Source: Phycisphaerales bacterium (lineage in GTDB: Bacteria; Planctomycetota; Phycisphaerae; Phycisphaerales; UBA1924). Taken from it: 64,000 nucleotides of DNA. The notes beneath the pieces were generated by a model. It saw only the letters and a list, made by a program, of their open reading frames with translations. It had not been told where the DNA came from and searched no databases. This document shows, piece by piece, positions 1-64,000 of the stretch (its first letter is position 1; each line of letters opens with the position of its first letter). The translations under genes and the position numbers were made by a program. The DNA is taken from contig DAIOTV010000002.1 of the NCBI GenBank assembly GCA_036751825.1, positions 966 through 64,965 on the forward strand, written 5' to 3'.

Positions 1-262
1 CGGTGACGCCGAGTTGCTCGGCCTGAACGAGCGTCGAGGCCGGCACGTTCTCGAACTCGAATGTCAGGGCGGCCGCCCCGTCGATGAGTCTGTTGAGAGC
101 AGCCGGGTCGTCGAACGCGCCGGTGATCAGTTCGCATGTGCGCGCGGCGCACGCATCTGGCGCTGGATCCAGCGCTCGGCAGCGGATTCCAAGGCGCTCC
201 GCGGCAGCGCCGAGCATCTGGGCGAGCTGGCCGCCGCCCAGGATCGCCAGAACCTGGCTCAT
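1..262 (-). CDS. purK: N5-carboxyaminoimidazole ribonucleotide synthase (PurK), N-terminal part, runs off the window
   Basis: Own translation of the reverse strand from ATG at 262-260 gives [33 protein letters not shown]...[10 protein letters not shown], a PurK-type ATP-grasp N-terminus. ATGA start/stop overlap with purE. Absent from the ORF track because it is truncated by the window edge. Confidence 0.7.
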
Positions 263-759
263 TGCCCGACCGGCCCGTCGGGCACGCCCGCGGTTTGCTG
301 CGCTCGGAACTCGACGAGCCGCGCAGCCACGCCCGGGTCCTGCAACGCCACGATCTGTGCGGCCAGCAGGCCCGCGTTGGTCGCGCCGGCGGCACCGATG
401 GCCAGTGTGCCCACGGGCACACCCGCCGGCATCTGCACGATCGACAGCAGAGAGTCCATGCCGGAGAGCGCCTTGGACTCAACCGGAACGCCCAGCACCG
501 GCAGCGTGGTCATTGAGGCGATCATGCCCGGCAGATGGGCGGCCCCGCCCGCGCCCGCCACGATCACGCGGAGGCCGCGGCCCAGCGCCGACTCGGCGTA
601 GCCCACCAGCCGAGCGGGTGTCCGGTGCGCGGACACGACACGCGCCTCGTGCGGCACGCCGAGCTGCTCGAGCACGCGGGCGGCGTGCTCCATGGTCAGC
701 CAGTCGGACGTCGACCCCATGACGACGCCAACGAGCGGGGGCGTGATCGTGTCGCTCAT
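259..759 (-). CDS. purE: N5-carboxyaminoimidazole ribonucleotide mutase (PurE)
   Basis: ORF 259..831, with the start trimmed to [20 protein letters not shown]. Contains the PurE motifs GSx[11 protein letters not shown] and [10 protein letters not shown]. Confidence 0.9.
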
Positions 760-820
760 GCGGGCACAATACCCCGGCCGGACGCGCCCCGTCGTCCGAT
801 GCGCACGCCCCGGCCCGCGC

Positions 821-904
821 TCAGCACCCATCGTTGAAGTTGCTGATCCAGGCGTTGAAGTCGGCGGGCGTCAGCAGCCCGTCGCCGTTGACATCGGGCA
901 GGCA
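821..904 (-). repeat. Single Cys-bracketed dockerin-like module (coding)
   Basis: [27 protein letters not shown]. Same module as at 6690..6872 and 18957..19124. Confidence 0.8.
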
Positions 905-1450
905 GGCCGCTGCATCCGAGCAGAGCACGCTGTGCACCGCCGCCCCGATCCGCACGCCGCGTGCGGAGCCCAGGGGGCCCGGCCCGGGCTCGGTGAGGAC
1001 GACGAGATCATCGTTGAGGACCACCGCACCGCCGGTTCCCGCCGCGTCGAACTCCCGGACCAGGACGGGAACATCCGCCGGCTGCGTCGGCAGATTCTCC
1101 GGAAGCGAGAAGCCGATCGCCCCCGTTTCCACGAACAGATTCGTGAGCTAACGAACCGCCCGCATGCCGGTCGCGTCGCTCGCGACCACGGCGATGTCCA
1201 GGTCCCCGTCGTCGTCGAGGTCGGCGAGCGCGATCGAACTCGGCACCGGGTCCGGATCGCCCGGATCGGTGCGGAGCGTCCACTCGATGCCGGCGTCGAA
1301 CGATCGGCCTCCAGGGCTCGCGGCATCGGCGATGTTGACAAACACGGACACCGTGCCCGATGTCTCGTTGATCGCGGCGATGTCCGGGAAGCCGTCGTTG
1401 TTCAGGTCGGCCGCCCGGATCTCCGTCGGGTTCGAGGCGGGCGAACCCAT
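821..1450 (-). pseudogene. FG-GAP/VCBS-repeat protein with a C-terminal dockerin-like module, interrupted by an in-frame TAG (1150-1148) and lacking a signal peptide
   Basis: ORFs 1148..1612 and 821..1132 are in the same frame, separated only by TAG. The read-through sequence is ...DIAVVASDATGMRAVR*LTNLFVETGAIGF.... FG-GAP-like ADLNNDGFPDIA and ADLDDDGDLDIA are present. The C-terminus is [27 protein letters not shown]. Confidence 0.55.
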
Positions 1451-1484
1451 CTGGATTGCCTGTCTTGAACGCGACACGCTGCGG

Positions 1485-1516
1485 AAAAATAAAAAGCGGA
1501 GGGGCTCCCCTCCGCT
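1485..1516 (-). terminator. Rho-independent terminator downstream of the M28 peptidase gene
   Basis: GC-rich hairpin AGCGGAGGGG/CCCCTCCGCT at 1495-1516, followed on the minus strand by TTTTTATTTTT (1495-1485). Confidence 0.6.
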
Positions 1517-1541
1517 TCGGTGACCGGATGGCGGCCTGCGG

Positions 1542-3398
1542 CTAGCGGGCCTGGAGGGTGACCTCGAGCGTGATCTCCTCGCCGTTGCGGAGCACGCCGA
1601 TGTTGATGACATCGCCCGGCTCGTGGGCAGCCAGCAGCGGCATCCAGCCCTCGACGTCCGTCAGCTTCTGCCCGTCCCAGCGGACAAGGCGATCACCGGC
1701 CTGCACGCCCGCGACCTCGGCCGAACCGCCCTCGGCCACCGACGCGATGCCGATGCCGGGGCCGTCGGAGCCGTAGCCCGGCGACACACCGAACCGCACC
1801 TTGATGTCACTCATCGCCGACCGCTGCGTGGAGCGATCGCCCGCCGACACCAGCTGTGGCCTCTCGCTCGACGACAGGATCATCACCATGTCGTGATACA
1901 GATGGACCGTGTGCGTGGCGTCTTCCGTGTTGATCTTCCACACGACATCCTCGGGCGTGTGGTAATCGTCGTGGAAGTCCGCGATGATCGAGAACAGCAC
2001 CGGCACGCCCCGAGCCAGGAACGAGCTGTGGTCGGACGCGCCGTTCATCGAGGTCGGGATCACGAGCTCGAGCTCGCTCCGGTCCATCGCCGGCTGGAGC
2101 AGGTCCTGCAGCCCCTCTCCGGTTTCGAGGCCGGACAGCAGCACGCGGTCGTCCGTGATCCGCCCGATCATGTCGAAGTTCGTCATGAGAGCGTGATCCT
2201 CGATCGGCGCGATCGGGTTGTTCACATAGTACCGCGAGCCGTTGAGGCCGGATTCCTCGGCGTCGAAGGCGATGAACACGACCGATCTCGCGTCGGCGTC
2301 CTCGGGAAGCTGGGCGTAGGAGCGAGCGAGCAGGTCGGCGAGCAGCAGCACGCCGGCGGTGCCGGATGCGTTGTCGTCCGCGCCCGGGTGCAGCTTGCCC
2401 GAGCCCCAGCGAGAGCCGAAGTCGCCCATGCCGATGTGGTCGATGTGGGCACCGACCACGATCCACTCGTCCTTCAGCTCGCCCTGACCCCAGAGCACGC
2501 CGCCGACATTCTCCGCGTAGACAATCTCGCGCTCGACCTTCGACGCAAGCTCGATGCCGCCGTCCAGCGGCATCACCCCGTCGCCCTCGTTCGCCCTGGC
2601 GATCAGGTCGGCGATGGTCATGCCCGTTGCGGCTTCAAGCCACCGCTTGCCGGCGTCCTGCGACATCAGGAGGACCGGCTGCTCGGCGCCAGTGCCTCCG
2701 CCGCGGAACGCATCGAGCCGGTTCACCCGCTCGTCGGCCGCGCCCGGGGTGTTGATGACGACAACGCCCGCCGCGCCGCGGTCGAACGCGGCCCGGAGCT
2801 TGCCGTCAAACCCCGCCGCGTTGCTCCAATCGCCGTCTTCGGTCCAGAGGCTCATGCCCTCTTCATTCATCGGTTCGAACCGGAGCATGACGGCGAGCTT
2901 GCCCGTCAGGTCCGCGTCGTCGGGGTACGAACTGAAACCGTCCGTGCCCTCGTCGATCGAGTACCCGACAAACACGGCATCGCCCGACAGGCTGCCGTCG
3001 CCGCCAAGGCCGGTGATCACGAAGTCGCGCTCGTGCGTGAACGTCATGCCGTTCGCCGAGAACTCCGCGAGCGTCACCTCCGCTCGCCCGCCGAGCGGGA
3101 ACGGCTGGCGCCAGGACGCGAAGCGATCCTCGACCTGGCTGCCGTCCGAGGCGGTGATGACCTCGGTGAACGCCGGGCTCAGCCCGGCCCTCTCGAAGGC
3201 GGTCTCGGCGTACTGACGTGCGATCTCGGCGCCCCGGGAGCCCGGCACGCGTCCCTCCATGAAGTCATTGGCCAGGTAGTACACGTGCTGCGTGTAGACC
3301 CGGTGGTCAGACTCAAAGTCCAGCACGGAGGTCGCCGGTTCGCCGGCCGATGGCACGGCGGCTGCGGCGATCAATCCAAGCGAAAGTGGGGTGCGCAT
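1542..3398 (-). CDS. Secreted M28-family metallopeptidase with a PA domain and a C-terminal PDZ domain
   Basis: ORF 1542..3470, with the start trimmed to MRTPLSLGLIAAAAVPSAG (signal peptide; AGGAGA upstream). M28 metal-ligand context is present (GAHIDHIGMG, GADDNASGTA, FDAEESGLNGS, SDHSSF). The C-terminal PDZ-like region reads GIGIASVAEGGSAEVAGVQAGDRLVRWDGQKL. Confidence 0.85.
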   Translation of the reverse strand: MRTPLSLGLIAAAAVPSAGEPATSVLDFESDHRVYTQHVYYLANDFMEGRVPGSRGAEIARQYAETAFERAGLSPAFTEVITASDGSQVEDRFASWRQPFPLGGRAEVTLAEFSANGMTFTHERDFVITGLGGDGSLSGDAVFVGYSIDEGTDGFSSYPDDADLTGKLAVMLRFEPMNEEGMSLWTEDGDWSNAAGFDGKLRAAFDRGAAGVVVINTPGAADERVNRLDAFRGGGTGAEQPVLLMSQDAGKRWLEAATGMTIADLIARANEGDGVMPLDGGIELASKVEREIVYAENVGGVLWGQGELKDEWIVVGAHIDHIGMGDFGSRWGSGKLHPGADDNASGTAGVLLLADLLARSYAQLPEDADARSVVFIAFDAEESGLNGSRYYVNNPIAPIEDHALMTNFDMIGRITDDRVLLSGLETGEGLQDLLQPAMDRSELELVIPTSMNGASDHSSFLARGVPVLFSIIADFHDDYHTPEDVVWKINTEDATHTVHLYHDMVMILSSSERPQLVSAGDRSTQRSAMSDIKVRFGVSPGYGSDGPGIGIASVAEGGSAEVAGVQAGDRLVRWDGQKLTDVEGWMPLLAAHEPGDVINIGVLRNGEEITLEVTLQAR

Positions 3399-3479
3399 GA
3401 GATGAGTCTCCTGGTCGGTCGGGCCATGGGCGGTTTCGAGCGCCGGCCGCGTCGTGGTGTACCGTTTCAAGCGGACGCG

Positions 3480-3491
3480 GATGCTAGCATC
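3480..3491. promoter_or_regulatory. Perfect 12-bp palindrome GATGCTAGCATC, 8 nt before the ATG at 3500
   Basis: Read directly from the sequence. It lies in the 101-bp divergent intergenic region between the peptidase and the ABC operon. Confidence 0.3.
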
Positions 3492-3499
3492 CTTTCGGC

Positions 3500-4771
3500 A
3501 TGAAGCACACGAGCGTGTTCGGGCATTGGTTGAAGCGTTTCGTCACGTGCGCATCTATTCTCCTGTCGCCGGCCGCTCGGGCCGAGCACCCGCAGGACGG
3601 ACCCCACGTGGATATCCGCATCGCGGTTTCCGACGAAGACGTCCGAATGACGCTCGGGCTCAACCTGCCGTTTCTTGACGAGGCCATCCCGACCCAGCGT
3701 GAGCTCGCCTCAGAGGTCGCCCCCGCGGAAGAGGCCGAGGTCTTCAAAGCCGTCAGGCAACTGGTGACCGAGGACACGACGTTCACCATCAACGGCGAAA
3801 TCGTGAAGCCGACGCTCGAGCGGGTGGAGATCGAGCGGCTCTCCGAGGACAGCCTGTATCTGTTTCCGAACTCCGGCCGATCGGCGTTGACGCGGTTCAG
3901 CGTTGTCGCGGTCTACCCGTGCCCGTCGCCGCCGAAGCGGATCGACATCGAATGGTCGCACTACCCGCCCAGCGCGCTGAGCGAAGCCTTCGAGGAAGTG
4001 GGAGACGAACCGCCGCCCATGGTCATCGACGCGCAGCTCCGAGCGGAAGGACGCGCGCGCGTGCTGCGGTTCAGCGAAACGGACCGCGTCGCCACCTGGC
4101 ACGCGGGAGGCGACACCCCGGAAACCGCCGTCGAGAGGCTGCCGGAGCTCGATGTCAGCGCCGGCACGCCGATCCCCCTGCTCTCGATCGGCATCGCGGT
4201 GCTGACGGTCGGCGTCGCCGGCTTCGTCGCGGTGGAGCGCAAACGCGCCCTCGCAATCGCGATCGCCGTGGCGGGACTCGGAGCCGCCGCGGCCACCAGC
4301 GGCACATTCGTGAGGCATGTCGGCGAACCCGGCATCCCCCAGGACCAGGCCGTGCGCCTGTTCGCCATCCTGCACTCGAACATCTACCGTGCGTTCGACT
4401 TTACAGCCGAGGACGACATCTACGACACTCTCGCGATCAGCGTTACCGGCGATCTGCTCGATTCGCTCTACCGCCAGATCAGGCTCGGTCTGGTGCAGGC
4501 GGAGAACGGCGGCGGCGTCGGCCGAGTCACCTCGCTCGATCTCCGATCCGCGGAGGTCATCTCCACGGCACAGCTCGCCGATGGCGTGGCCTTCGAGGTC
4601 TTCGCCGAGTGGGATGTCGAGGGCACCGTGTACCACTTTGGACACTCTCACGCGAAGCAGACGCCGTACGCCGGCATCTTTCGGGTGGCGCAGACGCCGG
4701 ACGGCTGGCGGATCGACCAGGCGGAGCCACGCGAGCGAATGAATCTGTTTGTCGCGCCGAGCGACCTGTGA
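3500..4771 (+). CDS. Hypothetical bitopic/2-TM membrane protein: signal peptide, periplasmic domain, 2 TM helices and a C-terminal globular domain. First gene of the ABC operon.
   Basis: Signal peptide-like CASILLSPAARAEH. TM stretches PIPLLSIGIAVLTVGVAGFVAV and ALAIAIAVAGLGAAAATSG. Stop overlaps the ATG of the ABC ATPase (TGATG). I recognise no family. Confidence 0.65.
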   Translation: MKHTSVFGHWLKRFVTCASILLSPAARAEHPQDGPHVDIRIAVSDEDVRMTLGLNLPFLDEAIPTQRELASEVAPAEEAEVFKAVRQLVTEDTTFTINGEIVKPTLERVEIERLSEDSLYLFPNSGRSALTRFSVVAVYPCPSPPKRIDIEWSHYPPSALSEAFEEVGDEPPPMVIDAQLRAEGRARVLRFSETDRVATWHAGGDTPETAVERLPELDVSAGTPIPLLSIGIAVLTVGVAGFVAVERKRALAIAIAVAGLGAAAATSGTFVRHVGEPGIPQDQAVRLFAILHSNIYRAFDFTAEDDIYDTLAISVTGDLLDSLYRQIRLGLVQAENGGGVGRVTSLDLRSAEVISTAQLADGVAFEVFAEWDVEGTVYHFGHSHAKQTPYAGIFRVAQTPDGWRIDQAEPRERMNLFVAPSDL

Positions 4772-5442
4772 TGGATCGTCCGCTTTCACTCGCCGACATC
4801 GTCTTCCGCCGGGCCGGCCCCGAGGCCTTCTCGATCGCCATGCCCCGGCTCGATGTCGCCTCCGGCGAGGTGGTGGCGCTCGTCGGCCCGAGCGGCTCGG
4901 GCAAGAGCACGCTGCTCGGGCTTATCGCGGGCGAGCTGCTCCCGAAGTCGGGTTCGGTGCACGTCGCGGGCCGCCGCATGGACACGCTCTCGGAGCCCGA
5001 CCGCCGCGCGCAGCGGCGAGGGTCGATCGGCGTCGTTGCGCAGACGCTGTCGCTCGTCGACTACCTCAACGGGCTCGAGAACATCCTGCTCGTGGCCATG
5101 ATGCAGGGCCAGGGCCGATCGGCCCGATCCCGGGCTCGGGAACTGGCCGCCTCGCTGGAGGTGGAGCATGTGCTGCGGCGCCGGCCCGACCGGATGTCGC
5201 AGGGCGAGAGGCAGCGCATCGCCATCTGTCGCGCCCTGCTGCTCAAGCCCCCGGTGCTGCTGTGCGACGAGCCGACGGGCAACCTTGATGCGGCCCGCGG
5301 CGAGCGGGCCACGCGGCTGATGCTCGACGCCCGCCAGGACAACGCGGCCGTGCTGATCGCGACACACGATGAACGGGTCATGCCGCTCGCGGATCGCGTC
5401 GTGTCCCTCGCCGAGCCCTCGCACGCACAGGAGCCCGTGTGA
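4771..5442 (+). CDS. ABC transporter ATP-binding protein (MacB/LolD/FtsE-like)
   Basis: Part of ORF 3919..5442 from MDRPLSLADIVF. Walker A GPSGSGKST, signature MSQGERQRIAI, Walker B LLLCDEPTGNLD. Confidence 0.9.
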   Translation: MDRPLSLADIVFRRAGPEAFSIAMPRLDVASGEVVALVGPSGSGKSTLLGLIAGELLPKSGSVHVAGRRMDTLSEPDRRAQRRGSIGVVAQTLSLVDYLNGLENILLVAMMQGQGRSARSRARELAASLEVEHVLRRRPDRMSQGERQRIAICRALLLKPPVLLCDEPTGNLDAARGERATRLMLDARQDNAAVLIATHDERVMPLADRVVSLAEPSHAQEPV

Positions 5443-6602
5443 TGTGGCAGGTCGGGCTCGCGATCCGCTATGCGCGGCGGAACCTGGTGCAAACCGGCCT
5501 GCTCGCCGTGTGCATCGGTGTCACCGTCTCCATCCCAGTGACCAGCCGGATGCTGGTGAACGGCTTCGAGCAGCGGATGGCAAGCCAGGCGAGCGAGGTG
5601 CCGCTGGTCATCGGGCCTCGCGGCAGCCGGTTCGATCTCTCGCTCGCCACCGTTTTCTTTCGCCAGCCTCCCGAGCGGACCATGACGATGGGGACGCTCG
5701 GCCGCGTGGACTCGGTCGAGGGCGCGGAGGCCGTGCCGATGAGCACCCTGTTCACCGCGCGCGGCCGGCGACTCGTGTGCGTCGGCTTCGGCTACTTCGA
5801 CCGGATCGGCCTCACGCCGAGTGCCGGCACGCTGCCGCTGCTCGTCGGCGATGCCGTGCTCGGCTCGCAGGCCGCGAACGAAACCGGCCTGCGCGTCGGC
5901 GACACGATCGCCAGCGATCGGCACGAGCTGTTCGACCTCTCCGTGCCGCCGCCGATCACGATGAACGTCGTTGGTGTGCTCGAACCGACGGGCACCAGCG
6001 CAGACGAGGCCGTGTTCGCCTCGATCGAGACCGCGTGGCTGATCGGCGGCCAGTCGCACATCCATGCCGAGAACGACGAGCTCGAGGCGGACGACGTGAT
6101 CGCGGCGACGGAGGGAGCCGTCGCGATCCGTCCCACGCTTGAGACGGCCTCGACCATCACGAGCGAGAATGTGCTCACGATCCACGGGCACGACGACCCC
6201 ACGCTTCTGCCGCTCTCAGCGATCCTCGTGTTCGCCGACGAGGCAAAGCCGCTGACGCTCGCCTCGGCCCGTTTCGAGGGCGACGAGGCGCTCCAGGCCG
6301 TGCGTCCGCGGGCGATCGTCGACGAGATGATGCAGACCGTGGTGCGGGTTCAGGCCGTCTTCGACGCCATCATCGGTCTGCTCGCCGGCGGCACGGTCCT
6401 GCTGGTGCTGCTCACGACCTCGCTCGCCGCCCGGCTGCGGGCGCAAGAGTTTGCGATTCTCGACAGCGTCGGTGCGCCGCGGTTCTTTCGCCCGACGCTT
6501 CTGGCACTGCAGCTCGTGGTCGTTTCAATGCTGGCCGGCCTGCTGGCGTTCGCGATCACGCTGGCGGCGGTGAGCGTGTTCAGCTCGATCAACCTCGCGT
6601 GA
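5439..6602 (+). CDS. ABC transporter permease, FtsX/MacB-type, with a large periplasmic domain
   Basis: N-terminal TM LLAVCIGVTVSIPV, then a soluble segment of about 250 aa, then a C-terminal TM bundle (AIIGLLAGGTVLLVLLTTSL; LLALQLVVVSMLAGLLAFAITLAAV). 4-nt overlap with the ATPase gene. Confidence 0.75.
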   Translation: MMWQVGLAIRYARRNLVQTGLLAVCIGVTVSIPVTSRMLVNGFEQRMASQASEVPLVIGPRGSRFDLSLATVFFRQPPERTMTMGTLGRVDSVEGAEAVPMSTLFTARGRRLVCVGFGYFDRIGLTPSAGTLPLLVGDAVLGSQAANETGLRVGDTIASDRHELFDLSVPPPITMNVVGVLEPTGTSADEAVFASIETAWLIGGQSHIHAENDELEADDVIAATEGAVAIRPTLETASTITSENVLTIHGHDDPTLLPLSAILVFADEAKPLTLASARFEGDEALQAVRPRAIVDEMMQTVVRVQAVFDAIIGLLAGGTVLLVLLTTSLAARLRAQEFAILDSVGAPRFFRPTLLALQLVVVSMLAGLLAFAITLAAVSVFSSINLA

Positions 6603-6625
6603 CCGTTCCCGCACCGAACGCATGC

Positions 6626-6660
6626 AAAAAAACCGGCCCCGCTGCGATGAGCGGGGCCGG
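6626..6660 (-). terminator. Rho-independent terminator between convergent genes
   Basis: Hairpin CCGGCCCCGCT/AGCGGGGCCGG (6633-6643 / 6650-6660), followed on the minus strand by TTTTTTT (6632-6626). Confidence 0.65.
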
Positions 6661-6689
6661 CGAAGGATGGCCTCAGATGCGGTCCCGGC

Positions 6690-6872
6690 TTACGGGTTGC
6701 AGGTCGGGCCGGCGGCGCCCTGGTTGAACGCCAGGATCCAGCCGTTGAAGTCGGCGGGGGTCACGAGACCGTCCTGGTTCGTATCGGCCCGCAGGTCGCC
6801 GTTGTTGAAGTTGAGGATCCAGCCGTTGAAGTCGGCGGGCGTCACGAGCCCGTCCGAGTTCTGGTCGGCGCA
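6690..6872 (-). repeat. Tandem Cys-bracketed dockerin-like modules (coding)
   Basis: CADQNSDGLVTPADFNGWILNFNNGDLRADTNQDGLVTPADFNGWILAFNQGAAGPTCNP. The two DNA copies are near-identical over about 45 bp. Confidence 0.85.
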
Positions 6873-8879
6873 GAGACGCTGGCTCGGGCAGTCGGCGGTG
6901 TCGCCGACGGTCACGAACTGCACGCCCGGGATCAGGTCGAGGTCGATCGCGCGCGGCTCGCCGAGCTGATCCTCGGTGGGCAGGCCGCCGAGCACCTGGT
7001 TGGAGAAGAAGCTGCCGTCGCCGTTGGTGATGGCGCCCGCGATCTTGATGTCGCTGGTGCCGTCCCAGCCGAGTTCGTCGAGATCGATGCTGATCTCGAC
7101 GCCGGTGGTGACGTTGCAGGCGTCGCTGGTCGAGCCGCCGGGGGTGGCCTCGACACCACCGATGTTGCTGTTGTCGAGCGAGATCTGGAGCAGGCCGGGC
7201 GTCTCGAAGCCGAGCGATCCGTTGGCAAGGAAGGCCGCGGCCGCGTCGCGGGGGGCGAAGTTCGTGAAGATGTCGTCGGCCGTCCCGGGCTCGAGGGCGG
7301 TGCCGCCGCCGGGCGGGTTGTCGCCGTCGAACAGCAGCGGGTTGTTGCCCGGCGCGCTCTTGAGGCCCCCGTCAAACGCACCGAAGTCGGTGTTGAAGCC
7401 CGACACGATGTTGGGCCCGTTGAGGCGGAGCACGGCGGCGTTGGCGAAGAACGTGTTGGTGCCGCTGGTCTGGCCGCTGTTGTCGATCGCGACGAAGTAA
7501 TCGGCTGTGAAGCCGGCGTCGAACGTCAGGCCGGGACCCTCGGGACCGACATCGTCCGGATCGGTGCCGTCGTTGGCGCCGAGTCGATCGAGCAGGCGGA
7601 ACGCGATGTCGACGTTGTCGTTGCGGAGCGTGTTCTGCCCGTCGGTCGGATCGCCGTCGAAGAACAGGACGAGGCGGTTGCCGTTCGACTGCAGGTTGCC
7701 CGCCACGAGCAGGTTGAGGCGGTTGGCGTTGGTGTCGAGGTAGGTGTAGAGGGCGTTGATCTCAGAGCCGACGGCGACATCCGCGTCCGGGATGGTCGGC
7801 GAGAAGCCCGAGGGGCCGACACCGCCGGTGTTCGAGTTGTTGATCGAGATCTCGATGCCCTCGCCGAGGGTTCCCGCAGCGACGCTCGAGGTCAGCAGCG
7901 CCGGCGTGCCGCCGCCCAGGAAGGCGCCGGTGCCGCCGCCCGCCGTCTCGAGGGAGGCGATGTCGGCGAAGGCCTCGACGATCGGGTTGCCGAGCGTGTC
8001 GGTGCCGGTCTGGCCGATGTTATAGAAGACGACAAAGTCGGGCGCGATGCCGTCGTCGAACTGGAGCCCGGCCTGGCGGTTCAGGCCGTTGAAGCTGATG
8101 TCCGGGTTGTCATCGCGGAGGACGTTCTGCCCCTGGGGCGTCGCCGCCTCGGCGTCGACGTCGAAGTAGAGGTGCAGCTTGTTAAAGTTCTCTTCGAGGT
8201 TGCCGCCGAGCAGCAGGTAGAGGGTGTCGGCGGTTCCGTCGCTGTCGACGTCGGCGAGGGTGGCGTAGACGTTGGAAATCTCAGAGCCACCTCCCATGCC
8301 ACCGTTGGTGAAGACCGGGTCGCCGTTGGTCGCGTCACCGAAGCCGGTGCCGGTGTTGCTGACGAAGATCGGCGCGCCGTACGCGGCGTCGGCGGTGCCG
8401 TCGATGGTCAGGGGGCCGGTGACAACGCTGGCCGGCACGATCAGGAACTGGTTGCCGGGGATGCCGTCCGGGTTGCCGCCGCTGGGCTCGGCGTACGACA
8501 CGTTGGCCGGGTCGCCGAGGTTCGCCGACGGGCCGCCGAGGCCGCCGATGACCTGGTTCGACAAGAAATCGTTGCTGCTGCTGATGATGTGGCCCGCCAC
8601 ACGGATCTGGCCCGTCGGCGTCGCGCCGCCCAGGCTGAAGTTCGACAGCGGGATCGCGATTTCGACGCCCGTCGTCACATTCACGGCATCCGCGTTGTCC
8701 TCGGGCGTGCCCGACTGCGCGGTGTTGTCGCCGAAACTCGTCGGCTGGTTCTGAACGAACGCGCGGGTGTACAGGCTCGCCTCGGTGCTATCAATCCGCC
8801 CGTCGACGGTCACCTGACTCAGTGCCTGGCCGCTCAGCATGGTGAGGGCGGCGGCTGTCATCACAGTCTGCTTGTTCAT
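6690..8879 (-). CDS. Large secreted repeat protein of unknown function with a tandem C-terminal dockerin-like module pair
   Basis: ORF 6690..8954, with the start trimmed to MNKQTVMTAAALTMLSGQALSQ (signal peptide; GGAGA upstream). Internal duplication is visible (NVTTGVEIAIPLSNF...FLSNQVIGGLGG vs NVTTGVEISIDLDEL...FFSNQVLGGLP; LYLLLGGNLEENFNKLHLYFD vs LNLLVAGNLQSNGNRLVLFFD). Confidence 0.8.
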   Translation of the reverse strand: MNKQTVMTAAALTMLSGQALSQVTVDGRIDSTEASLYTRAFVQNQPTSFGDNTAQSGTPEDNADAVNVTTGVEIAIPLSNFSLGGATPTGQIRVAGHIISSSNDFLSNQVIGGLGGPSANLGDPANVSYAEPSGGNPDGIPGNQFLIVPASVVTGPLTIDGTADAAYGAPIFVSNTGTGFGDATNGDPVFTNGGMGGGSEISNVYATLADVDSDGTADTLYLLLGGNLEENFNKLHLYFDVDAEAATPQGQNVLRDDNPDISFNGLNRQAGLQFDDGIAPDFVVFYNIGQTGTDTLGNPIVEAFADIASLETAGGGTGAFLGGGTPALLTSSVAAGTLGEGIEISINNSNTGGVGPSGFSPTIPDADVAVGSEINALYTYLDTNANRLNLLVAGNLQSNGNRLVLFFDGDPTDGQNTLRNDNVDIAFRLLDRLGANDGTDPDDVGPEGPGLTFDAGFTADYFVAIDNSGQTSGTNTFFANAAVLRLNGPNIVSGFNTDFGAFDGGLKSAPGNNPLLFDGDNPPGGGTALEPGTADDIFTNFAPRDAAAAFLANGSLGFETPGLLQISLDNSNIGGVEATPGGSTSDACNVTTGVEISIDLDELGWDGTSDIKIAGAITNGDGSFFSNQVLGGLPTEDQLGEPRAIDLDLIPGVQFVTVGDTADCPSQRLCADQNSDGLVTPADFNGWILNFNNGDLRADTNQDGLVTPADFNGWILAFNQGAAGPTCNP

Positions 8880-9015
8880 CTGGACAATCTCCGGTGCCCG
8901 CCGCACGACGGCGGGGATCTCTCCTGAAACTCGTATTCGTTGCGTACCGCGCACAATGAACGCGCGATCCGCAAAGTCTAGCGGTTTGTGGGTTGAACTC
9001 CAAGCACCGGATACC

Positions 9016-9027
9016 GCTGTATACAGC
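9016..9027. promoter_or_regulatory. Perfect palindrome GCTGTATACAGC upstream of the repeat-protein gene (candidate operator)
   Basis: Read directly. About 137 bp upstream of the start at 8879. The same CTGTATACAG core recurs at 16198-16207. Confidence 0.4.
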
Positions 9028-9068
9028 GATTGGCAAAGAACTTGCCGCTGACGGAGGCCGCCGTCCGA

Positions 9069-11030
9069 TCACCCGCCCGAAGCGTCCGGAAATCGAAGCG
9101 GCTGCTCCGATCCGGCGTGATCGACGACCACAAACCGGAACCAGACCGGTGGGAGGCCATCGGCGGCCCCCGACGCGGGACCGGTCGCGTTGGCGTACAG
9201 CCGCACGGTGTTCGACCCGAGCTGTCGCTCGATGCAGAGCGTGTCGCCGTCGGCCCACCAACGAGCGGCGCCGAAGCGAAGCGTCTCTCCGATATCCGGA
9301 TCCTGCCGAAGCCGGAGCAGGGTCCCGATCCGTTCGGCCAGTTCCCGGTCGCCCGGCCAGACCACCGGCTTGCGGTTCTCTGGGTCATCGGCGCCCCACT
9401 CGCCCAGTTCGTCCCCCGCGTAGACCATCGGGCTCCCCGGGAGAGCCGTCAGGACCGCGTAGGCGAGTTCGAGCTTCGCGTAGGCGTCGGCATCGGGCTG
9501 GCCGCGGTCGTAGCTCCCGTCGCTCAGGCCCGCGCCGCGGTCGTAGTCGAGAATCGGGTTCATCATCTTGCTGACGAAGCGTGCCGTGTCGTGCGATCCC
9601 AGCAGGTTCACCTGGGCCAGGTTGGTGGCGGGCGCGTGCGAGAACACGCGATCCAGTTCGACCGGCAGCTCCGAGGTCGGCCGGACGCCGCCGAGCCATT
9701 CGATGAGCGGGAACGCGAGCGGGTAGTTCATCTGCGAGTCGAACGCTCGGCCCTCGAAGTACTCCCGGCCGTCGAACCACAGCTCGCCGACGAGGGTCGC
9801 CTCGGGGTTGATCGAGCGGACGTGCGACCGCCAGTCGCTCCAGAAACGCAGGCCGACCTCGTTCGCCACATCAAGCCGCCAGCCGTCGATGCCGTCGCCG
9901 GGGTCGCCGTCACCGTTCGGGTCCATCCACCGGCTGGTCACCGCGAAGACATGCTCCTTGACGCCCGGGACCAGATCGCCGTCGATCTGCCGGAACTCCG
10001 GCAGTCCGCCGTTGCGTCGATCCCACGCCTGCCATGTGTTCGTGCGTCCCGAGGCGTCGACCCCAAAGTGGTACCACGCGGCATAGGGCGAGTCGTTGCC
10101 CTGCGAGAGGACGCTGAGGAACGTCGGGTGCGCGAGCCCCACATGGTTCCACACGCCGTCGAGCACGACCCGCAGGCCGTGCGACCTTGCCGCCGGCAGG
10201 AACCGGTCGACGAAGTAACGGTCCGTGGCCGTCCACTGCCAGGTCGCGGGATCGGGCGAGAACTTCGGCCTCGTGTGGTCGGGCGTTCCGGGGTGGCCGA
10301 GCGCGGGGTCGATGTGCCGATGGTCGGCCGCGTCGTACTTGTGAAGGCTTGTCGAATCGAAGATCGGGCAGAACCAGATCACGGTCGCCCCGAGATCGCG
10401 GATGTGCTCAAGCCTCCGCTCAACCCCCTGAAGATCACCGCCGAAGCGCCGCTCGAAGACGGTGTCGTGCAGCACCGGCCGCCGGCGAGCGTGGTCGTCG
10501 CGATACCGCAGGCGCGTCGCGATCGAGCGATTGGCTGAGGCCTCGAACTCATCGGCGGTGACCTCGAACCAGTCCTGCGTCCATTCCAGGTCGGTGCCGT
10601 GCGGCCACCCCTGGTCGTTGTCCGGGTTCCCGTTGTCGAAGCGCTCCGGAAAGATATTGTACCACACGGCCCCGAGCGCCCACGCCGGTGTCTGCTCCGC
10701 TGCGGGTGTGGTTGCGGCCACTTCTCCCGGCGACACCCATCGGCCTTCGAAGCCGTCATCCCCGACCAGCCGAACGCGATCGCTGCTGCCCACACGCACC
10801 CGGACCTCCCGGCGATCGACCGCCAGCGGCACCCGGACGGTTTCGCCCCCCGGCACCCCGATCTCAAAGGCTGCCAGATTCGCGTCGGCTGGAGAATCGA
10901 TGTCGTACAGGCCCAGTCCGCGATGCACCGCGGTCACGGTGAGTTCAGGGCCGATGGGGGCTCCTGCCAGGCTTGCCGCCGACAGACCGAACGCGGCGGC
11001 CATGATCGTGCAACGCATGATGAACTCCAT
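9069..11030 (-). CDS. Secreted GH13 alpha-amylase-family glycoside hydrolase (neopullulanase/cyclomaltodextrinase-like)
   Basis: GH13 regions I-IV are present: VLDGVWNHVG, GIDGWRLDVANEV, LVGELWFDG, NLLGSHDTARF. Start trimmed to MEFIMRCTIMAAAFGLSAASLAGA (AGAGGA 7 nt upstream). Confidence 0.9.
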   Translation of the reverse strand: MEFIMRCTIMAAAFGLSAASLAGAPIGPELTVTAVHRGLGLYDIDSPADANLAAFEIGVPGGETVRVPLAVDRREVRVRVGSSDRVRLVGDDGFEGRWVSPGEVAATTPAAEQTPAWALGAVWYNIFPERFDNGNPDNDQGWPHGTDLEWTQDWFEVTADEFEASANRSIATRLRYRDDHARRRPVLHDTVFERRFGGDLQGVERRLEHIRDLGATVIWFCPIFDSTSLHKYDAADHRHIDPALGHPGTPDHTRPKFSPDPATWQWTATDRYFVDRFLPAARSHGLRVVLDGVWNHVGLAHPTFLSVLSQGNDSPYAAWYHFGVDASGRTNTWQAWDRRNGGLPEFRQIDGDLVPGVKEHVFAVTSRWMDPNGDGDPGDGIDGWRLDVANEVGLRFWSDWRSHVRSINPEATLVGELWFDGREYFEGRAFDSQMNYPLAFPLIEWLGGVRPTSELPVELDRVFSHAPATNLAQVNLLGSHDTARFVSKMMNPILDYDRGAGLSDGSYDRGQPDADAYAKLELAYAVLTALPGSPMVYAGDELGEWGADDPENRKPVVWPGDRELAERIGTLLRLRQDPDIGETLRFGAARWWADGDTLCIERQLGSNTVRLYANATGPASGAADGLPPVWFRFVVVDHAGSEQPLRFPDASGG

Positions 11031-11068
11031 ACGGATTCCTCTCGTGGTCCGCAACAATAGTGGCGACC

Positions 11069-11103
11069 GAAAACGAACGCGGCCGGGCGAAGTGCCCGGC
11101 CGC
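11069..11103 (-). terminator. Probable terminator after the MFS gene
   Basis: Hairpin GCGGCCGGGC/GCCCGGCCGC (11079-11103), followed on the minus strand by GTTCGTTTTC. Confidence 0.45.
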
Positions 11104-11138
11104 GGAAGAACTCAGGCGTGGACGGCCGCTCCCGTCGA

Positions 11139-12611
11139 CTAGCGTTCGAGCTCGCCCATGGCCTCAAGCTCCTTGCCCTTGGTCTCGGGGATGAGCGTGA
11201 GGACGAACAGGAAGCTGAGGAACGCGCTGGCGGCGTAGAAACCGTACGCGAAGCCGAGGCTGATGCCAAGCATCACCGGGAACGTCGCCGAGATGAGGTA
11301 GTTTGCACCCCACTGGGCACTGGCGGCGACGGCGAGACCTGAGCCGCGGATCTGGTTGCTGAACATCTCGCCGAGCATGACCCAGACGATCGGGCCCCAT
11401 GACGCGCCGAAGGAGATGATGAACAGGTTGAGCATGACCAGCGCGAGCTTGCCCTTGCCCGAGTTGTCGCCGGTGAGATCGAGCACGCCGTTCGCGTCCA
11501 CTGAGGTTTGGAAGATGTAGGCCATGACGCCGAGTGAGAGCATCATGCCCAGCGAGCCGAACATCAGCAGCGGCTTGCGGCCGATCTTGTCGACCAGCGC
11601 GATCGCGATAAACGTCGTCAGCACATTGGTCGCGCCGCCGATGGCGGTGTTGAGGAAGGCGTCGGCCTCGGTGAGACCGACCGCGCGCCAGAGCAGGTTG
11701 GAGTAGTAAAAAACGACGTTGATGCCGACGAACTGCTGGAAGACCGAGAGGCCGATGCCGAGCCAGACGATTTTCTTGAAGAGCCCGGGGCCGAGGATGT
11801 CGGCGAGCCGTGGCTTGTGCTCGGCGTTGAGCGTGCCCTGGATCTCGGCGATCTTGACGTCGGCGTCCTTGGAGCCCAGGACCTTCTGGAGCACGCTGCG
11901 CGCCTCCTCGTTCCGGTCCTTGATAACGAGGTAACGCGGCGATTCGGGGATGCTGAGCGCGAGCATGCCGTAGAGCGCAGCGGGGATCGCTTCAATCCAG
12001 AACATCCACCGCCACGCGGCGAAGCCGCCGATCCAGTCCTGCGCGGCGCCGCCCGACGCGCGGGCGATCAGGAGGTTGCTCATGAGCGCGACGAAGATGC
12101 CGATGACGATCGCGAGCTGCTGCATCGAGCCGAGCCGCCCCCTCAGCTTGGCGGGCGAGACCTCGGCGATGTAGGCGGGGGCGATGACCGACGCGGCACC
12201 GAAGGCCATGCCGCCGAGGAAACGCCAGAAGGTAAAGTCGAAAATGGTGACGGGCATGCCCGAGCCGATCGCCGAGGCGAGGAAGGCCACGGCGGCGATC
12301 ATCATCGAGGGCTTCCGGCCGATTCTGTTGGTCAGCGGTCCGGCGAGGAATGCGCCGACGGCGGCGCCGATCAGCGCCAGGGCGACCGACTGGCCCACCC
12401 AAATGTTGCGCGTGCGTTCGATGGCCTCGGCGGACATTTCCGCGTTGATCAGGACTCCGGCGAAGCCGGAGTCGAGATCCGTGAACATCTCGTTCAGGAC
12501 CGGCACGGCACCGTTGATCACGGCGGTGTCGAAGCCGAACAGGAAGCCGCCGAGCGCGGCGACCGTGACGATCCTGATCAGAAAGCCCAGATTGTTGTCG
12601 TTGTCGCTCAC
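11139..12611 (-). CDS. Sugar-porter family MFS transporter (monosaccharide:H+ symporter type)
   Basis: Sugar-porter motifs GRKP (twice), PESPRYLV and PETKGKELEAM, with a 12-TM profile. GTG start (cac at 12609-12611). Confidence 0.9.
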   Translation of the reverse strand: MSDNDNNLGFLIRIVTVAALGGFLFGFDTAVINGAVPVLNEMFTDLDSGFAGVLINAEMSAEAIERTRNIWVGQSVALALIGAAVGAFLAGPLTNRIGRKPSMMIAAVAFLASAIGSGMPVTIFDFTFWRFLGGMAFGAASVIAPAYIAEVSPAKLRGRLGSMQQLAIVIGIFVALMSNLLIARASGGAAQDWIGGFAAWRWMFWIEAIPAALYGMLALSIPESPRYLVIKDRNEEARSVLQKVLGSKDADVKIAEIQGTLNAEHKPRLADILGPGLFKKIVWLGIGLSVFQQFVGINVVFYYSNLLWRAVGLTEADAFLNTAIGGATNVLTTFIAIALVDKIGRKPLLMFGSLGMMLSLGVMAYIFQTSVDANGVLDLTGDNSGKGKLALVMLNLFIISFGASWGPIVWVMLGEMFSNQIRGSGLAVAASAQWGANYLISATFPVMLGISLGFAYGFYAASAFLSFLFVLTLIPETKGKELEAMGELER

Positions 12612-12808
12612 GGCAGCGCTACCCCTCGGTGTGACTGTTTCAGCTTGGACCCATCCCTCGGCGATCGCCGGGAACGGGCATAGTACCGGAACGGCCCGTC
12701 GCGAGCGACCGGGGGTCGGGCGTCACGAAAACAAGCGATCGCCGGCCGGGCATTCGTGCCCGCCGCGCCACGCCCGACACCATCGATCGGTAAACGCTCG
12801 GTCGGGAC

Positions 12809-13777
12809 TCAGGCCCCGAACACGCCGGCCTGGACCAGCGTCTGGGCGACGAGCGCGAGCACGGCGAGCCCGCCGATCACCGCTCCGCCGATCACCACGC
12901 CCATCAACAGCTTGTGGGTCCTCGCGTTCGCCGCTTCGAGCCGCAGCTCGCGCTCGCTGTCACGCCGCTTCATGTCCGTCAGCGTGTCGCCGAGCCGCTT
13001 GTTGCTCTCGGTGATCTCCGTGAACGCGCTCGATAGGCTCTCGATCGACGACCGGATCTCCTGCTGCGAGCTGTTTGCCTCGGCGATGAGCCCCTCGACC
13101 CGGCCCAGCGACTCGATCTGCATCGATAGGCCCTTCTGGGTGCTCGCCTGCCCGTCGCGGAAGGCCTGGGCGAGCTCCGACACGGCCCCACGCAGCTCGG
13201 CCTGGCCAGCGCCGATGCTGCCGAGGCTCTCGAGCGCCGTCGGCAGACTCTCGGCGATCTCGAGCAGCCGGCGGGACCGCTCCTCCTGCGTGTCGAGGTG
13301 CTTGTCGACCTTCTCCGCGAGCGAGATGGCCATCTTGTAGCTGTCTTCGAGCTCGCTCTTGAGCGCGTCACGCACCTCGTCGGCCTTCACAAGCTCCGTC
13401 GCGGGCTCGGGCGAGCGACGCTTGGCCGGCTTGGCGTCCGTCGGGACCGTGACCGTGTTGTCGGAGAGGTCGATCTTGACCGGTTCGCTGGGTCCGAAGC
13501 TGCCGCGGCGATCGGGGGCAATCGCGGTCGCGTTCGACGCGTTTGAGGCGAACGGCGAGGGCTTCAGGGGGCCGGTCTTCGTCGGGACGGAGCCTGTGGA
13601 GCCGGCGTTCGCCGAGCCGGGGTTTGCGGAACCGGGGTTTGCGGAACTGGGCCGAGGCCCATCGGGCTCGGATTTATCCTTCCAGCTGACGACAACGGGC
13701 TGCCCGTTCGTGCCGCCGGTCGTGCTTGCTTCCTTGCCCCCACCAAAGACCTTGGCGATCGCCGAGAACATACCCAT
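12809..13777 (-). CDS. Hypothetical tail-anchored coiled-coil protein with a low-complexity N-terminal region
   Basis: The N-terminal region contains SANPGSANPGSANAGS. The central heptad-rich segment reads ELEDSYKMAISLAEKVDKHLDTQEERSRRLLEIAESL.... A single C-terminal TM is present (LLMGVVIGGAVIGGLAVLALVAQTLV). No family recognised. Confidence 0.55.
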   Translation of the reverse strand: MGMFSAIAKVFGGGKEASTTGGTNGQPVVVSWKDKSEPDGPRPSSANPGSANPGSANAGSTGSVPTKTGPLKPSPFASNASNATAIAPDRRGSFGPSEPVKIDLSDNTVTVPTDAKPAKRRSPEPATELVKADEVRDALKSELEDSYKMAISLAEKVDKHLDTQEERSRRLLEIAESLPTALESLGSIGAGQAELRGAVSELAQAFRDGQASTQKGLSMQIESLGRVEGLIAEANSSQQEIRSSIESLSSAFTEITESNKRLGDTLTDMKRRDSERELRLEAANARTHKLLMGVVIGGAVIGGLAVLALVAQTLVQAGVFGA

Positions 13778-13958
13778 GGCGTTTCAGTCCCTTTATCCAC
13801 CGGGCCACCCGTCGGCCGGCCGCGACCTCCGGCCCCGTGTCCACTCCGGCCATATCAAGAATACCGACTCGGCGCGCAGAGATCGCACCCGGCCCGCCGG
13901 AAAGCGATCATCCGACCGGCGACGGCTGTCGTTTGTCGCCTGCGAGCGCCGCGATCGG

Positions 13959-16133
13959 CTAGCGCAGCTCGAACGTGACAGGCTCGCCGTCGCGGCCGGT
14001 GGCCGAGATCTCCTGCCCGTCGTTGAGCAGCAGGCGGACGGTTACCCCTCGATCCGGGCGGGCCCGGTTGCCCTCTGTGGCGGCGACGCGGACGGTCACG
14101 GTGTTGCCGTCCCGCTCCGCCTCGTAGGTCGTGAGCAGATAGTCGCCTTCGAGATACTCGTAGCCGTCGCCCGAGTCCTCGTAGAGCGTTCCGGTGGCGC
14201 GCCCGTTCTCGTCGAGCGCGACGATGAGCGTGAGGGGGTCGAGCGGCTTGTCACCGACGAACTGGATCACCGGGCCCGAGGGGAGGATGGTGCCGCCCTT
14301 GAGGTAGAAGTCGGGGATGTCGGGGTTGTCGGCGCCGTGGAGCGTCAGGGGCCGCCAGATGCCGGTGGGCATGGCGGGCACGCGGTCGGCGTTGAGCGTC
14401 AGCTGCGGGTGAACCAGCAGCCCGTCGCCGATGAGGAAGAGATCGTCTTCGGTGCGGAGCGCCGGGTCGGCGGGGTCGGCGAAGAACACGGGCCGCATGA
14501 TGGGCAGGCCGGTGGTGTGGGCCTCGTAGAAGAGCGTGTAGTAGTAGGGGAGCAGGATATAGCGGTTGTTGAGCGCCTGCCGGGCGGTGTTCTCGACCTC
14601 CTCGCCGAAAGACCAGGGCTCCTTATCGATGTTGCCGACGGCGGTGTGCCCGCGTGCGAACGGCAGGAGCGTGCCGAAGCCGAACCACCGCTCGAACTGG
14701 TCGGCGTTTCCGTTGCCGTTGAAGCCGCCGATGTCGGGGCCGTAGAACGGGAAGCCTGAGAGGCCCATGTTCAGGACCATGGGCACGGAGACCTCGAGGT
14801 CCCACCAGTCGGCGGAGTTGTCGCCCGACCAGCCGGCCGCGTACCGCTGGGTGCCCAGGTGCATCGCCCGGCTGAGCACGAAGGGACGCTTGTCCGGGTT
14901 GGCGGCCTGGATGCCCTCGCGCGAGGCCTTGACCATCAGGTGGCCGAACACGTTGTGGAACCGCGCGTGGTTGCCGGCGCCGCCCATCTCGGGGTCGCCG
15001 CCGTGCATGTTGTCCTCGGGCATGGTTTTGCTGGCAACATTGAAGATCGCCGGCTCGTTCATGTCGTTCCACACGCCGGTGATGCCGTTGGCCATGTAGT
15101 CCTTGTACAGGCCGGCCCACCACTCGCGCACATCGGGGCGGGTGTAGTCGGGGAACACACACCAGCCGGGCCAGACCTCGCCGCGATACACCGCGCCGTC
15201 GGCGGTCTTCACGGCATAGTCGTTGGCGATGATCTCTTCGTAGACGTTGTAGCCCTCTTCAGGGAAGCGGTCGGTCTCGGCCGCAACGCCCGGGTTGATC
15301 ATCCACACGTTGTGGAAATTCTTCTCATCGCGCAGCCAGTCGTTGAGCCCCTTGGGATCGGGGAAACGCTCGCTGTCGAAGCGGAAGGTGCGGTACTCGT
15401 CCTGGTAGTGGATGTCCATCCAGATCACGTCGGCCGGCAGATCGCGGGCCCGGAACTCGCTGGCGATCTCACGCACCCGCGCGTCGGGGTAGTAGCTGTA
15501 CCGGCACTGGTGGTAGCCGATCGCCCACTTGGGGGGCATCGGCATCGTGCCCGTCAGCTCGCCGAGCGCCATCACCACTTCCTGCGGCGAATCGCGCTCG
15601 ATCACGATCACCGGATACTCCGGCCCCTCGGCGTGGAAGGTAATGTCGTCGGTGAGGTCGATCTCGATTCGGTAGGTGCTGTCGGCGATCACACCGAACG
15701 CGCTGCCGTCGGGCCGGACCGCGAGCACCCACGGGTGCGACTTGTAGAGCGAGGGCGTGTCGTCCTTGTAGGCGTAGGAGTCCGAGTTCCAGAGGACCGT
15801 TGAGCGCCCGTTGCGCTGCAGCGGTCCCGGAACCTCGCCCGTGCCGTAGAGCGACGTGCCGGGCTCGATGCCGATGGTGAAGGAATTCCGGCCCCGGTCA
15901 TCCACGAAGAATTCGGGCTCGACCGGAAAGTTCGCCGGCGCATCGCCGATCGCGGGCAGGCGCGGGTCGACCAGCGAGAACGAGGGCAGCGCGTTGGCCT
16001 TGGCGTCCGCCGAGACATGAAAGCGGACGGTGTTGTCTGCAACGGCTTCAGCGATCATTTGTGCAGCTGCCTGGCCTGCGGCGGCCGCCAACGAAACGCA
16101 AGCAACGATCCGGGCCGCGGTCTTGGTTCTCAT
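13959..16133 (-). CDS. Secreted GH31 alpha-glucosidase
   Basis: GH31 nucleophile motif GVWNDMNEP, VIWMDIHY and HNVFGHLM. Start trimmed to MRTKTAARIVACVSLAAAAGQAAAQ (signal peptide; GAGGAA upstream). Confidence 0.9.
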   Translation of the reverse strand: MRTKTAARIVACVSLAAAAGQAAAQMIAEAVADNTVRFHVSADAKANALPSFSLVDPRLPAIGDAPANFPVEPEFFVDDRGRNSFTIGIEPGTSLYGTGEVPGPLQRNGRSTVLWNSDSYAYKDDTPSLYKSHPWVLAVRPDGSAFGVIADSTYRIEIDLTDDITFHAEGPEYPVIVIERDSPQEVVMALGELTGTMPMPPKWAIGYHQCRYSYYPDARVREIASEFRARDLPADVIWMDIHYQDEYRTFRFDSERFPDPKGLNDWLRDEKNFHNVWMINPGVAAETDRFPEEGYNVYEEIIANDYAVKTADGAVYRGEVWPGWCVFPDYTRPDVREWWAGLYKDYMANGITGVWNDMNEPAIFNVASKTMPEDNMHGGDPEMGGAGNHARFHNVFGHLMVKASREGIQAANPDKRPFVLSRAMHLGTQRYAAGWSGDNSADWWDLEVSVPMVLNMGLSGFPFYGPDIGGFNGNGNADQFERWFGFGTLLPFARGHTAVGNIDKEPWSFGEEVENTARQALNNRYILLPYYYTLFYEAHTTGLPIMRPVFFADPADPALRTEDDLFLIGDGLLVHPQLTLNADRVPAMPTGIWRPLTLHGADNPDIPDFYLKGGTILPSGPVIQFVGDKPLDPLTLIVALDENGRATGTLYEDSGDGYEYLEGDYLLTTYEAERDGNTVTVRVAATEGNRARPDRGVTVRLLLNDGQEISATGRDGEPVTFELR

Positions 16134-16196
16134 GACAATCGGTTCCTCGTGGTCCGAGCTCTTGACGATTCCGTCGTCCGGGAACACGGATCCGGG

Positions 16197-16208
16197 GCTG
16201 TATACAGG
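16197..16208. promoter_or_regulatory. Palindrome core CTGTATACAG in the divergent GH31/amylase promoter region (candidate operator)
   Basis: Read directly (GCTGTATACAGG). About 65 bp from the GH31 start and about 134 bp from the amylase start. An AT-rich tract GGAATAATAATAGCGTATCAG follows. Confidence 0.4.
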
Positions 16209-16340
16209 AAGCGGGGATTCTCAGAGACAGAAACTCGAGGAATAATAATAGCGTATCAGTCTCGCATCGTGTACGGGTGTACTCCGATTGCGGTGCGGAT
16301 CGTTCGTGCGCGCCGGATCGAATTCAGGAGCTTGAAAGAC

Positions 16341-19124
16341 ATGACGACCAGCCGACGTTGCCTCGCCCTCGCCGTGCTCGCCGCCGCGGGCTCTGCCTAC
16401 GGGCAGGGCCAGTACCCGCCCATGCTCCAATGGTTCGAGATGGAATGGCGGGACATGGAGTACCGCATCCCCGACTTCTTCCTCGCGGGCTACGGCACCA
16501 CCTGGCTCCCTCCGATCTCAAGGCCCGTTGCTCCCTCGGTCGCCAAGTCACCGGGCTTCGACCCGCTCGATCGCTTCGACCTCGACGGCACCACCTACGG
16601 CACCGAGCAGGATTTCCGCGCACTCGTGCAGGAGTTCCACGCCGCCGACGCGTTCGTCAATGTCGACCTGATCATGAACCACAACGGCTTCCGCCGCGCC
16701 GATCAGGGCTTCCACATCGAGGGCGGCTACCCGGGCTTCTGGGCCAACCCGCCCGCGGGCCGCGACTTCGTCCCCACCGACGATTGGGGCGAGTTCCACA
16801 ACTCGTTCACCAACGCGGGCTATCTGCAGTCGGAAGACCCCGGAGCTCCTCGGTACGATCTGTTCAACGGCGACCTTGTCGCGCTGATTGACATCGACCA
16901 GTTCTCACCCAGCCTGTTCATCCGCCAGCCGACCGACCCGACCAACCCGCTCAACATTCCCGCCGGCACGATCCGAAACCTGCCCGACCCGGACAACGCG
17001 CGGTTCTACCCCGACCGCAACCTCATCGGCGAGACCATCACCAACCCGGGCACGTTCCGCAACACCGCAAACTTCAGCCTGACGCGCTACCCGTGGAACC
17101 CGTTCAACGTCATGAACGGCGACCCGATCCTCGAAACGCCGGGCGACCTGCTCGTCCGGCACACACGCTGGCTGATGGAACAGATCGGCGTCGACGGCTT
17201 CCGCCTCGATGCCGCCAAGCACATCCCCTCGGCGTTCTGGGATCTGCAGTGGGACAACGCCGTGCACAACAACTGGGAGCATCCCAGCGGCGTGACCGTC
17301 ACGGCCTACAGCTTCGGCGAGAGCACGGCCGGCAACGGCTTCGTGTACGACCAGTACATCCGCCGCATCAACAACAACGTCCGCCAGGGCGACTCGTGGG
17401 GCAACCGCGACTCGCTCGATCTCGACGGCGCCGGTGCGCTGCGGAACCTCATCAACGCCAACGGCTTCGGCACCTGGCAGGACCCGCTCGACCGCCACTT
17501 CGACAACGTCGACGGCTTCAACGACGGATCGCTCGGTGTCAACCACGTCTTCAGCCACGACAACGGCAGCGTCGGCAACGGCAGCGAGCTGCCGCCCGAG
17601 CCCACCCGCCAGCAGATGGGCATCCCGCAGAACGTCTACGTCATGATGAGGCCGGGCCAGGGGCTCATCTACCAGAACGAGCGAGGGGTCAGCCGTCCCG
17701 CCGGCAACTTCAGCCCTCGCAACGGCGTGCCGATCGCCCTCGGTCGCGACCGGTCCACCGGCCAGCCCGACGACACCATCACCTCCGTCGTCCGACTCGC
17801 CAACGAGGTCGGCCGGGGCGACATCGACGTCACCTCGTACACCGATCCGGTCCAGCCCAACATCAACGATGTCTTCATCTTCGAGCGTCGCCAGCGTGGG
17901 GGGCCGGCCAATGTCCTGGTCGCGGTCAACGATCGCCGCAACGCTGGTTTTGAGACCCGCAATGTCGTGACGAATTTCGCGCCGGGCACCCGGCTCCACG
18001 AACAGACCGGCAACGCCGCGGACCCGATCGTCGATCCGAACAACGACATCCCCGAGGTGATCGTCGTCGGAGCCAACGGCCGGGTGACGGTCAGCGTGCC
18101 CAACAACGTGTCCACCGCCGGTGCGCACGAGAAGGGCTTTGTCATCTACACGCCCGCGCTGCCCACCGCCACGCTGACGGTCACGAATGTCACGGGCCAG
18201 CTGCCGCCCGAGCTTCCGTTCCTGCCGATCTACCGCAAGCGCATCAACCAGATCGACGTGGTCGAGGGCGCCACATTCGAGCTCCAGGTCACGACCACCC
18301 AGACAGACCCGCTCGATCCGAACACCGACGACAACGCGCTGTTCAAGATCAACCGGGGGTACATCGACCTCAACGGCAACGGCGCCGTCGACTTCCCGGT
18401 CGGGCTGCAGGACTTCAACAACAACGGCACGCTCGAGTTCCCGCAGGAAGAGACCCTGAACGGAGGCTTCGAGCAGTTCCTGACCGAGAACGCGCCGATC
18501 TTCGGCACCGGCAACACCACCGGCACCTATCGCCAGGTCATCAACGCCTCGCAGCTCGAGGACGGGTACAACTACATCACCGTCAACGTCTTCCGCCACC
18601 GCAGCGACGGCGGCGACCCGATCTTCCGCCAACTGCGGGAGGTCATCTACCTCGACAACGAGGCCCCGGGGATCGAGATCGTCGACCCGCCGAGCGTGAT
18701 CAACTCAAGCGGCGTGTCGTTCGACTTCCGTGCGCTCGACCGCACCGCCACGAGTGTCGTCGCCGCCATTGATATTCCCGACGGCGTCGATCCGGTCGAG
18801 TTCCTCCGCACCCGTCCGGCTGCGGCCCGCACGAACCGTTTCGACTGGGAGTTCGCGTTCCTGGGCCTGTCGCACGGCTTCCACACGCTCACGGTCGTGG
18901 CGTACGAACTGACCGGCAGGGGCGGCGTCACCGAGCACACGTTCTTCGTTGATACCTGCCTCGCCGATGTCAACATGGACGGCGTTGCCTCGCCCGCCGA
19001 CTTCAACTCATGGATCCTCGCCTTCAACAGCAACGATCCCAGGGCCGACCAGAACCAGGACGGCGTCATCTCGCCCGCCGACTTCAACGCGTGGATCGCC
19101 AACTTCAACGCCGGCTGCAACTGA
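16341..19124 (+). CDS. Secreted GH13 alpha-amylase with a long C-terminal extension and a tandem dockerin-like module pair
   Basis: ORF 16017..19124, with the start trimmed to MTTSRRCLALAVLAAAGSAYGQ (AGGAG 10 nt upstream). GH13 regions VDLIMNHNG, GVDGFRLDAAKHIP, FGES and VFSHDNG are present. The C-terminus is [55 protein letters not shown]. Confidence 0.88.
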   Translation: MTTSRRCLALAVLAAAGSAYGQGQYPPMLQWFEMEWRDMEYRIPDFFLAGYGTTWLPPISRPVAPSVAKSPGFDPLDRFDLDGTTYGTEQDFRALVQEFHAADAFVNVDLIMNHNGFRRADQGFHIEGGYPGFWANPPAGRDFVPTDDWGEFHNSFTNAGYLQSEDPGAPRYDLFNGDLVALIDIDQFSPSLFIRQPTDPTNPLNIPAGTIRNLPDPDNARFYPDRNLIGETITNPGTFRNTANFSLTRYPWNPFNVMNGDPILETPGDLLVRHTRWLMEQIGVDGFRLDAAKHIPSAFWDLQWDNAVHNNWEHPSGVTVTAYSFGESTAGNGFVYDQYIRRINNNVRQGDSWGNRDSLDLDGAGALRNLINANGFGTWQDPLDRHFDNVDGFNDGSLGVNHVFSHDNGSVGNGSELPPEPTRQQMGIPQNVYVMMRPGQGLIYQNERGVSRPAGNFSPRNGVPIALGRDRSTGQPDDTITSVVRLANEVGRGDIDVTSYTDPVQPNINDVFIFERRQRGGPANVLVAVNDRRNAGFETRNVVTNFAPGTRLHEQTGNAADPIVDPNNDIPEVIVVGANGRVTVSVPNNVSTAGAHEKGFVIYTPALPTATLTVTNVTGQLPPELPFLPIYRKRINQIDVVEGATFELQVTTTQTDPLDPNTDDNALFKINRGYIDLNGNGAVDFPVGLQDFNNNGTLEFPQEETLNGGFEQFLTENAPIFGTGNTTGTYRQVINASQLEDGYNYITVNVFRHRSDGGDPIFRQLREVIYLDNEAPGIEIVDPPSVINSSGVSFDFRALDRTATSVVAAIDIPDGVDPVEFLRTRPAAARTNRFDWEFAFLGLSHGFHTLTVVAYELTGRGGVTEHTFFVDTCLADVNMDGVASPADFNSWILAFNSNDPRADQNQDGVISPADFNAWIANFNAGCN
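18957..19124 (+). repeat. Tandem Cys-bracketed dockerin-like modules (coding)
   Basis: Two DxNxDG...PADFNxWIxxFN units bracketed by Cys residues at the amylase C-terminus. Confidence 0.85.
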
Positions 19125-19149
19125 CCCCGGCGATGACCACCCGCAACTG

Positions 19150-19187
19150 AAAAGGGCTGCCCTTCGCGGGGCAGCCCTTTGTCTTTC
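19150..19187. terminator. Bidirectional rho-independent terminator between the amylase and gap genes
   Basis: Hairpin AAAGGGCTGCCC/GGGCAGCCCTTT (19151-19180), flanked by an A-run upstream and TGTCTTT downstream. Confidence 0.7.
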
Positions 19188-19203
19188 ACGCCGGGCGCGA
19201 CGA

Positions 19204-20235
19204 TCAGTCCTTGCTGGCGATGTAGCGGATCATGTCGATGCAGCGGTTGGCGTAGCCGGCCTCGTTGTCGTACCAGCTGACGACCTTGAAGAAGTTGCTG
19301 TTGAGCTCGATGCCCGCCTTGGCGTCGTAGATCGAGCTGCGAGGGTCGCCGATGAAGTCGCTCGAGACGACCTCCTCCTCGGTGTAGCCGAGCACGCCCT
19401 GCATCGCGCCCTCGCTGGCGGCCTTCATGGCCGCGTTGATCGCGTCGAGGCTGGTGCTCTTGGCGGTTTTGAAGGTGAGGTCGACGGCGGAGACATCGGC
19501 GGTCGGGACGCGGAAGGCCATGCCGGTGAGCTTGCCCTTGAGGGCGGGGATGCACAGCGCGACGGCCTTGGCGGCGCCGGTGCTGGCGGGGATGATGTTC
19601 TGGTAGGCGTTGCGCCCGCCGCGCCAGTCCTTCTTGCTCGGCCCGTCCTGCGTGGGCTGCGTCGCGGTGGCGGCGTGGATGGTGGTCATGAGTCCTTCTT
19701 CGAGGCCGAACTCGTCGTTGATGACCTTGGCGATCGGGGCGAGACAGTTGGTGGTGCAGCTCGCGTTTGAGATCACGGTGTCGGCGCCGGGGTCGTACTG
19801 CTCGTGGTTGACCTTGTAGGCCATGGTCTTGATCGACTCGGGGCTCTTGGTCGGCGCGGAGATAACGACGCGTTTGGCCTTGCCGCCGTCGATGTGCTTG
19901 CGGGCGCCGTCGAGGTCGGTGAACAGGCCGGTGGACTCAAGGACGTAGTCGACGCCCATGTCGCCCCAGGGCAGCTCGCCGGGGTCGCGGACGGCCATGG
20001 TCCGGGTCGTGTAGCCGTTGACGGTGAAGCTGTCCTCGGTGGCGCTGACCTCGGCGGGCTTGCCGTCGATCATGAACCGGCCGTGCATGGTGTCGTACTT
20101 GAGCAGGTACGCGAGGTTGTCCGCGGGGACGAGGTCGTTGATGCCGACGACCTCGAAGTCCTTCGAGGCGGCGGCGGCGCGGTAGACGAGCCGGCCGATG
20201 CGTCCGAAGCCGTTGATTCCGATCTTGATCGCCAT
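19204..20235 (-). CDS. gap: Type I glyceraldehyde-3-phosphate dehydrogenase
   Basis: [18 protein letters not shown]-terminus and active site [10 protein letters not shown]. Start trimmed from ORF 19204..20316. Confidence 0.95.
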
Positions 20236-20367
20236 GGGTGCGCTCCAGTGTGTCTCGAGGGCGCCGGTGGACGCCGGTTTCGGTGCTCGGGGCTCTCTCG
20301 CCCTCCGACCGAGCAACGGTAGAACGCGCGTGGAATTCTGTCTATGCCCGCGTCCCGTGTATGCGCT

Positions 20368-21690
20368 TCAGGGCCTGGCCGACGAAAGGCGATCCATCGC
20401 CACGCGCCCTCCGACGACGGTCAGCACCGGGCGGGCCCTGAACGACCGGCCGACAAAGGGTGAATTCGCGCCCTTGCCCGCGATCGCACCCCGGTCGAAG
20501 GTCCACCGTCGGTCCGGGTCGATCACGGTGATGTCGGCCGGGCCGCCGACGCGCAGCTCGCCGAGTCCGTCGTCGCCGCGGTGAACCCGATCCAGATTGC
20601 ACAACCGGGCGGGGTTGATGGTGAGCCGCTCGATCAGCCCGGGCCAGTCGATCAGGCCCGACTCGACGAGCGCCTCGGCATACGCGGCGACGGCCGACTC
20701 GAGCCCGATGATGCCGAACGGGGCCTCGCCGAATGGGAGCTGCTTCTCGTCGGCGGTGTGCGGCGCGTGATCGGTCGCGAGCACCGTGATCACACCGCTG
20801 GCCACGCCCTCACGGATCGTGTCCAAGTCCGATGTCTCCCGCAGGGGCGGGTTCATCTTGGCGTTGGTGTCGTACCCAAGGCACGCGTCGTGCGTCAGCA
20901 GCAGGTGGTGGGGGGACGCCTCGGCCGACACGGGCAGCCCCATCTCGCGCGCGATGCGGATGATCTCCACCGAGCCTCCCGACGACAGATGCTGCACGTG
21001 GTATCGGCAGCCGGTGTCCCGCACGAGCCGCACATCCCGCTCGATGATGATCTCCTCGGCGACACGCGGCCAGCCGGTCAGCCCGAGCCGCGTGCTGATC
21101 TCCCCGGCGTGCATCGACGCCCCGCGGGTCAGGCTCGGCTCCTGGCAGTGCTGCATGAACGCGAGGCCCGTGGCCGCCGTGGCGCGGAGCACCGAACGCA
21201 TCATGCCCGCGGACTCGATGACGTCGCCGTCGTCGCTGATGCCGACGGCCCCCGCCCCGGCGAGCAGGCGGATCTCAGTCATGCGCTCGCCCCGGCGCCC
21301 GACCGTGCCCGCGGCGACGGCGAACACCCGGCAGGCCGCGGTCTGCCTCGCCCGGTCGCGGACGAAGCTGAGGATCTCGGGCGAGTCGAGCGTGGGGCTC
21401 GTGTTGGGCATGCAGCAGACGGTGGTAAACCCGCCGGCGACGGCGGCCGCGGTGCCGGTCGCGATCGTTTCCTTGTCCTCGTGCCCCGGCTCGCGCAGGT
21501 GCACATGGGGGTCGATCAGGCCGGGGCAGACGATCAGGCCCGAGGCGTCGAAGACCGCGTCGGCGTCGTCGGCCGAAAGGCCGGGACCGATGGCACGGAT
21601 CCGTCCGTCGCGCACGGCGACATCCGCGGAGGCATCCAGCCCGCTCGCCGGGTCGATGACCCGCCCGCCCTGAATCAGCAGACCCCTCAT
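20368..21690 (-). CDS. pyrC: Dihydroorotase (multifunctional-complex type)
   Basis: PGLIDPHVHLREPG and ATDHAPH motifs. Start trimmed to MRGLLIQGGRVIDP. Confidence 0.9.
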   Translation of the reverse strand: MRGLLIQGGRVIDPASGLDASADVAVRDGRIRAIGPGLSADDADAVFDASGLIVCPGLIDPHVHLREPGHEDKETIATGTAAAVAGGFTTVCCMPNTSPTLDSPEILSFVRDRARQTAACRVFAVAAGTVGRRGERMTEIRLLAGAGAVGISDDGDVIESAGMMRSVLRATAATGLAFMQHCQEPSLTRGASMHAGEISTRLGLTGWPRVAEEIIIERDVRLVRDTGCRYHVQHLSSGGSVEIIRIAREMGLPVSAEASPHHLLLTHDACLGYDTNAKMNPPLRETSDLDTIREGVASGVITVLATDHAPHTADEKQLPFGEAPFGIIGLESAVAAYAEALVESGLIDWPGLIERLTINPARLCNLDRVHRGDDGLGELRVGGPADITVIDPDRRWTFDRGAIAGKGANSPFVGRSFRARPVLTVVGGRVAMDRLSSARP

Positions 21691-21818
21691 CGCCCCGAGG
21701 GTATCCAACCGGGACGGGCCTCGAACGCGGCGTCCGGGCGAGGGAGGCCCGCCCAACGAAGGGGGCTTCTGGGTCGGCGTGACCGGGTGACGAGAGCGGG
21801 CTACCCTGCACCACGCTC

Positions 21819-21893
21819 CGGGGCGTGGCGCAGTTTGGTTAGCGCGTTTGACTGGGGGTCAAAAGGTCGCTGGTTCGAATCCAGTCGCCCCGA
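21819..21893 (+). tRNA. tRNA-Pro (anticodon GGG), CCA not encoded
   Basis: Hand-folded cloverleaf. Acceptor CGGGGCG/CGCCCCG. D arm GCGC-AGTTTGGTTA-GCGC. Anticodon arm TTTGA-CTGGGGG-TCAAA (anticodon GGG). T arm GCTGG-TTCGAAT-CCAGT. Discriminator A. Confidence 0.9.
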
Positions 21894-21910
21894 TTCAGAT
21901 TGGAACAGGT

Positions 21911-23401
21911 TCAGATGGGTTCGGCGGCATGCTTCACCGCGGGGGGCGTTGAAGCACCGCGGAACCCGCAATCCGGCCGGGCCTTCTCGAGCAGAATGAA
22001 CAGCGCGTTGTTGACGAACGTCGGATGACGGGTCAGCAGCATGTGGTCCGTGGGGACGAAGGTCACCGCGTCCCACCGGATCGGCGTGACGACGCGGGGA
22101 ACACCCTTCATGCCCCGGCGCTCGTCCATGAGGGCACTCGACCGCAGCACCGTGCCGTCGCCGTAGTCCCGCTCGAGCACCCGGTAGCCGGTCTTGCCCG
22201 CGCCGACCTCGGCCCGGCTCGGGGTCAGCACGCCGTCGCCCGCGAACAGATGCATCGCCACATCGCTGGGCGCGTTCGCGGGCCGATCGAGTGCGTCGTG
22301 AAACTGCCTGGTTTCCTGCAGGCATCTGGCCAGATGGTCGAGCGCGATCCGCCGGCGATCCTTGGAGTCGGCAAGGTGGGGCAGCAGCACCTTCAAGATT
22401 TCGTCCGCTTCGGGGTCGGCCAGACCCCAGCGGTTCCGCTCCCAGCATTCCACCGAGAGCAGGTCGTCGATCGGCTTGCCGGTCCCGGGCTCGACGAAGG
22501 GATGGTGCCGCGTCCGCGGCATGAGCTGGTAGATCGACGGGTAGGTGCAGAGGGTCACCGGGTGATAGCCCGGCGTGGCCGGTGACTCGGGAAGCCCCGT
22601 GATCAGCCGCTCGAGCCCGCCCAACGAACCCGCGTTGGGTGTGCCGACGATGATCGCGTGCTCGATTTTCTTTGCGCCCTCCCAGGTGAGTTCGGGCAGC
22701 GACCCGTCATCGGGCAGGCACTGGGTGCCGTAGCGCAGGTAGTATCGCAGGAGCAGCCCGGCCATCGAGTGGGCGACGATGTCGACCCGCAGGTTGTCCC
22801 TCGCCTTGCCGCCCGCGTCGTAGGTGGCGAACTCCAGGACGCCGTCGATGAACGCGTCGAATCGCTTCATGTTGTCGACGACGGATCGCCGCCAGTCGTA
22901 TGAGAACTCGAAGCAGTTGGCGATGGCACGGTGGTTGTAGTTGAGCGCGAGCTTCCTGCCGGATCTCTTGGAGTCGTCGAGCGTGAAGCCGCCGACGCCG
23001 AGCATCTGGAGGATGGGCCCGTACGCCTGGACGTTCAGCGGGAAGCCGAGCACCCTTGCGCGGAGCTGGTTGATGCTCCCGTCTGAGCTTGTCTCGTCGA
23101 GTCGTTCGCGGAGGGGGGACTCGAACGGCTCCATGGGCAGGGTGATCGCCCTGAGCTGATCGGGATCGTTGGGGTCCGCGAACTCGCGTTTGGTCGAGCC
23201 GCCCCAGAGCACGCGTCCGGAAGGCCTGTCGCGCAGCCGCGAGCCCATGATGCCTGGGATGACGACCACCGGGTTCCGGGTGGAGGCGTCCTGGTGCGTG
23301 GCGTGGCCGTACAGATCGTGAGCGCGCGGGAACGCCGCGCGCGAGACGGTGCCCGCGAGCCAGACCTTCAGGTTGTGCGCTTTGGCTTTGAAGTCGTCCA
23401 T
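21911..23401 (-). CDS. Alpha/beta-hydrolase, LCAT/PGAP1-like lipase or acyltransferase family
   Basis: PVVVIPGIMGSRL oxyanion-region motif and nucleophile elbow AHSMAG. No obvious signal peptide. Confidence 0.65.
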   Translation of the reverse strand: MDDFKAKAHNLKVWLAGTVSRAAFPRAHDLYGHATHQDASTRNPVVVIPGIMGSRLRDRPSGRVLWGGSTKREFADPNDPDQLRAITLPMEPFESPLRERLDETSSDGSINQLRARVLGFPLNVQAYGPILQMLGVGGFTLDDSKRSGRKLALNYNHRAIANCFEFSYDWRRSVVDNMKRFDAFIDGVLEFATYDAGGKARDNLRVDIVAHSMAGLLLRYYLRYGTQCLPDDGSLPELTWEGAKKIEHAIIVGTPNAGSLGGLERLITGLPESPATPGYHPVTLCTYPSIYQLMPRTRHHPFVEPGTGKPIDDLLSVECWERNRWGLADPEADEILKVLLPHLADSKDRRRIALDHLARCLQETRQFHDALDRPANAPSDVAMHLFAGDGVLTPSRAEVGAGKTGYRVLERDYGDGTVLRSSALMDERRGMKGVPRVVTPIRWDAVTFVPTDHMLLTRHPTFVNNALFILLEKARPDCGFRGASTPPAVKHAAEPI

Positions 23402-23423
23402 GGTGGTTCAGCGAAGCGAGGCT

Positions 23424-23443
23424 GTACGGTCCGAGAACCGTAC
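23424..23443. promoter_or_regulatory. Inverted repeat GTACGGT-N6-ACCGTAC in the divergent lipase/kinase intergenic region
   Basis: Read directly. 7-bp perfect arms. Confidence 0.25.
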
Positions 23444-23528
23444 GCCCTCGAGATGCGGGCGGTCGGGGCTGAAGTCATCTTCTCAGCGGCCGATATCTCG
23501 GGTGACCGCAAGCGGAGGGCGGGCACCG

Positions 23529-24992
23529 ATGGGCAACGGAGCATCCGGAGAAACGCGTCAGGCGGGCAATCTGTTCGCGCGCACCGTTCCGGGGGGCCGC
23601 GTCCTGATCGCGGGTCTCGCCGGCCTTGTCCCCCTGTCGGGGGCCGCGCTGGTGGCCATCGACGCCCGAGCGGCGGGATCGATTGACTGGATCCTGCTCG
23701 GCTCGGCGGGCGCGTTCGCCGGGCTCTCGGCGTTTGTGCTTATGCGGGCGTTGAAGCGGCTGCGATGCCTTGCCGCCGTGGCCGACGCCGTGCGCACCGC
23801 CACGCTGCCTCACGCGACGGTGGGAGAGCTCCGGGTCGACTCGACGCTCGGCAGAACCGCGGACGCGTGGAACGAACTGATCGAGCGGCTGCTGAGCGGC
23901 AGCGTGTCTCAGGGGATCGAGCCATCGCGAGACCAGTCGGGCGATCCGGTCATCGACGCCCTCGCCGAGGGCGTCCTGGTCGTCGACGGCGACCTGCGGA
24001 TCCTCGCGTCAAATCCCGCGGCCGCCGCGTTGCTGACCGGCGAATCCGACCCGGCGACGGGCTGTTCCCTCACCGATCTCGAGCCGGCGGACCTGGCAGC
24101 GATTGCCCGAACCGTTCTCGCCGGCGGCCCGGTTCGGCGTGAAACCATCGAGTGCGGCACCGAAGCCTCGCCGCAGGTCCTCCGTGTGCGCGTCGCACGC
24201 GCCGCCGGCCTGGCCGATCGAGCCGTCATGACGCTCACCGACATCACCCGGCAGTCCGTCGCCGAGGCGTCGCGCGGCGGATTCCTCGCCCGTGCCACCC
24301 ACGAACTGCGGGCACCGCTTACAAACATCAAGCTCTACGCCGAGCAGGCGATCGAAGAGGGCGACGAGGATCCGCAGCTTCGGCAGGAAGCCCTGAACGT
24401 GATCGGGCGGGAGGTCCTGCGCCTGGAGCGCACCGTGGGCGATCTGCTCCGCGTGTCCGAGCTCGAAAGCGGCGCCCTCCGCGGCTCACGCACGGAAGTG
24501 CAGGTGGCGGACATGCTCTCCGAGATCCGGAGCGCATTCACGGCCGCCGCGGACGCGAAGTCCATCGGGCTGACTCTCGACGCGCCTCCGAAGCTGCCTC
24601 TGCTGTACGGCGACCGGGATCACATCGAGCTGGTCATCCAGAACCTCGTCGGCAACGCCATCAAGTACACCCCGGAAGGCGGCACCGTGCTCATCCGCGC
24701 CGATGCGGACGAGTTCGAGTTCACGCTCGAGGTGATCGATGACGGCATCGGCATCGCGCCGCAGGAGATCCCGCTCGTCTTCGAGACCTTCTTCCGCTCG
24801 GACGACGCCCGCGTCACCGAGACCCAAGGGTCAGGCCTGGGGCTCTCGCTCGCCCGCCAGCTCGCCCGGCAGCACGGCGGGGACGTCACGCTCGAATCGG
24901 AGCTGAACCGCGGCAGCACGTTCACGCTGCGCCTCCCGGTGGGCAACCGTGAATCGCAGCCCTCGATGCCGTCCGACAGGCAGGCGGCCTAA
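23529..24992 (+). CDS. Membrane sensor histidine kinase (2 TM, PAS, HisKA, HATPase_c)
   Basis: H-box ATHELRAPLT, N-box LVGNAIKYTP, G1 DDGIGI and G2 GSGLGLSL. PAS-like IDALAEGVLVVDGDLRILASNPAAAALL. Start trimmed to MGNGASGE (GGAGGG upstream). Confidence 0.85.
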   Translation: MGNGASGETRQAGNLFARTVPGGRVLIAGLAGLVPLSGAALVAIDARAAGSIDWILLGSAGAFAGLSAFVLMRALKRLRCLAAVADAVRTATLPHATVGELRVDSTLGRTADAWNELIERLLSGSVSQGIEPSRDQSGDPVIDALAEGVLVVDGDLRILASNPAAAALLTGESDPATGCSLTDLEPADLAAIARTVLAGGPVRRETIECGTEASPQVLRVRVARAAGLADRAVMTLTDITRQSVAEASRGGFLARATHELRAPLTNIKLYAEQAIEEGDEDPQLRQEALNVIGREVLRLERTVGDLLRVSELESGALRGSRTEVQVADMLSEIRSAFTAAADAKSIGLTLDAPPKLPLLYGDRDHIELVIQNLVGNAIKYTPEGGTVLIRADADEFEFTLEVIDDGIGIAPQEIPLVFETFFRSDDARVTETQGSGLGLSLARQLARQHGGDVTLESELNRGSTFTLRLPVGNRESQPSMPSDRQAA

Positions 24993-25004
24993 GGGGGAGC
25001 AAGC

Positions 25005-25340
25005 GTGCAGATTGACGAGCACAGCCAGGCCGCCGTCACGGTGCTCACGCCGCGCGGCCCTCTGACCGGAGACGACGCCGCGTTGCTCGCCGTGCGCGTC
25101 GACGCGGCTGCGGCGCAGCAGCGGGGGCGCGTCGTCGTGGATCTGTCGCACGTGTCGTTCGTCGACAGCGCCGGGCTTGAAGCGATCGTGACCCTCGGCG
25201 AGCGGTTCGAGAGGATCGCACGCAGCCTCAAGCTGTGCTGTGTCAACGAGACACTCCGCGAAGTGCTGGACCTCACGGAGGTTGACTCGTACTGCGAACT
25301 CTTCGAGGACACCTCCGCGGCCGTGAGGAGCTTCGAATGA
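25005..25340 (+). CDS. STAS-domain protein (anti-sigma-factor-antagonist family)
   Basis: VVVDLSHVSFVDSAGLEAIV, with the conserved phosphorylatable Ser in DSAGL. GTG start preceded by AAGGGGGA. Its stop overlaps the ATG of the secretion ATPase (ATGA). Confidence 0.85.
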   Translation: MQIDEHSQAAVTVLTPRGPLTGDDAALLAVRVDAAAAQQRGRVVVDLSHVSFVDSAGLEAIVTLGERFERIARSLKLCCVNETLREVLDLTEVDSYCELFEDTSAAVRSFE

Positions 25341-27103
25341 GCCTGCGGCGGCGCGGCATCCGGGTCGGCGAAGCGCTCATCGCGGCCGGAGCCATCAGCG
25401 AGCGCGATCTCGAGCGGGCGCTCACCGAGCAGGCCCGCACCGGCGCCCGGCTGGGCGAGGTGCTCGTCGACGAGGGCTACGTGTCGCAGCTGACCATGGT
25501 GCGAACGCTCGCGCAGAGCATGAACGTGCGCGGGTGCCAGCTCCGGCACGGCCTGATCGACCCAGGGCTGCTGTCGATGGTCGGCGAAGAAGAGTGCGAG
25601 CGACTGCGTGTCATCCCGATGTTCCGCGTCCGCGGCGTGATGACGGTCGCCATGTCCGAGCCGCAGAACCTGTCGAAGGTCGACCAGCTGCGCCGCCTGT
25701 CCGGATGCGAGATCCGGCCGGTGCTCGCTCTTGAGAGCAACGTGCTCGAGTTCGTCCGCAAGTATCGAGGCGGCAACGTCAGCGTCGACGAGTTCCTCAC
25801 ATCTCTCAACGAGCAGGATCTGGAGGTCGTCGAGCGCGAGAACGTCGACGAGGGCGCCGAGACCGATCTCGACCAGATGGTCGAGGGAAGCCCGATCATC
25901 AATCTCGTGAACATCGCGCTGCTCACCGCTGTCCGCGACGGCGCCAGCGATGTCCACATCGAGCCGGACAAACGCGGCACCCGGATCCGCTACCGCGTCG
26001 ACGGGGTGCTGCGCGAGCTCATGAACCCCCCGCCGGGCGTGCACGCGGCGATCGTCAGCCGGATCAAGGTCATCGGGAAGATGGACATCGCCATCAAGCG
26101 CATGCCGCAGGAGGGGCGCGTCCGCATCATCGCCGAGGGGCGCGAGATCGACCTCCGCGTGTCGAGCATGCCCACGCTGCTCGGCGAGAAAATGGTGATC
26201 CGCGTCCTCGACAAGTCGAACCTCCGCATCAGGCTCGACGAGCTCGGCTTCAAGGGCCCGGCGCTCGAGACCTTTCAGCGGATGCTGCGGAAGCCTCACG
26301 GGCTTGTGCTGGTCACCGGGCCCACCGGGTCCGGCAAGACCACGACGCTGTATTCCGCGCTTGACCAGCTGCGCACCCCGGAGCGGAACATCGTCACCGT
26401 CGAGGATCCCGTCGAGTACCAGCTCGACATGGTCAATCAGATTCAGGTGCACGAGCAGGTGGGACTCAGCTTCTCGCACTCGCTGCGGAGCATCCTCCGG
26501 CAGGACCCGGACATCATCATGATCGGTGAGATCCGGGACGAACAGACCGCGCGGGTCGCCGTTCAGGCCGCGCTGACCGGACACCTCGTGCTCGCCACGC
26601 TTCACACCAACGACGCCACGGGCGCCGTCGCGCGGCTCGGCGACATGGGCATCGAGCCCTACCTGCTCTCCGGCTCGCTCAACGGCGCCGTGGCGCAGCG
26701 GCTTGCCCGCACGCTCTGCCCGCATTGCACCGTCAAGTACTACCCGGGCGAAGCCGTGCTGATCGACGCCGGCATCCCCGAGGACGCAGGAAGACCCTTC
26801 CGACGCGGGGCCGGGTGCCAGCAGTGCCACGATTCCGGCTTCCAGGGCCGCATGGGCGTGTACGAGGTCATGGAGGTGACGCCGGAGCTGCGGCGGATGA
26901 TCCACCTCGGCGAGCCCTCGCACGAACTTCGCGCCGAGATCAGGCGGAACGGTGTGGCGACCCTGCGTGACGAAGGGGTCGATCTCGCTCGCGCGGGGCG
27001 GACAAGCCTCGAAGAAGCCCTGCGCGTCACCCACAGCGATGACGCGGCCGCTCCGGCACCGAATAGCGTATCCCAACGCAGCACGGTGGAGCGAGCGGCA
27101 TGA
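25337..27103 (+). CDS. GspE/PilB/MshE-family secretion ATPase with an N-terminal MshEN-type domain
   Basis: Walker A GPTGSGKTTT, Asp box, Walker B and His box are present, and the tetracysteine reads CPHC...CQQC. The N-terminus carries two RxGxxLIxxGxIxxxxLxxxLxxQ-type motifs. Confidence 0.95.
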   Translation: MSLRRRGIRVGEALIAAGAISERDLERALTEQARTGARLGEVLVDEGYVSQLTMVRTLAQSMNVRGCQLRHGLIDPGLLSMVGEEECERLRVIPMFRVRGVMTVAMSEPQNLSKVDQLRRLSGCEIRPVLALESNVLEFVRKYRGGNVSVDEFLTSLNEQDLEVVERENVDEGAETDLDQMVEGSPIINLVNIALLTAVRDGASDVHIEPDKRGTRIRYRVDGVLRELMNPPPGVHAAIVSRIKVIGKMDIAIKRMPQEGRVRIIAEGREIDLRVSSMPTLLGEKMVIRVLDKSNLRIRLDELGFKGPALETFQRMLRKPHGLVLVTGPTGSGKTTTLYSALDQLRTPERNIVTVEDPVEYQLDMVNQIQVHEQVGLSFSHSLRSILRQDPDIIMIGEIRDEQTARVAVQAALTGHLVLATLHTNDATGAVARLGDMGIEPYLLSGSLNGAVAQRLARTLCPHCTVKYYPGEAVLIDAGIPEDAGRPFRRGAGCQQCHDSGFQGRMGVYEVMEVTPELRRMIHLGEPSHELRAEIRRNGVATLRDEGVDLARAGRTSLEEALRVTHSDDAAAPAPNSVSQRSTVERAA

Positions 27104-28320
27104 AGTTCCGGTACGAAGCATTTAATCCGGACGGGTCGCTTGCCGCCGGTGAGATCGACGCCGACTCGCGGGCGGAAGCCGAGCAGGCGATCCGAGCGCA
27201 GGGCAGATTCCCCTCCGTCGTCTCCGCGGCGGCGACCGGCAGGCAGAAGCCCCGGCGAACCGGTCTTCAGCTCGGGCAGAACCGCCTCCGCCAGCTGACG
27301 GCGTTCACCCGCCAGCTGACTGTGCTGATCTCTAGCGGGACGCCCCTCGTGGACGCGATCGAGGCCGCGGAACGCCAGACGCCGCCGGGTCCTTGGCGAG
27401 ACATCATCGAGGATGTGCGGTCCCATGTCGAGCGGGGCGAGTCCCTCTCGGCCGCCATGGCGCGGCATCCGGGCCACTTCGACAGCGTCTACCGCAGTCT
27501 CATCCAGGCGGGCGAGTCGGGCGGCGACATGCACCGCATTCTCGAACGCCTCGCGATGATGTCGCGCCAGCGTCAGGTCGTGCAGAACACCGTCATGGGG
27601 GCGATGCTGTATCCGTCGCTGCTCCTGTTCGTATCGGGAGGCGTGCTCGTCGGGCTGTTCCTCGCCGTGCTGCCGCGGTTCGAGCAGTTGTTCGAAACAC
27701 TTGATGCGCCGCTGCCGCCGACCACGGCGGTTCTCATCGAGAGCTCGGCGTTCGTCCGGTCCAATGCGATCTGGATCGTCCTGGGAATCGCGGCGGCCGT
27801 CTCCGGTGTGATCGCCTACGCCCGGTCCGCGGACGGGCGGGCGGCGGTGCAGCGGCTCGTGGTGCGCCTGCCGCTGATCGGCGCGGCGGTGCGATCGTTC
27901 GTGGTGGCCCGCCTCGCACGGGTGCTGGGCGTGATGCTCGAAGCTCGGGTCCCGCTGCTCGAGAGTCTTCGGGTCGCGCAGGCGAGTGCCAGGCATATCG
28001 AGTACGAGGCCATCATCGGCAACGCAACGGATCGGGTCGAGCGTGGCGAGGCGCTGAGCGACTCGATCGAGGACGGGTTCCTGATCCCCTCCTCGCTCGC
28101 CGAGGCCATCCGCAACGGCGAGCAGAACGGTCGCGTCGGTGAGGTGCTCGTTGTGCTGGCCGACATGCTCGACGAGGACAACGCGATCTTTGCTCGCTCG
28201 ATCACGAGCATCCTCGAGCCGGCGATCCTGTCCCTGCTCGGCGTGGTCGTCGGAGGCGTTGCGATGAGTCTCTTCCTGCCGCTCTTTGATCTCACGGCCT
28301 CGACCGGAGGGGCACCCTGA
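27100..28320 (+). CDS. GspF/PilC-family platform protein
   Basis: Two T2SSF-type repeats, 3 TM segments, and ATGA overlap with the ATPase gene. Confidence 0.9.
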   Translation: MKFRYEAFNPDGSLAAGEIDADSRAEAEQAIRAQGRFPSVVSAAATGRQKPRRTGLQLGQNRLRQLTAFTRQLTVLISSGTPLVDAIEAAERQTPPGPWRDIIEDVRSHVERGESLSAAMARHPGHFDSVYRSLIQAGESGGDMHRILERLAMMSRQRQVVQNTVMGAMLYPSLLLFVSGGVLVGLFLAVLPRFEQLFETLDAPLPPTTAVLIESSAFVRSNAIWIVLGIAAAVSGVIAYARSADGRAAVQRLVVRLPLIGAAVRSFVVARLARVLGVMLEARVPLLESLRVAQASARHIEYEAIIGNATDRVERGEALSDSIEDGFLIPSSLAEAIRNGEQNGRVGEVLVVLADMLDEDNAIFARSITSILEPAILSLLGVVVGGVAMSLFLPLFDLTASTGGAP

Positions 28321-29189
28321 TGCTGCCGGTCTCGCATCAGACCCAGATCGGGATCGATCCCGCCGAAGACGCCGTCCGCGTCGTGGCCGCCCGCGGCAAC
28401 GTGGTGCTCGCCGCTGTGGAGGTGCCGATTGTCAAGGGTGTTGTCCCCCGTGCGGAGGCGCTGCGGCGTGCCCTGGCGGCGGTCGAGCGTCGCGGCGTTC
28501 AGGATCTCGGGCGCTGCGTCGCGATCGCACCGATGTCAATCATGACCAACGCGGTGCTGGAACTGCCTCCGCTGTCCTCGGGGGCGCCGATCGACGACCT
28601 CGCGGCGGCGGAAATGACGCGGGGCACGGACGGTGGCGGCGTCGAGGTGGCCGTCTTTCCCGTGCGAAACCGAGAGAACGGCCCCTCGGAGTACTTCGTC
28701 GCTTCCGCCCGCCGCGATGGTGTGCTGGCCCTGGTCGACGACTTTGCGGCGATCGGGGTCGAGGTGCGTGCCGTGGATGCGCCGGTGACCGCGCTGAGCC
28801 GGGCGTGCGGCACGGTGAACTGCCTCATCGCTTCCATCGTGAGGGGCGGGGCTGCTCTGCACGCCGTGCAGGGCGGAACGCCGATTCTGTCGCGGACCGT
28901 TCCCCTCACCGCCTCGCGGCTGTCGAGTGCGTTGCTTATCTCCGAGATCGACCGGTGCGCCGGATACCTCGCGACCTACCGCGCCGACGCCGCGATCGAG
29001 GAGATCGTGCTCGTCGGTTCCGCGGACACGCTGCCCGGCGCGGCGCGTGACATCGCGTGCGAGTTTGATGTCGGCGTGCGGGTGTGGGGGCGGCCAGCCG
29101 AGGGCGGCTCGGTCGACGGGCTCGGCCCGGCGTTTGCCGGCGCCTACGGCGCTGCGCGATGGGGACACACGGGGAGGGCAGCGGCATGA
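28320..29189 (+). CDS. PilM/MshI-like actin-fold assembly protein (short form)
   Basis: N-terminal QIGIDPAEDAVRVVAAR resembles the PilM GxDIGxxxxK phosphate-1 strand. Position between the platform protein and the PilN-like gene. 1-nt overlap (TGATG). Confidence 0.55.
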   Translation: MLPVSHQTQIGIDPAEDAVRVVAARGNVVLAAVEVPIVKGVVPRAEALRRALAAVERRGVQDLGRCVAIAPMSIMTNAVLELPPLSSGAPIDDLAAAEMTRGTDGGGVEVAVFPVRNRENGPSEYFVASARRDGVLALVDDFAAIGVEVRAVDAPVTALSRACGTVNCLIASIVRGGAALHAVQGGTPILSRTVPLTASRLSSALLISEIDRCAGYLATYRADAAIEEIVLVGSADTLPGAARDIACEFDVGVRVWGRPAEGGSVDGLGPAFAGAYGAARWGHTGRAAA

Positions 29190-29785
29190 AGTCCGTCAAC
29201 CTGCTGCCCAAGCCGATCCTGGCCCAGCGGACGCGACGCATCCGCCGCACGATCTGGACCCGTTCGCTGCTGGCGTACTGCATCGTTCTTCTGGCCGCCG
29301 TTCTCGCCGTCGAGGGCGTGCTGATCGAACCGACGGAGGCCCTTGAGGCTCAGTCGCTCGCCGTGGCGTCAGACATCGCGGCCAACGAGGCCCGGCTGGC
29401 GCTCCAGCAAGAACTCAAAGAGTCGCTGGTCGCCGAGCTCGCGGTCTTGACCGAGATCCACGGCCAGCCCGATTGGAGCGTGCTGATCCGGCACATCAGC
29501 GAGCACCGAGGCGAGGGTGTTGCGATTCGCTCGGTACGCGTTGCGCTCGCAGCGCAGTCCGCCTCGCAGATCACGCCGAGCCAGCTCGCGCGCGGGCCCT
29601 ACCGCGTCGAGATGAGCGGCCTCGCGCGCACGCAGTCGGACGTGACCGAGTACATGGTCCGCCTCGAACGGGCCGGGCTGCTCGGAGAGATCAGGCTGCA
29701 GGGGACCTCCCCGACACGCGTGGGCGATGAGACCGCGTTCGTTTTCTCGCTTCAGGCTCGCCTGGGAGCGGAGGGCCAAAGCTGA
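29186..29785 (+). CDS. PilN/GspL(C-terminal)-like bitopic assembly protein
   Basis: MKSVNLLPKPILAQRTRRIRR followed by one TM, the canonical PilN N-terminus (INLLP motif). ATGA overlap. Confidence 0.65.
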   Translation: MKSVNLLPKPILAQRTRRIRRTIWTRSLLAYCIVLLAAVLAVEGVLIEPTEALEAQSLAVASDIAANEARLALQQELKESLVAELAVLTEIHGQPDWSVLIRHISEHRGEGVAIRSVRVALAAQSASQITPSQLARGPYRVEMSGLARTQSDVTEYMVRLERAGLLGEIRLQGTSPTRVGDETAFVFSLQARLGAEGQS

Positions 29786-30342
29786 TGCTCAGAAACCCCA
29801 TCGATCGCGCCGGGTGTGCCATCGCCGTTGCCATCACGGCGATCGGATACGCGGGCGGAATCCGACCCGTCGTCGCTCATCAGACGCAACGCATCATGAT
29901 GGAACGCGACATCGCGAGCAAGCAGGGCGATCTCGAGCAGCTCCGCGGCGATGTGGTCGAGAAGGAAGCGGTTGTGCAGACGCTGCAGAGACGGGTGGGC
30001 GACTTTCGCACGAGCTTTGAGGCCTCGCCGCGGCTGAACGAACGGATCGGTGAGCTCGCGGCGCTGGCGGAGGTCACCGGAGTTGCCGTCGGGTCGATCC
30101 GGCCCGGGGAGCCAACCGCAGGCGACGGAGTCCGGCAGCAGCCGGTATCGATCTCGGGCCAGGGAGCGCCCGGAGACATCGCCAGGTTCCTGTCGCAGCT
30201 GCGGGTCGTGTTCCCGGACATGGGCGTGCGCAGCTTCACCGTCAGCGGTCAGTCCGCCGAGACGTCGTTGATCGCCGCCGAGCTGGTGTGGTTTACCGGT
30301 TCCAACGATCAGTCCGATTCGGAGGCCGCCCCGTCGCGGTAG
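29785..30342 (+). CDS. PilO/GspM-like bitopic assembly protein
   Basis: One N-terminal TM (CAIAVAITAIGYAG), a coiled-coil segment and a C-terminal alpha/beta region. Called by position and topology only. Confidence 0.45.
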   Translation: MLRNPIDRAGCAIAVAITAIGYAGGIRPVVAHQTQRIMMERDIASKQGDLEQLRGDVVEKEAVVQTLQRRVGDFRTSFEASPRLNERIGELAALAEVTGVAVGSIRPGEPTAGDGVRQQPVSISGQGAPGDIARFLSQLRVVFPDMGVRSFTVSGQSAETSLIAAELVWFTGSNDQSDSEAAPSR

Positions 30343-30391
30343 CGCACGCGGATTGCTTGCCGCCGCGTCGATGCGATTGCATGCTTGGGCC

Positions 30392-30901
30392 ATGGCCAGG
30401 GGGAAGCCGAACCGGATCATGCTGGGGTTGCTGGGCGTCGCGGTGCTTGCGCTGCTGACCGACCAGCTGCTTCCGGCCTCAAGCCACGCCGACGAGGCGT
30501 TCGTGCCCACGGGCACCGAGGCGCAGGCGATCGAGGCGGCTCCGTCTCCCGACGCGCTGAGGAACGGGCCAACACTCTCGGACCGCTTCGCCGGTTTCGA
30601 GCAGCCCGGCGAGCCCGACCGCGATGCCATCGGGGCCGCCTTCGCCCCCCTCGCCACAAAGGACGAGTCGACCGGGCCGGCCGCGGCCGAGCCGGAATCG
30701 AACGAGGTCGGTCTCAAGCTCTCCGCGATTCTTCGTCGGGAAGACGGGAACATCGCCGTGATCAACGGCCGCCCGCTCCGAGTGGGCGACTCGATCGATG
30801 GAGCGCGGATTCTCTCGATCGAGGGGCAGCGGGTCCGGGTCGAGACCGCCGTGGGTGCGATAACGCTCGAGCTGCAGCGTCCGAAGCTGCAAGCCGACTA
30901 G
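30392..30901 (+). CDS. GspB/MshK/PilP-like protein
   Basis: N-terminal TM, then the C-terminal LSAILRREDGNIAVINGRPLRVGDSIDGARILSIEGQRVRV typical of the T2SSB/MshK family. Alternative starts at 30353 or 30371. Confidence 0.55.
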   Translation: MARGKPNRIMLGLLGVAVLALLTDQLLPASSHADEAFVPTGTEAQAIEAAPSPDALRNGPTLSDRFAGFEQPGEPDRDAIGAAFAPLATKDESTGPAAAEPESNEVGLKLSAILRREDGNIAVINGRPLRVGDSIDGARILSIEGQRVRVETAVGAITLELQRPKLQAD

Positions 30902-30993
30902 CGCTGCCGCGTGCGCGCCCTGTTGGGCGATTTCTCCTTGCAACAGGCGTCAAGTCCGCCGGCGATCGGGACGATCTCCTCGGGGAGGTCCAC

Positions 30994-31473
30994 ATGGGGG
31001 AATTGCAAATGATGTCAAGAGCGCGCCGGCGAGGGTTCAGCCTGATCGAACTGGTGATTGTGGTGGTGATCCTCGGGATCATCGGAGCGATCGCCATCCC
31101 GCGGATGAGCCGCGGCTCCGAGGGCGCGGCCGAATCGGCCCTCAAGGCCAACCTGCAGGCCCTGCGAGGGGCGATCGATCTGTACGCCGCCGAGCATCAG
31201 GGCGCGTACCCGTCGGTCGGCGATTTCGTCGACCAGCTCACGCTCTACAGCGATGCCAGCGGAGCCACCAGTGCGACCAAAACCGGCGACTTCATCTACG
31301 GCCCGTACCTGCGATCGATCCCGCCGCTGCCCGTTGGAACGAACCAGGGCAATTCCGGTGTCGCCGCGGCAGACGGCGCGGGCGTCGGCTGGCTGTACAA
31401 CGAAACCGCGGGCACCATCGTCTCGAACACCGGCACCGAAGGCAATGGCACAACGCAGTGGAACGCGTTCTAG
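30994..31473 (+). CDS. Major pseudopilin (GspG-like; prepilin-type N-terminal methylation domain)
   Basis: RRRG/FSLIELVIVVVILGIIGAIAIPR with Glu+5. No C-terminal Cys pair. GGGGAGG upstream. Confidence 0.85.
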   Translation: MGELQMMSRARRRGFSLIELVIVVVILGIIGAIAIPRMSRGSEGAAESALKANLQALRGAIDLYAAEHQGAYPSVGDFVDQLTLYSDASGATSATKTGDFIYGPYLRSIPPLPVGTNQGNSGVAAADGAGVGWLYNETAGTIVSNTGTEGNGTTQWNAF

Positions 31474-32026
31474 TCTGAGCCGGCGTGGTTTCACGCTGGT
31501 CGAGCTCGCGGTGGTCATCGCGGTTCTCGCGGTGATCTCCGCGGTGGCGATCCCTCGGTTCGCATCCGCCTCGGCCCGTTCGAGGCTGGACGCCGCCGCG
31601 GCCAGGGTCGTGCAGGACATCGCCGTCTCCGCCGCGAGCGCGCAGGCGATGGGATCCGATCGCCAGATGGTCTTCGACGCTCCCACCGATCAGTACCTGC
31701 TCGTCGGCGTGCGGACACGCGGCGGCGGGACCTTCCGGTCGGTCCGGCTCGGCGATCCGCCCTACGAGACCAACATCGTCTCGGCGACATTCGAGGGCTC
31801 GCCGCTGCTGCGCCTCAGCGGCTACGGCGTGCCGGAGACGACCGGCACGATCAACCTCGCGGTGGGCCGCCAGGGCAAGCGCATCGTGTTGAACGCCGGA
31901 ACCGCCGCCGTGCAGGTCCGTTCGCTCGACCTTTCCGACGACGCAACCGGTGACGTGCTGCCGAGCGTCACGCGCGACGTTGACGCCGGCACGATTGACA
32001 TCGGCGCTTCGGTGAGCTTCCGGTGA
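31445..32026 (+). CDS. Minor pseudopilin (GspH-like)
   Basis: SRRG/FTLVELAVVIAVLAVISAVAIPRF. Overlaps the preceding gene by 29 nt. Confidence 0.7.
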   Translation: MAQRSGTRSSLSRRGFTLVELAVVIAVLAVISAVAIPRFASASARSRLDAAAARVVQDIAVSAASAQAMGSDRQMVFDAPTDQYLLVGVRTRGGGTFRSVRLGDPPYETNIVSATFEGSPLLRLSGYGVPETTGTINLAVGRQGKRIVLNAGTAAVQVRSLDLSDDATGDVLPSVTRDVDAGTIDIGASVSFR

Positions 32027-32526
32027 GGCGCGCGCCGCGACCACGCCGGGCGTTCACACTCGTCGAACTCGTGTCGAGCCTCTTCGTGTCGTCCGTCGTT
32101 GTCGTTGCCATGGCGTCCACTATCGGGCTGATGACGAGGGCGCTGCCGGACGCCTCGCTGCCGACGCAGACCGGCATCGTTGTGCAGCGGACACTCGACA
32201 TGATCGCGAACGACGCCCGCTTCGCCGCCGATGTCACGATCGTCGATGACGGCGAGGTCAGCATGCTCCTCCCTGATCGCGACGGCGACGGCTCGCCCGA
32301 CGTCGTCACCTATCGCTGGGCCGGTTCCGACGGCGACCCGCTCACCCGCGAGCACAAGTCGCTCGGCGAGGCTCCCCTGCTCACCGCCGTTGACGAGGTC
32401 AGCTTCGCGTGGGCCAGCTTCTCCGAGCCGGCCGGGCCCTTGCACAAGTGTCTCATGATCTCCATCCGCGTCGGCGCGACCGAGATGTCGATCGGCCCGC
32501 GCTGCCTGAATCTGGAGGCCGAATGA
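32023..32526 (+). CDS. Minor pseudopilin (GspJ/PilW-like)
   Basis: PRRA/FTLVELVSSLFVSSVVVVAMA. GTGA overlap. Confidence 0.6.
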   Translation: MRRAPRPRRAFTLVELVSSLFVSSVVVVAMASTIGLMTRALPDASLPTQTGIVVQRTLDMIANDARFAADVTIVDDGEVSMLLPDRDGDGSPDVVTYRWAGSDGDPLTREHKSLGEAPLLTAVDEVSFAWASFSEPAGPLHKCLMISIRVGATEMSIGPRCLNLEAE

Positions 32527-33131
32527 GGCTCGCCCGAGGAATCGCGATGGTCGAGGCCGTGCTCGCGACGGTGATCGTCGGCGGGCTCGCGGTCGCCGCC
32601 ATGTCGCTCGTCGGCACCATCGCGACCGAGCGGCGGGTGGCGGCGGACCGCAGTGTCGGGCACCTGCTTGCCAGGCAGCTCGCCGAGGAGATCGCGGCCC
32701 TGCCACTCGACCACACAACAAGAAGCGGGGCCGAGGGCGGCGAGGATAGCGAGGACGGAAACGACAACGGGGGCCGAAGCGGTGGACTTGTCGGCGGCAT
32801 CCTCGGTGGAGTGGCCGACGCGGTGGCTGGTCTTGCGGGCGAGGAACCAGACGAGCCGGACTCTGCCGACCGAAGCCTGCTGCTCGATGTGCTCGACTAC
32901 GACGGGTACACCAAGTCGCCCCCGGTCGACCGGGAAGGCACCGCCCTTCCGGGCGTCGAAGCCTGGATGCGGTCGGTCGAGGTCACCGAGGTGCTGCCCG
33001 GGGACCCCGATGGACCCGAGGTCGGCGGCACCGGCGTGTACCGCGTCCGCGTCACCGCCACCTTGAACGGCCGCCTCGCGGGCGAGATGGTCTTCTACCG
33101 ATCCCTCGCAGGCGACGAGGCGGTGCGATGA
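32523..33131 (+). CDS. Minor pseudopilin (GspI-like) with a Gly/Asp/Glu-rich insertion
   Basis: LARG/IAMVEAVLATVIVGGLAVAAM with Glu+5. ATGA overlap. Low-complexity insertion at 32715..32876. Confidence 0.6.
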   Translation: MRLARGIAMVEAVLATVIVGGLAVAAMSLVGTIATERRVAADRSVGHLLARQLAEEIAALPLDHTTRSGAEGGEDSEDGNDNGGRSGGLVGGILGGVADAVAGLAGEEPDEPDSADRSLLLDVLDYDGYTKSPPVDREGTALPGVEAWMRSVEVTEVLPGDPDGPEVGGTGVYRVRVTATLNGRLAGEMVFYRSLAGDEAVR

Positions 33132-34312
33132 GCCCGCGCCGTCAGGAACGCGGCGGCGTGTACCTGCTCGTGCTCGTCACGGCGGGTGTCGCGATGTCGA
33201 TGGGCGTGCTCGCGGTCGCCGCGGCCGCCTCCCAGCGGGAGATCCAGGAGATCGCCATCGACCGCGAACGCGCCGGCGCGATCGCCGAGTCGGGCATCCA
33301 CCTGGCCCTCGACGCCATCGAAGGCAACAGCACCTGGCGTCTGACCCCCGCAGGCCGCGTGCTCGGCCCGCTCACGCTCGACCGAGGACAGCTCTGGGTG
33401 GACGCCACCGATGCCGACGGCAGCCTGACCGACGATGACAGCGACCCGTTCACGCTCACCGCGACGGCGACCTTCGGCCAGGCGAGGCAACGCGTCGCGG
33501 TCGACATCGAGTCCGCGTTCGAGCCGATCGAAGCTCTGGAGCATGCGCTGGTCGCCCACGGCGGCGTGACCAATACGGGAGACATCACCCTGAGCGTGGA
33601 CACAGCCACGCTTGACATCTCGATCCCGCTTATCGCCGAGCTCGACCCGTGGAATCGCATGCGCGAGATGGGAGACATCGCCCTGCCCGATCCTGGGGTC
33701 ATCGCCCAGTATCAGGCGATGGGCACCGTGCTGCCTCAATCCATGAGCAACGGCGGTGAGGGCATGCTCTACGAGAAACTGCTGCTGACCATCGACGCTG
33801 CGGAGTCGAAGGCTGACCGAACAGCTCCGAACGCCGACCGCGTGTATGTGATCAACGGTCGCGGCGGACCGGTACTTCTTACGGACCTAAGGCTCGTCGG
33901 CACGCTCGTTGTCGTCAACGCCACCTCGCTCGAGATTTCGAGCCCGAAGACGATGCGCCCCTCGGCCGAGGGACACCCGCTGCTGCTCACCGCGGCGCCG
34001 CTCACGCTCGATGGCGTCAGCAAGAGGAGCACCAACAACGCGCTCAAAGGAGAGGACGCCAGACCGACCGGGCCCGACTTCGACCGAAAGGGCAACCAGG
34101 GTGCGCAAGGCCTGATCTACGTCAACAACAACGTGGCGATCGTGAACGAGCTTGACCTGATCGGCACGCTGATGTCGACCGGCCAGGTGTTCGTATCTGG
34201 AGAAGCGAACATCGAGCGGAACGACGCCTATCTCGAAGCTCCGCCGCCGGGCTTCCGCGGAGGCACGGTGCCCAGGATCGTGGCGGGCAGCTGGCGAGCG
34301 GTGGTCGACTAG
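33128..34312 (+). CDS. Large minor pseudopilin-like protein without Glu+5 (GspK/PilX-like by position)
   Basis: The N-terminal hydrophobic helix GGVYLLVLVTAGVAMSMGVLAVAAA lacks Glu+5, as in GspK. Last gene of the operon. ATGA overlap. Confidence 0.5.
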   Translation: MSPRRQERGGVYLLVLVTAGVAMSMGVLAVAAAASQREIQEIAIDRERAGAIAESGIHLALDAIEGNSTWRLTPAGRVLGPLTLDRGQLWVDATDADGSLTDDDSDPFTLTATATFGQARQRVAVDIESAFEPIEALEHALVAHGGVTNTGDITLSVDTATLDISIPLIAELDPWNRMREMGDIALPDPGVIAQYQAMGTVLPQSMSNGGEGMLYEKLLLTIDAAESKADRTAPNADRVYVINGRGGPVLLTDLRLVGTLVVVNATSLEISSPKTMRPSAEGHPLLLTAAPLTLDGVSKRSTNNALKGEDARPTGPDFDRKGNQGAQGLIYVNNNVAIVNELDLIGTLMSTGQVFVSGEANIERNDAYLEAPPPGFRGGTVPRIVAGSWRAVVD

Positions 34313-34337
34313 AGCCCACAAGATCAGCGTGGCCCCG

Positions 34338-35825
34338 CTACGCCGCTCTGACGCCGATGCCCGACTGGGTCGCGTGCTCGGCGATCATCCGGTCGAACTC
34401 GGACAGGTCGAGCGACAGCAGCGCGTCGACCACGCCCGGGTCGAGCTGCGAACCGGCGGACCGGCGGAGCTCGGCGATGACCTCCTCGCGCGGCATCTTC
34501 GACCGGTACGAGCGGGTTGAACTCATCGCATCGAAGGTGTCCGCGGCGGCGACGATCCTCGCGCTCAGCGGGATGCTGTCGCCCGTCAGCCCCGCCGGGT
34601 AGCCCCGTCCGTCCAGCCGCTCGTGGTGGTGGAGCACGGCTGGCAGGATGTCCTCGAGTCCCTTGAGGTCCTTCAGAATGCGGTGCCCGATCTCCGGATG
34701 CCGCTTGATCTGGTCGTACTCGTCGTCGGTAAGGCGGCCGCTCTTCTGGAGCACCGCCTCGGCGACACCGATCTTGCCGACATCGTGCAGCAGCCCGGCG
34801 ACCCGAAGCCGTTCCGCGTGCGCGGCGTCGAGCCCGAGCCCGATCGCGATCTGCTGGCTGAGATACGCCACCCGCTGCGCGTGGCCCCGCGTGTAGCGGT
34901 CCTTGGCGTCGATCGCCGCCGACAGCGACTCGAGCACGCCCATCGCCATTTCGCGCTGCTCGTTGAACAGCCGGCAGTTGGTCAGGAAGGCCGACAGCAG
35001 CCCGACGACGGCGTCGATCAGCTTGGTGTCGTACGAGCTGACGTTGCCCGCCTCGCGATGCTTGTCGCCGGCGATGATCATGCCCACGATCCCGCGGTCG
35101 TTCCGCAGCGGCCGAACGATCGCCTGCGGCCCGTTGAACGCGTCCAGCGACATGCCGTCCAGCGCCATCACGCCCAGCAGCCGGTCGAGGTGTTTCAGCT
35201 CCGTCCCGTGCTTGGCTTCGCCGTCCCAGTGCGTCTTTCCCGCGAGCATGGGTCCGACGTCCGCCGCGTCCGACAGGTGCACCGCGACATACCCGAACGC
35301 GAGCGTCTGCCGGACGCGTTTGCAGGTGACCGACAGGAACCGCTGCGGCTCGTCGAGGCTGGCCATCGAGTTGCCCAGCGCGTACATGAGCTCCAGCATC
35401 TCGAACGCGTCGGTGATCTGATCGGCGAGATCCGTGACTTCGTCCTCGAGCTCGTTGATCGCGAGCCCGTCGCGGATTATCTGCTCGAGCGACGGGATGC
35501 AGCGAAGCAGCTCCGCATCGGGCGCGATCGCCCCGCCCGACCCGGGCCTGCAGGTGACCAGCAGCGAGCCGAGGTCGTCGTCGCGATGCTGTAGCGGCAG
35601 CCTGACCCGCGCCGCGTGAGGTCCTTCGGTGACCACGGCGCCGACGGGGTGGTCCGCAAGCCGACGGAGATCGCCGTCGGCGGCGCCCAACCCGTCGGGC
35701 CTCGAGCCGTCCGGCGCGAGGTAGACGCACTCGAGGCCGAGCTCGGAGGAGCGAGCCTGCACGATTTTCAGCAGAGGCGCGATCCGGCGATCGATCCGGT
35801 GTGGCTCGCACGCATGGTCGGTCAC
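34338..35825 (-). CDS. GAF-domain HD-GYP c-di-GMP phosphodiesterase
   Basis: HD-GYP motifs HAQRVA, LLHDVGKIGV and HHERLDGRGYPAGL. GTG start at 35825 overlaps the receiver gene stop (GTGA). The rest of ORF 34338..36095 upstream is read-through of the neighbouring gene in another frame. Confidence 0.85.
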   Translation of the reverse strand: MTDHACEPHRIDRRIAPLLKIVQARSSELGLECVYLAPDGSRPDGLGAADGDLRRLADHPVGAVVTEGPHAARVRLPLQHRDDDLGSLLVTCRPGSGGAIAPDAELLRCIPSLEQIIRDGLAINELEDEVTDLADQITDAFEMLELMYALGNSMASLDEPQRFLSVTCKRVRQTLAFGYVAVHLSDAADVGPMLAGKTHWDGEAKHGTELKHLDRLLGVMALDGMSLDAFNGPQAIVRPLRNDRGIVGMIIAGDKHREAGNVSSYDTKLIDAVVGLLSAFLTNCRLFNEQREMAMGVLESLSAAIDAKDRYTRGHAQRVAYLSQQIAIGLGLDAAHAERLRVAGLLHDVGKIGVAEAVLQKSGRLTDDEYDQIKRHPEIGHRILKDLKGLEDILPAVLHHHERLDGRGYPAGLTGDSIPLSARIVAAADTFDAMSSTRSYRSKMPREEVIAELRRSAGSQLDPGVVDALLSLDLSEFDRMIAEHATQSGIGVRAA

Positions 35826-36235
35826 GCCGCCGCCTTCCTGTCCGGAGCCCACGACAGGATCCGGCACACCAGGTCGGCGACTGCGGTCGCGCTGAACGGC
35901 TTCTCGAGCACCTCGACGATGCGGGTCTGCCGCAACCGGGTGTCGTCCAGCAGAAAGCCCCGCCCGCTGATCATCACGATCGGGACCTGAGAGGTGACCG
36001 GGTGCCCCGCGAGGGCGAGTGCCATCTCGAGCCCGTCCATTTTGGGCATCTGAAGATCGCTCAGGATCAGCGACGGCGGCCGCTCGACCGCGCACGCGAA
36101 CCCCTCGGCGCCGTTCCGGGCCACCTTCACATCCGCGCCGAGCTTTGCGAGCTTACGTCCGAGAATGTGGGTGATGTGCGGCTCGTCATCGACGAGGAGA
36201 ATCACGGGCCACGCTGTCCGTTCGGCGTCGGGCAT
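35822..36235 (-). CDS. Stand-alone response-regulator receiver (CheY-like)
   Basis: ILLVDDEP, phospho-acceptor context LILSDLQMPKMDG, and a conserved EKP (Lys) near the C-terminus. Confidence 0.9.
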   Translation of the reverse strand: MPDAERTAWPVILLVDDEPHITHILGRKLAKLGADVKVARNGAEGFACAVERPPSLILSDLQMPKMDGLEMALALAGHPVTSQVPIVMISGRGFLLDDTRLRQTRIVEVLEKPFSATAVADLVCRILSWAPDRKAAA

Positions 36236-36367
36236 CTCCGCAGGTCATCGGCCGATCTGGCGATCCGGTGAGGATGTCCGTTCTGGTCAATCGTCGCTTT
36301 CCTGCGCCCTGGGAGGGCTGTAGCGATCATCGGCCCGACCCGCCGCAGGACCCGTACGGGTTATCCC

Positions 36368-37270
36368 CTACCCGTGCGTGTGGGCCGTCGGCGGAGGGAG
36401 CCGCAGGTACCGGCGGAGCAGGGTGCATCCGAAGTAGAACGGCAAGGTATCCAGGAATGCCGCGACCACCTTGAACACGTACCCCGTCGCGATGAACACC
36501 AGAAGCTGAGTCCAGAGGTCGCGGTCCGCATCGACGGGCAGCGATCGCGCCACGAAGTGCGTGATGATGATGACCGCCGAGGTGTCGACGAGCTGGCTGA
36601 CGATCGTCGACCCGTTGTTCCGAAGCCACAGGTGCTTGCCGCGGGTCAGCCGCTTCCAGAAGTGGAACACATGCACATCCACCAGCTGTGCCGCGAGGTA
36701 GGCGATCATCGACGCGGCGACGGCGCCGAAGGCCATCTCCCGGATGCGCAAGAAGGTCCACGCGTCGTCGTAGCGGACGAATGTGCCGGCTGCATCTGTG
36801 ACGACCCCCGGCAGCGGGGGGCCCAGCACGGGGGAGCCGTCGATGAGCTGGCCGTGGACCACGGGGTCGGGGTTCGGGGGCAGAACCCCGCCGAGCCAGA
36901 GAATGAACAGCACCCACACGTTCAGCACCAGGCCCATCCATACGACGAGGCTCGCGCGGCGCCGGCCGTACAGCTCGCTGATGAAGTCGGTGCACAGAAA
37001 GGTGATCGGATAGGGCAGAACGCCCACGGCGACCGCGAAGCTCACGTCGCCGAAGGTTCCCCAGCTCCAGACCCCGTCCGTGATCGACGCCAGCGCGATG
37101 AACTTGCTCACGCCCAGCACATTCAGCAGCGCAAGCGAGCCGAGAAAGATCCCCGAGAAGACGAGGAAGAGGGTCTCGCGCCGTCGGTAGATTTGCAGTT
37201 CCGTGAGCTCCGGTAATCCCGGGTGCGGATGCTGCCGCGTGGGCAGTGTCTCGTGCAGTTCGCCGTGCAT
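36368..37270 (-). CDS. VUT-family queuosine-precursor transporter (YhhQ-like)
   Basis: YPITFLCTDFISELYGRRRA and LWLRNNGSTIVSQLVDT motifs, with multiple TMs. Start uncertain (37270 MHGELH or 37321 MVEKSS). Confidence 0.8.
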   Translation of the reverse strand: MHGELHETLPTRQHPHPGLPELTELQIYRRRETLFLVFSGIFLGSLALLNVLGVSKFIALASITDGVWSWGTFGDVSFAVAVGVLPYPITFLCTDFISELYGRRRASLVVWMGLVLNVWVLFILWLGGVLPPNPDPVVHGQLIDGSPVLGPPLPGVVTDAAGTFVRYDDAWTFLRIREMAFGAVAASMIAYLAAQLVDVHVFHFWKRLTRGKHLWLRNNGSTIVSQLVDTSAVIIITHFVARSLPVDADRDLWTQLLVFIATGYVFKVVAAFLDTLPFYFGCTLLRRYLRLPPPTAHTHG

Positions 37271-37327
37271 TCCCCCCAGCGTATGTCTCTCGATGCACGG
37301 CGGCGATGACTTCTCTACCATGTCGCC

Positions 37328-37885
37328 ATGAACCCGACACCCGACGCGACGATCCCAGACCTCTCGCTCCGACAAGCCGTTGAAGCCGTGCTGCTCACGA
37401 CCGACAGGCCGCTGACCTCAGCGAAGCTGGTCGACCCGCTCCGCGAGGCCGGCTTTGAGGCCGACGCCTCCGCAATCGAGGCCGCGATCGACGAGATCAA
37501 TGCCGCGTACGAAGCGGCGGGCTCGGTCGCGCAGGTCGAACGCGTCGCCGGCGGCTACCGACTGATGACCCGCGGCGAGGCCGGGGGCGTGCTCGCCGCG
37601 TTCCACGGCGCCCGGGCGTCGTCCCGGCTCAGCCGGGCGGCCCTCGAGACCCTGTCCATTGTGGCGTACCGGCAGCCGATCACCCGGGCCGAGATCGAGG
37701 CCATCCGCGGGGTGGCCAGCGGGGAGGTGCTCCGGTCGCTCCTCGAGCGGCGGATGATCACGGTGACCGGTCGTGCCGAGGAACTCGGTCGGCCGATGCT
37801 CTACGGGACGACACCGTCGTTCCTGGAACAGTTCGGGTTGAGCAAGATCGGCGACCTGCCGTCGCTGGAAGGAGCGAGCGCGTGA
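37328..37885 (+). CDS. scpB: SMC-Scp complex subunit ScpB
   Basis: LSRAALETLSIVAYRQPITRAEIEAIRGV and GRPMLYGTTPSFLEQFGL, the winged-helix ScpB signature. Confidence 0.9.
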   Translation: MNPTPDATIPDLSLRQAVEAVLLTTDRPLTSAKLVDPLREAGFEADASAIEAAIDEINAAYEAAGSVAQVERVAGGYRLMTRGEAGGVLAAFHGARASSRLSRAALETLSIVAYRQPITRAEIEAIRGVASGEVLRSLLERRMITVTGRAEELGRPMLYGTTPSFLEQFGLSKIGDLPSLEGASA

Positions 37886-38274
37886 GACGAATCGCTGTCA
37901 TCATCGGGCTGCTGAGCCTGCTCCCGCTCGTGGGGTGCTCGCCCGTGCGGATCAAATGCCTGGTCCTCGAGGGCGAACTCAGCACCGTTGCGGTCGTCAG
38001 CGCAAGCGACCCGCGGTTCGATGAGGTGGGCGTCGAGGGCGCGGAGATCATCGTGCGTCAGACCGGGCGGGCCGGCGATGTCATCATTCGAACGACCAAC
38101 GCCAGCGGCCGAGCGACGATCCCGCTCGCCGGCACGGGCGCCTTGAGCCGGCCTCTGAGCGTCGAGGTCACCGCCGAGGGGTACATCCCCGCCCGCATCG
38201 GCCAGATGCCCACGCCCACGAAGGGGCAGGGTCTGCTGATTCTCATCGAACCCATCGGTGGTTCCAAGCCGTAA
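37882..38274 (+). CDS. Small lipoprotein, all-beta (carboxypeptidase-regulatory-like) domain
   Basis: Lipobox LLPLVGC. GTGA overlap with scpB. Confidence 0.55.
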   Translation: MRRIAVIIGLLSLLPLVGCSPVRIKCLVLEGELSTVAVVSASDPRFDEVGVEGAEIIVRQTGRAGDVIIRTTNASGRATIPLAGTGALSRPLSVEVTAEGYIPARIGQMPTPTKGQGLLILIEPIGGSKP

Positions 38275-38283
38275 CCTAGAGGT

Positions 38284-39312
38284 GTGAAGCCCGCGATCGC
38301 CGACCCTCTGTACCAGCCGGCCCGCCGACGCGATCGGCCCCGCATCGTGACGGGCGTGTTCTTCCTGATGTGCATGGTCGTCCTGCTCGGCGCCTTCGCC
38401 AGCCGGAACAACCTGCTCTACTGGTTCGTTGGCATGGCGATCGGCGCCGTTCTGGCCCACGGGTTCACAGCCGGGCCGCCGATGATGCGCATCGTGCTGG
38501 GCCGCGTTGACATACCCGACCTGGTCGAACGCGGCCGCGAGGCCGTTGTCAGAGTCGAGGTTGCCAGCCGAAACCGCTTCCGAGTCGCCCGAGCAATCCG
38601 GATCGAGGTCGAGCTGCGTGGCACCCATGGAACTCGCACAACCGCCCATGGCGGGCTTTCGGCCATCGGGCCGGGCGAGATCGTGCGCGTGCCCATCGCA
38701 TTGTCCGTCGATCGCCGGGGCGTGTACGACCTCGCATCGGTTCGGCTCAAGACAACGTTCCCGTTCGGGCTCTCAACGAAGGAGCTCGTGTTCCTTCCTC
38801 CGGGGCGCCTCGTCTGCTCGCCGAGCGACGCGGCAATCGGCCGCGCCGAGCGGCTGTTGCTCCATCGGGCCGCCGCCCGGCACGCTGCCGATTCGGAGCT
38901 CGGCGATATCCGGGAGTACGTCCCCGGCGACCCGCGCCGTCTCATCGCCTGGCGCGCCTCCGCCCGAGCCCGCCGGCTGCTCGTTCGCGATCTCGAAGCC
39001 AACCGGAGCCGGCGGCTGTGGATCCGGTGCCACGCGCCGCGCCGAGCGCTCGCCGACCGAGAGCCGGCCGCTGAGCAGATGCTGGATCGAGCGGTCGCCA
39101 TCGGCAAGCACGCGGCCGAGCTTGGCTACCAGGTCGGCGTTCGACACGAGCCCACCGGCACGCGCGTGATCGACCGGGCCGGTTCTCGGTGGCTGGTCAC
39201 GCTCGCCGAACTCGGCGACGCCGAGGGCCTGACGCACGGTCCCGGGCCGCGACCGGGTGATCTGATCGTCGATGTCACGTCTCACGAATTCGAGACCGAG
39301 GACGTCGCGTGA
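38284..39312 (+). CDS. DUF58-domain protein
   Basis: IREYVPGDPRRLIAWRASAR motif and an N-terminal TM pair. Confidence 0.8.
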   Translation: MKPAIADPLYQPARRRDRPRIVTGVFFLMCMVVLLGAFASRNNLLYWFVGMAIGAVLAHGFTAGPPMMRIVLGRVDIPDLVERGREAVVRVEVASRNRFRVARAIRIEVELRGTHGTRTTAHGGLSAIGPGEIVRVPIALSVDRRGVYDLASVRLKTTFPFGLSTKELVFLPPGRLVCSPSDAAIGRAERLLLHRAAARHAADSELGDIREYVPGDPRRLIAWRASARARRLLVRDLEANRSRRLWIRCHAPRRALADREPAAEQMLDRAVAIGKHAAELGYQVGVRHEPTGTRVIDRAGSRWLVTLAELGDAEGLTHGPGPRPGDLIVDVTSHEFETEDVA

Positions 39313-41327
39313 CGTTTCGCACCCGTGCCTTCGATCTGTTCCTGCTGGCTCCGCTCGGCATCGCCGTCGTCGCCTACCAGCTCGCGGAGCCGGGCGAGAT
39401 CATCCCGCCGATCGCCCTGATCGTCTGCGTCCTCGCGCGCGCCGTGCAGGATGTGTCCGGTTGGGTGCTCGGGCGTCGGCCGATCGCCGTGGCCGTCCTG
39501 CTTGCGATCGCGTATGTGCTCGTTGACATCAGCCGAAACCAGTTCCAGGTCACGCTGTTCGCGGACTTCATGATGATCCTTGGCGCGCTCAAGGCGATGG
39601 AACGGCGGACGCCCCGCGACGACGGGCAGCTGCTGGTCGTCTCGATCTTTCTCGCCCTGTCGGCCGCGGTGTCGAGCAACCGGATGGGCACGGGTGTGCT
39701 CCTGGTCGTGTATCTCTTCGCGTTGATGCTCGCCGTGATGCGGATGCAGATCGACGCGGCGACCTGGCCCGCGACGCCCCGGCGTGGACGGCTGTGGCCG
39801 CTGCTCGGTGCGTGCATCGTGGGCACCACGCTCGTCGCCTCGGTGGCGTTCGTGCTGCTGCCGCGGAACACCATGCGATGGTCGTCCAACCAGTTCACCC
39901 CGGTGACGCAGCGTGTGTCCGGCTTTCGAGAGTCCGTGGAGCTCGGCTCCGGCGGGCTGATCTCGCAGGATCCGCGCGAGGTGATGCGCGTCTGGTCCGA
40001 GTCGAGCCTCGGCGAGCCGGCCCCGATGGCCGAGGGCGCGCCGCTGTACCTCCGCGGCGTCGTGCTCAGCGAGTACGAGCCGGGCAGCCGCGGCGGCAGG
40101 TGGAGCCGCGAAGAACGCCCGCGTCGCGTCCGCAGCGAAGAGTTCGGCGTGCTGCCCGGCACCTCCGTCTCGATCGGAAGCGCCGACCGCGCCGAGCAAA
40201 CGGCCGTCCTCCGCGTCGTGCAGTACGCGGGCGCGAGCACCGCGGGGACCGTCTTCACCGCGTGGCGGCCGATCTTCGCCACATTCGTTCAGGCCGAGGG
40301 CACCCTGCTGCGCGACGAAGACGACTTCAGCATGCGGTTCGATGGCTCGCTCGGCGGAACGATCGAGTATCGCATCACCTACGGCGCGGACGCCGAGCCG
40401 CGGGCGGCGGGCCCGCGCGGCAGGCCGCCGGCGCCGAGCGGGTCCGCCATCCTCCGCGAAGCCGCCGTGCGCGCGCTCGAGTCCGCCGGGATCGAGCCGG
40501 ATCCGAGCCTTCGGCCGACCGCCCGCGATGGCGAAGCGATCCGTGCGATGGAGAGCTGGCTCCGATCGTCGAAGGGCTACACGCTCGAGATCGAGCCAGC
40601 GCCTCCGGGTCGAGACCCGACCGAGTGGTTCGTCGAGGAAGCCGAGGCCGGCCACTGCGAATACTTCGCGTCGGCGCTCGCGCTGCTCTGCCGCGAAGTC
40701 GGCATCCACAGCCGGGTCGCGACCGGGTACCTCTCCATGGTTGAAGACGCCGACGAGGGCTTTGCCCGGGTCCGCCGATCCGACGCGCACGCGTGGGTCG
40801 AAGCGCAGATCGCGCCGGGGTACTGGGGCGTGTTCGACGCCACCCCGGCGGCGCTCGGCCAGCCGCTGAACGCGCCCGTTGATCCCTTCACCCGGTGGCT
40901 GAGCTCGCTCGAATCGCTCTGGCTTGCGTCGTTCATCTCCTTCGATGCGCGTTCGCAGTCCAGCCTGAGCCGGTCGCTTCAGCGGTCGCTGCCGTTCGAT
41001 CGGCTCAACCCCTCGTCCGAAGAGGTAAGCGAGGCCGCTGACCTGCCCTGGACGCGCATCGCGGCGGGCGCGGTGTTCTTCGGGGGGATGGCGGCGTTCA
41101 TCCTGCTGGCTCATCGCCGTTGGCGCGGCGGGGGTTCCCGGCCGCTGTACGGCGTCGGCGCAGACGCCATCAGACGCCGCGACCAGCTCGACCTCGCCTG
41201 GCAGCAGGCCGGCCGGCCGAGACCCGCCGGAACCACACTCCTCGCGCACGCCACGCGGCTCGGCGGGTCCGACACGGACGAGGCGTCGGCGATCGAGCGG
41301 CTCGCGTTCGGATCGGTCCGAGAATAG
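39309..41327 (+). CDS. Transglutaminase-domain membrane protein (TgpA-like)
   Basis: Multi-TM N-terminal half. Catalytic Cys in GHCEYFASA and His in DAHAWVEA. GTGA overlap with the DUF58 gene. Confidence 0.85.
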   Translation: MTFRTRAFDLFLLAPLGIAVVAYQLAEPGEIIPPIALIVCVLARAVQDVSGWVLGRRPIAVAVLLAIAYVLVDISRNQFQVTLFADFMMILGALKAMERRTPRDDGQLLVVSIFLALSAAVSSNRMGTGVLLVVYLFALMLAVMRMQIDAATWPATPRRGRLWPLLGACIVGTTLVASVAFVLLPRNTMRWSSNQFTPVTQRVSGFRESVELGSGGLISQDPREVMRVWSESSLGEPAPMAEGAPLYLRGVVLSEYEPGSRGGRWSREERPRRVRSEEFGVLPGTSVSIGSADRAEQTAVLRVVQYAGASTAGTVFTAWRPIFATFVQAEGTLLRDEDDFSMRFDGSLGGTIEYRITYGADAEPRAAGPRGRPPAPSGSAILREAAVRALESAGIEPDPSLRPTARDGEAIRAMESWLRSSKGYTLEIEPAPPGRDPTEWFVEEAEAGHCEYFASALALLCREVGIHSRVATGYLSMVEDADEGFARVRRSDAHAWVEAQIAPGYWGVFDATPAALGQPLNAPVDPFTRWLSSLESLWLASFISFDARSQSSLSRSLQRSLPFDRLNPSSEEVSEAADLPWTRIAAGAVFFGGMAAFILLAHRRWRGGGSRPLYGVGADAIRRRDQLDLAWQQAGRPRPAGTTLLAHATRLGGSDTDEASAIERLAFGSVRE

Positions 41328-41428
41328 CGGCGTCCCGCACCCGAACCCGTCCCGAAGCCGGCAGCGCATCAAGGTGGCCGAGGCGGATGCCGATCCCTCT
41401 CTGGATTGCGATTCGCAGGGGGTCTGGT

Positions 41429-42268
41429 ATGCCGGCACGACGATCGAGAACCGAGCGGTGGCAGGAATCACTCCGCGAGCTCGCGGGCCGACGCGGGCCG
41501 ATCGAGATCAGCATCCCCGCGCACCAGGCCAAGTCGCTGAACTGGCGCGTGCGGCTGCTCGACATCCGGGGCAACCGGCTCATCGTCGAGCAGCCCATCA
41601 CCCTCGGCCGGCGCGTGCCCGTTTCCGTCGGAGCTTCGATTGTCGGCGGGATCTCCATCGGTCAGAACCGCTGGATGTTCACCACGGCCGTTCTCGCCGC
41701 GGGCGAGCAGACCATCGGCGGCCGCCCGCAGCATGTCCTCGAACTGCTGATGCCCGAGGAAGTCGAACGCTGCCAGCGTCGTTCGTTCTACCGCATCTCG
41801 ACCGCGGCGCTCGATCTGCCCGAGGTCGCCTGCGCGGCGCTCGGCGATCCGGGGGAGGCCGTGCCGCTCCAGGTCGCCACGCGTGCCGCCATCCTCGACG
41901 CCTCCGGATCGGCGACCACCCCCGACGCCGAAACGCTCGGATTGGCCTCGCCCTCGACCGGGCTGACGGGCCACGGCGAGCTTCTGAACATCGGCGGCGG
42001 CGGGGCCTGCCTGCGGATGCCGCCCTCGTGCGGATCGCTGCTCGACCGTCCTTCCTACTTCCTGCTGACGCTCGACCTGACCCCCTCCGTGCCGCTGCCG
42101 CTGCCGATCACCGCGAAGCTGGCCCACACACGGATCGACTCGAGCCAGAGCACCCAGGCCGGCTTTTCGTTCGACTTCTCGCAGAATCAGGGGTACGAGC
42201 CGTTCGTCAGCGAGGTCATTTGCCGGTACATCGCCGGCCTCCAGTCCGATTTCCGCGAAGCCGCCTAG
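41429..42268 (+). CDS. PilZ-domain protein (YcgR-like two-domain architecture)
   Basis: RRSFYR (RxxxR) and NIGGGG (variant of D/NxSxxG) about 75 aa apart. AGGGGG lies 7 nt upstream of the ATG at 41429. Alternative start at 41387. Confidence 0.7.
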   Translation: MPARRSRTERWQESLRELAGRRGPIEISIPAHQAKSLNWRVRLLDIRGNRLIVEQPITLGRRVPVSVGASIVGGISIGQNRWMFTTAVLAAGEQTIGGRPQHVLELLMPEEVERCQRRSFYRISTAALDLPEVACAALGDPGEAVPLQVATRAAILDASGSATTPDAETLGLASPSTGLTGHGELLNIGGGGACLRMPPSCGSLLDRPSYFLLTLDLTPSVPLPLPITAKLAHTRIDSSQSTQAGFSFDFSQNQGYEPFVSEVICRYIAGLQSDFREAA

Positions 42269-42549
42269 CGTCGGCTACACGCGGCCCCAATGGAGCGGTT
42301 ACAATCAGCGGACAAAGATAGACGTTGCACGTTCGGTTGATAAACGGCACGCAGAACCGTACCGCTCCTGCTCGGTTGTCGACCAGCTCTCCTTCGGGTC
42401 GATAATCGAAGTGTTGAAATCGGGGGGCTGATGCCCCTCGTTGCTGAAACTCCGCGGTGCCGCCCGCTCTGGTGGTGCTGCGTGCGTCTTCGCAATCGCG
42501 GTGCGGTATGGGTGCAGCCAATCGGGCGCAACGGCGTTAGGAGTCGCCT

Positions 42550-44139
42550 GTGTTGCTGGAATTGGCGCAAGCCGAACAAACTCAGTCGTTCCCACTGCTC
42601 ACGGTGGCCGTGGCGGTTGTTGTGGGCGCCGTCGTGGGCTTTTTCGTGCACGCGTTGGCGGTCGGTGCCACGCTGGCCAAGGCCCGCGCCGACGCCAAGC
42701 ACGTTCTTGAGACCGCCACGCTGAAGGCGGAAACCGAGGCGAAGGAGCGCGAGCTGGAACTGGAGCGAGAGCTCCGGAAGCGGCGGGATGAACTCGAGAA
42801 GGAGATCGCCGACGGCCGGGCCGAGCTTCGGGAGACGGAACGGCGTCTCGATCGCCGCGAGTCGCAGCTCGACAAGCGCGAGGCGGGGCTCGATCGCGAC
42901 CGCGACCGGCTCGAGGGGCAGATCGCCGAGGCGAAGCAGCGGGCCGAGGCGCTCGAGGCCCAGCAGGCGCAGGTCGAGACCGTGCTCGCCGAGCAGCGGC
43001 AGAAGCTCCTCCAGATCGCCGGGCTGTCGGCGGACGCGGCCCGTGACGAGGTGCTCCACCGCATCGAGGACGAGAGCCGAGCCGACGCCGCGAAGATCAT
43101 CCAGCGCGTGAACGAGGAAATGGAGGCTTCCTCTCGCGAGCGCGCAACGGAGATCCTCTCGGTCGCGGTGCAGCGCTACGCGGCGGAGGTCATCAGCGAG
43201 AGCACCGTTCGTTCCGTGGCGATCCCGTCTGACGACATGAAGGGACGGATCATCGGGCGCGAGGGCCGAAACATCCGCGCGATCGAGAAGGCCACGGGAG
43301 TGGACATCATCGTCGACGACACGCCCGGCGTGATCGTGGTCAGCTGCTTCGACAAGATCCGACAGGCCGTCGCCGTCGAATCGCTCGAGCGGCTGATCAA
43401 GGACGGCCGGATGCACCCCACGCGCATCGAAGAGGTCGTGGAAAAAGTCCAGTCCGAGATCGGGGAGCGCGTGGTCAAGGCCGGCAAGGAGGCCGCCCTC
43501 GAGGTCAACCTCCGCGGGCTGCACCCGAAGATCGTCGAGGCCATGGGCAAGCTGCACTTCCGCTCGAGCTACGGCCAGAACGTGCTCCGGCACTCGATCG
43601 AGGTTGCCTTCTTCAGCCAGATCATCGCGGACCAGATCGGGCTCGACGGCGAGATCGCCCGCCGAGCCGGCTTCCTGCACGACATCGGCAAGGCCATGGA
43701 CCACGAGCAGGAGGGCACCCACCCACAGATCGGCATGGCCTTCGCCAAGCAGCACGGCGAGAAGGAGCCCGTGCTCAACGTCATCGGGGGCCACCACGGC
43801 GATATCCCCGCGACCAGTTTCTACACGCCCGTTGTCATGGCCGCCGACGCCATCAGCTCCGCCCGCCCGGGCGCCCGCCGCGAGTCGATGGAGCGGTACA
43901 TCCAGCGGCTCAACGATCTTCAGGACATCGCCAGGGCCGAGAAGGGCGTCGAGGAGGCCTTCGCCGTGCAGGCCGGCCGCGAGGTGCGGGTGATGGTCGA
44001 CGCGGGCTCGACCAGCGACGAAGAGGCTCACATGATCGCTTCGCGAATCGCCAAGCGGGTCAGCGACGAAATGACCTTCCCCGGCGAGATCCGCGTCACC
44101 GTGCTGCGAGAGACCCGTGCGATCGAGTACGCCCGTTGA
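42550..44139 (+). CDS. rny: Ribonuclease Y
   Basis: N-terminal TM, long Glu/Arg coiled coil, KH motif GRIIGREGRNIRAIE and HD motif FLHDIGKA. GTG start with AGGAG upstream. Confidence 0.95.
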   Translation: MLLELAQAEQTQSFPLLTVAVAVVVGAVVGFFVHALAVGATLAKARADAKHVLETATLKAETEAKERELELERELRKRRDELEKEIADGRAELRETERRLDRRESQLDKREAGLDRDRDRLEGQIAEAKQRAEALEAQQAQVETVLAEQRQKLLQIAGLSADAARDEVLHRIEDESRADAAKIIQRVNEEMEASSRERATEILSVAVQRYAAEVISESTVRSVAIPSDDMKGRIIGREGRNIRAIEKATGVDIIVDDTPGVIVVSCFDKIRQAVAVESLERLIKDGRMHPTRIEEVVEKVQSEIGERVVKAGKEAALEVNLRGLHPKIVEAMGKLHFRSSYGQNVLRHSIEVAFFSQIIADQIGLDGEIARRAGFLHDIGKAMDHEQEGTHPQIGMAFAKQHGEKEPVLNVIGGHHGDIPATSFYTPVVMAADAISSARPGARRESMERYIQRLNDLQDIARAEKGVEEAFAVQAGREVRVMVDAGSTSDEEAHMIASRIAKRVSDEMTFPGEIRVTVLRETRAIEYAR

Positions 44140-45049
44140 ACCGAAACAGTCCACCGGCCGAGCCGCCTCGGTCGTGCGCCGCTGGCTGCTGCTCGCGGCG
44201 ATGACCCTGGTCGCCGGGTGTGCCGGACGCGTCACGCACGCCGTCGAATCGGCGACGTTCTACGTCCCGTCACGTGCCCCGTTCACGACTCCCCCGATGG
44301 CACGCGACGTCACGATCAATGCGGGGGGACGCGCGACCCTCCACGGCTGGTGGCTCAAAGCGGAACCGCAGGCCGAGCCCCGCGGCACCATCCTGTTCTG
44401 CCACGGTAACGCGGGACGCCTTCCCGACCATCTCGCCTTCGTCGAGCGGCTGCCCTCGCTCGGCTACGACGTGTTTATGTTCGACTACCGCGGCTACGGG
44501 CGGTCGAGCCGAGTTGGTCAGATCAACCGGTATTCGCTGCTCCGAGACGCACGCGCGGCCCACGACCACCTGCTCGCGACAGGCGTTGACCGCGATCGGC
44601 CCGTTGTCCTGCTCGGACACAGCATGGGCGCGGCGATCGGCGTCGCGCTCGCCGCCGAAAGGCCCGACGCCTTCGACGGCGTGGTGCTCGTCGCCCCGTT
44701 CTCGTCGTTTTCCCGGGTTGCCTCCGATTTCGCCGGCCCGCTCGGCTGGCTGCTCATTCCCCGCGGGCTCGCCCCCGAGCAAAACGCGGCAGACATCGGC
44801 GAAACGCCGCTGTTGCTCATCCACGGCGGGAAGGACCGCGTGGTCCGACCCTACCACTCGGAGCGCGTCGCAGACGCCGCGCGCAACGCCGGCGTGCCCA
44901 CGGAGCACATCGTGCTCGACGAGGCGACGCACGTTGACGCCTTCGATCAGCGATTCGGGACGATCGACGCCATCGACGGGTTCATCGCGTCGATTCGCGG
45001 CCGGACGCCCGCTGCCACGACCAGCGAAGACTCGGAGCGAGCGGAGTAA
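44117..45049 (+). CDS. Alpha/beta-hydrolase lipoprotein (S33/BAAT-like)
   Basis: Lipobox LVAGC and nucleophile elbow GHSMGA. Start uncertain (GTG at 44117 or 44174). Confidence 0.8.
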   Translation: MRSSTPVEPKQSTGRAASVVRRWLLLAAMTLVAGCAGRVTHAVESATFYVPSRAPFTTPPMARDVTINAGGRATLHGWWLKAEPQAEPRGTILFCHGNAGRLPDHLAFVERLPSLGYDVFMFDYRGYGRSSRVGQINRYSLLRDARAAHDHLLATGVDRDRPVVLLGHSMGAAIGVALAAERPDAFDGVVLVAPFSSFSRVASDFAGPLGWLLIPRGLAPEQNAADIGETPLLLIHGGKDRVVRPYHSERVADAARNAGVPTEHIVLDEATHVDAFDQRFGTIDAIDGFIASIRGRTPAATTSEDSERAE

Positions 45050-45959
45050 CGCTCGCACGCTGGATCAGGTCGTCGGCGAGCCCTTCCATCGCCAGGCGCT
45101 GCGAGCGCTCGCGGATGGACGCCTCCAGCTCGCCGCGCACATCTTCAAGCGCCGTGCCGTCCGCGGGGATGTCGGCCTCGACCAGCACGATCGCGAATCC
45201 CTCGTTGAGCGCGACGATGTCTCCGACGGTTCCGGGCTCCACGCGAAGCACTTCTCGTCGCAAGACGTCCGACAGCCCCGGGTCGGCCGCGCTGACCTCG
45301 CCGAGCAGGCCGCCGATCCCTGCGGTCCGGTCGAGCGACCGGGCGGCCGCGACCTCGGCGAATGCGGCGCTCGCACCGACGCTCGACGCCCGTTCGAGGA
45401 TGGCCGCCCTGGCCGCGGCAGCTTCACGCGCCGAGCCGAGCAACGCAAGCCGGACGCGCCGCTTGGGGCCATGACGCACGGCGTAGGCGGTTCGCACGGC
45501 TTCCGCCGTCGCTTCGGGCGGCTGGTCGATGAGTTTGCGCAGGCCGGCGTTCCGTCGCAGCAGCGCGGGGAGGCGGTGGGGGCCGAGCTGGCGAGCGTCG
45601 AAGATCTGCCGGACGATCTCCTGCCCCTGTTCGTCGCTGCCGTAGGAGGCCGTCAGCCGTTCTCGTTCGCGTTCGATGTCGGCGTCCGTGACCGCAAGGC
45701 CGCGCCGCCCGAGTTCGCGTTCGATCTCGGCGTCCAGCGCGAGCTCTCGCAGCGCCAGGTCGCCGGCGAGTTCGGCGAGCGCGGGAAAGAGCGCATCGCG
45801 ATCGACCGGTTCGCCGCCCACGATCGCGGCCGGTGATTCCGTCGTCGAAACAGGCTTTCCGCCGCCCTCGAGCCCAGAGGTGGGATTCCACCCCGACCCG
45901 CCGCACCCGGCCGCGAGGGCGACCACCAAAAGCAGTGGAAGCGAGGTTTGTCTGTGCAT
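44982..45959 (-). CDS. Parvulin/PpiC-type peptidyl-prolyl isomerase-like lipoprotein (SurA/PrsA-like)
   Basis: Start MHRQTSLPLLLVVALAAGC (lipobox). Parvulin-like segment FAEVAAARSLDRTAGIGGLLGEVS...GDIVALNEGFAIVLVE. The remainder of ORF 44982..47042 is rejected. Confidence 0.65.
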   Translation of the reverse strand: MHRQTSLPLLLVVALAAGCGGSGWNPTSGLEGGGKPVSTTESPAAIVGGEPVDRDALFPALAELAGDLALRELALDAEIERELGRRGLAVTDADIERERERLTASYGSDEQGQEIVRQIFDARQLGPHRLPALLRRNAGLRKLIDQPPEATAEAVRTAYAVRHGPKRRVRLALLGSAREAAAARAAILERASSVGASAAFAEVAAARSLDRTAGIGGLLGEVSAADPGLSDVLRREVLRVEPGTVGDIVALNEGFAIVLVEADIPADGTALEDVRGELEASIRERSQRLAMEGLADDLIQRASVTPLAPSLRWSWQRASGRESTR

Positions 45960-46133
45960 TCCTGTCTCGTTCTGCCGGGGATTCCGCATAGACTGCATGA
46001 GAGCGCTCCCTCGTTGCACCGTCAACCGTCCGGAGGGCTTCAGGAGTGAGCGCTGATCGGTACAAGACCTGACCAACCTGGCGGGATGGGCGCTCGGCCG
46101 CCGCAGGGCCGACAGCCGGGTCAGCCGGGTGTC

Positions 46134-47261
46134 ATGGTGCTGTGCACCTACTGCGGCTCGCTCTCGATCAGCACCAACAAGTGCTCCAACTGCGGGGGCC
46201 ATTTCGATCTGCTCAGCCGGCAGCGGACGCAGAACGGCATGGGGCCGTGGTTCATCCGCGACCAGGTCAATCCTTTCCATCCAGGCTGCTCCTACGAGAC
46301 TCTTCGCCGGCTCGTTGCCCGGGGCCGGGTCCGCCCGGACACGGTGATGCGAGGGCCGACCACCCGCCAGTTCTGGAGCTTCGCCCGCAACACGCCGGGG
46401 GTCGCGCACTTGCTCGGCGCTTGCCACGCGTGCCACACGCCCGTGGACTCCCAGGCCGTCTCGTGCCCGAGCTGCAACGCGTCGTTCATCGTGGTCAGCG
46501 ATCGGCAGCAGCTCGGACTGGCACCGATCCAGATGCTGCCGGGCGAGGCCGACCCCTCGGCGGTCGCCGACGCGGCCTTTGGCACGGTCACGCCCGCTCC
46601 CGGCCCCGCGCCTCGGGCGACAGACCCGCTGCCGGCCCTGACCGGTGCCGACGATCTCTCCGAGACGACCTCGCAGGCATCGCCCGTCAGGCAATCGCCC
46701 ATTCGGCCCGCACGCCGACGCTCGGCGGGGCCCATGGTCGCGGTCGCAGCCTCGGTGGCATGCGCGGTCATCGCCCTGACGGCGGTGGTCTACATGAACC
46801 GCAGCGACGGCACCCCAGGCTCGGTCGAAGCCTCTGAAAGCATCGCCGGTCCGATCCCGACCGCGCCGGAAACAGCCGATCGGCGATCCGACCGCCAGCG
46901 GGCTCCCGCTCTCGGAAGCGCGGTGCTTGATTCGGCATCTGATTCTCCAGATCAGGTGGACGAAGACGCGGCGACGCTGCTCGACGAGAGCCCTCAGCCC
47001 GCGAGCGAGAGCCGCGGCGAAACGCTCGCGCCAACGGATCAAGAAACGGAGGAGCGGGTCGCTTCAACGGATCCGGCCACCGAAACCACGCCGCCGCAGG
47101 CCGATCTGGGGCTCGAAGCGGCGGTCGTCGGCGCTCTCTCGGCCTCCGAACTTGTCGAAGCCAGGGCCGTCTGGGCCGCTGACGGGCGAAAATCGCTGGT
47201 CGCGGCGGCGGATCGCCGGGCCCAGCAGCTGCGTCTTCGGGCCAGCTTTGCCCCCGACTAG
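46134..47261 (+). CDS. Hypothetical protein: zinc ribbon, GYF_2-like domain, second zinc ribbon, Pro-rich linker, TM and acidic tail
   Basis: CTYC...CSNC and CHAC...CPSC pairs flank GPWFIRDQ...YETLRRLVARGRVRPDTVM...WSFARNTPGV. TM MVAVAASVACAVIALTAVVYM. Confidence 0.55.
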   Translation: MVLCTYCGSLSISTNKCSNCGGHFDLLSRQRTQNGMGPWFIRDQVNPFHPGCSYETLRRLVARGRVRPDTVMRGPTTRQFWSFARNTPGVAHLLGACHACHTPVDSQAVSCPSCNASFIVVSDRQQLGLAPIQMLPGEADPSAVADAAFGTVTPAPGPAPRATDPLPALTGADDLSETTSQASPVRQSPIRPARRRSAGPMVAVAASVACAVIALTAVVYMNRSDGTPGSVEASESIAGPIPTAPETADRRSDRQRAPALGSAVLDSASDSPDQVDEDAATLLDESPQPASESRGETLAPTDQETEERVASTDPATETTPPQADLGLEAAVVGALSASELVEARAVWAADGRKSLVAAADRRAQQLRLRASFAPD

Positions 47262-47392
47262 CCTATTTTGCCCGAAGTGGTGATTTACTCGGCAATCCCC
47301 CCTTGCGGGTTTGTCGTTTCCCGTGTAGATTGTTGAATCACGCGGGCGGGTTCTCCGTCCGAGCACTGGTCTCGTGGCTGGAGGTTGTTGTC

Positions 47393-48508
47393 ATGGCGGA
47401 CCGTCGTCGTCGTCCTAGCGGTTTTACGCTCATTGAGCTGCTTGTGGTGATCTCGATTATCGCGCTGCTGATCGGCATTCTGTTGCCGGCGCTGGGGCAG
47501 GCTCGCGTTTCGGCTCGGAAGGCCGTGACGATGGCAAACCTCCGCTCGGTGGGCCAGACAGCCATCGGGTACGGGGCGGATTACGACAACCTGATCCCGA
47601 CGTTCCAGTACAAGCCGGGCGAATTGCCGCAGCACTCCAAGCAGAACCGCGATCTTGCTCTGGCGGTTGCGGCCCTGAACCCCAACAACTACAACAACTG
47701 GGTTGCAGCTGCAAAGTACCAGCAAATGATGTACTTCCGTGATGCGATCCCGCGTGAGGACTGGCCCGACTCGCCCATCCCGAACCACACGCCGTTCCCG
47801 CTGTACTCGCACATTGTCGCGAACGTGCACGCCGAGATCCCGCTGCCTTCGTCGCACAACGTGTCCCCCGGTGACCGTGTTCGCCAGGCTTGGCTTGACG
47901 ATCCGAAGGAGTTCTTGGACGCGGAACTCGCCGGCTCGGGCGGGCACACGTTCGAACCTCCCGCAGGACCTGGTCGGTTCCGCTGGCTCTTCAGTTCGAG
48001 CTTCACGATCACCTCGGCGGCTCTGTCAAATGATGTGGGATCTCCGAACCAGGACTACACCGTCAACGCAAAGCTCACTTCGAATGGGTGGCGGGTTGCC
48101 GGGCGGTTCGGTGGCCAGGGCACGCGGCGGTTTGAGGAGGTACGCAGCCCCTCGAACAAGGTCTTCTACTACAACCCGTACGACGAGTTCAGCGGCAACC
48201 AGACCATCTACATGGGCTTCGAGAACGCCAACATTCCGATCTTGGCCTTCGACGGAAGTGCGCAGTTTATCGATGCCAAGAACATGAACCGCGGCTGGCA
48301 CTCGAACAACCCGGCATTCGCAAACTGGGAGAACGTCACGCACAACTTCGAGGCTGACCCGGTGTTTGACACGAGCAACACGCCCAGCACTTCGAGGCTT
48401 CCCTTCCGCTGCGAGAACACGCGGTGGGGCCTCCGAGGTGTCGACTTCGGTGGTGAGCCCATCATCGATACCAAGGGAGCACAGGCTTACCTCGACAAGC
48501 TCCAGTGA
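47393..48508 (+). CDS. DUF1559-type prepilin-like protein (N-terminal methylation domain)
   Basis: SG/FTLIELLVVISIIALLIGILLPALGQAR and C-terminal NIPILAFDGSAQFID. GGAGG upstream. Confidence 0.85.
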   Translation: MADRRRRPSGFTLIELLVVISIIALLIGILLPALGQARVSARKAVTMANLRSVGQTAIGYGADYDNLIPTFQYKPGELPQHSKQNRDLALAVAALNPNNYNNWVAAAKYQQMMYFRDAIPREDWPDSPIPNHTPFPLYSHIVANVHAEIPLPSSHNVSPGDRVRQAWLDDPKEFLDAELAGSGGHTFEPPAGPGRFRWLFSSSFTITSAALSNDVGSPNQDYTVNAKLTSNGWRVAGRFGGQGTRRFEEVRSPSNKVFYYNPYDEFSGNQTIYMGFENANIPILAFDGSAQFIDAKNMNRGWHSNNPAFANWENVTHNFEADPVFDTSNTPSTSRLPFRCENTRWGLRGVDFGGEPIIDTKGAQAYLDKLQ

Positions 48509-48547
48509 GCGTCGGATACACGGGTTCTCCCCGGTCTATCGTCGGCC

Positions 48548-49636
48548 ATGAGCAGAGCCATCAATTTCTCCGCCGGTCCCGGTGTGATCCCTGAGCCCGT
48601 TCTTGAGCAGGCGAAGAGGGATCTGTGGGACCTCTACGGGACCGGCATCGGCATCCTTGAGCACAGCCACCGCGGCAAGGAATTCGACCGCGTCCTGGCC
48701 GAGGCCGAGGCCGACTGCAGGGCCGTGGGCGCCATCCCCGACAACTACCGCGTGCTGTTCCTGCAGGGCGGCGCGACGACCCAGGCGTACCAGGTGCCCA
48801 TGGCGTTCCTGCCCGAGGGCGGCACGGCCGACTACTTCCACACCGGCAAGTGGGCCACCGAGGCCATCCACGAGGCCAAGCGGTACGGAACCGTTCACAT
48901 CGCCGCCGGCTCCGAGGCCACCCGTTTCGATCGCATCCCCGACGACAGCGAGGTGCGCTACTCGGCCAGCCCGGCCTATGTGCAGTTCACCAGCAACAAC
49001 ACGCTGATGGGCAACCAGTGGCACCGCATGCCGCCCGCGCCGCCCCGCGACGCGTGGTTCGTGTGCGACGCGTCGAGCGACATCTTCAGCCGGCCGATCG
49101 ATGTCACGCGGTACGGGTTCATCTACGCGGGCGGACAGAAGAACCTCGGCCCCGCCGGAACGGTGCTGGTCATCGTGCGCGACGATGTGCTGGAGCGACA
49201 GGTCCGTGAATTGCCCTGGATGCTCGACTACAAGCTGCAGGCCCAGAAGGAAAGCCGCTTCAACACGCCGCCCACATTCGGGATCTACCTCATGGGGCAG
49301 ACCTTCAAGTGGATCCTCGCCGAGGGCGGTCTGGAGGGGATGCAGCGTCGCAACGAGGCGAAGGCCAAGATCGTCTACGACGCGCTCGACGCGTCGGGGT
49401 TCTACCGCCCGCACGCGCGGCAGCAGGACCGGTCGCTGATGAACATCACGTTCTACACGCCGTCGCCCGAGCTCGACGCGAGGTTTGTCGAAGAGGCCGA
49501 GGCCGCCGGCCTGAAGAACCTGAAGGGGCACCGCGATGTCGGCGGCATGCGGGCGAGCATGTACAACGCGTTCCCTCACGCCGGAGCCGAGGCGCTCGCG
49601 TCGTTCCTGAAGGACTTCGAAGCCCGGCACGGCTGA
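48548..49636 (+). CDS. serC: 3-phosphoserine aminotransferase
   Basis: INFSAGPGVIPEPVL, EHSHRGKEF and GGQKNLGPAG motifs. Confidence 0.95.
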   Translation: MSRAINFSAGPGVIPEPVLEQAKRDLWDLYGTGIGILEHSHRGKEFDRVLAEAEADCRAVGAIPDNYRVLFLQGGATTQAYQVPMAFLPEGGTADYFHTGKWATEAIHEAKRYGTVHIAAGSEATRFDRIPDDSEVRYSASPAYVQFTSNNTLMGNQWHRMPPAPPRDAWFVCDASSDIFSRPIDVTRYGFIYAGGQKNLGPAGTVLVIVRDDVLERQVRELPWMLDYKLQAQKESRFNTPPTFGIYLMGQTFKWILAEGGLEGMQRRNEAKAKIVYDALDASGFYRPHARQQDRSLMNITFYTPSPELDARFVEEAEAAGLKNLKGHRDVGGMRASMYNAFPHAGAEALASFLKDFEARHG

Positions 49637-49645
49637 GCCGGCGCA

Positions 49646-50647
49646 TCACAGGCGATCAAGCACGGCCCGCTCGACCTCGTCGACCGTGATCCGCTCCATG
49701 AGCGCCCGGCCGGCGGCGGCGTCCTTGTGCGAGACCGGCGTCTCAGGGTCGGCATGCTGGAGCACATCCGCTTCGCGGCGGTACGGGCCGACAAGGGATG
49801 TGTCCGTCGGGCCGAACAGCGCGACGACCGGCTTGCTGAAGCCGACAGCGATGTGGAGCGCGGCCGAGTCGTTGGCGACCACGAGCGCGGCCCGCTCGAT
49901 GATGCCCATCAACGCGCCCACCGTTGTCTTGCCGACACGGTCGATCGTCGGCAGCGATTCATCGCTGAGCAGCGGGAGGCACTGCTCCCGTTCGCCCGGG
50001 CCGCCGACCACAACGAACGGTCCAAGACCCCGCGCGTGCAGACGATGGGCCAGATCGCGGAAGCGTTCGATCGGCCACTGCTTGCCGGGCCAGATGCTGG
50101 TGGGTGCGAGCACGATGGGGCGCAAACCGACGCTGCCGTCCGCCTCACAGCCCGCAGGTGTCCGCAGCGTCATGTCGGTGTGTGCGGGGACTCCGAGCGG
50201 GCCGAGCAGCGACAGCATGCGGTCGACGGTGTGCCTGGCTTCGCCGCGGGGGACCCGGTGGGTGAGCGCGGCCCAGCCGAGTTCGCGTGCGTCGCTGTGG
50301 CCGACGCGGATCGGCGCCGTCGACACGATCGCGAACGCCGCGGAACGAGCGAGTCCCTGCGCATCGATCGCGATGTCGTACCGTCGCGAGCGGAGCCGCG
50401 ACGTCAGCCGAAGCAGCGGCCGCGGATCCCCGCGCGACAGCGAACCGCCGATGGCCTTGCGATCGAACCCGATCGCCTCGTTCACGGCCGGGTGGGCGCG
50501 GACGGCGTCGGCGAACGCGGTGTTGACGACCCAGTCGATCGTCGCGTCCGGCCAGTGGCGTTTCAGGCTCGCGGCGAGGGGCACCGATCGGCACACATCG
50601 CCCAGCGCGCTGGGGCGCACGATCAAGATGCGTTTCGGCGGTCTCAT
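49646..50647 (-). CDS. Glycosyltransferase family 9 (heptosyltransferase-like)
   Basis: ILIVRPSALGDVCRSVP N-terminus and C-terminal VANDSAALHIAVG. Confidence 0.85.
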   Translation of the reverse strand: MRPPKRILIVRPSALGDVCRSVPLAASLKRHWPDATIDWVVNTAFADAVRAHPAVNEAIGFDRKAIGGSLSRGDPRPLLRLTSRLRSRRYDIAIDAQGLARSAAFAIVSTAPIRVGHSDARELGWAALTHRVPRGEARHTVDRMLSLLGPLGVPAHTDMTLRTPAGCEADGSVGLRPIVLAPTSIWPGKQWPIERFRDLAHRLHARGLGPFVVVGGPGEREQCLPLLSDESLPTIDRVGKTTVGALMGIIERAALVVANDSAALHIAVGFSKPVVALFGPTDTSLVGPYRREADVLQHADPETPVSHKDAAAGRALMERITVDEVERAVLDRL

Positions 50648-50678
50648 CGCGCCGTCAGTGCCGGGGGCGCACCGAAAC

Positions 50679-51506
50679 TCAAGCGGTCGCCGCCTGCGAT
50701 GCGGGATAGGTGCTCGAGGTGCGGTCGGTTTCCCACACCGTGACCTGATGGAGCGTTGCCCCTCGTTCCCGCACGGCGTCCGCGAGGATGTCGTACACGA
50801 CCTTGGCGATGTTCTCGACGCTCGGCATCACGCCGTTGGGCCCGAACTCGTCGGTGTCGACGTTCAGGTGGGTGTGGTCGAAACGCTCGATGACGAGCGT
50901 GTCGCAGAGCTCTTCGAGGTCAGCGAGGCCGAAGCGAGGGTGCGACCCGTCGAGCGCGATCGCTACGGCGGCCTCCACGCGGTAGTTGTGCCCGTGGCCC
51001 GAGGGGTTGTTGCACTTGCCGAACACCCGTCGGTTCTCTTCGTCGGTGAGCTGCGGCGTGTGCAGGCGATGGGCGGCGGCGAAATCGAACTGCTGCCGCA
51101 GGATGGCGTGTCCGGGGTCGTGCATGCGGAACTCCAGGCTGTAGGTGGGCGACAGACGCCACAACACGCTCCGAAGACGAGCGGTGAGGGCATCGGCGAG
51201 CGCTTCGGCCAGGTCCGGCAAGAGTGATGCGGGGTGCGAGGTCGGGTCAGTGAGGAACCGCTCGCTGACCATCCGAAGCGCGGTGGAACGAGCCGACCGA
51301 TCGATGTCCTTGATGTTGATGAGATAGCCGGTGTCCGGATCAGGTTCTCCGAAACAGGTGACGGTGATCTCGTAATGGGCGCCGAGCCCGTCGAGTCGCG
51401 GGCTGCCCCCGAACCCGTTCCGGTGCGCGTGGTCCCCGTTCGGCTGCCCCGCGCCCACCGCGAAGCGGATCGTGCGAGAGAGTTCTACCATCGTGCTGCG
51501 TTCCAT
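50679..51506 (-). CDS. 6-pyruvoyl-tetrahydropterin/6-carboxytetrahydropterin synthase family protein (double-length)
   Basis: CNNPSGHGHNYRVE zinc/catalytic motif in the C-terminal half. The length suggests an internal duplication. Confidence 0.8.
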   Translation of the reverse strand: MERSTMVELSRTIRFAVGAGQPNGDHAHRNGFGGSPRLDGLGAHYEITVTCFGEPDPDTGYLINIKDIDRSARSTALRMVSERFLTDPTSHPASLLPDLAEALADALTARLRSVLWRLSPTYSLEFRMHDPGHAILRQQFDFAAAHRLHTPQLTDEENRRVFGKCNNPSGHGHNYRVEAAVAIALDGSHPRFGLADLEELCDTLVIERFDHTHLNVDTDEFGPNGVMPSVENIAKVVYDILADAVRERGATLHQVTVWETDRTSSTYPASQAATA

Positions 51507-51554
51507 CAGACCAGTGTATGGATGCTGCTCAGCACACGAATTCCGGAGACCGCC

Positions 51555-52145
51555 ATGGGACCGATCGCTTCAACAATCGTGGCCGCCTGGCTCGCGCTGG
51601 CCTCCGCGGGAGCCCCGACGGTGACCGGCGACGACCTTGTGCTCGACCACGAAGCGACCCGGAGCGACGGCACGCCCGTCCGGCTCGATGAGGCCTACGG
51701 GGGCAAGGTCGTCCTCGTCGTCAACACCGCCAGCCGCTGCGGGTTCACCCGGCAGTACGAGGGGCTCCAGAAGCTGCACGAGGCGTACGTGGACGACGGT
51801 CTTGTCGTGCTCGCGTTTCCGTGCAACGACTTCGGCAACCAGGAGCCCGGGGCGATTGGCGACATCGTGGAGTTCTGCCAGGCGAACTACGGCGTGACGT
51901 TCCCGGTCTTCGACAAGGTCCGCGTGCTCGGCGACGACGCCCACCCCCTGTTTCTCGACCTCAGAAGCCAGCCCGAACCGATCGGCGGCGAGCCCAAGTG
52001 GAACTTCACGAAATATTTAATTAACCGCGAAGGACGTGTCATCGCTCGATTTGGCTCGCGTGTGGAGCCCGATGGCGACGAGTTGACCGCGGCCGTCGAG
52101 GCGGCGCTCGCCGACGCGGCTCCAGATTCTCAGACAGACGGCTAA
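51555..52145 (+). CDS. Glutathione peroxidase (Cys type) with a signal-like N-terminus
   Basis: NTASRCGFT (TGC codon), FPCNDFGNQEP and WNFTKYLI. GGAGA upstream. Confidence 0.9.
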   Translation: MGPIASTIVAAWLALASAGAPTVTGDDLVLDHEATRSDGTPVRLDEAYGGKVVLVVNTASRCGFTRQYEGLQKLHEAYVDDGLVVLAFPCNDFGNQEPGAIGDIVEFCQANYGVTFPVFDKVRVLGDDAHPLFLDLRSQPEPIGGEPKWNFTKYLINREGRVIARFGSRVEPDGDELTAAVEAALADAAPDSQTDG

Positions 52146-52203
52146 GCTGCCGACATGGGCCTTGTCGCGGTCCGACGCGCTGACTTTCTGGAGCTTTGGT
52201 CGC

Positions 52204-53178
52204 ATGAAGCATCTGCTTTCCACGGTCGTGTTGACGGCTCTGGCTGTCGCCTTTCCTGGTGCAGCTCGCGCATCCGATCCCGAACTGCTTGACCCTTCGC
52301 TGCCGGTCTACGAGCCATCGCAGGGCGTCGCGGGCTCTGTCAAGAGCGTCGGGTCGGACACCATGAACAACCTGATGACCTTCTGGGCCGAGATGCTGCA
52401 GAGGCACTATCCGGGCGTCTCCGTCGAGGTGACGGGCAAGGGATCGTCGACCGCGCCGCCGGCGCTTACCGAAGGCCAGGCGTCGTTCGGGCCCATGAGC
52501 CGCCTCATGAAGTCGAAGGAGATTGACGCTTTCGAGGAGCGGTGGGGCTACAAGCCGACGCTGCTGAAGACGGGAATCGACTGCCTGGCCGTGTATGTCC
52601 ACAAGGACTGCCCGCTCGACGTGATCACGCCCGAGCAGGTCCGGCTGGTGTTCTCCGTGGACGGGCCCGACACGACCTGGGGCGACCTGGGCGTCGAGGA
52701 CCCGGCGTACAAGTTCCAGCGCGTCGTGCTGTACGGCCGCAACTCGGCTTCGGGCACCTACGGGTACTTCAAGCAGCAGGCGCTCGGCGACGCCGACTTC
52801 AAGTCGAGTGTCAAGGAGCAGCCCGGCTCGTCGTCCGTGGTCCAGGCCGTGGGCACCGATCGCTTCGCCATGGGCTATTCCGGTCTCGGGTTCAAGACTC
52901 AGGAGGTCAAGGTCCTCTCGGTCCGCGACGAGTACGGCGAGGTCGTCGAGCCGAACACGGATTCGGCGTTTGACGGCAGCTACCCGTTCGCGAGGTTTCT
53001 GTACGTGTACGTTAATAAGGATCCGAACCGGCCCCTCGATCCGCTCCGGGAGGCGTTCGTCCGGCTGATCTTCTCGCGAGAAGGGCAGGAGGCCGTGCTG
53101 AAGGACGGCTATTTCCCAATCAACGCCACCATCGCGCGGCAGCAGCTAGAACAGCTCGGTCTTGAGGCAGGTTTCTGA
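52204..53178 (+). CDS. pstS: Phosphate ABC transporter substrate-binding protein (PstS family)
   Basis: Signal peptide MKHLLSTVVLTALAVAFPGAARA, plus GSDTM, GKGSSTAPPAL and SGTYGYF motifs. Confidence 0.9.
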   Translation: MKHLLSTVVLTALAVAFPGAARASDPELLDPSLPVYEPSQGVAGSVKSVGSDTMNNLMTFWAEMLQRHYPGVSVEVTGKGSSTAPPALTEGQASFGPMSRLMKSKEIDAFEERWGYKPTLLKTGIDCLAVYVHKDCPLDVITPEQVRLVFSVDGPDTTWGDLGVEDPAYKFQRVVLYGRNSASGTYGYFKQQALGDADFKSSVKEQPGSSSVVQAVGTDRFAMGYSGLGFKTQEVKVLSVRDEYGEVVEPNTDSAFDGSYPFARFLYVYVNKDPNRPLDPLREAFVRLIFSREGQEAVLKDGYFPINATIARQQLEQLGLEAGF

Positions 53179-53190
53179 ATCGAGGCCCGG

Positions 53191-55863
53191 TTGCCCACCA
53201 CGAGCAACGCTGAAGGCCCGTCTGGGGACGCGACCCCCGAGCGCTCGTTTCGAGGCTCGGCCCGGGTGCGCGCGACCGATCGCGCGGCGTCGATCATCAT
53301 CTCGGCGGGCGGCCTGAGTGTGATCGCCGCCGTGCTCGGCATCTGTTTCTATCTGCTCTACGTCACCGTTCCGCTGCTGACGCCCGGGCGAGCGGAGCTT
53401 GAGCGAGCCGTCCCCGCTCCGTTTGCGAGCGAGGCGGCGGGCGCGCTGCTCGACGAATACCTCCAGACCGCGGCGTGGATCGGCGGCGACGCCACCGTCG
53501 AGCACCGGGCCGTGGTCGGGGGCGAGCTGATCGCCTCGCATGCGTTCCCCGTCGACCGCGACGCCGGGGCGAACGGGGGCGGCTTCCGCCCGGTCGGCAC
53601 CGATCCGCTGTCAGGTGTTGTGATCGCTCAGTCTCCCGAGCGGCTGGCCTGGGCCTCCGCCGGCTTCCGCTACGCGATCGTTCAGGATGCCGGCGACGCC
53701 TCCCACGCCGAGTTGCTCGACGACGGTCGGTTCCGGTTGAGCGAAGTGCTGTATGGGCCGCTCGGCTCGGTCGAGCTCGGTGGACCCGTTGTCCACGCGG
53801 ATGTGTTGGATGATCGTCGCCGCGCGATCGTCGCGGCCGTCGATGTCGAGGGCAGGCTGCTGCTCTGGTCCGTGCGGAAGTCTCGGTCGCTGCTCGGCGA
53901 GGGCGATCGCGAAGCGCCCGAGTCGATCGATACGAGTGCGATCCCCGTGCTCGCCGACCCCGTGGCCGTGTGCCTGCTCGCGGACAACCAGTGCGTCGTC
54001 GTCTCCTCCGACGGCCAGTTTGTCCGCGCCGCGATCGGCCGCGGCGCGGCGACCCTGGCTGAGACAGGCCGGTTGTGGTCGGACACACCCACGGTCGCAG
54101 CGGTCACGAAGCTGATCGGCAGCCGAACGTTTGTCGCCGCGACGTCTGACGGCCGGATCGGTTCATGGTGGGTCGGCTTCGACCCGCTCAACGCCGAGGA
54201 CCCCGGCCGGCTGGTGTCGGGGCCTGCGCTTCGCGCGCTCGACGCGGGCGTGACGGCGATCACGCCGAGCCAGCGCGAGCGGATCATTCTGGTCGGGGAC
54301 ATCACGGGTGGGCTGCGGGCGCTGCACGCCTCGTCCGGCAAGGTCGTCGCGTCGGCAAGGCTCGACGGACCGGTGAGGGGCATCGCGTTGGCTCCGAAAG
54401 CCGACGGCTTCGTGGCCGTCACAGCCGCTGGGTACACGCTCGGTTCGGTCGAGTTCGGGCATCCCGATGTCACGCCGCGCAGCCTGCTGGCGCCGATGCT
54501 TTTCGAGGGCCAGTTCGAGCCGCAGTACGTGTACCAGGCGTCGGGCGCGACCGACGCCGCAGAGCCGAAGCTCAGCCTCGTGCCGCTGATTTTCGGGACG
54601 CTCAAGGCGACGGTTGTGTCGATGCTCTTCGCCGCGCCCATCGCGGTGCTCGCGGCCATCTACACGAGCGAGTTTCTCTCGAAGCGCGTTCGGCGCGTCA
54701 TCAAGCCTCTGATCGAAACGATGGCGTCGCTTCCGTCCGTCGTGCTCGGATTTGTCGCGGCGATGGTGATCGCGCCCTTTGTCGCGACCCATCTCTCGGT
54801 CGTGCTGGCCAGCCTGGTGGTCGTTCCGCTGCTGGTGCTGGTCGCGTCGGGCGTGGCCGGGCTGCGCGCCGGATCGGCGAGCGAGACGCACGGCAGCGTG
54901 ACGCTGCCCGTGTACGTTGTCGTGGTCGCCGTGCTGGGCGTGGTGCTTTCTGTCTCGCTCGCGGGCCCGCTTGAGCGGTCGCTGTTTGCGCCGTCGCGGG
55001 CGGATGTGCTGATGCTCGCCGGCTCGGTTGATCCATCGAGTACCGGGGGGGAAGCGGTGCCCGTCGAGCCGAGCACGCCAGAGGCCCGGGCGCGTGTTGA
55101 CCAGCTCGCGGCGGAGTTCGCGCGGCCTTCGGTGGGCATCAAGAGCTGGCTCGGCGACGTGTACGGCGGCGCAGCGGCCGGCTGGTTCGCGCTGCTGGCG
55201 CCCGGTGCGGCGGCCGCCTGTTCGCTCATCGTCTGGCCGCTGCTGATGCGTCGCGCGATTCGGCTTCGTGACGCGCGTTGGGAGCCTCTCGTGCGCGTCG
55301 CGGTGTCCTGCGTCATCGGCGTCGCGGCGGGGGGGGTGCTCGCCGTGGCGCTCGCGCAAGCGAATCTCGACCCGCGCGAGAGCATCCTCGGCCCGTTCAC
55401 GCAGCGGAACACGCTCGTCATCGGGATCGTGATGGGCTTCGCGATCATTCCGATCATCTACACGATCAGCGACGACGCGCTGCAGAGCGTGCCGGCGAGC
55501 CTTCGCGCCGCGTCGCTGGGGGCCGGCGCGACCCGGTGGCAGACCACGATGCGTATCGTGCTGCCCGTCGCCGCCAGCGGCATCTTCAGCGCATCGATGA
55601 TCGGGCTCGGCCGAGCCGTCGGCGAAACCATGATCGTGCTGATGGCCACGGGCAACACGCCGGTCATGGACTGGAACATCTTCGAAGGCCTGCGCACGCT
55701 GTCGGCCAACATCGCGGTCGAACTCCCCGAGGCCGAGCGGGGCGGCACGCACTACCGGCTGCTTTTCCTGTGCGGCGTGGTGCTGTTCCTCATGACCTTC
55801 GTCGTGAACACGACGGCGGAAATCGTCCGCCAGCGGTTCCGCAAGCGGAACGCGATGCTATGA
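53191..55863 (+). CDS. pstC: Phosphate ABC transporter permease PstC, long form with a periplasmic insertion of about 450 aa
   Basis: The C-terminal third matches PstC (EAA-loop region ASLGAGATRWQTTMRIVLP). TTG start inferred by the ORF track, so the start is uncertain. Confidence 0.85.
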   Translation: MPTTSNAEGPSGDATPERSFRGSARVRATDRAASIIISAGGLSVIAAVLGICFYLLYVTVPLLTPGRAELERAVPAPFASEAAGALLDEYLQTAAWIGGDATVEHRAVVGGELIASHAFPVDRDAGANGGGFRPVGTDPLSGVVIAQSPERLAWASAGFRYAIVQDAGDASHAELLDDGRFRLSEVLYGPLGSVELGGPVVHADVLDDRRRAIVAAVDVEGRLLLWSVRKSRSLLGEGDREAPESIDTSAIPVLADPVAVCLLADNQCVVVSSDGQFVRAAIGRGAATLAETGRLWSDTPTVAAVTKLIGSRTFVAATSDGRIGSWWVGFDPLNAEDPGRLVSGPALRALDAGVTAITPSQRERIILVGDITGGLRALHASSGKVVASARLDGPVRGIALAPKADGFVAVTAAGYTLGSVEFGHPDVTPRSLLAPMLFEGQFEPQYVYQASGATDAAEPKLSLVPLIFGTLKATVVSMLFAAPIAVLAAIYTSEFLSKRVRRVIKPLIETMASLPSVVLGFVAAMVIAPFVATHLSVVLASLVVVPLLVLVASGVAGLRAGSASETHGSVTLPVYVVVVAVLGVVLSVSLAGPLERSLFAPSRADVLMLAGSVDPSSTGGEAVPVEPSTPEARARVDQLAAEFARPSVGIKSWLGDVYGGAAAGWFALLAPGAAAACSLIVWPLLMRRAIRLRDARWEPLVRVAVSCVIGVAAGGVLAVALAQANLDPRESILGPFTQRNTLVIGIVMGFAIIPIIYTISDDALQSVPASLRAASLGAGATRWQTTMRIVLPVAASGIFSASMIGLGRAVGETMIVLMATGNTPVMDWNIFEGLRTLSANIAVELPEAERGGTHYRLLFLCGVVLFLMTFVVNTTAEIVRQRFRKRNAML

Positions 55864-57872
55864 GCGCCGGCCGACCTGCCGAACGGACGAGCCCGAATGC
55901 TCTCGGCGTGCTGCCCCAATGGCTCATGGCGTTCGCGCTGTCGATCTGTGCCGTCATGATCATCGGCCTGCTCGCGATGATCCTGGTCCAGGGGCTGGCC
56001 TCGTTCTGGCCGACACGGATCGAGTTGGTCACGCTGACCTCCGGGGAGGAGGTCCTCGGACTGCCGGTGCGCACCAAGGTCGACACAGACGGCGTGAGCC
56101 AAACGCTCTACCGCGTCGGCAACCGAGACCTGGGCCGGGCGCCGTTCCGCTGGATTCCCGAGGCCGACGTCGAGGCGGTCGAAACGCCCCCGGACGCGGT
56201 GCTGCTCGAACGCCGCGAGTGGGGCATCTTCATCGGGCGCCTTGCCCCCGACGCCGCGGCCGGCGTTCCGACCGATTGGGAGAGCTTTGTCGAGGCCGTC
56301 TCGGCCGGGAATGAGCGGCGCGAGGCGATGGAGGATCTGCGCGGCGGTCCGCTCGCGGAGGCGAACCGGCAGCTGCGCGAGAACCGGCAGGCCGCCGACG
56401 CGGCCGAGATCCGGCTCGCGGAGGGCGGCGGCAGCGGCGGCATGACGCGCGGCCTGTGGGCGGCGTGCCTGGTCGTCGGGGGGCTCACGCTGGCCGGCGG
56501 AGTGGGGCTTTCGGCAAGAAAGCGACGCGGCTTTATCGCGGTCGCGGCCGTCGGCGTCGTGCTCCTGCTCGCCGCGTGGCTCGAGCGCCCGACGCCGAGC
56601 GACGAGACGCTCCGGTCGTGGTACGAGCAGCGCGTGCAGCAGCTCGAAGCGGAACGCGTCCGCATCGAGCAGCGGTTCGAGGCAAACAATAGGCAGCTCC
56701 GGGAGCTCGAGGCCGAGGACGATCGGTTTCGGGTCGCCATCGTCTCCGACGGTGGCTCGCTCGCTCCCGAGTCGCAGAGCTCGCCCGACCGCCTGCTCAA
56801 GGCCTCGCAGGTCGTCCGCGCCATTCAGCCCAACGCGCTCGGCATCGGTGAGAAGCTCGGCGTGTTTGTGGCGCGCTGGCGTGACTACCTGCTGACGGAT
56901 CCCCGTGAGGCAAACACCGAGGGCGGGATCTTCCCGGTGATCGTCGGCACGGTCACGGTCACCCTGCTGCTGACGATCGTCGTCGTGCCGCTCGGCGTGC
57001 TCGCTGCGCTCTACATCCGGGAATACGCCAAGCAGGGCCTGCTCATCAGCATCCTGCGTGTGGCGATCAACAACCTGGCGGGGGTGCCCAGCATCGTCTA
57101 CGGCATCTTCGGCCTGGGGTTCTTCTGCTACGCGGTGGGTGGCTACATCGACGGTGGGCCGGAATCTGCGCTGACCCTCGGGCGGGCCGCCTGGTGGATC
57201 GTGCTGCTCGGCACGGCGTCGGCGATCGTGTCCGCCGTGCTGTTCCGCAAGCAGCTCCGCGTGGCCGGGCTCTTGTGGGCGGTGGGTGCGACGGCGATCG
57301 TGGTGCTGTTCGCGACGACGCCGTACTTCGATGGCTTCTTCCGAGTGAAGCTGCTTGACGGCGAGCCGACCTTCGGCTCGAGCGGGCTGCTCTGGGCGTC
57401 GCTGACCCTGGCGCTGCTGACGCTGCCCGTGGTGATCGTGTCGACGGAGGAGGCGATCGCCGCGGTGCCGCAGAGCCTGCGCGAGGCGAGCTACGGCTGC
57501 GGGGCCTCCCGCTGGCAGACCGTCTCGCGGGTGGTGCTCCCGGGGGCCATGCCCGGCGTGATGACGGGCACGATCCTGGCGATGGCCCGCGGGGCGGGCG
57601 AGGTCGCGCCGCTCATGGTCGTCGGGGCGGTCAAGCTCGCGCCCGAGTTGCCGGTGGCCCCGCGCTTCCCCTTCGTCTTTGCCGACCGCAGCTTCATGCA
57701 CATGGGCTTCCACATCTTCGACCTCGGCTTCCAGAGCCCGGACTCGGAGGCCGCCCGGGGCATGGTCTGGACGACCACGCTGCTGCTGATTGTTCTCGTG
57801 GTTACGATGAACCTTGTCGCGATTGCGCTGCGTGGGCGGCTGCGTCGCAGGCTCGGGGGCGGACACTTTTAG
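55860..57872 (+). CDS. pstA: Phosphate ABC transporter permease PstA, long form
   Basis: ATGA overlap with pstC. C-terminal PstA core ([19 protein letters not shown]). N-terminal extension with extra TMs and a coiled coil. Confidence 0.85.
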
Positions 57873-57874
57873 CG

Positions 57875-58756
<882 letters not shown>

Positions 58757-58895
58757 ATGCTTGAGGCGAGGCGGCTGATTCCGTTGATCTCCGGTCTCGT
58801 ATCAGCCGACTTCCGGGCTAGGATGCACGATTCCGGTCGGGGGACGTCGTCGGCCGGAGCGTCACGGAGCTGTTGCCCAGCGGCGAAGGACTGAC

Positions 58896-61721
<2,826 letters not shown>

Positions 61722-61736
61722 GACGGAGAACGCCGA

Positions 61737-63050
61737 ATGGCGACCGACATTGTGATCCCCACCATCGGCGAGTCCGTGACCGAGGGCGTGATCGCCGCGT
61801 GGCTCAAGCAGCCCGGTGACTGGGTCGAGCGCGACGAGACCGTGCTCGAACTCGAGACCGACAAGGTCACGATGGAGGTCCCGGCGCCGGCCGCCGGCGT
61901 GCTCGGCGAGCACTCGTTCGGCGCGGGCGACACCGTCGAAGTGGGGGCGGTCGTGTCAACAATCGACGAGTCGGCCACGAAGCCCGAGCCTGTCGCCGCC
62001 TCGGCGGAGTCGGGCAAGGCCGACGCCGGCCCCTCCCAATCCGACAAGCCGGCCCCGTCGGCTCCGCAGCCCTCCAAGTCCGAGGCCCCCAAGCCCGAGG
62101 CGCCGAAGCCGGGGCCTGCCACGCCGTCTCCCGCGCCGGCCCCGAGCAGCAACGGCACCGCGAACGCCACCCCCCTCGCCCGCAAGCTTGCCGACGACCA
62201 CGGCGTCGATCTGGGCCACGTGACCGGCACCGGAGCGCACGGCCGAATTCGCGAGCAAGATGTTCTGGCGTACGTTCAGGCCGGCGGCAACGGACGGGCA
62301 CCCGGCGGCGCGGCCGCCGCTCCGCAGCGGGGCAAGTCGGTCTCCCGCATGTCGCCGCTGCGCCAGCGCATCGCGTCGCGCCTCGTCGAGGCCCAGCAGA
62401 CCGCCGCGATGCTCACCACCTTCAACGAGTGCGACATGACCGAGGTCATGGAACTGCGCAAGAAGTACAAGGAACCCTTCGCCGAGAAGCACGGCATCAA
62501 CCTCGGCTTCATGTCCTTCTTCGTCAAGGCCGTCGTCCGCGGCCTGAAAGCCCAGCCGAACGTGAACTCGTACATCGTCGAAGACGACGAGGGCAAGCCC
62601 GCGATCCAGAGTCACGAGTACTGCGACATCGCCGTCGCCGTGGCCAGCCCCAAAGGTCTCGTTGTGCCGATTCTCCGCAATGCGGACACGCTCTCGTTCG
62701 CCGAGATCGAATCGGGCATCAAGGACCTCGCGGTTCGCGCCCGCGACGGCAAGATCACGCTGGAAGAAATGTCCGGCGGCACCTTCACGATCACGAACGG
62801 GGGCATTTTCGGCAGCCTGATGTCCACGCCCATCCTGAACCCGCCCCAGTCGGGCATCCTCGGCATGCACGCGATCAAGAACCGGGCGGTCGAAGACCCG
62901 CGGAACCCGGGCCAGGTCGCGCTCCGCCCGATGATGTACCTCGCGCTCAGCTACGACCACCGCATCGTTGACGGCGAGGGCGCCGTCAAGTTCCTGGTGG
63001 CGGTCAGGGAAGCGATCGAAGCGCCCGAGACGCTTCTGCTCGATCTCTAG
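61737..63050 (+). CDS. sucB: Dihydrolipoyllysine-residue succinyltransferase (E2o)
   Basis: Lipoyl domain [10 protein letters not shown], Pro/Ala linker, E3-binding PLARKLA and catalytic SYDHRIVDG. Confidence 0.95.
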
Positions 63051-63514
63051 CCGGCGAGCTCGTCGAGAAGACCCTCGCACGCGGCGCGCAGCATCGCGTA
63101 CACGGTGTCGAAGCCGTCGTCCCCGCCGTAGTACGGATCGGGCACGCTCTTCGCGTCGGCGTTCGGGTCAAGGTCCAGCATCAGCCGCACGCGGCCCGGG
63201 TCGAAGCCGAGATCGATGAGGTCGTCGCGGTTCTGCGAGTCCATCGCGAGCACGAGGTCCCATCGTTCGCTTTCTGACGCGTGCACCTGTCGCGCTCGCG
63301 AGGGCAGGTCCACGCCGTGCTTCCGCGCCACCGCGATCGACCGCGGATCGGCGGGGCTGCCGGCGTGCCAACCTCCGGTGCCTGCAGAGTCGACCACGAA
63401 TCGGTCCCGAATTCCTCGTTCATCGGCCAGATGAAGGAAAATCCCCTCCGCAAGCGGCGAGCGGCAGATGTTGCCGAGGCAGACAAACAGCAGGCTCGTT
63501 GGCCGCTCGCTCAC
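63047..63514 (-). CDS. Low-molecular-weight protein-tyrosine phosphatase
   Basis: CLGNICRSP (CX5RS P-loop) and DPYYG. GTG start at 63514 with GGGAG upstream. The rest of ORF 63047..63793 is rejected. Confidence 0.9.
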
Positions 63515-64000
63515 ACGCTCGCTCCCGCCCTCGCGCCCTGCACGATGGCCGTCGCGATCGACATCGGTGTTGCCGCGTCGGCGGCGTCGATGCGGATCGC
63601 GGCGGCGGAACGGCAGGCGGCGTCGATCGAGCCGCCCGGCGTGACGCCGAAGTCCACGATGATGTCGGCGCGTGTGATGTACGCCGGCGCGGGCCTGGGC
63701 AGCGCCTCCACGCTGACGATCCGATCGCTCGCGCACAGCCACCGTCGTGCGCGGGGCATCTCCGTGGCACCGAACGGAAGACCGATCAGGCAACGCCGGT
63801 CGGCTGCTGTGAGCAGCGCCGCGGCGGCAACGAGGCGAAAGGCATCGATCGCCCGGGGGTCGCTCGCGATCGGCAGCACAAAGGGGCGGGTCGTTGACAC
63901 GGGCCGCCCGGGGGCCGTCTTCGGGTCCAACCCGTGGCCGATCGACGCCGACAGCAGACCGGCGGTCCAGATCGACATCGGCACAAGGTCGCTTCTTTGG
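63511..64000 (-). CDS. Unidentified protein, probably N-terminally truncated by the window edge
   Basis: ORF 63511..63984, with the frame still open to 64000. Its stop overlaps the phosphatase GTG (GTGA). No family confidently recognised. Confidence 0.3.
   Translation of the reverse strand, partial: QRSDLVPMSIWTAGLLSASIGHGLDPKTAPGRPVSTTRPFVLPIASDPRAIDAFRLVAAAALLTAADRRCLIGLPFGATEMPRARRWLCASDRIVSVEALPRPAPAYITRADIIVDFGVTPGGSIDAACRSAAAIRIDAADAATPMSIATAIVQGARAGASV

Follow-up and report, generated by a model that had tools for sequence, protein, structure and literature searches.

A conserved STAS protein as a candidate partner of the assembly ATPase in a planctomycetal type IV filament operon

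A small single-domain STAS protein is encoded next to the assembly ATPase of a type IV filament operon in a Phycisphaerales bacterium, and we consider it probable (roughly 0.6) that this protein serves as a direct, possibly phospho-switchable subunit of the c-di-GMP-gated type IV filament (pilus/T2SS-like) motor. The operon lies in a window of 64,000 nucleotides, the whole stretch of DNA that was analysed. Judged by gene order, the STAS and ATPase genes have been passed on together throughout Planctomycetota, and at least two lineages encode them as a single predicted polypeptide (STAS-MshEN-T2SSE). The conserved adjacency, its survival while the surrounding regulators rearrange and the fusions together make the machine a more likely target than a sigma factor, as a preliminary description of the locus had proposed.

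The first gene of the operon (23529..24992, forward strand; Pfam, NCBIfam) encodes a membrane-anchored PAS-HisKA-HATPase_c histidine kinase with Pfam matches to PAS_4, HisKA and HATPase_c and a TAA stop at 24990-24992. The longest open reading frame would begin at a GTG at 23349 and overlap a divergent gene, hence the ATG at 23529 is the more plausible start. A 12-nt spacer (24993..25004), in which the Shine-Dalgarno-like GGGGGAG can be read directly, separates the kinase gene from the STAS gene (25005..25340, forward strand), which has a GTG start at 25005, a TGA stop at 25338-25340 and a product of 111 aa. The codon for Ser55 lies at 25167..25169 within DSAGLE, at the position phosphorylated in SpoIIAA and RsbV. 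An ATGA string (25337..25340) joins the STAS stop to the start codon of the ATPase gene, whose product is an MshEN-type GspE/PilB assembly ATPase (25337..27103, forward strand; 588 aa; Pfam, NCBIfam) with its c-di-GMP motif in residues 9-60 (25361-25516; NF053729). The 12-nt gap, the ATGA overlap and the FVDSAGL context of the phospho-Ser had all been reported in the preliminary description and are correct when checked against the sequence. Further along the same strand are a GspF/PilC platform protein (27100..28320; PF00482, 173 bits), ATGA-coupled to the ATPase gene, and the remainder of the operon (28320..34312), made up of PilM-like, PilN-like and unassigned genes and several N-methyl (pseudo)pilins (PilN and N_methyl Pfam matches), the last gene occupying 33128-34312; homologues of this remainder occur in identical order in relatives. 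On the reverse strand, an HD-GYP c-di-GMP phosphodiesterase (34338..35825; HD_5, 133.9 bits) converges on the operon end, accompanied by a stand-alone receiver (REC) protein (35822..36235; PF00072, 69 bits) that is the likely partner of the kinase.

The Shine-Dalgarno sequence of the ATPase gene (AGGAG, 25326..25330, forward strand) lies inside STAS codons Arg108-Ser109 and is built by an AGG codon that is rare in its surroundings, accounting for just 5.8% of Arg codons among genes of the window, and that encodes Arg108 in 94 of 133 loci. An NTGA string is present at the STAS stop in 109/133 loci, and the two proteins may be produced in equal amounts. Gene overlaps are the rule across the whole operon, including one of the same type at the ATPase/GspF junction (27100-27103), so that this form of overlap is not unique to the STAS/ATPase junction and coupling alone tells little.

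On the comparisons made, the pairing of the two genes is not due to chance. The order kinase-STAS-ATPase is kept in 19/19 relatives and again, with the same 4-nt overlap, in a Pirellulales MAG of 47% GC. STAS is followed by the ATPase in 28 of 29 further Planctomycetota loci, with ATPase identity as low as 45%, and in all 64 metagenome contigs, with an orthologous kinase directly upstream of STAS in 62 of these 64 loci. The STAS-ATPase pair is the fixed point around which the other regulatory genes rearrange: those for the kinase, REC, HD-GYP and, in one clade, GGDEF may stand upstream in colinear order, converge on the end of the operon or lie divergently. The survey of adjacency proposed in the preliminary description therefore finds the pair kept across the phylum and in metagenomes, well beyond this genome. 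Outside Planctomycetota, no split STAS/ATPase pair was present among the matches of a genome-collection scan; six matches from other phyla (L002-L007) were rejected as such pairs, having no ATPase link, and two of them adjoin RsbW or PP2C genes.

The ATPase matches T2SSE (PF00437, 448 bits) and MshEN (PF05157, 45.7 bits), and its c-di-GMP motif scores 61.9 bits against the NF053729 cut-off of 38, the combination of MshEN motif and T2SSE core that marks an MshE-type ATPase. Its scores lie below the cut-offs of both the PilB equivalog TIGR02538 (580.4 against 675.65) and the GspE equivalog TIGR02533 (575.3 against 630.25), and the machine is thus not assignable by these models to the type IVa pilus or the T2SS. 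In the ATPase tree, every STAS-linked or fused ATPase falls within one clade, that of the window included. Nine PilT-adjacent PilB paralogues outside this clade have no STAS, and genomes without a STAS orthologue are also without an orthologous ATPase, their best ATPase matches being 39-41% identical. Three ATPases inside the clade (L177, L178 and L184) are without STAS, suggesting that the partner is dispensable in some lineages.

Two natural fusions carry Pfam matches to STAS, MshEN and T2SSE. One (locus L186, positions 9001-11046, protein P0212, 681 aa) is encoded between a PAS-HisKA kinase and T2SSF at a locus of 40% GC, and its STAS domain aligns to the family profile with an hhalign probability of 94.5%. 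The other (L199, positions 5602-7707, minus strand) is a 701-aa open reading frame in a Planctomycetota genome, with the motif VDSAGVE. A third fusion, P0136 (685 aa), is recognised by profile comparison only (hhalign probability 81%). Split STAS/ATPase pairs align colinearly to the fusion, with one or two stop codons between. A word-index search for long proteins with a STAS domain (513-aa open frame, STAS region scored alone) found none, and one from the fusion N-terminus recovered only the fusion itself. Five other candidates with STAS in 570-730-aa open frames (L087-L089, L092, L093) were rejected as overlapping-frame artefacts of high-GC DNA, STAS being there a separate gene after HD-GYP or, in L092, after an RsbW-like gene; L090 and L091, in which STAS is joined to an unassigned stretch of 500 aa and the genomic setting is unrelated, were likewise discarded as ATPase fusions.

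The STAS protein itself scores 61.5 bits against PF01740 and 54.0 bits against TIGR00377, just above the cut-off of 53.45. Its AlphaFold2 model (mean pLDDT 94.7) finds SpoIIAA chain 1thn_B as its best Foldseek match (TM 0.85), and the closest matches in sequence and structure are SpoIIAA bound to SpoIIAB, RsbV and TM1442, not MlaB, for which the NF033618 (mlaB_1) score is 26.4 bits against a cut-off of 90 and the match to the PDB structure has an E of 4.7e-3. It has the single-domain STAS fold and the length of SpoIIAA, RsbV and TM1442 and, by sequence alone, their phosphorylatable Ser, which follows an Asp where helix 2 begins, but differs from them in having Glu for Gly at +4, a conserved R-S-F C-terminus and a secretion-type ATPase to which it is coupled or fused, with no adjacent kinase, PP2C or sigma gene of their kind. 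Database relatives number 1832 at E<=1e-8, the best 120 of which are 111-120 aa long and nearly all 111. The phospho-position Ser is invariant among 133 family members, with Asp at -1 in 129, Gly at +2 in 120, Leu at +3 in 130 and Glu at +4 in 131. The DSxGLE motif is, as far as these alignments indicate, specific to the ATPase-linked STAS family; four canonical STAS paralogues in the same genome are without the Glu. The closeness of fold and sequence to the classical anti-sigma antagonists counts against the STAS protein being a motor partner, as does the invariant Ser, whose DSxG context resembles a classical RsbW substrate in a genome that has RsbW-type kinases.

The cluster contains all three domains of an HD-GYP two-component system (histidine kinase, receiver and HD-GYP), the receiver and HD-GYP being separate polypeptides, unlike RpfG of the RpfC/RpfG system. 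That the kinase belongs to this conserved module had been overlooked in the preliminary description. The module, rather than the STAS protein, is likely to be the kinase's target, and direct Ser phosphorylation of STAS by this kinase was rejected as the main reading because its HisKA H-box is canonical and a receiver follows the kinase across the phylum. The same neighbourhood allows another role for the STAS protein, that of an adaptor for c-di-GMP enzymes, which would bind HD-GYP or GGDEF proteins and tune local c-di-GMP or bridge these enzymes to the ATPase, much as HsbA reportedly acts on the cyclase HsbD in Pseudomonas. REC and HD-GYP accompany the pair in 18/19 extended loci, the HD-GYP gene standing at the operon end in genomes G002, G032, G225 and G027 and directly upstream of STAS in other clades. 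A second type of module (order HD-GYP, STAS, ATPase) has the HD-GYP gene overlapping the STAS start, families f21, f54 and f94 have a GAF-GGDEF gene separating HD-GYP from STAS, and the ATPase bears a c-di-GMP receptor domain. We nevertheless regard an adaptor as unlikely, as the clade of the window has its HD-GYP gene 9 kb off and on the opposite strand while STAS still overlaps the ATPase, and as STAS is joined to the ATPase in each of the three fusions found, never to HD-GYP or GGDEF, with no HD-GYP near two of them (L186 and L199).

A partner of the ATPase might also be a constitutive structural or stabilising subunit with no part in signalling, its conserved Ser being an interface residue only. 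The precedent is MlaB of the E. coli MlaFEDB lipid transporter, which is needed mainly for the stability of MlaF (PMC7367683). MlaB and the protein described here are both small STAS proteins of one domain whose genes share an operon with an ATPase gene, for MlaB that of its target, with no sigma factor, and they have in common a Ser/Thr at the phospho-position, which in MlaB (Thr52) lies in the STAS-ATPase interface (PMC7367683). The partner of MlaB differs, being an ABC nucleotide-binding domain, whereas here it would be a PilB/GspE hexameric ATPase. By sequence MlaB also differs, the STAS protein of the locus being much closer to SpoIIAA and RsbV. The tight gene coupling, the existence of fusions and the lack of an RsbW-type kinase or phosphatase partner within the locus all fit a structural role, and the motif is degenerate in two of the three fusions (NSAFLE and TSKLLE, with Ser and Glu at +4 retained), which weakens the phospho-switch part of our model. 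Even so, a subunit without signalling seems improbable given the dense signalling neighbourhood (kinase, REC, HD-GYP, GGDEF) and the retention of full DSxGLE in 120-133 of 133 split forms, beyond what an interface Ser would need.

The preliminary description noted that the window is free of RsbW-type kinases, PP2Cs and sigma factors, and this is true of the whole contig, on which the sole PF13581 match is the HATPase domain of the kinase. None of the three, nor an anti-sigma factor, is found near STAS in the 19 extended loci or, over +-7 kb, in 80 metagenome loci; the cognate kinase or anti-sigma factor that accompanies a SpoIIAA/RsbV-type protein is not encoded alongside this one. The same genome has, off the contig, two RsbW-type kinases, seven PP2Cs and 16 sigma-70-family genes, making a trans-acting phospho-switch or a second, sigma-related role possible. 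For the latter, STAS would be an ordinary anti-sigma antagonist, phosphorylated by and sequestering an off-locus RsbW-type protein, and would sit in this operon only to couple pilus expression to the output of partner switching, for instance through transcription feedback. The matches to SpoIIAA-SpoIIAB, RsbV and TM1442, the TIGR00377 score and the invariant Ser are consistent with this, as is the occurrence in other bacteria, such as Chlamydia and Mycobacterium, of several STAS proteins per RsbW kinase. Such a role is very unlikely, however. In over 100 loci STAS never adjoins a gene for RsbW, PP2C or a sigma factor, although the weak matches from other phyla, serving as a control, did have RsbW/PP2C neighbours; in 6/6 genomes checked, every RsbW-type kinase is already paired with a STAS gene next to it; the Glu at +4 is missing from the canonical paralogues; and a freely switching antagonist would hardly be expected to be fused to the ATPase.

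STAS proteins are best known for switching sigma factors, and their non-sigma targets (MlaF, a glycosyltransferase, a diguanylate cyclase) are growing in number. The motors of pili and secretion systems are known to be regulated by c-di-GMP domains, by PilZ/FimX-type proteins and by a few others. Like the locus described here, HptB-HsbR-HsbA-HsbD of Pseudomonas aeruginosa and SypE-SypA of Vibrio fischeri combine STAS with a non-sigma output, c-di-GMP or surface behaviour and two-component input. In HsbR/HsbA and SypE/SypA, however, a receiver is fused to PP2C and/or RsbW beside STAS, whereas here it is stand-alone and paired with HD-GYP; no receiver fused to PP2C or RsbW lies next to STAS, and the seven PP2Cs of the genome have GAF, dCache-HAMP, FHA or unassigned N-termini, none with a receiver domain (Pfam). 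All4160 of Anabaena PCC 7120, in which STAS is fused to a glycosyltransferase, acts on a cell-surface assembly enzyme, a direct target similar to that proposed here, and kinases encoded elsewhere add a phosphate to its STAS domain, which a PP2C-type phosphatase removes (PMC13555669). It differs in its target enzyme, and the ATPase-linked STAS is usually a separate polypeptide. The PilB cofactors PilZ-FimX (Xanthomonas, Pseudomonas) and the MshE switch (Vibrio cholerae) work at the N-terminal side of the ATPase, where c-di-GMP gates assembly, and the PdeK-PdeR two-component/c-di-GMP phosphodiesterase input to the PilB machinery parallels the kinase and HD-GYP of the locus (PMC11656802). None of the PilB cofactors described there is a STAS protein, and that review makes no mention of STAS or anti-sigma proteins (PMC11656802). 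Our literature searches found no description of a STAS partner of a pilus or secretion motor ATPase, in agreement with the preliminary description, which knew of none for T2SS or type IV pilus systems.

We picture the STAS domain as docking at the N-terminal part of the ATPase to modulate its assembly or activity, with Ser55 of DSxGLE in the interface, where it may be a phospho-switch. One of the two RsbW-type kinases would set this switch in trans and one of the seven PP2Cs would reset it, an arrangement that would resemble Anabaena All4160 and the MlaB Thr52 interface on MlaF. The histidine kinase would most likely phosphorylate the stand-alone receiver that precedes the HD-GYP phosphodiesterase, and the latter would set the local c-di-GMP read by the MshEN domain, giving a motor that integrates two inputs, c-di-GMP and the state of STAS. 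More tentatively, and with the odds somewhat against it, we suggest that Ser55 phosphorylation by this partner-switching network, with its sensor PP2Cs, decides whether STAS, which would be synthesised in parallel with the ATPase, is bound to the ATPase N-terminus or detached from it, so that Ser phospho-signalling and c-di-GMP would be integrated on the motor.

If STAS does act on the motor, it would represent a new class of cofactor for type IV filament motors (PilB/GspE) and would provide a concrete target for many orphan STAS and PP2C genes of Planctomycetota, and if the phospho-switch is also real, it would be a new output for partner switching. As the locus supplies every part of a local c-di-GMP circuit around the machine (kinase, receiver, HD-GYP, the MshEN receptor and, in some cases, GGDEF), it may offer a compact model of signal integration by a motor.

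The STAS gene is located in a window of 68% GC from a 2.6 Mb genome that is 84% complete, the close database relatives of which bear names that agree with Phycisphaerae. It is preceded by a histidine kinase gene (23529–24992, + strand; PAS_4, HisKA and HATPase_c domains, two N-terminal hydrophobic segments) and, after a 12-nt spacer read from the sequence, begins with GTG (25005–25340, +; 111 aa); its TGA stop overlaps the ATG of the ATPase gene (25337–27103, +; 588 aa, T2SSE core plus MshEN domain) in the string ATGA at 25337–25340. Re-reading confirmed the coordinates, the gap and the overlap as first reported in the preliminary description. In the ATPase, NF053729, the curated motif for c-di-GMP, scores 61.9 bits (cut-off 38); the protein scores below both the PilB and GspE equivalog cut-offs. 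It is followed, as far as 34312, by genes for GspF, PilM-like and PilN-like proteins and several N-methyl (pseudo)pilins, and an HD-GYP phosphodiesterase (34338–35825, −) and a stand-alone receiver (35822–36235, −) are convergent on the operon end. Approximately 5 kb past the HD-GYP gene, ORF 41120–42268 has a weak match to PilZNR (YcgR-type; 22 bits, cut-off 23) and could encode another nearby c-di-GMP receptor.

The order and orientation of kinase, STAS and ATPase were identical in all 19 fetched loci from other genomes (STAS identity 41–85%, ATPase identity 66–96%), and a STAS orthologue was present in 39 of 41 related genomes (E ≤ 1e-5). The same three genes with the same 4-nt overlap were found in a Pirellulales MAG, which belongs to a different class and has 47% GC. 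A profile of the STAS family matched 66 of 401 Planctomycetota genomes at E ≤ 1e-15, and among the 29 best of these loci outside the source genome a GspE/PilB ATPase, with identity down to 45%, lay directly downstream in 28; the lone exception (L050) has the canonical motif DSSGLG and is probably an ordinary antagonist. We also examined 80 metagenome contigs, of which 64 had sufficient downstream sequence for adjacency to be counted: the ATPase was immediately 3' of STAS in 64/64 and the kinase immediately 5' in 62/64, while no PP2C or RsbW gene occurred within ±7 kb of STAS on any of the 80. Control loci, taken from weak STAS matches in other phyla, had no ATPase, but RsbW or PP2C neighbours were detected there, demonstrating that the method is able to find such genes. 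Judged from gene neighbourhoods, the STAS-ATPase pairing is more than chance.

In a maximum-likelihood tree of 41 ATPases, all 26 linked to a separate STAS gene and all three fused to a STAS domain fell into one clade, together with three that have no STAS (L177, L178, L184). Nine PilB paralogues, none with STAS upstream and most adjoining a PilT-like second ATPase gene, lay outside it. Two fusions were sister to the window's subclade (support 99/98), the third being on a long branch in the other subclade. Three genomes (G025, G039, G319) lack both the STAS orthologue and the orthologous ATPase, their best matches being 39–41% identical. Tree and co-occurrence together indicate that the association is old and vertically kept, with occasional loss, and has been fused or split at least twice. 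Many of the top ATPase homologues (P0125, P0128, P0129 and similar) span ~1000 aa and match over two stretches, apparently as two GspE/PilB ATPases in tandem within a single polypeptide.

The first two fusions emerged from a HMMER search with the ATPase, which returned homologues with N-terminal extensions of ~115–130 aa. Protein P0212 (681 aa) comprises STAS, MshEN and T2SSE by Pfam, and its residues 21–112 align to the STAS family profile with an hhalign probability of 94.5%; P0136 (685 aa) matches that profile at 81%. The P0212 gene (L186:9001–11046) occupies the position of the split pair in the window: it directly follows a PAS-HisKA kinase, T2SSF and pilin genes come after it, and PilMNO and a secretin are encoded upstream. 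A search of Planctomycetota with residues 1–280 of the fusion gave the third example, in genome G356, an uninterrupted 701-aa ORF (L199:5602–7707, −) with the same three Pfam domains and the motif VDSAGVE. Upstream of it lies a 1010-aa ORF (L199:8789–11821, −) whose Secretin_N and Secretin domains are combined with an FGE-sulfatase (formylglycine-generating enzyme-like) domain at the C-terminus; the start of this ORF is approximate, as the longest-ORF call overlaps a neighbouring TPR gene. Split pairs align colinearly to the fusion, with merely one or two stop codons between. In several Planctomycetota genomes (G391:C31:107240–108016, G242:C2:5610–6290, G290:C89:7910–8590, G404:C68:164495–165172) STAS and ATPase are in frame with a single intervening stop codon, and these look like recent fission/fusion intermediates or candidates for stop-codon read-through. 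Two other MshEN-T2SSE ATPases carry a receiver domain (P0236, 724 aa) or TPR repeats (P0146, 780 aa) where the fusions carry STAS, which suggests that interchangeable regulatory modules generally dock at the N-terminus of these motors. Separately, proteins of 631–634 aa (L090:1450–3345, L091:1295–3199) join an N-terminal STAS related to this family to ~500 residues with no Pfam match; the L090 protein is flanked by SelA on one side and a TPR protein on the other, with no ATPase near.

The fixed gene order, and fusion exclusively to the ATPase, point to the motor as the STAS target, and we consider direct partnership between STAS and the ATPase the most likely reading (probability roughly 0.6). 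The earlier proposal that STAS acts on the machinery rather than on a sigma factor is supported by this comparative evidence. It is unlikely, given the same order and fusions, that STAS is instead an adaptor for HD-GYP or GGDEF enzymes. A purely structural, MlaB-like role is just as doubtful. MlaB, whose sequence match to our STAS is marginal, is itself a precedent for a STAS protein with a non-sigma target, and binding to its target MlaF is weakened by T52E (PMC7367683). Least probable is a classical antagonist acting through an RsbW protein encoded elsewhere, despite a SpoIIAA-like fold (AlphaFold2 model, mean pLDDT 94.7; most similar to SpoIIAA in its SpoIIAB complex, 1thn_B, TM 0.85, and also to RsbV; nearest solved proteins by sequence TM1442 and SpoIIAA) and a phospho-position Ser that is invariant in 133/133 family members.

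Around this Ser, the family conserves Asp-1 (129 of 133), Gly+2 (120), Leu+3 (130) and Glu+4 (131). Glu+4 is retained in all three fusions and absent from all four canonical STAS paralogues of the source genome, which marks DSxGLE as a family signature. At the C-terminus, Arg-Ser-Phe hardly varies, and the Arg108 codon is AGG in 94/133 loci, compared to 5.8% of Arg codons in window genes, yielding AGGAG 6 nt 5' of the ATPase start. The sequence thereby gives direct evidence of a conserved ribosome-binding site embedded in the STAS C-terminal codons; the site fits translational coupling and is no proof of equal protein amounts. NTGA is found at the STAS stop in 109/133 loci, a count that is partly trivial, arising wherever the last sense codon has TG at its end and the stop is TGA.

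Direct partnership with the ATPase may be refined by a phospho-switch, of which we are less certain. The preliminary description found no RsbW-type kinase, PP2C or sigma factor in the window, and the whole contig likewise has no RsbW-type kinase, PP2C or sigma-70-family gene. The source genome has six STAS-domain genes (one within a SulP transporter), seven PP2C phosphatases (sensor regions GAF, dCache-HAMP, FHA or unassigned) and two RsbW-type kinases (loci G000:C13:2637–3526 and G000:C1:8119–9641), each adjoining another STAS gene and neither near a sigma-factor gene; the C1 kinase (388 aa) has ~250 N-terminal residues without domain assignment. Five near-complete relatives bearing the module have exactly two RsbW-type kinases each, beside their own STAS genes, and 6–10 STAS matches per genome. 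With such kinases and phosphatases encoded elsewhere, a trans-acting switch on STAS is possible; the STAS-glycosyltransferase All4160, a non-sigma precedent, is phosphorylated in trans (PMC13555669). Full-text searches recovered no paper linking STAS or an anti-sigma antagonist to PilB, GspE, MshE or a pilus/secretion ATPase, a 2024 review of PilB cofactors does not mention STAS or anti-sigma (PMC11656802), and in a 2021 review of STAS-only proteins the Bordetella type III system is the sole context in which secretion comes up (PMC8256260). In these searches the link is undescribed for T2SS or type IV pilus systems, as the preliminary description supposed. The STAS protein described here would join two known kinds, STAS proteins with non-sigma targets and cofactors of type IV filament ATPases.

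Extended loci share a PAS-HisKA kinase, stand-alone receiver, GAF-HD-GYP protein, STAS, MshEN ATPase and GspF, with receiver and HD-GYP found in 18/19. This conserved set suggests that the kinase belongs to a c-di-GMP circuit with the MshEN domain as receptor. In the window's clade the kinase precedes STAS and the receiver and HD-GYP genes lie at the far operon end, usually convergent; in L058 they are divergent and upstream. Families f8, f21, f54 and f94 have a colinear arrangement (kinase, receiver, HD-GYP, then STAS and ATPase), and several genomes have a second, paralogous module of HD-GYP, STAS, ATPase and GspF. Every rearrangement keeps STAS immediately upstream of the ATPase, and by gene order this pair is the invariant core of the module. 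A GAF-GGDEF diguanylate cyclase gene separates HD-GYP from STAS in f21 and f54 (L060:7104–8645, L063:6297–7979, L068:7133–8824, L070:9630–11249, L064:9619–11193) and, judged by its identical position, probably also in f94 (L059). The loci containing GGDEF thereby hold c-di-GMP writer, eraser and reader within one operon.

Follow-up and report, generated by a model that had tools for sequence, protein, structure and literature searches.

The closest described systems to the locus analysed here are the type IVa pili (T4aP) of Myxococcus xanthus and Thermus thermophilus, the proteobacterial type II secretion system (T2SS; GspC-O), the MSHA system of Vibrio cholerae (MshI-Q and MshE) and the type IV pili of clostridia. 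In these Gram-positive clostridia, the operon runs in the order pilB-pilC-pilM/N-pilO-minor pilins-pilK. In known systems, proteins of the PilP/GspC-HR/GspB fold dock onto the secretin, and TPR pilotins accompany the secretins of T4aP. The genes of a T4aP system usually lie at several separate loci (PMC6668835), and the c-di-GMP-binding MshEN domain serves as N-domain in the T4aP PilB proteins of Myxococcus and Thermus, as well as in Clostridium PilB2 (PMC11656802).

We analysed a 64-kb stretch of DNA from a Phycisphaerales bacterium (hereafter the window), in which positions 25005-34312 hold 12 ORFs, all running in one direction on the + strand. Successive ORFs overlap by 4, 4, 1, 4 and 1 nt, are then separated by gaps of 49 and 92 nt, and overlap again by 29, 4, 4 and 4 nt, the 49-nt gap being computed with a g7 start at 30392 (169 aa; protein-collection entry P0012). 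Glycoside hydrolases, including neighbouring amylases and glycosidases, are also encoded in the window. ORF mapping bore out the coordinates and junctions that a first-pass annotation had given for this 12-gene block, and the parts list had been read correctly. The description of the block as a secretin-less hybrid of T2SS, MSHA and T4aP components, however, is contradicted by the fold of g7, the secretins of relatives, a nearby peptidase gene and a PilB-like ATPase. We instead read the block, with a probability of roughly 0.78, as the core operon of a T4aP-class (type IV filament) machine conserved across Phycisphaerae. In HMM searches of each ORF, Pfam models for STAS, T2SSE, MshEN, T2SSF, PilN and (in g8 and g9) N_methyl found matches, whereas T2SSB did not match g7, and Secretin and Peptidase_A24 had no match in any substantial ORF of the window.

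The ATPase is probably of the PilB type. It (25337-27103; T2SSE, 1.9e-134) carries an N-terminal MshEN domain (6.4e-12) and scored 61.9 bits against the c-di-GMP motif NF053729 (cut-off 38), a trait shared with MSHA. Its best PDB matches were full-length PilB proteins at 488-502 bits (Geobacter PilB 5zfr, at 502, Myxococcus PilB and Thermus PilF), whereas GspE proteins matched only partially, over residues 176-574, or 108-566 for 4pht. The MshEN domain had been noticed correctly, but the label "MSHA-like" drawn from it does not hold, because T4aP PilB proteins carry MshEN too and the domain is therefore non-discriminating. MSHA does offer a parallel in its likely logic of c-di-GMP-gated extension, and its MshK resembles the small HR/T2SSB-class protein g7. 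By contrast, PilM and PilN are separate genes here rather than MshI-like, no MshL, MshM or MshN was seen in the locus, and both the pilins and the arrangement of the genes are different; no MSH-specific model was among the NCBIfam matches listed. The PilC/GspF platform protein (27100-28320) matched T2SSF in two stretches (2.2e-51). No second T2SSE-family ORF, of the kind expected for a PilT-type retraction ATPase, was seen in the window or the flanks of 80 related loci, a difference from T4aP as far as these sequences extend.

By NCBIfam, all equivalog cut-offs were missed. The ATPase scored nearly equally with PilB (TIGR02538; 580.4 bits, cut-off 675.65) and GspE (575 bits, cut-off 630.25), and the platform protein scored higher with GspF (318 bits, cut-off 424) than with PilC (235 bits); neither the PilB nor the PilC cut-off was reached, unlike in T4aP. 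The major pilin, g8, scored best with GspG (44.8 bits, cut-off 88.85). Because of these misses and mixed scores, the motor and fibre stand between T4aP and T2SS by sequence. The monoderm ComG pilus was considered and rejected: scores with the ComGA (255.6 bits, cut-off 300), ComGB (127 bits, cut-off 240) and ComGC (30 bits, cut-off 75) equivalogs all fell short, and the block contains PilM, PilN, PilO and a P-like protein.

The alignment complex is of the T4aP form, with PilM, PilN and PilO as separate proteins. The ortholog profile of PilM (28320-29189), the actin-like cytoplasmic ring protein, matched Myxococcus PilM 3jc8 (1.2e-30), Thermus 2ych (1.8e-28) and Pseudomonas 5eox (2.5e-28), although PilM of this clade is shortened by an internal deletion of ~42 residues. 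PilN (29186-29785) exceeded its Pfam cut-off (24.2 versus 22.8 bits), and the top PDB match of its profile was Myxococcus PilN 3jc8_N (9e-4). For PilO (29785-30342), the profile matched Myxococcus PilO (8.3e-16) and Pseudomonas PilO 2rjz (3.1e-5). These profiles confirm the earlier observation that a split PilM/N/O set replaces GspL/M; phmmer searches with E. coli GspL and GspM queries gave no matches, and PilM, PilN and PilO fill those positions.

The next gene, g7 (30392-30901), encodes a bitopic protein of the PilP/GspC-HR/GspB fold. Its ortholog profile matched the GspC HR domain 2lnv (1.6e-3) and GspB 4wfw (7.4e-3), and AlphaFold2 (AF2) modelled its C-terminal domain (approximately residues 110-160) with a pLDDT of 92-95. 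The top eight Foldseek matches in the PDB were all PilP, GspC, PulC or GspB, including 3jc8_P, 2y4y (PilP, rmsd 2.0), GspB, 3oss_C (GspC-GspD complex, TMt 0.71) and PulC 6hcg; against PilP from three species and the HR domains of GspC, GspB and PulC, the rmsd was 2.0-2.7 over 56-66 columns. The first-pass name for g7, T2SSB-type, is without Pfam support, but the fold class it implies stands. On this model, g7 is predicted to be the subunit that docks onto the secretin N0 domain. It provides the PilP-type protein of T4aP in fold, although its topology differs: it has an N-terminal transmembrane helix and no lipobox Cys, and is not a lipoprotein. The HR domain also resembles that of GspC; however, g7 scored only 20.8 bits against GspC_delta (cut-off 150) and consists of the HR domain without a PDZ or coiled-coil domain.

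Five proteins with class III signal peptides, four of them with Glu+5, make up a major pilin and four minor pilins, as in the core set of T4aP. Translations and alignments agreed with the earlier reading of these N-termini, with Glu+5 in g8-g11 and its absence from g12. The major (pseudo)pilin g8 (30994-31473; N_methyl, 3.2e-8) contains no Cys, in keeping with the earlier reading that it lacks a disulfide loop, and is the best-conserved pilin between loci (50-88% identity). Its profile matched Geobacter PilA-N (1.4e-14), Thermus PilA5 (2.2e-10) and PulG (6.4e-9), PulG giving the longest PDB alignment. The first minor pilin, g9 (31445-32026), is GspH/FimU-like (N_methyl, 1.5e-6; GspH, 35.8 bits, cut-off 80). 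In g10 (32023-32526), N_methyl fell slightly below its cut-off (20.9 versus 21.2 bits), the glutamate E15 is invariant among orthologs, and resemblance to PDB pilins is limited to the N-terminal helix; its orthologs fall into two size classes of ~165 aa and ~350 aa. The weakly PilV-like g11 (32523-33131; NCBIfam PilV, E 0.01) has an invariant E11 within the consensus RRGxTLxE.

The last and largest minor pilin, g12 (33128-34312), lacks Glu+5 and sits at the GspK position. In its AF2 model (pLDDT 81.4, pTM 0.69), the top Foldseek match in the PDB was Thermus ComZ 6qvi (E 1e-6, probability 1.0), with ice-binding beta-helices next in rank, and ComZ itself has been reported to show the same resemblance (PMC6561018). 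No sequence match to GspK was found for g12, and its predicted insert is a beta-solenoid rather than the alpha-helical domain of GspK. We predict from this fold that g12 is a ComZ-like beta-solenoid tip pilin, like the one that ends the series of four minor pilins in T4aP; the lack of Glu+5 stands from the earlier description, but the GspK-like assignment does not.

Several of these features bear on whether the block could be a functional T2SS, in which a short, GspG-like periplasmic pseudopilus with a tip at the GspK position pushes folded exoproteins such as amylases and glycosidases through a secretin. The ATPase, platform and pseudopilin core is common to both machines, the platform (318 versus 235 bits), the major pilin and g9 score best as GspF, GspG and GspH, respectively, the longest alignment of g8 is to PulG, and PilT is not found nearby. 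Moreover, the window encodes glycoside hydrolases, and Phycisphaerae are rich in CAZymes (PMC11131199). On the other hand, PilM, PilN and PilO occur instead of GspL and GspM, the ATPase has MshEN and aligns with PilB along its full length rather than bearing a GspE-type N1 domain, and the tip pilin is ComZ-like. The Gsp equivalog cut-offs were all missed (575/630 for GspE, 318/424 for GspF and 44.8/88.85 for GspG), the operon has no secretin gene, there is no GspD in the window and no full GspC in g7, and the secretin of relatives is source-named PilQ, with a single Secretin_N domain and a TPR gene as partner. We consider a T2SS unlikely.

The absence of a secretin gene is a feature of the window and of most related loci. 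Pfam searches, and phmmer searches of all six-frame ORFs with E. coli GspD and HofQ, detected none among the substantial ORFs of the window; none was present on a 76-kb, 99.9%-identical contig, which is all of the genome that is visible, or within 10 kb of the cassette in 78 of 80 loci from Phycisphaerae/Planctomycetota metagenome-assembled genomes (ATPase 64-94% identical to that of the window). In the other two orthologous loci (L045 and L027, ATPase 66-67% identical), a PilQ-type secretin (PF00263, 3e-38; STN; single Secretin_N) and a TPR gene adjoin the kinase gene described below. Relatives of the L045 secretin number 2848, with PilQ the name of many and Phycisphaerales the source of some; no AMIN-domain match was reported for the secretin of relatives, a difference from T4aP. 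In a more distant relative (L085, ATPase 42% identical), a single strand carries pilins-PilM-N-O-P-like-secretin-TPR-HK-REC-HD-GYP-STAS-ATPase-platform, so that pilMNOP-Q-TPR is contiguous with the signalling and motor genes; the gene directly 5' of pilQ is homologous to g7, and a 412-aa pilin gene is homologous to the gene at the g12 position.

A machine that is truly secretin-independent in this lineage, namely an envelope-adapted or periplasmic filament without an outer-membrane pore, would fit the lack of a secretin in the window, the 76-kb contig and the 78 loci, as well as the internal deletion in PilM. Against it, the window keeps a conserved HR-fold docking gene in the place of PilP, some orthologous cassettes do adjoin a secretin gene, T4aP genes are normally spread over several loci, and secretins of the L045 family are abundant, including in Phycisphaerales; we regard such a machine as highly improbable. 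We infer that this genome encodes a secretin at another locus, none being visible on the 76-kb contig. The earlier statement that the 64 kb contain no secretin holds, but the docking fold of g7 and the secretins beside relatives' cassettes speak against a secretin-less machine.

The prepilin peptidase PilD, in turn, lies outside the window. No Peptidase_A24 domain was found among its substantial ORFs by Pfam or by phmmer of six-frame ORFs with E. coli GspO, as had been noted, but the gene was missing only through the placement of the window boundary. On an NCBI contig that is 99.9% identical (CAZLMJ010000004.1), A24_N_bact and Peptidase_A24 domains occur at 523-1830, 4.6 kb before the window start, and in 17 of 80 loci a peptidase gene lies directly upstream of the kinase gene. 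Secretin and peptidase genes flanking the 64 kb were among the findings that, by the first-pass annotation itself, would count against its hybrid reading; the peptidase is there, and the secretin lies close by only in relatives. Since the pore gene would, like the peptidase gene, sit elsewhere, we regard the T4aP-class pilus system as uncharacterised but ordinary.

Judging from gene order, the cassette is conserved across the class Phycisphaerae: HK-STAS-E-F-M-N-O-P-G-four minor pilins was seen in at least about 45 of the 80 loci. The system shares multi-locus encoding with T4aP; unlike there, the motor, alignment and pilin genes are joined in a single operon that runs B-C-M-N-O-P-pilins. The clostridial operon is likewise single and runs from ATPase and platform through PilM/N/O to pilins, but the organism here is diderm, a PilP/HR-fold gene is part of the locus, and relatives have a PilQ secretin.

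The block is also not limited to the 12 genes first described, as signalling genes are conserved alongside it. A PAS-HisKA-HATPase_c sensor histidine kinase gene (23349-24992, + strand, start codon uncertain; HATPase_c, 1.4e-31; HisKA, 1.2e-12; PAS_4, 1.5e-7) ends 12 nt 5' of the STAS gene and probably opens the operon; in nearly all 80 loci, STAS and the ATPase gene are preceded by a homolog of it. The first of the 12 genes encodes a single-domain STAS protein of the SpoIIAA/RsbV type (25005-25340; PF01740, 7.2e-17); of 78 sequences, 77 keep the serine of [F/Y]VDSxGLE. The STAS stop and the ATPase start share 4 nt in the window and at 56 of 77 loci (1 nt at nine others), and the two genes are translationally coupled, a further difference from T4aP. 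Convergent with the operon are genes for an HD-GYP c-di-GMP phosphodiesterase (34338-35825, - strand; HD_5, 6.1e-39; HD, 2e-21) with the motif HHERLDGRGYP and a single-domain response-regulator receiver (REC; 35822-36235, - strand; Response_reg, 4.9e-19), whose gene shares 4 nt with the start of the HD-GYP gene. About half of the loci have an HD-GYP homolog, mostly in convergent orientation, in the 10 kb that follow the ATPase gene, and L085 has one within its operon; the REC matched that of L085 (phmmer, 1.6e-21) and has homologs in 42 ORFs over the loci.

In the mechanism we propose, the four minor pilins would prime the filament on PilC and PilB would polymerise the major pilin, the prepilin peptidase being encoded ~30 kb upstream. 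PilM-N-O-P would bring the motor in the inner membrane into line with a PilQ-type secretin by way of an HR-domain/N0 contact, the secretin and its TPR partner being encoded at another locus in this genome. From domain content and gene linkage, the kinase may phosphorylate REC, which would tune HD-GYP and change the level of c-di-GMP, read by PilB through MshEN; phosphorylatable STAS may be a second input to PilB. The output is most likely a c-di-GMP-gated surface pilus for attachment, or for capture of DNA or polymers at its tip. The conserved signalling module, comprising the PAS kinase, STAS coupled to the ATPase gene, and convergent REC and HD-GYP, is the more interesting feature of this locus.

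The cassette at 25005-34312 (+) is a single chain of ORFs rich in GC at third codon positions. Mechanical ORF lists are noisy here because the window has a G+C content of 68%. The first five junctions overlap by 4, 4, 1, 4 and 1 nt; a 49-nt gap lies 5' of g7, the gene for the P-like protein (counted from a start at 30392, which gives 169 aa, as in entry P0012 of the protein collection), and a 92-nt gap lies 5' of the major pilin gene g8. Junctions after the start of the major pilin gene overlap by 29, 4, 4 and 4 nt. Pfam returned STAS, T2SSE with MshEN, T2SSF and PilN domains, together with N_methyl in g8-g10 (g10 at 20.9 bits, marginally below the cut-off of 21.2). Glu+5 is present in g8-g11 and absent from g12, the large last pilin, and the major pilin has no cysteine. 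None of the substantial window ORFs matched Secretin or Peptidase_A24 in Pfam, and phmmer searches of all six-frame window ORFs with E. coli GspD, HofQ and GspO found no secretin or peptidase. ORF analysis, Pfam and phmmer thus confirmed what the first-pass annotation had described: the ORF chain, its junctions, the Glu+5 pattern, the cysteine-free major pilin and the lack of a secretin or peptidase in the window. Its interpretation of the block as a secretin-less hybrid of type II secretion system (T2SS), MSHA and type IVa pilus (T4aP) components was largely unsupported: the alignment complex, ATPase architecture and tip pilin are of T4aP type, a secretin-docking gene has been kept, and relatives have a secretin and a peptidase.

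An Rfam scan of 22.5-36.5 kb detected no riboswitch or other RNA family, and a promoter and terminator scan stayed at chance level, with four terminator-like matches in the region against 3.3 expected. The gap before the major pilin gene (30902-30993, +) contains a small GC hairpin followed by a T-rich tail at 30916-30929, which could be an attenuator or a processing site setting the ratio of pilin to machinery.

Scanning species-representative genomes with the ATPase yielded 80 loci at 64-94% identity, all from Phycisphaerae/Planctomycetota metagenome-assembled genomes. Gene order, read by tblastn and a chained gene caller, was kinase, STAS, ATPase, platform, PilM (about 350 aa), PilN, PilO, P-like protein, major pilin, three minor pilins and large tip pilin in at least 45 of the 80.

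Single-sequence searches were uninformative for PilM, PilO, g7, g11 and g12: against Pfam and NCBIfam, PilO, g11 and g12 had no match and PilM a weak one. We therefore identified the poorly annotated genes through profiles built from orthologs in related genomes. Against PDB sequences, the g4 profile matched PilM of Myxococcus, Thermus and Pseudomonas (1e-28 to 1e-30), the best match of the g5 profile was Myxococcus PilN (9e-4), and the g6 profile matched PilO of Myxococcus (8e-16) and Pseudomonas (3e-5). PilM (28320-29189, +) is 289-315 aa long in the window and its closest relatives (loci L001, L003, L072 and L078), compared with about 350 aa elsewhere; the window protein is short because it lacks about 42 internal residues following residue 205. 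At its N-terminus, IGIDPAED stands in place of the IGxDxG loop; nucleotide binding may thus be degenerate.

The g7 profile matched the GspC HR domain (2lnv, 1.6e-3) and GspB (4wfw, 7e-3), and hhalign comparisons with single E. coli proteins were weak, both for g7 against GspC, GspB and HofP and for g12 against GspK (P about 0.01-0.4). AlphaFold models g7 with a transmembrane helix at the N-terminus, then a disordered linker and a C-terminal beta domain predicted with confidence (pLDDT 92-95); structure predictions used shallow alignments of 11 and 6 sequences. All eight of the best Foldseek matches of this domain in the PDB belong to one fold class: PilP proteins from three genera (Myxococcus, Neisseria and, at rmsd 2.0 Å, Pseudomonas), GspB, the HR domain of GspC in its complex with GspD N0 (3oss_C, TMt 0.71), and PulC as present in the PulD outer-membrane complex. 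As established for PilP and GspC, this fold docks the inner-membrane platform onto the secretin N0 domain in every characterised system; 3oss and 6hcg are complexes of this kind. A truly secretin-less machine, as first proposed, is unlikely because the secretin-docking gene has been retained and conserved.

Secretins were indeed found in relatives. Using E. coli GspD and HofQ as phmmer queries, we detected them in two orthologous cassettes, L045 (Tepidisphaeraceae) and L027; their ATPases share 66-67% identity with that of the window. They match Pfam Secretin at 3e-38 and 1e-39, respectively, as well as STN and Secretin_N (the latter marginally below cut-off in L045). In both loci, the secretin gene is followed by a TPR gene, and the pair adjoins the kinase gene and is divergently transcribed. 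The L045 secretin has 2848 relatives, the best 120 of which are 55-84% identical; among these 120, most of those named in their source are PilQ, some come from Phycisphaerales, and none lies on a contig of the 80 ATPase loci. One of these secretin relatives lies in L085, a distantly related locus whose ATPase is only 42% identical to the window's; there, one strand carries pilins, PilM, PilN, PilO, a P-like gene (200 aa), secretin, TPR, PAS kinase, REC, HD-GYP (with an additional weak GAF_2 match), STAS, MshEN ATPase and platform. Its pilins include one of 412 aa homologous to the g12-position genes, and its P-like gene is homologous to the g7-position genes, with a sub-threshold CdsD_C match as in g7 plus a T2SSB match. 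This arrangement shows that the parts list, including the signalling genes, belongs with a PilQ-type secretin. Locus L088 has a secretin-TPR pair without an ATPase within 10 kb, so split arrangements exist.

Between L085 and L045, identity is higher for the secretin (62%) and TPR protein (47%) than for the ATPase (42%) and platform (31%). Conservation usually runs the other way, and the pattern could reflect module exchange or a shared secretin. L085 also encodes an 86-aa protein homologous to the product of the small gene that precedes the secretin gene in L045 and L027. Within the window, we considered the ORF at 6690-9068 (-) as a divergent secretin and rejected it, as phmmer with E. coli and Phycisphaerae secretins returned nothing in the window. 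This ORF and that at 3500-4771 (+) are large and GC3-rich (729 aa and 423 aa in the NCBI record) and lack Pfam matches; the latter precedes genes for an ABC ATPase and an FtsX-like permease.

Directly upstream of the kinase gene, 17 of the 80 loci carry genes for a prepilin peptidase (about 465 aa) and an OmpA-family protein. The peptidase matches A24_N_bact at 5e-31, and Peptidase_A24 at 24.4 bits, marginally below the cut-off of 26.5. The window itself is 99.9% identical to the sole long contig found in public data, NCBI CAZLMJ010000004.1 (GCA_964560815.1, 76,396 bp), starting at contig position 6463, and this contig carries the same ExoVII-peptidase-OmpA group at 278-2615, 4.6 kb beyond the window edge and some 30 kb ahead of the cassette. 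The lack of a peptidase in the 64 kb thus reflects where the window was cut. No secretin was listed on the rest of this contig beyond the window. Positions 1-14769 (14.8 kb) align to the contig with 12 mismatches and two gaps, and 51737-64000 (12.3 kb) with five mismatches. From one overlap to the other, the coordinate offset shifts by 41 nt; 3 nt of this shift arise in the first overlap, the remainder in the intervening stretch. Short Logan contigs from SRR3311151 match the window at 99.97-100%.

The ATPase scored almost equally with the NCBIfam models for PilB (580 bits) and GspE (575 bits), below both equivalog cut-offs, and passed the model for the MshE-related c-di-GMP motif; its sequence shows both 24-residue MshEN motifs as well as the tetracysteine motif. 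Against the PDB, it aligned end to end with Geobacter PilB, Myxococcus PilB and Thermus PilF, whereas coverage by GspE was partial (residues 176-574, or 108-566 for 4pht). The annotation of this ATPase as MSHA-like was not borne out: MshEN also forms the N-domain of PilB in the T4aP systems of Myxococcus and Thermus and that of PilB2 in Clostridium (PMC11656802), and so is not an MSHA signature. The platform scored higher with GspF than with PilC in NCBIfam, and the major pilin is nearest in the PDB to Geobacter and Thermus pilins and PulG. On sequence alone, motor and fibre fall between T4aP and T2SS, matching the derivation of T2SS from within T4aP (PMC6668835). A T2SS-like secretory role for the machine would fit these Gsp-leaning scores of platform and pilin, and we saw no PilT in the window or the locus flanks; however, the defining features of GspL, GspM and GspK were sought and not found, and every Gsp equivalog cut-off tested was missed, making this role improbable.

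Profiles of g10, g11 and g12 matched only N-terminal pilin helices, or nothing, among PDB sequences. The model of g12 (pLDDT 81.4) combines a pilin helix and sheet with a beta-solenoid, and its best PDB match was Thermus ComZ (E 1e-6), with ice-binding beta-helix proteins next; these structural relationships are also the ones reported for ComZ itself (PMC6561018). ComZ is a tip pilin with a pilin domain most like GspK (PMC6561018), so the first-pass placement of g12 in the GspK position is sound, although Foldseek assigns its inserted domain to the ComZ type. Gsp-like minor pilins also occur in Thermus (PMC6561018); resemblance of the pseudopilins to Gsp proteins therefore does not make the system a hybrid. 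The second minor pilin (32023-32526, +) falls into two size classes in Phycisphaerae, one of about 165 aa, to which the window protein belongs, and one of about 350 aa or longer, in a comparison including L006, L009, L012, L015 and other orthologs, which suggests gain or loss of an inserted domain. Outside the operon, a further prepilin-like ORF at 47183-48508 (+) has N_methyl at residues 75-101 of the stop-to-stop ORF (4.3e-8), about 340 subsequent residues without another Pfam match, and a weak phmmer match to E. coli GspG.

Taken together, the PilM/N/O/P alignment complex, the ATPase architecture with the ComZ-like tip pilin, and the secretin and TPR genes of relatives are all of T4aP type, and T4aP systems are characteristically encoded at several loci (PMC6668835). 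Read most simply, the block encodes a T4aP-class machine that is ordinary but uncharacterised, and in this lineage the pilQ/TPR and pilD genes are not linked to it.

Downstream of the cassette, a convergent unit encodes an HD-GYP enzyme (34338-35825; sole Pfam matches HD_5, HD and HDOD) and a single-domain REC protein (35822-36235), the two genes overlapping by 4 nt. An HD-GYP gene lies downstream within the 10-kb flank in about half of the loci, usually convergent. The STAS gene overlaps the pilB start in most Phycisphaerae loci examined (the overlap is 4 nt in 56 of 77 loci and 1 nt in a further nine) and is directly upstream of pilB in the distant L085; the SpoIIAA-type serine of [F/Y]VDSxGLE was kept in 77 of 78 STAS sequences. 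We propose that the PAS kinase would phosphorylate the single-domain REC protein, which would modulate the HD-GYP phosphodiesterase and hence the level of c-di-GMP, to be sensed by PilB through MshEN, in parallel with the way c-di-GMP controls MshE in V. cholerae and PilB in M. xanthus (PMC11656802). A phosphorylatable STAS protein, stoichiometric with PilB, is a candidate second input on the evidence of gene linkage only. It might act as a phosphorylation-dependent partner-switch cofactor that binds and gates the PilB ATPase or its MshEN domain and forms a two-input switch with the PAS kinase, REC and HD-GYP proteins, a tentative proposal to which we give a probability of roughly 0.3. Our literature search returned no paper linking STAS domains to PilB. 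The product of 41042-42268 (+), with a PilZNR match (YcgR-type c-di-GMP receptor N-domain) of 21.9 bits, under the cut-off of 23, may be another c-di-GMP effector near the locus.

Planctomycetota pili and crateriform-associated fibres have been implicated in attachment and polymer uptake, and their machines are uncharacterised; a literature search returned no description of Phycisphaerae pili. Our analysis defines a class-wide parts list, with coordinates, for a Phycisphaerae pilus machine, in which secretin and peptidase are read as unlinked, not missing; for this genome, we infer that a secretin is present. For genome scans, absence of a secretin or peptidase from 64 kb around a T4aP-like operon is expected and should not be taken as an anomaly. 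The modest interest of the locus rests mainly on its conserved signalling module, a compact and testable set of kinase, REC, HD-GYP, STAS and MshEN-PilB. If the proposal is true, STAS proteins would be a class of PilB regulator absent from current reviews, and phospho-STAS and c-di-GMP would give pilus extension a dedicated two-input control.

Follow-up and report, generated by a model that had tools for sequence, protein, structure and literature searches.

A tandem MshEN motif at the N-terminus of a type IV filament-type assembly ATPase from a Phycisphaerales bacterium, with predicted binding of c-di-GMP

A GspE/PilB-type assembly ATPase encoded in the stretch of 64 kb analysed here (referred to as the window) carries at its N-terminus a genuine MshEN motif pair in the register of Vibrio cholerae MshE, as judged from a curated hidden Markov model, a gapless alignment, the predicted fold and conservation among orthologues. 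Sequence and structural model together indicate that residues 1–62 make up the N-subdomain, a four-helix bundle, of an MshEN (GSPII) domain, which most likely binds one c-di-GMP in the fashion of MshE. Direct control of the motor by this messenger is a reasonable reading by analogy with characterized relatives. Binding, its affinity and the direction of any effect on the motor are points on which we infer from what can be seen directly: the sequence, the register, membership of the curated model, the fold as predicted, the conservation across the clade and the neighbouring genes. The gene and its relevant parts are as follows.

25337..27103, forward strand: GspE/PilB/MshE-family assembly ATPase, 588 aa; Pfam T2SSE, 1.9e-134
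25361..25432, forward strand: MshEN motif I, residues 9–32, RVGEALIAAGAISERDLERALTEQ
25433..25447, forward strand: five-residue spacer ARTGA (KNTGR in MshE), residues 33–37
25448..25519, forward strand: MshEN motif II, residues 38–61, RLGEVLVDEGYVSQLTMVRTLAQS; terminal Gln replaced by Ser
25541..25564, forward strand: clade-specific, almost invariant LRHGLIDP following the four-helix bundle, residues 69–76
25550..25771, forward strand: MshEN C-terminal alpha/beta subdomain, residues 72–145 (Pfam PF05157, 6.4e-12; AlphaFold2 secondary structure)

Translation of 25337..27103 on the forward strand reads M1...R9-VGEALIAAGAISERDLERALTE-Q32, then ARTGA, then R38-LGEVLVDEGYVSQLTMVRTLAQ-S61. This reproduces to the residue the two motifs and the spacer that an earlier note had placed at residues 9–32 and 38–61, along with the deviations it had named: Val for Leu at position 2 and Ala at position 11 of motif I, and Tyr at position 11, Met at 17 and Ser at 24 of motif II. 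The Tyr is barely a deviation, as MshE has Phe48 there; the Results of the MshE paper state G(I/F)(L/V) (PMC5013675). The note had also held that both copies fit the published consensus, which is true of a relaxed form of the motif expression, matched by both, and untrue of the strict form, matched by neither. Across the six frames of the window the relaxed expression occurs at these two sites only, against a mean of 0.0 in 200 residue-shuffled controls. The strict expression has no match in the window, and it was rejected as a criterion because validated binders deviate from it too.

Assignment to the family relies on a curated model, NCBIfam NF053729 (“c-di-GMP_motif”, 53 residues), which reaches 61.9 bits (cut-off 38, E 3.7e-17) and aligns residues 9–60 of the ATPase with model positions 1–52 of 53. 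The earlier note would have given up its reading had the motif register been shifted relative to validated domains. No shift was found: residues 6–64 align with residues 6–64 of MshE (PDB 5HTL) without gaps, 22 of the 53 module residues are identical, and R9, G11, Q32, R38 and G40 carry the same numbers in both proteins. Homology to MshE extends over residues 6–137. Against PDB sequences, the N-domain matches MshE at 2e-14 and the PilF GSPII domains at 2.5e-10 to 1.9e-09. The Pfam match to PF05157 covers the alpha/beta subdomain and not the tandem-motif bundle.

MshE of V. cholerae (Wang et al. 2016, PMC5013675) thus provides the closest comparison, being the best match in both motif and structure and sharing the 24+5+24 layout with identical residue numbers, as well as a four-helix bundle plus alpha/beta subdomain on a GspE/PilB-type ATPase. 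R9, G11, L14, G18, L25, L29, Q32, R38, L39, G40, L43, G47 and L58 are common to the two proteins, which differ by L10V, I19A, F48Y, L54M and Q61S. In terms of motif positions, both copies have Arg at position 1 (R9, R38) and Gly at position 3 (G11, G40), and positions 2, 17 and 21 are hydrophobic in each (V10, L25 and L29; L39, M54 and L58). V10 and M54 are conservative substitutions. The Gln at position 24 is kept in motif I (Q32) but not in motif II (Ser61), which leaves the strict two-Gln consensus unsatisfied. Unlike MshE, the window ATPase comes from a planctomycete and has a gene neighbourhood other than an msh operon, and its binding is a prediction.

The AlphaFold2 model of the N-domain (pLDDT 86) places helices at residues 10–16, 22–35, 39–45 and 51–62, followed by beta/alpha elements, and in this model both the four-helix-bundle N-subdomain and the alpha/beta C-subdomain are present. 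The best Foldseek match is MshE with c-di-GMP (5HTL, E 9e-11, TM 0.67/0.73), and the next best is PilF GSPII-B with c-di-GMP; the PilF structures 8PDK, 8PKZ and 9GLG match at TM 0.62–0.70. Further matches include the Xanthomonas citri PilB N-domain–PilZ complex (7LKM, E 1.6e-07), the XpsE N-domain (2D28) and the non-binding GSPII-A (9G1W).

If the ligand is held as in 5HTL, each protomer would accommodate one extended c-di-GMP monomer. By homology, Arg9 and Arg38 would stack on the two guanines, whose Hoogsteen edges would be read by the main-chain amides of Gly11/Glu12 and Gly40/Glu41, while two hydrophobic triads (Val10, Met54 and Leu58; Leu39, Leu25 and Leu29) would pack on the bases. Gln32 would form hydrogen bonds to the ribose and the phosphate; the matching Gln contact from motif II would be lost with Ser at residue 61. 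Without that contact, affinity is predicted to lie somewhat below the 0.5 µM of MshE, probably in the low micromolar range. Occupancy of the site may then tune the hexameric GspE/PilB-type motor and, through it, how the (pseudo)pilus specified by the downstream genes is assembled.

Published mutants give a measure of the substitutions seen here. Binding by MshE is abolished or strongly cut by G11L and G40I, and Q61A costs 11.8-fold in affinity (PMC5013675). In a domain with MshE-like binding, L54M has been called “interchangeable”; the loss brought by L29V is only 4-fold. Ile for Leu at the two motif-2 Leu positions causes a 2.4-fold loss (PMC12002112), and the extended consensus accepts R, K or L at motif position 1. 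In PilF GSPII-B, Q190E lowers affinity to about the level of MshE, and a double Gln mutant abolishes binding. Counted against binding in the ATPase are the departure of both motifs from the strict consensus, the polar contact removed by Ser61, and Ala19 in place of a bulky core residue.

Conservation was assessed in 178 distinct orthologue N-termini from proteins that are 64–94% identical to the query over their full length. G11, L14, G18, L25, L29, Q32 and G40 are invariant (178/178), L39, L54 and L58 are kept in 92–95% of the orthologues, and the spacer is five residues long in 174 of the 178 strings. Position 38 varies among M, K, R and L, and position 61 among C, T, S, Q and V, with Gln in 17 of 178 strings (absent from ~90%). 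In MshE, G11, G40 and Q32 are ligand contacts that are not listed among the hydrophobic core residues (PMC5013675), and at the level of sequence the invariance of the seven residues argues for retained ligand binding. Within the LRHGLIDP segment, H71, G72, L73, D75 and P76 are invariant in 43 sequences.

Beyond the N-domain, the protein is, by sequence, a GspE/PilB-type assembly motor in a type IV filament cluster. PF00437 (T2SSE) matches with 448 bits in a Pfam profile search, and the catalytic motif set is complete, consisting of a Walker A (GPTGSGKT, 328–335), Asp box, Walker B, His box and tetracysteine (CPHC...CQQC), the motif residues after Walker A being 356–360, 390–401, 414–425, 461–464 and 494–497. 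The best full-length PDB matches are PilB-type, covering residues 7–569 at E 1e-145 to 1e-149 (5ZFR and 5TSG at 1e-149), and over its full length the ATPase is closer to these proteins of Geobacter and Myxococcus than to MshE. The type IVa extension ATPases PilB of Myxococcus xanthus, Geobacter metallireducens and G. sulfurreducens (3JC8, 5TSG, 5ZFR) share its arrangement of MshEN, N2, C-terminal ATPase and tetracysteine. The PilB equivalog TIGR02538, however, scores 580.4 bits, below its cut-off of 675.65. The GspE equivalog TIGR02533 scores almost the same (575.3 bits, cut-off 630.25) with a model that spans residues 90–565 only, and the major subunit encoded downstream is more GspG-like. 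The neighbouring genes are listed below.

23349..24992, forward strand: PAS-HisKA-HATPase sensor histidine kinase, directly upstream; syntenic in 72/72 loci
25005..25340, forward strand: single-domain STAS protein (STAS, 7.2e-17); syntenic in 72/72 loci
27100..28320, forward strand: GspF/PilC platform protein; downstream of the ATPase in 79/80 loci
28320–29189, 29084–29785 and 29785–30342, forward strand: diverged PilM-, PilN- and PilO-like genes (PilN, 5e-05)
31015..32526, forward strand: three prepilin-type genes, encoding a GspG-like major subunit with G|FSLIE, a GspH-like protein and one more
34338..36095, reverse strand: HD-GYP phosphodiesterase-type protein, convergent at the distal end of the cluster (HD_5 PF13487, 8.7e-39)

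The stop codon of the STAS gene overlaps the start of the ATPase gene (ATGA). The PilM_2 and PilO profile matches are faint, but they fall in the expected gene order (28320..30342); the GspG match of the major subunit is sub-threshold, and secretin and PilT genes were not seen in the window. Naming the machine as a type IVa pilus (PilB) or a type II secretion system (GspE) was rejected on the two missed equivalog cut-offs. Given these cut-offs, the faint or sub-threshold accessory matches and the absence of secretin and PilT from the window, the machine is left as type IV filament/T2SS-like.

Of the two c-di-GMP-related neighbours that the earlier note had cited in favour of its prediction, the HD-GYP gene proved real and counts in its favour, and the “PilZ” gene proved to be a sub-threshold match only. 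The former encodes a protein with both signatures intact, namely HDVGK (HD at residue 437) and HHHERLDGRGYP (GYP at residue 498), and 36 of 57 related loci have such a gene at the corresponding place, in 32 of these 36 in convergent orientation. Such an enzyme would be expected to lower the c-di-GMP signal. The latter (ORF 41429–42268) lies 14 kb off and unlinked, behind unrelated genes. It scores 22.8 against 23 bits for PilZNR and 14.6 against 22.5 for PilZ (PF07238), and while PilZ domains have RxxxR plus (D/N)xSxxG, its RRSFYR is accompanied by a second motif, NIGGGG, that has no Ser and sits ~65 residues away. Being below both thresholds, it was not counted as a PilZ c-di-GMP receptor in support of the prediction, and a six-frame scan of the window for PilZ motifs returned nothing credible. 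No diguanylate cyclase (GGDEF) or EAL domain was found in the scanned ORFs of the 64-kb window, and no c-di-GMP riboswitch was found in the window, where the sole Rfam hit is a tRNA. The lack of a cyclase gene and of a riboswitch in the window weighs against the prediction.

An alternative, which we regard as unlikely, is that the domain has the MshEN/GSPII fold without useful affinity for c-di-GMP, lost or never acquired, and serves instead as a docking site for another protein; examples would be the STAS protein translated with it, a partner resembling PilM/GspL or an adaptor of PilZ type. Precedents are XpsE, X. citri PilB–PilZ and PilF GSPII-A, all represented among the Foldseek matches (2D28, 7LKM and 9G1W). 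In every related locus, translation of the STAS gene is coupled to that of the ATPase gene, which favours docking of the STAS protein. The consensus alone is also no guarantee of binding: in Thermus thermophilus PilF, a perfect consensus did not suffice for full-length GSPII-A to bind (PMC12002112). Together with Ser61, at a position where Gln is worth ~12-fold, this tempers the prediction of c-di-GMP control.

The comparison with each precedent nonetheless favours a binding domain. The N-domains of Xanthomonas XpsE/GspE and of X. citri PilB with PilZ (2D27/2D28, 7LKM), from T2SS and T4P ATPases, respectively, have the same fold but degenerate motifs, and they do not bind c-di-GMP directly, whereas the window ATPase keeps nearly all key residues. 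Loss of binding in XpsE took G11V, I19R, L29R, R38G, G40L, L54H, L58C and Q61V, among which position 61 alone is counted as changed here. PilF contains three GSPII domains of the same family, GSPII-B and -C that bind and GSPII-A that does not (PMC11731258, PMC12002112), as opposed to one in the window ATPase. Residues 6–119 of the latter align with GSPII-B at E about 1e-10. In many orthologues motif-2 position 1 is occupied by Met, Lys or Leu, which compares with the Lys/Leu of GSPII-B, while both position-1 residues are Arg in the window ATPase, as in MshE. Like GSPII-A, the ATPase is without the motif-2 terminal Gln; unlike GSPII-A, its motif 2 keeps Arg38 and Gly40 and it has no Ncap motif. 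The residues before helix 1 are L3-R4-R5-R6-G7-I8, with Arg4 at Ncap and Gly7 at N3, so that neither Ser/Thr/Asp at Ncap nor Glu/Gln/Asp at N3 is found in this N-terminus. On sequence and model, the Ncap-stabilised extension of helix 1 that blocks the site in GSPII-A is absent. The clade-wide invariance of G11, G40 and Q32, and top sequence and structure matches to ligand-bound MshE and GSPII-B and not to degenerate domains, also stand against a purely docking role. Docking and ligand binding can, moreover, coexist.

A second alternative accepts a cyclic dinucleotide but makes it another one, for instance 3'3'-cGAMP, degraded by the neighbouring HD-GYP enzyme. Some HD-GYP enzymes, such as the V-cGAPs of V. 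cholerae, hydrolyse 3'3'-cGAMP. The N-subdomain MshEN_N binds cGAMP measurably though weakly (Kd 3.3e-4 M), and motif 2 is asymmetric to motif 1 in the clade, with its Gln lost and position 38 often Met or Leu. Set against this are the ~660-fold preference of MshE for c-di-GMP over cGAMP, the intact guanine-reading RxG/G-amide elements in both motifs, and the lack of any cGAS/DncV-like synthase in the window ORFs scanned, which together make c-di-GMP the far better candidate and cGAMP a very improbable one. Chance resemblance in a protein rich in Ala, Leu and Arg from a genome of 68% G+C, a composition that enriches Ala, Arg, Gly and Leu, would accord with the strict expression missing both copies, but it is refuted by the curated model, the empty shuffled controls and lack of other sites in six frames, the homology to MshE, the fold match and the conservation among orthologues.

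As a predicted c-di-GMP-binding MshEN domain, the N-terminus of the ATPase belongs, as was to be expected, to a well-known family and extends an established principle without surprise. MshEN on GspE/PilB/MshE ATPases has been described for >10,000 proteins, with Planctomycetes already tabulated (Wang 2016, supplementary tables, PMC5013675). Nothing specific to MshEN in Planctomycetes or to a STAS–GspE link was found in the literature searched beyond these tables, nor did that literature yield a study of c-di-GMP effectors in Phycisphaerae. If confirmed, binding would establish a c-di-GMP receptor in Phycisphaerae and would tie the messenger to a type IV filament/T2SS machine in a phylum whose cell envelopes are unusual. 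The invariant kinase–STAS pair upstream is a small lead on regulation of the motor, and the only mildly new aspect. More speculatively, the PAS kinase, coupled STAS protein, MshEN motor and distal convergent HD-GYP enzyme might constitute a conserved and self-contained regulatory cassette of Phycisphaerae, with the motor at its core, that combines a partner-switch-like input with local turnover of c-di-GMP and uses an MshEN variant in which the motif-2 Gln is systematically lost and an invariant RHGLIDP gained. We doubt that the whole of this picture will hold, but if true it would represent a regulatory architecture and a receptor sequence variant that are both new, not just another MshE. That the second Gln has been lost across the clade offers, in itself, a natural experiment on the importance of that contact.

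The assembly ATPase starts at the ATG at 25337, the first in-frame start codon after the upstream stop. This ATG and the stop codon of the STAS gene in front of it share bases (ATGA), and the translation product of the ATPase gene is 588 aa long. Two MshEN motifs lie at the N-terminus and, with their spacer, span nt 25361-25519. Translation and nucleotide mapping agree with the coordinates claimed for the pair in an earlier note, whose deviations from the consensus were also all correct.

Elements of the motif pair, in residues of the ATPase
9-32, + strand, MshEN motif I, RVGEALIAAGAISERDLERALTEQ
33-37, + strand, spacer ARTGA between the two MshEN motifs
38-61, + strand, MshEN motif II, RLGEVLVDEGYVSQLTMVRTLAQS

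The pair is a genuine MshEN element that passes a curated family model. NF053729, the NCBIfam model of this 53-residue element ("cyclic di-GMP-binding domain, MshE-related"; cut-off 38 bits), aligns to residues 9-60 over model positions 1-52 of 53, with 61.9 bits (E 3.7e-17). The strict published regular expression is satisfied by neither copy; a relaxed version hits exactly these two sites when all six frames of the window are scanned and has no hit in 200 residue-shuffled controls, which, together with the NF053729 score, refutes chance resemblance. The Pfam model named MshEN (PF05157) covers residues 72-145 only; this stretch is the C-subdomain and lies outside the ligand-binding motif pair. 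Of the earlier claim of an MshEN c-di-GMP-binding pair, the assignment and register stand (NF053729; alignment to 5HTL, the Vibrio cholerae MshE N-domain with c-di-GMP), but the strict consensus does not, as one defining feature, Gln24 of motif 2, is Ser. Because NF053729 is passed and this Gln is missing, the protein is an MshEN family member with a clade-typical variant motif 2, predicted to bind c-di-GMP.

The remainder of the protein is an intact motor. The T2SSE ATPase domain occupies residues 183-563 (1.9e-134), with a complete set of Walker A, Asp box, Walker B, His box, and assembly-ATPase tetracysteine motif (CPHC...CQQC). The closest full-length structures are type IVa PilB (E about 1e-149). 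The equivalog cut-offs of both PilB (580 vs 675.65) and GspE (575 vs 630.25) are missed, and the protein is named a GspE/PilB/MshE-family assembly ATPase. Homologues carry the database names "GspE/PulE family protein", "PilB", "ATPase, T2SS/T4P/T4SS family", and "HxcR", and the best related loci come from Planctomycetota/Phycisphaerales MAGs (<=94% identical).

Comparison with validated domains reveals no shift in motif register. In a PDB search, residues 6-64 pair gaplessly with the identically numbered residues of MshE in 5HTL, so that R9, G11, G18, L25, L29, Q32, R38, L39, G40, G47, and L58 bear the same numbers in both proteins. Identity across the 53-residue module is 22/53, and residues 6-137 match MshE with an E of 2e-14. 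The N-domain is also similar to all three GSPII domains of Thermus PilF and to the N-termini of Myxococcus and Geobacter PilB. Residues 1-155 were modelled with AlphaFold2 from 42 orthologues; the model (mean pLDDT 86) places helices at 10-16, 22-35, 39-45, and 51-62 and an alpha/beta subdomain after them. Its top PDB match is 5HTL, "MshE with cdg" (E 9e-11, TM 0.67/0.73), and the next are c-di-GMP-bound structures of PilF GSPII-B.

Conservation was compared across 178 distinct orthologue N-termini, taken from 120 proteins and 80 loci.

Conservation of motif positions among orthologue N-termini
G11, L14, G18, L25, L29, Q32, G40: constant in all aligned strings (L29: 177/178)
L39: kept in 95%
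G47: kept in 97%
L54: kept in 92%, Met in 7%, with the window protein of the Met type
L58: kept in 94%
Position 10: V, I, L, or F
Position 38 (motif 2 position 1): M (79), K (41), R (40), L (13); window protein of the R type
Position 61 (motif 2 position 24): C (79), T (26), S (20), Q (17), V (13)

The invariant columns are reproduced in a 43-sequence alignment. Since G11, G40, and Q32 are ligand contacts in the MshE structure and absent from its list of core residues, their invariance is the strongest sign in this analysis of selection acting on the ligand site. Residues at position 38 are compatible with the extended consensus, which allows R/K/L at position 1 (Neissner et al. 2024); a hydrophobic residue there is predicted to give very high affinity (Neissner 2024). 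The terminal Gln of motif 2 is unconserved in the Phycisphaerae clade. Directly after the four-helix bundle, LRHGLIDP (residues 69-76, nt 25541-25564, + strand) is almost invariant in the clade, with H71, G72, L73, D75, and P76 constant in 43/43 aligned sequences, whereas MshE and PilB are without it. This segment might compensate for the lost Gln61 or act as a docking site.

Published substitutions indicate what the deviations may cost. In MshE, c-di-GMP binding is weakened 36-fold by L10A, 4-fold by L29V, 9-fold by Q32A, 11.8-fold by Q61A, and 72-fold by G40I, and is not detectable with G11L. A natural domain with I19M, L49I, and L54M binds like MshE, and these substitutions were termed "interchangeable". 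In PilF constructs, Leu to Ile at positions 17 and 21 weakens binding 2.4-fold and motif Gly to Ala 10-fold; Q190E in GSPII-B lowers affinity to about the level of MshE, and both Gln to Glu changes together abolish binding. By comparison with these variants, little effect is expected of V10 and M54, and about one order of magnitude in affinity would be lost with S61. Ala19 stands where a bulky core residue is usual. A Kd in the low micromolar range would be expected from these comparisons.

The N-domain probably binds c-di-GMP. By homology to 5HTL, one extended c-di-GMP would be held per protomer, with each motif holding one GMP half through Arg stacking and the backbone amides of Gly and the next residue, and the other motif completing the hydrophobic triad on that half. 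Gln32 would give polar contacts that have no symmetric partner at residue 61. Binding-defective MshE variants do not support pilus production or biofilm formation; by analogy, occupancy would promote motor activity and filament assembly, a direction of effect that is less certain than binding. The protein would thereby work like MshE and PilF GSPII-B, as a putative MshEN receptor.

An unlikely alternative is that the domain is a non-binding docking module, comparable to XpsE, Xanthomonas citri PilB-PilZ, and PilF GSPII-A, whose structures its fold also resembles. The missing Gln61 and the ever-present STAS gene fit such a role, but in those domains many of the key positions are substituted, whereas in the window clade the key residues do not vary. 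Full-length GSPII-A stayed non-binding after a perfect consensus was restored; its helix 1 has one more turn, stabilised by an Ncap, which blocks the site together with inter-subdomain contacts (PMC12002112). No Ncap signature is found in the ATPase, where L3-R4-R5-R6-G7-I8 precedes R9, and helix 1 of the model begins at residue 10. A different dinucleotide ligand, for example cGAMP, is weakly supported and highly improbable.

This MshEN module, in the register of MshE and fused to an intact assembly ATPase, lies within a type IV filament cluster.

Features around the ATPase
23349-25340, + strand, PAS-HisKA-HATPase histidine kinase and single-domain STAS protein, directly upstream
28320-34312, + strand, part of the filament cluster that includes very diverged PilM/N/O-like genes
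32409-33131 and 33128-34312, + strand, two ORFs of the cluster without assignment
34338-36095, - strand, HD-GYP gene

A GspF/PilC platform protein follows the ATPase, then the PilM/N/O-like genes and, further downstream, a GspG-like major prepilin (cleavage site G↓FSLIE), more prepilins, and the two unassigned ORFs. The 64 kb window showed no gene for a secretin, PilT, or a prepilin peptidase. The order and strand of kinase, STAS, and ATPase are kept in 72/72 Phycisphaerae loci with sufficient upstream DNA. The STAS protein retains the Ser of the DSAG motif, presumably the phospho-site of SpoIIAA/RsbV-type proteins. The cluster showed neither a response regulator nor an RsbW-type kinase, and a literature search turned up nothing on the kinase-STAS pair or on a connection between STAS proteins and GspE/PilB.

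Two c-di-GMP-related neighbours had also been proposed. The HD-GYP gene is genuine (HD_5 8.7e-39; HDVGK and HHHERLDGRGYP motifs intact), with an N-terminal region of ~390 residues without a Pfam match. Among the 57 related loci whose downstream DNA is long enough, 36 have an HD-GYP gene at the cluster's distal end (32 of the 36 convergent), including some with an ATPase only about 70% identical, and this synteny strengthens the tie to cyclic-dinucleotide signalling. By analogy with MshE, the enzyme would lower the c-di-GMP signal. The PilZ gene proved weak, with 22.8 bits for PilZNR (cut-off 23) and 14.6 for PilZ (cut-off 22.5). This ORF (about 41429-42268, + strand) has RRSFYR and a degenerate, distant second motif (NIGGGG for (D/N)xSxxG), and is a possible diverged YcgR-like PilZN-PilZ protein. 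It lies 14 kb off, beyond Vut_1, ScpB, DUF58, and transglutaminase genes, and is directly preceded by the DUF58/transglutaminase (TgpA-like) pair. No GGDEF or EAL gene or c-di-GMP riboswitch occurs within the window.

The MshEN domain occurs in >10,000 proteins, from gsp as well as pil operons (Wang et al., PMC5013675), and the supplement of that study lists the planctomycetes Rhodopirellula baltica (RB12774) and Isosphaera pallida. The ATPase is an uncharacterised addition to this known family. What is mildly new concerns clade and context only: Gln61 is systematically lost, RHGLIDP is invariant, and a PAS kinase is paired with a STAS protein directly upstream.

Elsewhere in the window, a carbohydrate-use block upstream of the cluster (9069-19124; alpha-amylase-family genes, a GH31 glycosidase, and an MFS sugar transporter) appears unrelated to the MshEN finding. 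The sole Rfam match at gathering threshold is a tRNA gene at 21819-21893 (+ strand; RF00005, 65.5 bits). An orphan ORF at ~47423-48508 (+ strand) has a prepilin-type N-terminus (GFTLIELLVVISIIALLIGILLP), with a weak N_methyl motif as its sole match, and a large C-terminal part without a Pfam match; we take it to resemble the stand-alone pseudopilin-like proteins that are numerous in planctomycetes.
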